In this document: positions 1 to 20,276 of the stretch, piece by piece
Layout: every line of letters starts with the position of its first letter
Position numbering within the stretch: the stretch's first letter is position 1
NCBI GenBank assembly: GCA_930990125.1
Contig: CAKNOI010000023.1
Location: 1 to 20,276, forward strand
From: an uncultured Clostridiaceae bacterium
GTDB lineage: Bacteria; Bacillota; Clostridia; TANB77; CAG-508
Length of the DNA: 20,276 nucleotides
Direction of reading: 5' to 3'
Program-made: the position numbers and the translations under genes
The notes under the pieces: model-generated
The model's input: the letters and a program-made list of their open reading frames with translations, nothing else
Told to the model about the DNA's origin: nothing
Database searches by the model: none

Positions 1-131
1 AAGCACTGTCAATGCTTATATCAATTTTGTATTTAATTAACTGTCAAATTCCCGATTCTTTATATATTATTGGTAAAATTTATAAATAAAAAGAAGTTTT
101 GAAAAATTTTATACTTTTTTGTAAAAAACTA

Positions 132-160
132 TTGAATATTCTTTTATTTAATAATATAAT
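132..160 (+). promoter_or_regulatory. putative sigma-A promoter of the 196..657 gene
   Basis: TTGAAT (132-137), 17-nt spacer, TATAAT (155-160). GAGGAG RBS (183-188) lies 7 nt before ATG 196. Confidence 0.45.
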
Positions 161-195
161 GTAGACTGCAAAAGATAAATTAGAGGAGAAGTTTT

Positions 196-657
196 ATGGA
201 ATTGGTTAAAAATATATTTTTTAATACAGATAAACTCGTAGGAAATACAAAAGTTAAAATCTCATATACAGGTAAATTTTTTCAAGATAATTCAGAAGAA
301 GTATATCTTCATTATGGATTTGGTTTACAATGGGATAATTTAAATGATATAAAAATGGAAAAAACAGATTTAGGTTTTCAAGCAGAAATTGAATTATGTG
401 AGATGGAAACTTTAAATTTGTGTTTTAAGAATGAAAAGAATGAATGGGACAATAATGAAGGTCAAAACTATATTTTCCCAATCGAAAAGATAGAAACTGC
501 TTTAGTATTAGCAGATGAGAAAACAAATATTGGTGCTCCAAGAAGATTAAGAAAATCTTATTTATGGGGTAAAAAAATACGTATTGCTTTATATAAAATC
601 ATTACGTATTTACCAAAAACCATTATGGGTAATTTTAAAAGAAAAATAACAAATTAA
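196..657 (+). CDS. small protein with a CBM25/CBM53-like (starch-binding type) domain and a basic C-terminal tail
   Basis: Good RBS. Matches the pattern KVKISYTG...VYLHYGFG..W......M.K...GFQAEIEL....LNLCFKN...EWDNNEGQNYIFPI, typical of the W-DNN-G-NY carbohydrate-binding fold. No signal peptide. Confidence 0.5.
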   Translation: MELVKNIFFNTDKLVGNTKVKISYTGKFFQDNSEEVYLHYGFGLQWDNLNDIKMEKTDLGFQAEIELCEMETLNLCFKNEKNEWDNNEGQNYIFPIEKIETALVLADEKTNIGAPRRLRKSYLWGKKIRIALYKIITYLPKTIMGNFKRKITN

Positions 658-705
658 TAACTATTACTATGTGTAATATAAAATTTTAATTTTGTTTCCT
701 TATTT

Positions 706-738
706 AAAAAAGAAGAAGATTAGCTCTTCTTCTTTTTT
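706..738. terminator. bidirectional rho-independent terminator between convergent genes
   Basis: AGAAGAAG (711-718) / loop ATTAGCT / CTTCTTCT (726-733), flanked by an A-run upstream and a T-run downstream. Overlaps the stop of the SDR gene. Confidence 0.6.
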
Positions 739-1492
739 AAATATTCCATCCTCCATTTACGGATATAATTTGTCCTGTTGTATAATTGTCTTCTATAAGC
801 CATTTTAAGCAAGGATATAAATCCTCTGTTTTTCCTATTCTATGTAATGGAATTTCGTCTAAAATAGCCCCTATTTCCTCTTTGGTTAATCCATCGTTCA
901 TCGATGTTTGAATGATTCCAGGAGCAATAGCATTTACTCGAATATTACTTGGTCCTAATTCTTTGGCAAGTGCCTTTGTTAATCCATTCATTCCTGCTTT
1001 TGAAACAGAATATGCCACTTCACAAGAAGCTCCTGTTATCCCCCAAATAGAAGAAATATTGATAATAGAGCCTTCCTTTTGTGAAATCATATAACGACTT
1101 GCTTCTTGACTCATAAAAAAGGCTGAGCTTAAATTGGTAGCAAGAATGGTATTCCAATCTTCTTCTGTGACATCCGTAAATAAACTTATTTTATCTATCC
1201 CTGCATTGTTAATGAGTACATCTATCTTTTGATATTTTTGTATTGCAAATTCTACCAACGCCTTTGCCTCTTCTTTTTTAGATACATCTGTTTTTACAAT
1301 ATCTATATTCTTATTTTCTGCTTTTAGTTTTTCTTGTATTTCCTTTGCCTCTTTTTCGGAATGATAATAATTTAAAATTACTTGATACCCATCTCTTGCT
1401 AATCTTTCTACAAAGCATGCTCCAATTCCTCTAGAACCACCTGTTACTATTACAACTTTTGATTTTTCCATTTTCTTTTTCCTTTTTATCAT
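737..1492 (-). CDS. short-chain dehydrogenase/reductase (FabG-like 3-oxoacyl-ACP reductase family)
   Basis: TGGSRGIG cofactor motif, NNAG, and catalytic Ser plus YSVSK (YxxxK). The true start is probably the second Met (MEKSKVVIVTGG, ATG at 1471), which has an AAAGGA RBS. Confidence 0.9.
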   Translation of the reverse strand: MIKRKKKMEKSKVVIVTGGSRGIGACFVERLARDGYQVILNYYHSEKEAKEIQEKLKAENKNIDIVKTDVSKKEEAKALVEFAIQKYQKIDVLINNAGIDKISLFTDVTEEDWNTILATNLSSAFFMSQEASRYMISQKEGSIINISSIWGITGASCEVAYSVSKAGMNGLTKALAKELGPSNIRVNAIAPGIIQTSMNDGLTKEEIGAILDEIPLHRIGKTEDLYPCLKWLIEDNYTTGQIISVNGGWNI

Positions 1493-1592
1493 TTTTTATA
1501 TAGTAGTTTTCCTATACATGTAGTTTCGACACATGTACAGGTCTGCCTTGCTAACCGCACAGCCCAAGGTAATTTAGTCCTTGTTATATAGC

Positions 1593-1627
1593 AAAAAGCT
1601 AGACAATCTGTTTGAAAGTCTAGCTTT
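1593..1627 (-). terminator. rho-independent terminator after the tRNA operon
   Basis: On the minus strand: AAAGCTAGAC / 13-nt loop / GTCTAGCTTT followed by TTTTT, directly downstream of tRNA-Thr. Confidence 0.6.
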
Positions 1628-1632
1628 AAGTT

Positions 1633-1708
<76 letters not shown>

Positions 1709-1710
1709 GT

Positions 1711-1785
1711 TGGTGACCCCGACGGGAATCGAACCCATGACTCCGCCGTGAAAGGGCGGTGTCTTAACCGCTTGACCACGGGGCC
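1711..1785 (-). tRNA. tRNA-Glu (anticodon UUC), CCA encoded
   Basis: Reverse complement is GGCCCCGTGGTCAAGCGGTTAAGACACCGCCCTTTCACGGCGGAGTCATGGGTTCGATTCCCGTCGGGGTCACCA. Anticodon stem CCGCC/GGCGG with loop CTTTCAC. Confidence 0.92.
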
Positions 1786-1789
1786 AAAT

Positions 1790-1865
1790 TGGTGAGCCAT
1801 CGCAGACTCGAACTGCGGACAACTTGATTAAAAGTCAAGTGCTCTACCACCTGAGCTAATGGCCC
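1790..1865 (-). tRNA. tRNA-Lys (anticodon UUU), CCA encoded
   Basis: Reverse complement is GGGCCATTAGCTCAGGTGGTAGAGCACTTGACTTTTAATCAAGTTGTCCGCAGTTCGAGTCTGCGATGGCTCACCA. Anticodon stem CTTGA/TCAAG with loop CTTTTAA. Confidence 0.92.
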
Positions 1866-1899
1866 ATAAAAATCTCACCATATCCGTGGCTGCTTGATT

Positions 1900-1928
1900 A
1901 TTTTACTATATTTTTTTCTTCTTGTCAA
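1900..1928 (-). promoter_or_regulatory. sigma-A promoter of the tRNA-Lys/Glu/Thr operon
   Basis: Minus strand reads TTGACA (1928-1923), 17-nt spacer, TAAAAT (1905-1900), about 35 nt upstream of tRNA-Lys. Confidence 0.6.
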
Positions 1929-1990
1929 CCACTTTTTTAAAAAAATCGCAAATTTTACACTTTTTTTGTTGTTTTAAGAAATTTTTATAG

Positions 1991-2051
1991 CTACATTCCA
2001 TAAAATCCTTAAAAAAATAAAATATCTTTTACCAAATTTTATGGAATGTAG
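1991..2051. repeat. perfect 16-bp inverted repeat (possible terminator or insulator hairpin)
   Basis: CTACATTCCATAAAAT (1991-2006) and ATTTTATGGAATGTAG (2036-2051) are exact reverse complements separated by 29 nt. Lies between the DUF1858 gene stop and the tRNA promoter. Confidence 0.45.
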
Positions 2052-2082
2052 TATCTTCTATCTTGTTTTTCAATCTTCTGGC

Positions 2083-2265
2083 TTACGCATTTAATTCTTG
2101 TATTAGTTCTTCTACTTCTATTCCGTGTACATCACATGCTTCTTCTAATGTTTCTTCTCTAGAAGCTGGACATCCTAAACAATGCATACCAGCATTTAAT
2201 AAAATTTCTGCTTTTTCTGGATATTTTTCTAATAATTCTCCTATTTTCATTGTTTTTTCTATCAT
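2083..2265 (-). CDS. DUF1858 / hybrid-cluster-protein-associated redox disulfide protein
   Basis: 60 aa with the typical signature IGELLEKYPE...L...GMHCLGCP.S..ETLEEAC..HG. RBS AGGAGG upstream. Confidence 0.8.
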   Translation of the reverse strand: MIEKTMKIGELLEKYPEKAEILLNAGMHCLGCPASREETLEEACDVHGIEVEELIQELNA

Positions 2266-2549
2266 TTTGAGTAACCTCCTTTTTTATCTTATCTTTTTTA
2301 ATTTGTTTTATTATTTTACCATATTTTTTAAAAAAAGTATAGACAAAATTTTTATTTTGTAGTATTATGGTAAATAATGGAAGCGAGGTGGATTTTATTT
2401 CTTCTTTAATTATTATCTTTTTTATTCTACTTATTTTGAATCTTTTTATCGTTTTTTATACTATCTACACCCTATTTTCTGTTTTTCTTTTTCAAACAAA
2501 ACAAGGTTCCAAATTAACATTTAAAAAGTTTTAGTTAGGAGGTTTCTTT

Positions 2550-4247
2550 TTGCGAAAACAATTACTTATTACTTTACTTTTGTCTGGCTTACTCTGCCTT
2601 CTTGGATATGCTATTTTTTATCCTATTTTCTATTCTACTACCATTATCATTCCTTTTGCCATTCATCCTTTTAATATTGTACAAGAATATCCCACTGCTT
2701 GGAAATGGATAAAATGTATTTTTGTTATTTCTTATTTTCTTTCTTCTTTGATTCTTTCTCATATGCTAACTATGATTTTTTTCTCCCGTTCTTCTAAAAC
2801 AATAAAAGGAAAAGAGGAAACTGAAATTTCCGATTCTTCTTTGCAATTACTATTGGGAAAAAATATGGAAAATAAGTCTGTATTTCTTTCGCAAAAAGCA
2901 TTATTCCAAAACATCTTAATTACGGGAACTATTGGAACAGGGAAAACCAGTAGTAGTATGTATCCTTTTACCAAGCAATTACTGTATTATAAGGCAGCAT
3001 ATAAAGACCAAAAATTAGCCATACTTATCTTAGATGTAAAAGGAAATTATTCTTCTATGGTAAAACAATATTGTAAAGAATGTAATCGTTTAGAGGATTT
3101 GTCTATTATTTGTTTAGGAAAAAAAATAAAATATAATCCTTTGGATAAGCCACATTTAAAACCTGCCATTCTTGCTAATCGTTTACGTACTATTTTAACC
3201 CTATTTTCTCCCAATAACACAGAAGACTATTGGTTAGATAAATCCGAAGAAGTGCTAAGAGAAGCTATCAAACTTTGTAGATTATATAATCATCAATACG
3301 TTACCTTTGAAGAGATTCATAAAATTATTACTTCGTATGAATATTATCAGGAAAAAGTAAGTTATCTCAAAAATCTATTTTTATCCCATACCTTTTCTTC
3401 TTCACAAGAATATGATCTTTTAACTGCCTTACAATTTTTTGAAAAAGAATTTTTTTCTTTAGATATTCGTACTCTTTCTATTTTAAAATCTGAAATTACC
3501 CGCATTACCAATGTTTTTGTATCCGACTATGAAATTCTATCAACTTTCTGTCCAAAACAGGAGGAAATTTCGTTTCATGGATTCCAAGAAGTATTAGAAA
3601 AAGGAAAAATTGTTACATTACAAATGAATATTGCAGAATACAAAAATCTTTCTAAAATTATTGCAGCATATTTAAAACTAGATTTTCAGACAGAAGTTTT
3701 GTTACGTTTAAAAAATAAGTCTACTGATTTTCGTCCTTGCGCTTTTATTTGTGACGAATATCATGAATATGCCACTACTACAGATTCGTTATTCTTTTCA
3801 CAAAGTAGAGAAGCAAAATGTATTAATATTGTTGCTACCCAAAGTTACACTTCTTTACTAAACACCTTACATGATAAATCTGCTGTAGAAGTTATTTTAC
3901 AAAGTTTAACAAATAAACTCTGGTTTCGCAATGATGATTTATATACTATTGAATCTTGTCAAAAACAATTAGGAAAAGAAGAAAAGATAAAAGTTTCACA
4001 AAATGTGTCGGAAAACGCGCAAGAAACCAATATCAATTATTTGACACTTTCTTTGGATTCTAAAAAATCTAATATCTCAGAAGGTTTTACAAAATATACA
4101 GAACTTGACTTTTGTTATGATTTCAAATTTTTAACACAAGAACTAGAAACCTTTTCCTGTCTTGCCTTTTTATCCGATGGAGATAAAATCCTACCTCCTC
4201 AAAAATTAAATTTAATTCCATATTTTAAAAAGGAGATGTTATCATGA
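2550..4247 (+). CDS. type IV coupling protein-like ATPase (TraG/TraD/VirD4 superfamily)
   Basis: TTG start 7 nt after AGGAGG. Two N-terminal TM helices, Walker A GTIGTGKTSS, Walker B-like AFICDEYHEY, then SREAKCINIVATQSYTSL (the R...Q motif layout of coupling proteins). Confidence 0.7.
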   Translation: MRKQLLITLLLSGLLCLLGYAIFYPIFYSTTIIIPFAIHPFNIVQEYPTAWKWIKCIFVISYFLSSLILSHMLTMIFFSRSSKTIKGKEETEISDSSLQLLLGKNMENKSVFLSQKALFQNILITGTIGTGKTSSSMYPFTKQLLYYKAAYKDQKLAILILDVKGNYSSMVKQYCKECNRLEDLSIICLGKKIKYNPLDKPHLKPAILANRLRTILTLFSPNNTEDYWLDKSEEVLREAIKLCRLYNHQYVTFEEIHKIITSYEYYQEKVSYLKNLFLSHTFSSSQEYDLLTALQFFEKEFFSLDIRTLSILKSEITRITNVFVSDYEILSTFCPKQEEISFHGFQEVLEKGKIVTLQMNIAEYKNLSKIIAAYLKLDFQTEVLLRLKNKSTDFRPCAFICDEYHEYATTTDSLFFSQSREAKCINIVATQSYTSLLNTLHDKSAVEVILQSLTNKLWFRNDDLYTIESCQKQLGKEEKIKVSQNVSENAQETNINYLTLSLDSKKSNISEGFTKYTELDFCYDFKFLTQELETFSCLAFLSDGDKILPPQKLNLIPYFKKEMLS

Positions 4248-4588
4248 AAACAATTTATCATTCTAAAAAATTTCGTTTTATTATTCTTATTTTATGCCTT
4301 TTCTTTCTCTGTTTTACTCTTTTTCCTATCTGTTCCTATGGGGCAACTCCTAAAATTGTAAAAATAGCAGAAGATGCCTTTGAGGATATTGAAAAATGGC
4401 TACTTACTATTTCCACTCCTGCTGCAGCTGTTGCTGTTGTTACCGGTTTATTTATCCAAAAATTTAGCTTTGGGGATGAAGAACGTATTCGAACAGGAAA
4501 AAAATTAGTAAAAAGTGCTTTATTTTGTTACGCTTTTGTACTAGGAACAGATCTTGTATTGGCAGCTATTAAAGCACTAGTAAAATAG
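4244..4588 (+). CDS. VirB2/TrbC-like small secreted membrane protein (pilin-like)
   Basis: ATGA start/stop overlap with the upstream gene. Signal peptide ending CSYG/ATP, followed by two hydrophobic helices (TPAAAVAVVTGLFI, ALFCYAFVLGTDLVLAAI). Assignment rests on architecture only. Confidence 0.5.
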   Translation: MKTIYHSKKFRFIILILCLFFLCFTLFPICSYGATPKIVKIAEDAFEDIEKWLLTISTPAAAVAVVTGLFIQKFSFGDEERIRTGKKLVKSALFCYAFVLGTDLVLAAIKALVK

Positions 4589-4601
4589 GATGTGATGCTA
4601 T

Positions 4602-5483
4602 TTGAGCTCTAACGTAAATGTAACCGAAGTAATTTTTCAAACAATAAATTCGTTATTAGAAAGTTTATTTTCTTCTATTGATAATAACGTATATACGATA
4701 TTAGATGATATTACATTTTTAGATGCTGATTTTCTAAAAGATTCTACATTTGAATCTATTTTTGGAACTTCTATCGGAAATGGCATGTTATATATTGTAG
4801 ATGCTTTTTTACTTGGTTTTGTTTTATATTACCTTTTTCGTCTTTTACTTTCACATTTTACCTATCTTCCTATTGAAAATCCGTATCAATTTTTATTTAA
4901 GTTATTGTTTATTGGTATTGCAATTCATTTTTCCTTTTTTCTATGTGAGCAATTGGTAACCCTCATTTCTTTCCTTTCTTCTGCTATTCGTGAATTAGGA
5001 GAATTACTATTCCATAAAAATATTTGTTTTGCCGAATTAATTACAGAATTAAATTCCACCATTTATGTTGGTGATTCGGATTTTAATATTTTTTCTTTTG
5101 ACGGCCTTTTAAAAGGATTTATCTCTGTTAGTTTATTAAATCTAGTATTTTCTTATTCTTTCCGTTATGTTTTACTTAAAATTTTACTTTTGTTTTCTCC
5201 TTTTGCTATTGCCACATTATTAAACCATTCTACTTCTTGGTTTTTTAAAACCTGGTTTCGCTCTGTGCTCTCTTTGCTTTCTATTCAGGTTTTAGTAGCA
5301 CTTGCTTTACTTATTATTTTATCAACCTCTTATAAAAGTAGTGATATTCTTTCCCAATTTATCTATATTGGTTCTTTATATGTTTTAATTCGCGCAAATT
5401 CCATTGTTCGTGAATTATTAGGTGGGTTATCCACAACTATTTCTCAATCTGTGGATACCTTTTCCTCTTTTTTTAAAAAATAA
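4602..5483 (+). CDS. polytopic membrane protein, VirB6/TrbL-like
   Basis: 293 aa with about 6 hydrophobic spans, positioned between the VirB2-like and VirB3-like genes. TTG start with a weak RBS. Assignment by context and topology. Confidence 0.45.
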   Translation: MSSNVNVTEVIFQTINSLLESLFSSIDNNVYTILDDITFLDADFLKDSTFESIFGTSIGNGMLYIVDAFLLGFVLYYLFRLLLSHFTYLPIENPYQFLFKLLFIGIAIHFSFFLCEQLVTLISFLSSAIRELGELLFHKNICFAELITELNSTIYVGDSDFNIFSFDGLLKGFISVSLLNLVFSYSFRYVLLKILLLFSPFAIATLLNHSTSWFFKTWFRSVLSLLSIQVLVALALLIILSTSYKSSDILSQFIYIGSLYVLIRANSIVRELLGGLSTTISQSVDTFSSFFKK

Positions 5484-5500
5484 TTGCTTGGAGGCCAACT

Positions 5501-5779
5501 ATGAAATTTATTTTTCCTAAAAACTATACTACCCGTTTTAAGTTATTTGGTTTTTTAGATTATACTACTGCCCTTTTTAATCTTTGTTGGATTCTTCTTC
5601 TTTTTGGTATATTACAACTATTTCCTTTTTCTTTTCAAACTAAACTGTTTATCCTTATCTTTCTTTCGTTTCCTTTACTATTATTTAGTATTTTTGGTTT
5701 TGCCGATGAAACGATTCTTTCTGTGCTTTCTTATCTTATTTCTTTCTATCGAAAAAGAAAAATATATTTATATCGCTAA
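5501..5779 (+). CDS. PrgI/TcpE-family (VirB3-like) small membrane protein
   Basis: GGAGG RBS. 92 aa with two TM helices and the family-typical layout FKLFG.L......F.....LLFG ... LSFPLLLFSIFGF.DE........YLISFYRKRKIYLY. Confidence 0.55.
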   Translation: MKFIFPKNYTTRFKLFGFLDYTTALFNLCWILLLFGILQLFPFSFQTKLFILIFLSFPLLLFSIFGFADETILSVLSYLISFYRKRKIYLYR

Positions 5780-5864
5780 TCCTTAAAAAAGTCCAAAATA
5801 CGCTTCTTTCCAACTTATTAATACATTCTTTTTCTCTTTCTTCTATTTTTCTTCTTTCTCTTGA

Positions 5865-5893
5865 TTGTAAATCTTTTGATAAAATGATATAAT
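5865..5893 (+). promoter_or_regulatory. sigma-A promoter (extended -10) of the dnaD/dnaI-like operon
   Basis: TTGTAA (5865-5870), 17-nt spacer, TGaTATAAT (5885-5893). AAGGAG RBS before ATG 5925. Confidence 0.55.
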
Positions 5894-5924
5894 CGATACG
5901 ATATTAAAAAAGGAGAAGAAAAAA

Positions 5925-6899
5925 ATGAAACTAGAGAAAAATGACCTCATCTTACTATTTTCTAATACAGAATTACCAGATGTATTTTTTACAGAATATC
6001 TTTCTGCTGCAAGTGGAGATGCCATTAAAGTGTATCTTTATTTTCTTTTCCTGTCCAAGTACAATAAAGAAATTAAATTAAACGATGTTTCTAAAACTTT
6101 AGCAATCCCTTTAAAAGGTATTCAAGATGCTATTAAATATTGGGAAGAGTTAGGTGTTTTTACCAAAAAAAATGCTGGTTATATTGTAAATAACATCCAA
6201 GAACTAGAATTGCATAAACTGTATTCGCCTAAAATTACGTCTTCACCAGAAGAAACCCAAAAAGTATCTAAAAATAAATACCGTGCAAAAGCAATTGAAA
6301 ATATTAATAATCAGTTTTTCCAAGGAGTCATGTCTCCTTCTTGGTATAGTGATATTGATTTATGGTTTAAGAAATATGGATTTGACGAACAAGTAATGAT
6401 TGCTCTTTTTCAATATTGTTTTAATCGTTCTGCCCTTCATCGAAATTATATTCAAACGGTAGCAGATGCTTGGTCTAAAAATAATATTAAAACTTTTAAT
6501 GACCTAGATTTATATTACGAAAAGCAAGAAAAGCTAAATGTAATGAAAAAAGCAATTGCTAAAAAACTTGGATATACTAGGGCTCTAACACAATACGAAG
6601 AAGCCTATATTGAAAAATGGTCTGTTGACTATGGATATAGCCTAGATATTATTGAAATTGCTTTAAAAAAGACAACTTCTAAAGCCAATCCAAATTTTGA
6701 CTATCTAGATAAACTTATTTCCGATTGGCATGATAGAGGATTTACAACAGTTTCAGAAATACAACAATTTATTGCAGAAATGAAACAAAAAAATAAAAAT
6801 ATAAAAGAATTAGAAAAGAAAACCGGATATCAGCATTATGAACAGAGAAATTATGACAATTTAGAAAATCTATACGCCAATCTTTCTAATCCATCTTAA
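5925..6899 (+). CDS. DnaD-domain replication protein (Firmicute DnaB/DnaD-like primosome component)
   Basis: N-terminal winged-helix-like region, then two DnaD-type C-terminal repeats (FDEQVMIALFQYCFNRSALHRNYIQTVADAWSKNNI and YSLDIIEIALKKT...NFDYLDKLISDWHDRGF). Followed by a loader ATPase gene. Confidence 0.8.
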   Translation: MKLEKNDLILLFSNTELPDVFFTEYLSAASGDAIKVYLYFLFLSKYNKEIKLNDVSKTLAIPLKGIQDAIKYWEELGVFTKKNAGYIVNNIQELELHKLYSPKITSSPEETQKVSKNKYRAKAIENINNQFFQGVMSPSWYSDIDLWFKKYGFDEQVMIALFQYCFNRSALHRNYIQTVADAWSKNNIKTFNDLDLYYEKQEKLNVMKKAIAKKLGYTRALTQYEEAYIEKWSVDYGYSLDIIEIALKKTTSKANPNFDYLDKLISDWHDRGFTTVSEIQQFIAEMKQKNKNIKELEKKTGYQHYEQRNYDNLENLYANLSNPS

Positions 6900-6911
6900 A
6901 AAGGAGGAATC

Positions 6912-7916
6912 ATGCAAAACACAGAATTGAAATCCATTTTAAAAGAATATGAAGAAAAAAGATTCCGCAGAGAATTAGCATTAGAACAGAAAAAGCAAGA
7001 AATATATGCAAAATGTCCTAGGTTACAAGAAATTGAAGACACATTAAAAAAGCTCGGAATTACAACCGTTCAATCTATTGCAAATTCAGATAAAACAACA
7101 CATTTACAAAAAATACAAGAATTAAACCAGAAAATACAACAACTAAAAACAGAAAAACAGCAATTACTTGCTTCATTGCAATTATCCGAAAAAGATTTAC
7201 TTCCTGTTTTTGATTGCCCTATCTGTGAAGATACCGGTTATACGAAGGAAAGTAACGGAACCGTAATGTGTTCATGTTTAACGCAAAAACTACTAAATAC
7301 ACAATATAATAAATCCAATATTACTAACATACAAAAAGAAAATTTTGAGAATTTTAACCTTCTTTACTACTCTGATAAAGTAGATACGGAAAAGTATTCT
7401 GCCTCTATCTCTCCAAGAGATAACATACAAATTATTAAAGGCATTTGTGAAAAATTTATTCAAAATTTTGATGACCCTTCCGAAAAAAATTTATTGTTTG
7501 TAGGTAATACGGGACTTGGAAAAACATTTCTTTCTAACTGCATTGCAGGAGAAATATTAGCAAAAAGAAAAACCGTTTTATATCAAACTGCTCCTGTTAT
7601 GTTTGATTCCATCTTAGATGATAAATTTGGAAAAACACATAACAACACCATGGAGCACATCCTAAATGCTAATTTACTCATTATAGATGACTTAGGAACA
7701 GAATATAGAAACGATTTAAAATTTGCGGATTTATATGAAATTATTAATACTCGATTACTACATCAAGAACAAAAAATTACTAAAACTATTATTTCTACTA
7801 ATTTAAATATTACTGCATTATTTAAAACCTATGACGAAAGAATTGTTTCTCGTTTAGTAGAACATTATAATATTTGTAGATTTTTTGGAGAAGACATTCG
7901 TTTTCAGAAAAAATAA
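6912..7916 (+). CDS. DnaI/DnaC-like helicase-loader AAA+ ATPase
   Basis: Zinc-ribbon-like CPICEDTG...CSC, Walker A GNTGLGKTFL, Walker B LLIIDDLGTE, and sensor region TIISTN. Confidence 0.85.
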   Translation: MQNTELKSILKEYEEKRFRRELALEQKKQEIYAKCPRLQEIEDTLKKLGITTVQSIANSDKTTHLQKIQELNQKIQQLKTEKQQLLASLQLSEKDLLPVFDCPICEDTGYTKESNGTVMCSCLTQKLLNTQYNKSNITNIQKENFENFNLLYYSDKVDTEKYSASISPRDNIQIIKGICEKFIQNFDDPSEKNLLFVGNTGLGKTFLSNCIAGEILAKRKTVLYQTAPVMFDSILDDKFGKTHNNTMEHILNANLLIIDDLGTEYRNDLKFADLYEIINTRLLHQEQKITKTIISTNLNITALFKTYDERIVSRLVEHYNICRFFGEDIRFQKK

Positions 7917-7933
7917 TAAAACCTTGTCTGCAG

Positions 7934-7962
7934 AAAAAAAGTGGCTAATTTGCCACTTTTTT
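7934..7962. terminator. bidirectional terminator between the convergent loader gene and gyrA
   Basis: AAAAAAA GTGGC TAATTT GCCAC TTTTTT. Confidence 0.7.
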
Positions 7963-7963
7963 C

Positions 7964-10402
7964 TTATTCTTCTACATTGTCTGGTGCAATAATTTCTATA
8001 CTTACTACTTTTCCTCCATCATTGGTTCTCATCAGAGTAACTCCTTGTGTCACTCTTCCTAATACACTAATATCTTTTACATTTAGTCGAATAATGGTTC
8101 CTGTATCGGTAATAAGCATTACATCATCTTCCTCGTTAGCAATGCGAATCCCTACGATATTACCGGTTTTTGGCGTTACTTTATAGGTGGTAACTCCTTT
8201 TCCGCCTCGGATTTGCACTCTATATTCTTCTAGTTCTGTTCTTTTTCCAAATCCATTTTCTGTAATAGCAAGTAATGTAGCATTGCTTCCTGAAATAATA
8301 GATTCCATTCCAATAACAGCATCGTCTTTATCTAATCGGATTCCCATTACTCCTTGTGCTACTCTTCCAATTGGTCTTACATCTTTTTCACTAAAGGTAA
8401 TGCTCATTCCCTTTTTGGTTACTAGCACAACATTATCTTGCCCATCGGTTAATCTTACTCCTATTAATTCATCATCTTCTTTTAGAGTAATTGCTTGTAA
8501 TCCAGATTTACGAACCGTATCATATTCTTTTAATGCCGTTTTCTTAATAAGTCCATTTTTAGTTGCCATTAATAAATATTTTTCATCTGCAAAAACACCT
8601 ATTGGAATAACAGCAGATACTTTTTCGCCATTATCTAGACTTAATAAATTAACAATTGCTGTTCCTTTTGCTGTTCTTCCCGCTTCTGGTATTTCGTATC
8701 CTTTTAACCTATATAATTTACCTTTATTGGTAAAGAATAAAATAGTATCATGCGTAGAAGCTGTAAAGATTTGTTTTACAAAATCATCTTCTCTGGTAGA
8801 AATACCTGTAATGCCTTTTCCTCCTCTTCTTTGACTCTTATAAGTATCAATTGGCATTCTTTTAATATAGCCAAAGTGTGTTAATGCTACTACACATTGT
8901 TCTTCTTTAATTAAATCTTCTTCTTCAAATTCTCCTTCTGCTGCCATTATCTTTGTTTTTCTTTCGTCACCATATTTATTCTTTATTTCTGTTAGTTCTT
9001 CTTTTATAATTTCAAATACTAATCTTTCGCTAGACAAAATCTCTTTTAAATGAGCAATTAGTTTCATTAACTCATTGTATTCTTCTTCTATTTTTTCTCT
9101 TTGCAAACCAGATAATGTTTTTAAACGCATGTCCAAAATAGCTTGTGCTTGAATATCTGTTAATCCAAAGCGTTCCATTAATCTTTCTTTTGGGTCATCA
9201 TAAGAAGAACGAATAATAGCAATTACTTCATCAATATTATCTAATGCTATTTTTAATCCTTCTAATATATGAGCTCTTGCTTCTGCCTTATCTAGTTCAA
9301 ACTTTGTTCTTCTTAAAATAACATCTTTTCTATGGTCAATATAATACTCTAAGCATTGACGTAATGTTAAGATTTTTGGTTCTCCGTTTACAAGGGCTAG
9401 CATGATAGCTCCAAATGTTGTTTGCATTTGTGTATACTTATATAATCTATTTAATACCACTTGTGCATTTGCATCTCTTTTTAGCTCAATAACAATACGT
9501 ACTTTATGCTCTCTATCAGATTCATCTCTTAACTCAGAAATTCCTTCTATTTTCTTTTCTTTTACATAATCTGCAATTGTTTCAATTAGTTTTGCTTTAT
9601 TTACTTGATATGGTAAAGATCTTACAATAATTCTTTGTTTGTTGCCAGACATTTCTTCAATTTCTGCTTCTGCTCTTACTGTAATTTTACCTTTTCCTGT
9701 CGTATAGGCTTCTTTAATTCCTTCTCTTCCTAAAATAATACCTTCTGTTGGGAAATCAGGTCCTTTTATAATGCCCATTAATTCTTCATCTGTTACTTGG
9801 TCTTCATCAATAATTTTGATAATTCCATTAATAACTTCTGTCAAATTATGAGGTGGAATATTGGTTGCCATACCTACGGCAATTCCAGAAGAACCATTCA
9901 CTAATAATGCTGGTATTTTTGCTGGAAGTACAGATGGCTCTTGCAATCTATCATCAAAGTTTGGCATAAATTCTACTGTATTCTTTTCAATATCCTCTAA
10001 CATAGATACTGCAAGTTTAGACATTCTTGCTTCTGTATAACGGTAAGCAGCAGCTCCATCTCCATCAATAGAACCAAAGTTTCCATGTCCATCAATTAAG
10101 GGGTATCGCAGTGAAAAATCTTGCGCCATTCTTACCATTGCATCATAAACAGAACTATCTCCATGTGGATGATATCTACCTAAAACGTCTCCAACGGTAG
10201 TAGCAGATTTTCTGTATGGTTTATCTGGTGTTAAACCATCTTCGTACATGGTATATAATATTCTTCTGTGTACTGGTTTTAAACCATCTCTAACATCTGG
10301 TAAAGCTCGAGAAACAATAACACTCATTGCATAATCAATATACGAATTTTTCATCTCGCTTTCAATGTCTTTTTCAATAATTTTTCCTTCTTGCATTTCC
10401 AT
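7964..10402 (-). CDS. gyrA: DNA gyrase subunit A
   Basis: 812 aa. Contains [36 protein letters not shown] (wild-type Ser/Asp pattern), the active-site Tyr in [11 protein letters not shown], and the GyrA-box QRRGGKG in the C-terminal beta-pinwheel. The GyrA box distinguishes GyrA from ParC. Confidence 0.96.
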
Positions 10403-10440
10403 GTTTCTTACCTCTTTTTCGTAATATTTTCTCTCTTTGT

Positions 10441-10469
10441 ATTATACTAAACCGTTACCAATTATGCAA
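10441..10469 (-). promoter_or_regulatory. sigma-A promoter of gyrA
   Basis: Minus strand reads TTGCAT (10469-10464), 17-nt spacer, TATAAT (10446-10441). GAGGT RBS before ATG 10402. Confidence 0.6.
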
Positions 10470-10492
10470 GGAAAAAAATCGTTTTTTTTAGT

Positions 10493-11206
10493 TTATGCCA
10501 ACATTTTTGCTAGTTCTAATTGTGTACTAGATAAATCAAATTGGTTATTATTATTTTCTATTAATTGCTGCAAGTTTTGTATTTGTTTTGCTTCTGTTAA
10601 GATGGTATCTATTGGCATAATATCTTTCATTAAAGAATCTATTTTTTTAGATACTGCTTTCATATTTTTTATATCTTTTTCTTGGTAATAATTTTTCCAT
10701 TTTTCTGTTTGCTCTTTTAATTCTTCTACATAAACAATTTGTCCATCCAATTCATGGTCTATTTTTTCTTTTATTTTTTCTACTACTGCATTTTTCCCTT
10801 CTTTCACCATTTTAGAAACATTACTACTTATTTTATCCTTATCTACTAACTCTTTAATGGCAGCATCTATTATTTTAGAAAAGGAATTAATTGTTTTTTC
10901 TTCTTTTAGAAAATCTTTTAAATTTGCCACCACATTTCCTATGTCTACTTCTTTACCACTATTTTCTTCTGATTTTTTTGTTTGCTCTAGTGCACCGCTA
11001 CTTATGGTTTCTTTTTCCTTATTAAAATCCCAAGATAATAGTTTATCTTTTAAATTACTTACTGGTTTTTCTATTAAATCTGGTACAAAAGTAGAAATAG
11101 CAAAATCTAAACCAGCATCTACTATTTTTCCTATTGTGGTATCTAAAAATTCTTTTTGTTCTGTTTCTTTTGTGTTTTCTATTCTTTTATCGGTTTCTAT
11201 CTCCAT
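10493..11206 (-). CDS. hypothetical acidic, Lys/Glu-rich, probably coiled-coil protein
   Basis: 237-aa ORF with no TM segment and no motif I recognise. Coding-like composition; the antisense ORFs are low-complexity shadows. Confidence 0.55.
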   Translation of the reverse strand: MEIETDKRIENTKETEQKEFLDTTIGKIVDAGLDFAISTFVPDLIEKPVSNLKDKLLSWDFNKEKETISSGALEQTKKSEENSGKEVDIGNVVANLKDFLKEEKTINSFSKIIDAAIKELVDKDKISSNVSKMVKEGKNAVVEKIKEKIDHELDGQIVYVEELKEQTEKWKNYYQEKDIKNMKAVSKKIDSLMKDIMPIDTILTEAKQIQNLQQLIENNNNQFDLSSTQLELAKMLA

Positions 11207-11225
11207 ATTTGGTATTTCCTTTCTT

Positions 11226-11398
11226 AGATAAGTATTTAAGTAACAAACTACATAGAACGAAAAAAATATAAATACAATTAAAACTTAATAGATTCGAATA
11301 TGGTTTTAAGGAGTTATCTTACTATTTTTATGCAACAGAACAAAATTTATCAGAGAGAAGTAAACATTCTATATAGTTTGTTGCTTAAATACTTATCT
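11226..11398. repeat. 32-bp imperfect inverted repeats flanking a 109-bp AT-rich core
   Basis: Left arm AGATAAGTATTTAAGTAACAAACTACATAGAA (11226-11257). Right arm TTCTATATAGTTTGTTGCTTAAATACTTATCT (11367-11398). 30 of 32 positions are complementary. Confidence 0.85.
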
Positions 11399-11408
11399 AT
11401 CTTTTCTT

Positions 11409-12722
11409 TTATGCTTCTTTCCATTTTTTTCTTAAAGCTGTAAAAAAGTTCTCTTTTTCTGGTGTTTCTATTTTTAAAATTCTTTTTGTTATCTTAGTAT
11501 ACGGTTTTTTCAAATTTATTTCTGCACTTTGATTTTTGGCATTCGTATTAATAAATAAATTATATTTTTTTTGATATTTTATTTTTCCTAATATTCTAAA
11601 ATCCGAAAATATATTTTTTAAAATTCCTTCTTCTATCGAAAATGCATCTACTTTATTAAATAATATGCCAATTTTATTGGGTTCTATTTTCCACTGTTGC
11701 AAATAAATATCTAATAATCTTTTTGCTTTTTTGATTCCTAAAATATTGGTATCCGTTACAAATATATTGGTATCACTACATTCTAACATTGCTTTGTGAA
11801 TATCAAAAAAACATTCACAAGAAGTATCCACAATTATCATTTCATATTCTTTTTGTAGTCCTACTAACATTTCTTGTATCTTACTAGGGATTTTATTCTT
11901 TTCTTTTTGAAATAAAATATCAAGACCACTAATTAAATCTATTTTTTTGGTAATGGGAATGGCTAATTTTTTTATTCTTTGGCTAGCATTTTTTTCAGAA
12001 AAAAGGGGAATAACATTATTTTGTAATCTTTGTTCTATTTTAGAGGGATATTTTTTCACTCCATAAATGGTATGTAAAGAATTATTTAAAAAATCAAAAT
12101 CTAAGACTAAAATACGTGAATATTCTTTTTGAAGGCTGTTGGCCAAGTTCACCGTAATAACACTTTTTCCTACTCCAGAGGGACCAATTATCCCTATAAT
12201 GTGTCTCTTTTTTTCTGGTATTGTTTTGGTTTTGTCTCCTATTTTCCCTTTTAAAGGTTGCAACATAGAAAAAAGGTTTTTTTGATTTTTTTGTAGTAAT
12301 AATTGTTTTAAATCTTGAATTTCTTTTTTTAATTCTATTTGTGAATCTTCTTGCTTCTCTTGTAGTTCTTCTTGTAATTTTCTTAAAAGTGCAGAATCTT
12401 TTGCAAAGTAATAGGATATTGCATTTTGCTTTAAGTAAATTAATAGCATTTCTTCTTTCTTTTTCAATATTAAAATCATTTTAATATTTGGCTTTTTTTG
12501 CTTTATTTTTTCTAGTAATGGTATTATTTCTTTTTTATTGGTAATGGTATCTTGTAGTAAAAGAGTATCTACTTTTTCTTCTTTTTCTAGCAATTCTATA
12601 ATCCCTTCTGGATATACAATATTATTTCCTACAAACTGTATTGCATGTATTCCTAGTTTTATCTTTAATTCTTCTCTTATTTCATTTTCTTCTAATGCTG
12701 TTATTATTTTTTTCATATACAT
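11409..12722 (-). CDS. ParA/MinD-family ATPase with N-terminal receiver-like domain (CpaE/TadZ-like architecture)
   Basis: The N-terminal ~120 aa have an alternating beta/alpha receiver-like pattern. P-loop IIGIIGPSGVGKSV, then LVLDFDF and IIVDTS. The likely start is ATG 12716, 8 nt after GGAGAGG. Overlaps the 3' end of the VirB4 C-fragment. Confidence 0.65.
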   Translation of the reverse strand: MYMKKIITALEENEIREELKIKLGIHAIQFVGNNIVYPEGIIELLEKEEKVDTLLLQDTITNKKEIIPLLEKIKQKKPNIKMILILKKKEEMLLIYLKQNAISYYFAKDSALLRKLQEELQEKQEDSQIELKKEIQDLKQLLLQKNQKNLFSMLQPLKGKIGDKTKTIPEKKRHIIGIIGPSGVGKSVITVNLANSLQKEYSRILVLDFDFLNNSLHTIYGVKKYPSKIEQRLQNNVIPLFSEKNASQRIKKLAIPITKKIDLISGLDILFQKEKNKIPSKIQEMLVGLQKEYEMIIVDTSCECFFDIHKAMLECSDTNIFVTDTNILGIKKAKRLLDIYLQQWKIEPNKIGILFNKVDAFSIEEGILKNIFSDFRILGKIKYQKKYNLFINTNAKNQSAEINLKKPYTKITKRILKIETPEKENFFTALRKKWKEA

Positions 12723-13527
12723 CCTCTCCTTCTATTAACTCTTTTTCTTTGTTGCTACATTCAATTTTGGTCAAAATGTGATTATTTCCTACTAACATCA
12801 AGCATTCTCCTTTTTTCAATTTTCGTATTTCTATTTGTTCTTTTGTGGATATTTCTACTTGTTTACTTAAAATCTTTATATCCCCTTCTTCCAATGAAAA
12901 AAATGTTTTAATACTAGAATTATTTAAAATGCTTCTTCCGTAAGCTCCTTCCTGAAAACTAAATAAATCGGATATATCTTGTGTAATAGATACAGCACTC
13001 CCATTATATTTTCGGATGGTTTTAAAAATGGTTAGAATAAAGCTAGCGACCTCTGAACAAGAGACTACACCTATCATTTTCCATATTTCATCTAAGTATA
13101 TAGATTTTTTATTTTTTTTGTTATTCTTGATTCTATCCCAAAAGATGTCCGAAAACAAAAACATCCCATAGGGTAGATATTTTTCTCCTAGATCTGATAT
13201 ATCTGCCACAACTAATAAATTATCTAATGAAATATTGGTCGGATGATTAAAAAAATTTAAAGAACCTTTTACAAAGGGAAATAATTTAACAGAAAAAATT
13301 TGTGTCCTAGCATCTTGTTGTAAAATGTAATATAAATCTTCTAGAATGGGCATTTGCTTCCCTGTTTTGAAAACAACTTCTTGTTTTTGCTGTTTTTTTA
13401 TTGTCTGATATAATGTTCTATCTTCCAATGTAATACCTTTTTTTTGATAGCATTGAATTATTTTTTCTTCTAAAATTGCTTTTTCTTCTTCTTTTATTTC
13501 TCCAAAAACAAGCTGAAAAAATCCCAT
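12682..13527 (-). pseudogene. VirB4-like conjugation ATPase, C-terminal fragment (Walker B part)
   Basis: SIYLDEIWKM (Walker B) and VSITQDISDLF. The reading frame stays open upstream of the annotated Met as KYGPGSNTYINILDIREGSKEEGQGYLATKIQKL, and joins the upstream fragment if one A of an A5 run is removed. Confidence 0.75.
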
Positions 13528-13609
13528 TAATTTTTGAATTTTGGTGGCTAAATATCCTTGTCCTTCCTCTTTACTTCCTTCTCTTATGTCTAAAATATTA
13601 ATGTAGGTA

Positions 13610-14545
13610 TTAGACCCAGGACCGTATTTTTACTACAACTCCATTTAAATTATGGCATAGTGTAATATATTCCTTTTCGGAATCGATAACATATTGTTCT
13701 ATTCCCATTAAGCGATAACGAAGAATACATAATTTGGTGTAAAAAGATTTTCCTGCTCCACTAGTTCCAAAAATACAAACATTTGCATTTTTATATTGAT
13801 TGTTATCATATTTATCAATAAATACTAAAGAATTATTATAAATATTTGTCCCAATAAAAATGCCATTTTTATCTAGTACAGAAGAAGAAATAAAAGGATA
13901 AGTTGCAGTTAGTCCTGTTGTTAAAATATTTCTTTTACTGACATTTCGAATTTCCATCTTATTTTGAAAAAATGGTAATATTGCTTTAAAAACTTGTTCT
14001 TGCCTAAAATAGGCTCTTTTTACTTGAATTCCTTTTCCTTGTAATATTCCTTCTATTTTATTTGCCTGGTATTCTAATTCTTGTTTATTTTCCACATAAA
14101 ACGTTAAATAAAATGATAAAAAATAAAGTTCTTCATTGTTCAATTGTAATTCTTTTCGGATATATTGTGCATCTTGATAAGTAAGTGCCACAATTTCTTT
14201 ATCTTGTATATTATTTGGTTTTTCTTTTAAATCGACACTATTATTTCCAATATAATAGGTTAAATCGCGAATAGATTGATACGTATCTTGTTTTTCATAA
14301 TACATAGAAAAAATAATATTACTATTTAATTCTATAATGTCTTCTAATAATAAGGTTTCATATTCGTGATAATAATTTGTTACTAAAAAAGAAAAGTAAT
14401 ACAATCCATCTATTTCAAGATATCTTGGATTTGTTGTATTAATATAAGAAGGGCTTATTTTATCTTTATCTTCATAAATACCTTCTTGAAATGTTTCTCT
14501 TTTTCTGTTTTTTATTTTCTTTTTTTTATTAAATATTTTCTTCAC
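13610..14545 (-). pseudogene. VirB4-like conjugation ATPase, central fragment (Walker A part)
   Basis: ISPSYINTTNPRYLEIDGLYYFSFL (the typical VirB4/TcpF/Orf16 central-domain start) and Walker A CIFGTSGAGKSFY. Ends prematurely at KIRSWV*. GTG start with no convincing RBS. Confidence 0.75.
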
Positions 14546-15242
14546 CTTCTTTAATATGATACTCTATAGGATGAAAAAAAGATGTTATAATATCTAAAAT
14601 TTCTTGTTTTGTTTCTATTAATTCTACAAAATTACCGCATCTGGATAACGATTCTTTTATTTTATAGTAACTTTCTGTTAATTCCTCTAATCTTTTATTT
14701 TCGGAAATAGTATTAACGGTATTACTATTTTTTAGAATAAGATAAAAATTTTTATGACATAATTTACGCTTTTGATGAAAATTTTGTATATATTGTTGAT
14801 ATTCTTTAATATACGATACAATAATTGGATCTTTTTCTTTTGGGGGAATCTTAGATATAAATTGAAAAATATTAGGTCTTGTGTTTTGAATAATAATCTG
14901 CAGATTACAATTACATGTTTTTAAAAAAATACGATACGAATTTAAAATTGCCTCTTTTTCTAACTCTGATTTTAATTGATAATTGATAGGAATTATCTTT
15001 ATCATTCGTAGATAGGTTGTACTATTTATTTTGATAACTCCATTGTTTAATATTTTTTCAAAAGGCAACCATTCTTGAACTGAAGCTTGGTTTTCCTTTT
15101 TCACTTTTTCTCCTTTCCTTTTACTTTCTGTTTTTATTGTACACATTTTGGAAAATTTTGTCAAGACTTTTCTTAAAGAATCGTATGACAAAATTCGACA
15201 AAACATTGTTTTTTCAAGCATTTTAAGCTTCATCCACTTCAT
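14529..15242 (-). CDS. VirB4-like ATPase N-terminal domain ORF (separate gene or first fragment of the same pseudogene)
   Basis: SVQEWLPFEKILNNGVIKINSTTYLRMIKIIPINYQLKSELEKEAILNSYRIFLKT matches the conserved N-terminus of Gram-positive VirB4 proteins (Tn916 Orf16, TcpF, PrgJ type). The start codon is uncertain. Confidence 0.6.
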   Translation of the reverse strand: MKWMKLKMLEKTMFCRILSYDSLRKVLTKFSKMCTIKTESKRKGEKVKKENQASVQEWLPFEKILNNGVIKINSTTYLRMIKIIPINYQLKSELEKEAILNSYRIFLKTCNCNLQIIIQNTRPNIFQFISKIPPKEKDPIIVSYIKEYQQYIQNFHQKRKLCHKNFYLILKNSNTVNTISENKRLEELTESYYKIKESLSRCGNFVELIETKQEILDIITSFFHPIEYHIKEGEENI

Positions 15243-15693
15243 CTAATGCAATGAAAAATATCTCTTCTATTTCTTCATAAATTTCTTTTGCTTGCTCTAA
15301 AGGTAAACATACTCCTTCCTCTCCTTTTCCAATTTCAATTGTAAAACCTGGTTTAGAATAGGTATTAACAAACCAATCTTTGTATCCAGCAAAAGAAGAT
15401 GCATATTCTGGTTCCGTATAATGATATCCACTAACTGTTTCAAATAATTTTGCTAGTTTTTTTGCTTTTGCGTTTTCTTTACCATTTCCATAAATCTCTT
15501 TTCCTTGTGAATGGAAAGAAATTGTTAAATCAAAAGAATGGATTTTTGTAAATTGATACATTGCAATGGTTTCTTTTTCGGAAAGTGGATTTGGTCCAAC
15601 ATAATCTCTTGGTCCTGGTTTAGTAACACCTTTTTTTTCTTTATTTTTTCTAGCTATTTCCCATCCAGCTGGATAATTTAAATTTAAATCCAC
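15223..15693 (-). pseudogene. 5'-truncated M14 zinc peptidase (gamma-D-glutamyl-diamino-acid peptidase-like)
   Basis: Begins inside the conserved VDLNLNYP motif. Retains ISFHSQG (third Zn ligand) and FTIEIG (catalytic Glu) but lacks the whole N-terminal part with the HxxE Zn ligands. The frame is closed by a stop 4 codons upstream of 15693. Confidence 0.7.
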
Positions 15694-15760
15694 ACCTGTG
15701 AAGTTGATTAACTTCCATATAAGAAAATTACAATAATGAAATATAAAAATATTTACAGAA

Positions 15761-15796
15761 ACAAGGTGTTTTTAAGCATCTTGTACTTTTTATTTT
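15761..15796 (+). terminator. possible rho-independent terminator at the island's left edge
   Basis: ACAAGGTG / loop TTTTTAAG / CATCTTGT (one G-U pair), followed by ACTTTTTATTTTTA. No + strand gene precedes it in the window. Confidence 0.35.
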
Positions 15797-15824
15797 TATA
15801 TCTATATGATAAATAGGATATACC

Positions 15825-15848
15825 TTTAGGACAGAGGTATGTCCTAAA
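15825..15848. promoter_or_regulatory. palindrome upstream of the island promoter (possible operator or recombination site)
   Basis: TTTAGGAC (15825-15832) / AGAGGTAT / GTCCTAAA (15841-15848). Nearby repeated GGACA motifs (AGGACAG, GGGACAA). Confidence 0.3.
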
Positions 15849-15932
15849 TGGGACAATATAATATTATAAGTATAATAAGATAGATAGATTATTAATTATA
15901 TATAAAATATACTAAAAAATGTGAAAATTCTA

Positions 15933-15961
15933 TTGACATAGAAACAAGTGTTTGGTATAAA
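15933..15961 (+). promoter_or_regulatory. strong sigma-A promoter (extended -10) of the island operon
   Basis: TTGACA (15933-15938), 17-nt spacer, TGgTATAAA (15953-15961). A second TGGTATAAA copy at 16033-16041 may be a tandem -10. Confidence 0.6.
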
Positions 15962-16059
15962 TATAGATGTAGATTTTAGAATAAATATTAGTCAAATTGT
16001 GGAATAAAAACTCATTATGTGATATATTAGTATGGTATAAAAATAAAGGGATAGTTGTT

Positions 16060-16470
16060 ATGAAAAATTTAGTTTTTATGAGTATTAAACAAATACACAT
16101 AGATAGAATCTTAAGCAAATTAAAAAATCATGAATTTAGGACAAAGAAACCAAAGCAAAAGATTAAATATATAGCTGTATATGTTCCATCACCATTAAAG
16201 GAGCTTAAGTATATTTTAAAAGTTAGAGAGCCAATTTCAACACCAGATAAAATTCTAATAGATGGATATGGAAATCAGAGTTTTAACAAAGAAAGTAAAG
16301 AAAAATACGCTTATCCAATAGAAAATGTTTATGAAATTAATAAACAAATTACTTTAAAGGATTTAAGAGAAAAATTTAATTTTACAGCACCACAATCATT
16401 TGCTTATGGAGAAAGATACCCAGAATTAGTAGACTACATTGAAAAAATAGGATTTACAAAATTATACTAA
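16060..16470 (+). CDS. ASCH-domain (PUA-like fold) protein
   Basis: MKNLVFMSIKQIHIDRILSKLKNHEFRTKKPKQKIKYIAVYVPSP..ELKYILKV fits the ASCH pattern (sIkp.y...I..G.K..E.R...p......i.vY...P). I prefer ATG 16060 (AAGGG RBS 9 nt upstream) over the ORF-track TTG at 15997, which has no RBS. Confidence 0.55.
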   Translation: MKNLVFMSIKQIHIDRILSKLKNHEFRTKKPKQKIKYIAVYVPSPLKELKYILKVREPISTPDKILIDGYGNQSFNKESKEKYAYPIENVYEINKQITLKDLREKFNFTAPQSFAYGERYPELVDYIEKIGFTKLY

Positions 16471-16482
16471 CTAAAGGAGAGA

Positions 16483-17517
16483 ATGATAATGAAAAGAAAA
16501 TGTATAGAACTGTTTGCAGGAGCAGGAGGTTTAGCATTAGGACTAGAAGAAGCAGGATTTGAGGAAATAGGATTAATAGAAATAGATAAAACAGCTTGTG
16601 CCACATTAAGATTAAATAGACCTAATTGGAATGTAATAGAAGATGACATTGTTGAATTTTCAAAAAGAGATTTACTGAAAGAATTTAATTTGAAAAAAGG
16701 AGAGTTAGATTTATTATCAGGTGGATACCCTTGTCAATCATTTAGTTATGCAGGGAAAAAATTAGGTTTAGATGATGTCAGAGGTACAATGTTTTATTAT
16801 TATGCTGAATTTTTGAGGCAATTGAAACCTAAAATGTTTTTAGCAGAAAACGTAAAAGGATTAACTACTCATGATGGTGGTAGAACAATAAAAACAATGG
16901 TAGATGTGTTTCAAGATTTAGGTTATGAAGTAGAATGGAAAGTATTAAATGCATGGGATTATGGAGTAGCTGAAAAAAGACAAAGGGTAGTAATAATAGG
17001 CGCTAGAAATGATTTAAAGGGAAAAGTTAAATTTGAGTATCCAAAACCACATGATTATAAACCTGTTTTAAGAGATGTATTACAAAATGTGCCAGAATCG
17101 GTTGGAGCACAATACCCAGAAAAAAAGAAGAAAGTGTTTGATTTAGTACCACCAGGAGGATATTGGAAAGATTTACCTGATGATGTTGCAAGAGATTATA
17201 TGAAATCTTGTTATTTTATGGGTGGAGGAAGAACTGGTATTGCTAGAAGAATTTCATGGGACGAGCCATCGTTAACATTAACATGTTCTCCAATGATGAA
17301 ACAAACAGATAGATGTCATCCAGATGAAAGTAGACCATTTACAACAAGAGAATATGCTAGAATTCAATCTTTTCCAGATGAATGGCAGTTTGCAGGAAAA
17401 ATGAATGATGTATATAAACAAATAGGAAATGCTGTGCCAGTTAATTTAGCTAAGGAAGTAGGAATTTCAATAATGAAAGCTTTAAATAAAGGAGGAGATG
17501 TAAATGTGGAATCTTAG
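16483..17517 (+). CDS. DNA (cytosine-5)-methyltransferase
   Basis: All the classic motifs are present: I ELFAGAGGLALGL, IV GGYPCQSFSYAGK, VI ENVKGL, VIII QRQRVVIIG, IX TTREYARIQSFPDEW, X YKQIGNAVPVNLA. The start may be the second ATG (16489). Confidence 0.95.
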   Translation: MIMKRKCIELFAGAGGLALGLEEAGFEEIGLIEIDKTACATLRLNRPNWNVIEDDIVEFSKRDLLKEFNLKKGELDLLSGGYPCQSFSYAGKKLGLDDVRGTMFYYYAEFLRQLKPKMFLAENVKGLTTHDGGRTIKTMVDVFQDLGYEVEWKVLNAWDYGVAEKRQRVVIIGARNDLKGKVKFEYPKPHDYKPVLRDVLQNVPESVGAQYPEKKKKVFDLVPPGGYWKDLPDDVARDYMKSCYFMGGGRTGIARRISWDEPSLTLTCSPMMKQTDRCHPDESRPFTTREYARIQSFPDEWQFAGKMNDVYKQIGNAVPVNLAKEVGISIMKALNKGGDVNVES

Positions 17518-18256
17518 TTTTATAACAAAAGAAAATTTTAAGGAACATATAAAAAATACAATATCTACTTATGAGAAAACATTAGATGGAATAGATTTAA
17601 GCAAGTTTAATTCAAACATTGTAGATCCAATAAAAATGGTTTTTGACAGTAAAGTATATAGAAAAAGTTTTGAAGAAGTGATAAAAGATGAACTAGTAAG
17701 ACAAAGGGATAAAACAAATTCAAACGCAATAGGATATTTCCATCAAAACATGTTTAAATACATAAAAAATTGTGAAGTTCCAAAAGAAGGATTCGACGTC
17801 ATTTATACAAAAAATGATGGAACTAAAATATATATAGAAATGAAAAATAAGCATAATACAATGAATTCATCTTCATCACAAAAAACATATATGAGAATGT
17901 TAAATAAAATTGCAAATGATAGCACAGCAGAATGTTATTTAGTAGAAGCAATAGCTAAAACTAGTCAAAACATAGTATGGAAAGTTTCTGTTGATGGTGA
18001 AAGAGTTGAAAATGAAAAAATAAGAAGAGTATCTTTAGATAAATTTTATGAAATAGTAACTGGAGATAAAGAAGCTTTTTATAAAATGTGTATGGAATTA
18101 CCAAAAATAATTGATGAAATCATAGAAGAACATAAAGAATTACAAGTCGGTTCAGATACTGTTATTGATGAACTAAAAGAAAAAAATCCAGATTTATTAA
18201 AGGCATTATATTTGCTAGCTTTTAAAGAATATGAAGGATTTGAGAATTTAAAATAA
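17504..18256 (+). CDS. type II restriction endonuclease, PD-(D/E)xK fold (resembles my recollection of the Eco47II family)
   Basis: AGGAGG RBS. Overlaps the methyltransferase stop by 14 nt. Candidate catalytic core GFDVIYTKNDGTKIYIEMKNKHNTMN (D...E-x-K). Also IDPIK and GYFHQ motifs. Confidence 0.65.
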   Translation: MWNLSFITKENFKEHIKNTISTYEKTLDGIDLSKFNSNIVDPIKMVFDSKVYRKSFEEVIKDELVRQRDKTNSNAIGYFHQNMFKYIKNCEVPKEGFDVIYTKNDGTKIYIEMKNKHNTMNSSSSQKTYMRMLNKIANDSTAECYLVEAIAKTSQNIVWKVSVDGERVENEKIRRVSLDKFYEIVTGDKEAFYKMCMELPKIIDEIIEEHKELQVGSDTVIDELKEKNPDLLKALYLLAFKEYEGFENLK

Positions 18257-18282
18257 ATATTGCGGTTGAGGAGAAACAAAAT

Positions 18283-18906
18283 ATGGATATATTAAAATAT
18301 TTAAACTCGATATCAATAACTGTAACGTTAGATAATATTATAGTCGCTAGTATCTTAATAATACTGATAGTCATAGTAATATATTTTATTTATGGAACGA
18401 TAAAATTTTTTTTAAAAAAGAAATTTAAAATTGTAACTATGAATATAAATATAGCAAATATAGGAAGTGTTAGCATTGAAAAGAACAGAGATATTTCTAA
18501 AATAGCACATAAAGCTTGGGTAGAGATAATGACAAGAAAAGTTGGGCTATTGTTTGAAGAAGATAAAGATGTGATCGTAGAAGTATATAATTCATGGTAT
18601 GCATTATTTGGAATTATTAGGGAATTATTAAAAGAAATTGAACCAAGGAAAAAGGATACTGAAATTGAAAAATTAGAAGATATATTAATTAAAACCTTAA
18701 ACTATGGGTTAAGACCTCATTTAACAAAATGGCAAGCTAAATTTAGAAGGTGGTATAAACAAGAAATTGGGATTGGGGAAAATCAAAAATTATCACCACA
18801 AGAAATTCAAAGAAAGTATGATAAATATGATGAACTAGTTGAAGATTTAAAGAAAACCAATAAGCAAATGGTTCAGTTTGCAGAAGAGTTGAAAAAATTG
18901 ATATAA
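18283..18906 (+). CDS. single-pass membrane protein with an uncharacterised helical C-terminal domain
   Basis: GAGGAG RBS 9 nt upstream. TM helix IIVASILIILIVIVIYFIYGTIKFF, then a ~150-aa soluble part (KAWVEIMTRKVGLLFEE...RPHLTKWQAKFRRWYKQE) with no motif I recognise. Confidence 0.7.
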   Translation: MDILKYLNSISITVTLDNIIVASILIILIVIVIYFIYGTIKFFLKKKFKIVTMNINIANIGSVSIEKNRDISKIAHKAWVEIMTRKVGLLFEEDKDVIVEVYNSWYALFGIIRELLKEIEPRKKDTEIEKLEDILIKTLNYGLRPHLTKWQAKFRRWYKQEIGIGENQKLSPQEIQRKYDKYDELVEDLKKTNKQMVQFAEELKKLI

Positions 18907-18961
18907 AATTTTAATTTTTAAATAAATTTTATTTTAACTTGGTAAAGGTTGGAGGAAACGC

Positions 18962-19738
18962 ATGGAATATAACGTATATAAGTTAGGAAATTTAGCAAAA
19001 GGAAAAATAGTTGAAGTAACATTAAAAGGTAATGCTGCAAATGTATTACTTTTAGATAGTAGCAATTATAATAATTATAAAAAAGGGAGGAGATACAAAT
19101 ATTATGGAGGCTTCGTAAAGAAATCTCCATTTAGAATAGTAGTTCCAAATTCTGGACAATGGTATCTAGTTATAAATTTGGGTGGATATAGAGGACGAGT
19201 AAGTACTTCAGTAAAAATTTTACCTGGAATTATGCCTGCTGCTAAAAATTTTAATACATCTGATTTATCTTCATTATTTTTAGGAAATACATCATCTAAT
19301 GATATTGAAAAAGAATATGATGTATTTATATCACATGCTACTGAAGATAAAGATGAGGTTGTAAGACCATTAGCCAATGCATTAAAGAATAGAAATTTGA
19401 ATGTCTGGTATGACGAGTTTGAACTGAAAATTGGAGATAGTTTAAGACAAAAAATTGATAAAGGTGTTGCTAATAGTAAATTTGGAATTGTTATATTGTC
19501 AAAGAACTTTATAAAAAAAGGATGGACAAATTATGAGTTAGATGGATTGATAACTCGTTCAGTTTCCGGACAACAAATATTATTACCTATATGGCATAAT
19601 ATAACTAAACAAGAAGTAATGGATTATTCTCCTTCTATTGCAGACAAAGTTGCGAGAAATACAAGTGTAAATACAATAGAAGAAATAGCAAATGAGATTG
19701 CAGAAATTATAAAAGGAAAGGATGATAAAAATGTATAA
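18962..19738 (+). CDS. DUF1883-TIR fusion protein
   Basis: GGAGG RBS. The N-terminus YKLGNLAKGKIVEVTLKGNAANVLLLDSSNYNNYKKGRRYKYYGG...SGQWYLVINLGGYRG fits the DUF1883 pattern. The C-terminus has TIR motifs YDVFISHATEDKD, WYDEFELKIGDSL, VILSKNFIKKGWTNYELDG and LLPIWH. Confidence 0.85.
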   Translation: MEYNVYKLGNLAKGKIVEVTLKGNAANVLLLDSSNYNNYKKGRRYKYYGGFVKKSPFRIVVPNSGQWYLVINLGGYRGRVSTSVKILPGIMPAAKNFNTSDLSSLFLGNTSSNDIEKEYDVFISHATEDKDEVVRPLANALKNRNLNVWYDEFELKIGDSLRQKIDKGVANSKFGIVILSKNFIKKGWTNYELDGLITRSVSGQQILLPIWHNITKQEVMDYSPSIADKVARNTSVNTIEEIANEIAEIIKGKDDKNV

Positions 19739-20276
19739 TTATTTTAACAACATACAAAAGCATAAAGTCTTTATAAGTTATTATCATAAGGATGACCAAA
19801 AATATAAAAATTATATTGATGATAATTTTAAAGATATAATAATAAATAAATCAGTTATGGACAATGATATAGATTCAGATAATAGTGATGAATATATAAA
19901 GAGACTTATAAGAGAAGATTATATTTCAGATTCATCTGTAGTTATAGTTTTAGTTGGAAAAAATACAAAAACAAGAAAACACGTAGATTGGGAAATATAT
20001 GCAGGATTAAGAGGCAGCGTAAACGGAAATTCGGGTTTAGTTGGAATCTTATTACCAGAATTGCAAAGCAATAATAATCAGTATTATTATGAAGATATTC
20101 CATCCAGACTAGCTGATAATATAAAGAGTGGTTATAGTAAAATGTATGATTGGAATTATGCAATTAATAATTTTAAATCAATAATTGATGAAGCTTTTGA
20201 AAATAGAATAAAATTAAAAGATAAAATAGATAATTCAAGAAATCAAATGCAAAATAATACTACTGGATGGTATTAA
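19722..20276 (+). CDS. ThsB-type TIR-like protein (DUF1863 / MTH538 TIR-like family)
   Basis: HKVFISYYHKDD ... SSVVIVLVGKNTKTRKHVDWEIYAGL parallels the Bacillus ThsB motif VTCVLIGSQTFNRRWVRYEI. The likely start is ATG 19731, which overlaps the upstream stop (ATGTATAA). The stop codon is the last 3 nt of the window. Confidence 0.8.
   Translation: MIKMYNYFNNIQKHKVFISYYHKDDQKYKNYIDDNFKDIIINKSVMDNDIDSDNSDEYIKRLIREDYISDSSVVIVLVGKNTKTRKHVDWEIYAGLRGSVNGNSGLVGILLPELQSNNNQYYYEDIPSRLADNIKSGYSKMYDWNYAINNFKSIIDEAFENRIKLKDKIDNSRNQMQNNTTGWY

Follow-up and report, generated by a model that had tools for sequence, protein, structure and literature searches.

Three tightly packed genes on the + strand close the window, the whole 20,276-nt stretch of DNA analysed here. 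They encode a 207-aa single-pass membrane protein (hereafter ThsG), a protein combining a DUF1883 and a TIR domain (DUF1883-TIR), and a ThsB-type TIR protein (ThsB). The thsB gene follows thsG on the same strand at a distance of 815 nt, with the DUF1883-TIR gene alone in between, and starts at either ATG 19722 (184 aa) or, more likely, ATG 19731 (181 aa), the start chosen by gene callers on other contigs; from either start it overlaps the stop codon of the DUF1883-TIR gene (19736-19738). The thsB stop codon is also the last codon of the window. A search for terminator-like sites between the six + strand genes came back empty. A promoter scan returned 46 sites where 39.8 were expected, which is uninformative given how AT-rich the DNA is. 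Glutamate is kept in both TIR proteins (E192 in WTNYELDG and E91 in HVDWEIY, the latter being E88 when counted from ATG 19731), and a Pfam scan detected no SIR2, SLOG or Macro domain in the window ORFs it covered. The gene content and motifs agree with a sequence-only reading of the same DNA, which had described the three packed genes, the overlap of the thsB ATG with the preceding stop, the retained glutamates and the lack of SIR2, SLOG and Macro, and had called the module Thoeris-like, an assignment now supported by a PF08937 ThsB and a ThsG homologue. That reading had also suggested a PADLOC search, structure prediction with Foldseek, a survey of genomic co-occurrence and extension of the contig past 20276, the results of which are given below.

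Table 1 Features at the type VI Thoeris-like locus and in the surrounding cassette
Feature	Position	Strand	Basis
M14 peptidase 3' fragment	15223-15693	-	interrupted gene
Left 4.7 kb of 7.0-kb mobile cassette	15595-20276	.	shared block across contigs
First cassette gene, 157 aa (136 aa in other gene calls)	15997-16470	+	travels with cassette
C5 cytosine methyltransferase	16483-17517	+	PF00145, E 2.1e-87
Eco47II-family restriction endonuclease	17504-18256	+	PF09553, E 1.3e-87
thsG, predicted type VI Thoeris effector, 207 aa	18283-18906	+	homology to validated ThsG; TIR neighbourhood
Accessory DUF1883-TIR protein, 258 aa	18962-19738	+	Pfam; AbTIR similarity
thsB, predicted signal-producing TIR of type VI Thoeris	19722-20276	+	PF08937; homology to validated type VI ThsB

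The module belongs to a mobile cassette inserted in an M14 peptidase gene, fragments of which flank both sides. Contigs with non-aligning flanks share the cassette block at 98.9-100% identity (positions 7358-14373 in contig L002); comparison of different copies places its left end anywhere from 15595 to 15661, and its right end lies about 2.4 kb past the window. On longer contigs the first feature after thsB is an ORF of 49-52 aa; a serine recombinase broken up over four reading frames and a fragment of the M14 peptidase gene come next, and beyond the cassette lie unrelated housekeeping genes that differ between contigs. The first cassette gene has no Pfam or NCBIfam match and matches PADLOC PDC-M11B weakly (2.5e-12). 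In the assembly collection, 368 indexed blocks contain the identical ThsG protein.

A window that halts at the thsB stop codon cannot by itself exclude a canonical ThsA (SIR2-SLOG or TM-Macro) just past its end as the true effector, and the sequence-only reading had offered an effector immediately beyond 20276 as one of its two explanations. Extension of the contig past this point, by way of longer contigs carrying identical genes, revealed no ThsA downstream: five copies that reach past the cassette, 2-10 kb further, are devoid of SIR2, SLOG and Macro. A canonical ThsA beyond the window end is ruled out by these downstream regions, and we consider such an effector vanishingly improbable.

ThsG has one N-terminal transmembrane helix, approximately residues 16-47, and a helical domain predicted to be cytoplasmic. 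Its most hydrophobic 19-residue window begins at residue 19 (mean Kyte-Doolittle 3.26), and its AlphaFold2 monomer model (pLDDT 83.6) comprises a long helix (16-47), a beta-hairpin (50-66) and an all-helical domain (69-204). Hydropathy, model and Pfam together uphold the earlier description of a protein with one N-terminal transmembrane helix and a helical domain of no assignable motif. Across 71 homologues 20 columns are invariant, including R85, K86, Y102, W105, R113, W157, Q173, Q176 and, position 141 excepted, the run from N140 to T148, R144 and H146 among them; the invariant Arg, Lys, His, Trp and Gln residues would be compatible with a nucleotide pocket.

The 207-aa protein has no meaningful match in Pfam, NCBIfam or PADLOC v2 (2023), and Foldseek of its AlphaFold2 model against the PDB, run as had been suggested, returned generic helical bundles only (best E 0.76). 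Both results would suit a new, undescribed signal-activated Thoeris effector, the other explanation put forward in the sequence-only reading. Set against this is full-length homology to ThsG Ga0209396_100023225 of a validated type VI system (36% identity over 207 aa, E 3e-43), a 211-aa gene (L090:4561-5196) located beside the validated ThsB on Ga0209396_1000232; an HMM of the 71-member ThsG family scores this protein at 2.2e-77. ThsB is likewise homologous to the validated partner, and type VI has already been named and tested (10.64898/2025.12.03.692087). The part of the earlier proposal that made the membrane protein an effector partner stands, and the part that made it an undescribed variant falls to its homology with a published ThsG, provided that the gene at L090:4561-5196 is the effector given in Table S2; an effector of a new type is highly improbable here.

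The family HMM also finds a frameshifted gene in two pieces (E 7e-9 and 4e-5) upstream of an E. coli type VI ThsB copy. This copy, on plasmid NZ_CP019257, is decayed, with both thsG and thsB frameshifted, and is therefore usable for the HMM check only. With the Bacillus type VI TIR as query, the best plasmid match (Aureispira) carried the same ThsG type as the window protein.

The validated type VI effector, defensive in E. coli, is listed as 'DUF6650 and TM' (Table S2, bioRxiv 10.64898/2025.12.03.692087). By hmmscan, PF20355 (DUF6650) matched neither the window ThsG nor the validated one, nor did it match five further ThsG-like proteins when each was scanned singly, and it is absent among the 25 families listed for the 71 homologues, where 58 other families each matched at most one member. 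Pfam matches to these homologues and to 6 more divergent ThsG-like proteins were all weak and at chance level. The published DUF6650 label, which hmmscan did not reproduce here, probably stems from annotation that was more sensitive or made at cluster level.

ThsB matches ThsB_TIR PF08937 (E 3.6e-20). Against the validated type VI ThsB Ga0209396_100023224 its identity is 62% over 138 aa (E 4e-61), and the HVDWEI motif containing the presumed catalytic Glu is common to both; its identity to the E. coli ACN001 type VI ThsB is 47%. The PADLOC search matched the TIR proteins, to PDC-S66 and PDC-M50B, and left the 207-aa protein unmatched; the PDC-M50B match to ThsB is weak (4.3e-13). The validated ThsB falls in a TIR cluster in which other TIRs are paired with the cADPR-dependent type VIII effector, and since the cluster mixes type VI and type VIII TIRs, the signal is not readable from the TIR alone.

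The association of ThsG with TIR genes recurs widely. In a survey of 80 genomes spanning many phyla, with candidate-phyla bacteria and one archaeon among them, the ThsG homologue has a TIR gene beside it or in its operon in at least 66 of 79 loci; this is the co-occurrence that the earlier reading had suggested testing. A ThsB-type ORF directly adjoins the ThsG homologue in 54 of the 79, and also in L055 when an over-extended start is allowed for; in 5 loci a DUF1883-TIR gene alone separates ThsB from ThsG, and three loci carry ThsB, then Nmad2, then ThsG on one strand. A TIR_2 protein lies beside ThsG in L022 and L024, a weak ThsB_TIR protein in L069, and operons combining several TIR genes with ThsG also occur in Aureispira and Dysosmobacter. 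ThsG homologues with no detectable nearby TIR gene number about 8 of the 79, plus two at contig edges. A plasmid collection yielded three ThsG matches (Aureispira, Calothrix and L. plantarum), two of them confirmed next to TIR genes, and tblastn against 50,697 phage records yielded none. From the link between its homologues and ThsB-type TIR genes, which holds in many phyla, we conclude that the 207-aa membrane protein is the predicted effector partner of ThsB.

The thsG gene begins 26 nt after the restriction endonuclease gene, and this spacing, together with the lack of terminator-like sites noted above, would fit a 207-aa protein that is part of the upstream restriction-modification (RM) unit, or unrelated to the module, with the TIR proteins alone depleting NAD+. 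This is very unlikely: homologues of the window methyltransferase occur in just 15 of 88 ThsG-homologue loci, 13 of which also have the endonuclease, whereas a TIR gene accompanies most ThsG homologues, and in the validated two-gene system added 2'cADPR is toxic to carrier cells. The membrane protein was rejected as an RM component on account of the few ThsG loci with RM homologues, and the same counts place the Eco47II-type RM pair outside the Thoeris core, as a neighbouring, separate defence system on the same cassette.

We thus assign thsG and thsB, with a probability of roughly 85%, to a type VI Thoeris anti-phage system that has an accessory DUF1883-TIR between them and signals to a membrane effector. 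As judged by homology, the locus is a member of a known system to which an AbTir-like TIR gene has been added, and it does not represent an undescribed Thoeris variant. Type VI Thoeris was described by Yirmiya et al. (bioRxiv, December 2025), was used again in 10.64898/2026.06.15.732069, and is rare, with 255 operons in about 38,000 genomes (10.64898/2025.12.03.692087). On infection, TIRs of three of five defensive type VI systems make 2'cADPR, which was undetectable in two of the five (10.64898/2025.12.03.692087). In the Gammaproteobacteria type VI system, added 2'cADPR arrests carrier cells and 3'cADPR and cADPR do not (10.64898/2025.12.03.692087), and XopQ, a 2'cADPR-cleaving enzyme, abolishes defence (10.64898/2026.06.15.732069). 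ThsG was modelled by AlphaFold3 as a homo-hexamer, and its growth-arrest mechanism was left unestablished in the original paper (10.64898/2025.12.03.692087).

By analogy with the validated homologue, phage infection would activate the ThsB TIR enzyme, and the signal molecule, presumably 2'cADPR, would bind the cytoplasmic helical domain of membrane-anchored ThsG. The effector may assemble, as modelling suggests, into a ring whose protomers have positively charged pockets at their interfaces, and would halt cell growth, probably via membrane damage, before the phage cycle completes. In this scheme DUF1883-TIR would most likely serve as a second sensor making the same 2'cADPR or, alternatively, as an independent single-gene NADase. 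ThsB and DUF1883-TIR differ in standing, the former being the core partner and the latter an accessory.

DUF1883-TIR comprises a DUF1883 domain (residues 1-88, E 2.4e-30), which matches PDB 2b1y (E 4.3e-14), and a TIR_2/TIR domain (119-237, E 6.7e-21 and 1.7e-15). Its TIR domain (about 117-251) is 65% identical over 135 aa to AbTIR (PDB 8g83, E 1.8e-60); W188 and E192 of the WTNYE motif align with the same motif in AbTir, namely W204 and the catalytic Glu, and E192 is invariant in six relatives. AbTir turns NAD+ into 2'cADPR, which makes up 93% of the product. Because the TIR domain is 65% identical to this proven 2'cADPR cyclase, the product of DUF1883-TIR may be 2'cADPR, feeding the same effector, ThsG. 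Product specificity can differ between close TIRs.

We tentatively propose, at somewhat under even odds, that DUF1883-TIR is a second input to ThsG, its DUF1883 domain sensing a different phage cue and its TIR domain making 2'cADPR like ThsB. Of 80 metagenome loci with a relative of DUF1883-TIR, 12 also carry ThsB and ThsG. In the other 68, relatives 58-81% identical have neither ThsG nor ThsB in the examined flanks, and such stand-alone genes often sit inside type I restriction operons. These counts and settings favour an autonomous single-gene defence, to which we give a little less than an even chance, in which DUF1883 would be the sensor and TIR the NAD+-depleting effector, with ThsB alone signalling to ThsG. 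The neighbours of the relatives vary (type I restriction S and R subunits, WYL, AAA_13 and NgoMIV genes), no constant partner of the stand-alone genes was found, and the genes that often adjoin them are all missing from the window. Autonomy is also consistent with the single-gene PADLOC candidate PDC-S66, which matches the TIR part only (4.6e-75), with the strong NADase activity of AbTir-family TIRs by themselves, and with close ThsG relatives (65% identical; L015, L016 and L044) that have a plain thsG-thsB pair. It is harder to reconcile with the position of the gene between thsG and thsB, its stop overlapping the thsB start, and with the recurrence of AbTir-type TIR genes as neighbours of ThsB and ThsG, in six or more gene orders and in separate lineages, although type VI is rare. 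The known product of the family, 2'cADPR, is moreover exactly the ThsG ligand, and TIRs 78% identical to DUF1883-TIR are kept among the putative signalling TIRs in 10.64898/2025.12.03.692087, where Table S1 lists at least 'DUF2188' as an effector for TIRs of this type.

Should DUF1883-TIR indeed be a second input to ThsG, a single membrane effector would combine the inputs of two unrelated TIR sensors, a native immune role would be found for the AbTir family, long of unclear physiological function, and the many stand-alone DUF1883-TIR genes in restriction operons would represent free 2'cADPR sources or NADases that can be plugged into type VI Thoeris. An AbTir-like TIR inside a predicted 2'cADPR-dependent operon is in any case a testable clue to the role of this family in bacteria. 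The locus has a non-ThsA effector, ThsG, that was already described and validated in late 2025, and it therefore extends a known system and founds no new one: it represents a compact, very widespread low-GC Clostridium-type version of type VI Thoeris, and an example of the system travelling with an RM pair on a 7-kb cassette. Since Pfam, NCBIfam and PADLOC v2 models miss ThsG, pipelines keep flagging such loci as effector-less Thoeris.

Compared with the validated Gammaproteobacteria type VI system (3300025731 / Ga0209396_1000232), the locus shares a ThsB_TIR protein, a roughly 210-aa effector that has a single N-terminal transmembrane helix, and adjacent or overlapping genes on one strand beside mobile-element genes. 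It differs in gene order (thsB first there, thsG first here), in the additional DUF1883-TIR gene between thsG and thsB, in its packaging with an Eco47II-type RM pair on a serine-recombinase cassette, and in its host, a low-GC (28%) Clostridium-like bacterium.

As in Thoeris types II (TM-Macro, His-ADPR), V (DUF2270, 3'cADPR) and VII (SLATT, cADPR), a TIR-made ADPR-derived signal would activate a membrane-spanning effector, and the membrane effectors of these types arrest or kill the cell once activated. By contrast, ThsG lacks Macro, DUF2270 and SLATT domains, has one transmembrane helix instead of two, three or more, and is expected by analogy to respond to 2'cADPR. Type I (ThsB with a SIR2-SLOG ThsA, 3'cADPR) resembles the locus in its PF08937 TIR and often has several ThsB genes per locus, but SIR2 and SLOG are absent from the window and downstream of it, and the effector here is a membrane protein, not an NADase. 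The PADLOC profile PDC-S66 differs from DUF1883-TIR in that its N-terminal 138 positions are unmatched by the protein. AbTir of Acinetobacter baumannii (PDB 8g83, 7uwg and 7uxu) and DUF1883-TIR both keep the cyclisation Trp and the Glu four residues later, whereas DUF1883-TIR has an N-terminal DUF1883 domain in place of AbTir's own N-terminal region and is encoded inside a Thoeris operon.

Gene calls and domain matches agree with the sequence-only reading of three plus-strand genes encoding a membrane protein and two types of TIR protein. Its claim that the third gene starts within the end of the DUF1883-TIR gene is true for either ATG, 19722 or 19731, the latter being the more likely thsB start. 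The Glu-bearing motifs of both TIR proteins are present, so that the catalytic-position Glu it described is kept in each, and the scanned ORFs of the window contain none of the SIR2, SLOG and Macro domains that it had also failed to see. In the 207-aa membrane protein, the 19-residue window of peak hydrophobicity begins at residue 19, and the AlphaFold2 model (mean pLDDT 83.6) comprises a long helix (16-47), a beta-hairpin (50-66) and a helical domain (69-204).

Features of the window, with positions and supporting matches
Feature	Position	Strand	Evidence
Coupling-protein-like gene	2550-4247		
DnaB_2-domain gene	5925-6899		
DnaC/IstB-like gene	6912-7916		
gyrA	7964-10402	-	
First cassette gene, 157 aa (136 aa in other gene calls)	15997-16470	+	PADLOC PDC-M11B 2.5e-12
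C5 DNA methyltransferase and Eco47II-family restriction endonuclease	immediately upstream of thsG		
thsG, 207-aa membrane protein	18283-18906	+	ORF; homology to validated ThsG
DUF1883-TIR	18962-19738	+	DUF1883 E 2.4e-30, TIR_2 E 6.7e-21
thsB, ThsB_TIR protein	19722-20276	+	ThsB_TIR E 3.6e-20

Thoeris types V-XI were named by Yirmiya et al. (bioRxiv 10.64898/2025.12.03.692087), type VI consisting of a TIR protein and ThsG, which is annotated DUF6650 or, for some members, 'DUF6650 and TM'. The window ThsB is 62% identical over 138 aa (BLASTP E 4e-61) to Ga0209396_100023224, the validated TIR of a Gammaproteobacteria scaffold in Table S1 of that work, which we recovered exactly (P0269, 100%) with contig Ga0209396_1000232. 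The gene that follows it (L090:4561-5196, 211 aa; L handles denote fetched loci or contigs, with positions in that locus) is the Table S2 effector Ga0209396_100023225, to which the 207-aa protein is 36% identical over its full length (E 3e-43), the single N-terminal hydrophobic helix included. A 71-member family profile scores this effector at 2.2e-77 and also detects, in two frameshifted pieces, the gene that precedes a nearly identical copy of the type VI ThsB of E. coli ACN001. Pfam PF20355 matched none of the ThsG-like proteins scanned with hmmscan, the validated ThsG among them. Homology of both proteins to a validated pair leads us to assign the module to ThsB-ThsG type VI Thoeris, with a probability of about 0.85-0.9, and to identify the 207-aa protein, on sequence grounds, as its ThsG. 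The sequence-only reading thus picked the effector correctly, and erred in taking effector and variant to be undescribed. E. coli plasmid NZ_CP019257.1 (L174 360-1702) carries a decayed type VI system, in which a ThsB 98% identical to the validated ACN001 TIR is split over two ORFs and the upstream ThsG-like gene is disrupted by stops and frameshifts.

The ThsG family comprises 985 proteins in a word-indexed search and 675 clusters at 50% identity in an exhaustive one, and a scan of 185,579 species genomes matched stretches of which 254 hold relatives. Among its hosts are Bacillota, Actinomycetota, Acidobacteriota, Planctomycetota, Pseudomonadota, Bacteroidota, Chloroflexota, candidate-phyla bacteria and one archaeon. 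ORFs called in 80 fetched loci were searched with the window ThsB and then with a profile built from its matches. In 54 of 79 loci the ThsG homologue has a same-strand ThsB-type ORF as its direct neighbour (upstream in 38, downstream in 16, often overlapping), and other loci also hold a TIR gene in the operon. A DUF1883-TIR gene alone separates the two in five more, and adjacency extends to L055 if an over-extended start is allowed for. Elsewhere a 370-aa TIR_2 protein takes the place of ThsB (L022 and L024), a weak ThsB_TIR neighbour is accompanied by two other TIR genes (L069), or an Nmad2 gene intervenes in the order ThsB, Nmad2, ThsG homologue (three same-strand loci, and L063, where these genes are on the opposite strand). 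No nearby TIR gene was detected in about eight of the 79 loci, besides two that lie at the edge of a contig. Of 88 loci with a ThsG homologue, only 15 were found to have a homologue of the window methyltransferase, and only 13 of these the endonuclease as well. Since most loci hold a TIR gene and few the methyltransferase, the conserved unit is, as judged from gene neighbourhoods, the membrane protein together with a TIR of the ThsB type. This pairing across phyla supports the proposal that the 207-aa protein is the effector.

In several distant genomes other genes separate the ThsG homologue from the ThsB-type TIR (L036 6041-8579; L054 6203-8618; L089 4418-6150; L063 8049-9828; L052 82-1453; L081 1518-5320). 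The intervening gene is Nmad2 (nucleotide modification associated domain 2), sometimes with a NUDIX or kinase-like gene, except in L081, where 5-hmdU DNA kinase-like and thymidylate-synthase-like genes and a 205-aa ORF are found instead. Such arrangements could be a type VI variant with signal processing or a link to a nucleotide-modification pathway. In L037 (3966-8504), a ThsG homologue for which no neighbouring ThsB-type TIR was detected begins 16 nt after the gene of a 1296-aa nSTAND1 NTPase carrying WD40 repeats; this ThsG may have a non-ThsB partner, or a TIR may be concealed in the N-terminus of the large protein. Multi-TIR islands occur on Aureispira plasmid NZ_CP133672.1 (L177 2077-6001; three TIR genes in a row, then a ThsG homologue) and in Bacillus toyonensis (L092 1531-8555; two ThsG-like genes and five TIR genes, one of which encodes a TIR-LD_cluster2 fusion).

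Five of eight type VI systems tested gave phage protection; the TIRs of three of these five made 2'cADPR on infection, and the signal was undetectable for two. Added 2'cADPR, but not 3'cADPR or cADPR, halted growth of cells with the Gammaproteobacteria system, and AlphaFold3 predicts that ThsG forms a homo-hexameric tube in which basic pockets lie between the protomers (all 10.64898/2025.12.03.692087). XopQ, which cleaves 2'cADPR, abolishes both defence and 2'cADPR toxicity in the Gammaproteobacteria system (10.64898/2026.06.15.732069). By homology, phage infection would activate the window ThsB, which would convert NAD+ to 2'cADPR; the signal would bind the cytoplasmic domain of membrane-anchored ThsG and cause growth arrest, probably via membrane damage. 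By analogy with these systems, 2'cADPR is the probable signal. Twenty columns are invariant over 71 ThsG homologues, including R85, K86, Y102, W105, R113, N140-T148 except 141, W157, Q173 and Q176, a set compatible with a putative nucleotide pocket. In Table S1, TIR cluster 2741407742, which holds the validated ThsB, also holds TIRs beside the CMP-hydrolase effector of type VIII, whose ligand is canonical cADPR (10.64898/2025.12.03.692087). The window ThsB belongs to this cluster and shares the RKHVDWEI motif with the TIRs listed there beside the type VIII effector; closely related ThsB proteins may serve effectors with differing ligands.

The TIR domain of DUF1883-TIR is 65% identical to Acinetobacter baumannii AbTir (PDB 8g83; 135 aa, E 1.8e-60), and both have the WTNYE motif, which contains the Glu as well as the Trp that cyclisation requires. 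AbTir converts NAD+ mainly to 2'cADPR (93% of product), which is the ThsG ligand. Among 80 fetched metagenome loci encoding DUF1883-TIR proteins 58-81% identical to that of the window, only 12 have ThsB and ThsG alongside. In the remaining loci the gene is flanked by the S and R genes of type I restriction systems or has WYL, AAA_13 or NgoMIV genes nearby, and no partner gene is constant among them. ThsG relatives 65% identical have a plain two-gene layout, and DUF1883-TIR is thus an add-on to the ThsB-ThsG pair. Whether it supplies ThsG with 2'cADPR as a second source or is an autonomous NADase parked in the operon is evenly balanced: the 68 loci lacking adjoining ThsB and ThsG favour autonomy, whereas AbTir-type TIR genes adjoin ThsB and ThsG in at least six distinct gene orders, among them a Helicobacteraceae locus whose TIR of this type has a coiled-coil N-terminus rather than DUF1883. 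TIRs 78% identical to DUF1883-TIR were kept as putative signalling TIRs with a putative 'DUF2188' effector in Table S1 (10.64898/2025.12.03.692087); the window has no DUF2188 gene. Most close relatives lie inside type I restriction-modification operons, between hsdS and hsdR, or beside WYL-WCX/AAA_13 without ThsG (for example L107 3257-5777; L168 828-4891; L163 3576-5759; L160 621-5098), and in 15 loci the gene directly follows a small GIY-YIG-like ORF (called at 128 aa, over-extended start included).

In the assembly collection, 368 indexed blocks contain the 207-aa protein in identical form, and eight contigs that encode it were fetched. In these, thsB is followed by a 49-52-aa ORF, a large serine recombinase and an M14 peptidase gene fragment, beyond which the genes vary (gyrB-recF-dnaN-dnaA in one contig, ruvAB in another). 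None encodes ThsA downstream of thsB, and the suggestion that a ThsA effector lies just past 20276 is therefore refuted. A block of about 7.0 kb (L002 7358-14373; left end at window 15595-15661, varying with the copy compared) is 98.9-100% identical across at least five contigs, with unrelated, non-aligning flanks and M14 peptidase fragments on both sides, the insertion always being in the M14 gene; these features mark it as a mobile cassette. Its cargo is the 157-aa ORF, which has no Pfam or NCBIfam match, the C5 methyltransferase, the Eco47II endonuclease, thsG, DUF1883-TIR, thsB and the recombinase. In all copies examined, the recombinase is broken into four reading frames (L002 12637-14271), despite the presence of the cassette in at least five unrelated contexts. 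Mobile-element genes (region 2550-15693), with ParA-like and TraG P-loop fragments and the interrupted M14 gene, part gyrA from gyrB, recF, dnaN and dnaA, the latter four seen in L002; the coupling-protein-like, DnaB_2 and DnaC/IstB-like genes lie upstream. Several mobile elements have entered the origin-proximal part of the genome.

The reasoning of the sequence-only reading was sound, and before December 2025 the locus would have counted as a genuine discovery. Types II, V and VII resemble the window module in logic, since in each a TIR signal acts on a membrane effector, but they have no effector domain in common with it, and it lacks the feature that defines types I and II. Among known systems, the validated type VI Thoeris of scaffold Ga0209396_1000232 comes closest; the window locus differs from it in gene order, in the inserted AbTir-like TIR, in its Clostridium-like, low-GC (28%) host and in sharing a recombinase cassette with a restriction-modification pair. 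The locus extends an already described type, and the role of the AbTir-like TIR is what may still be new.
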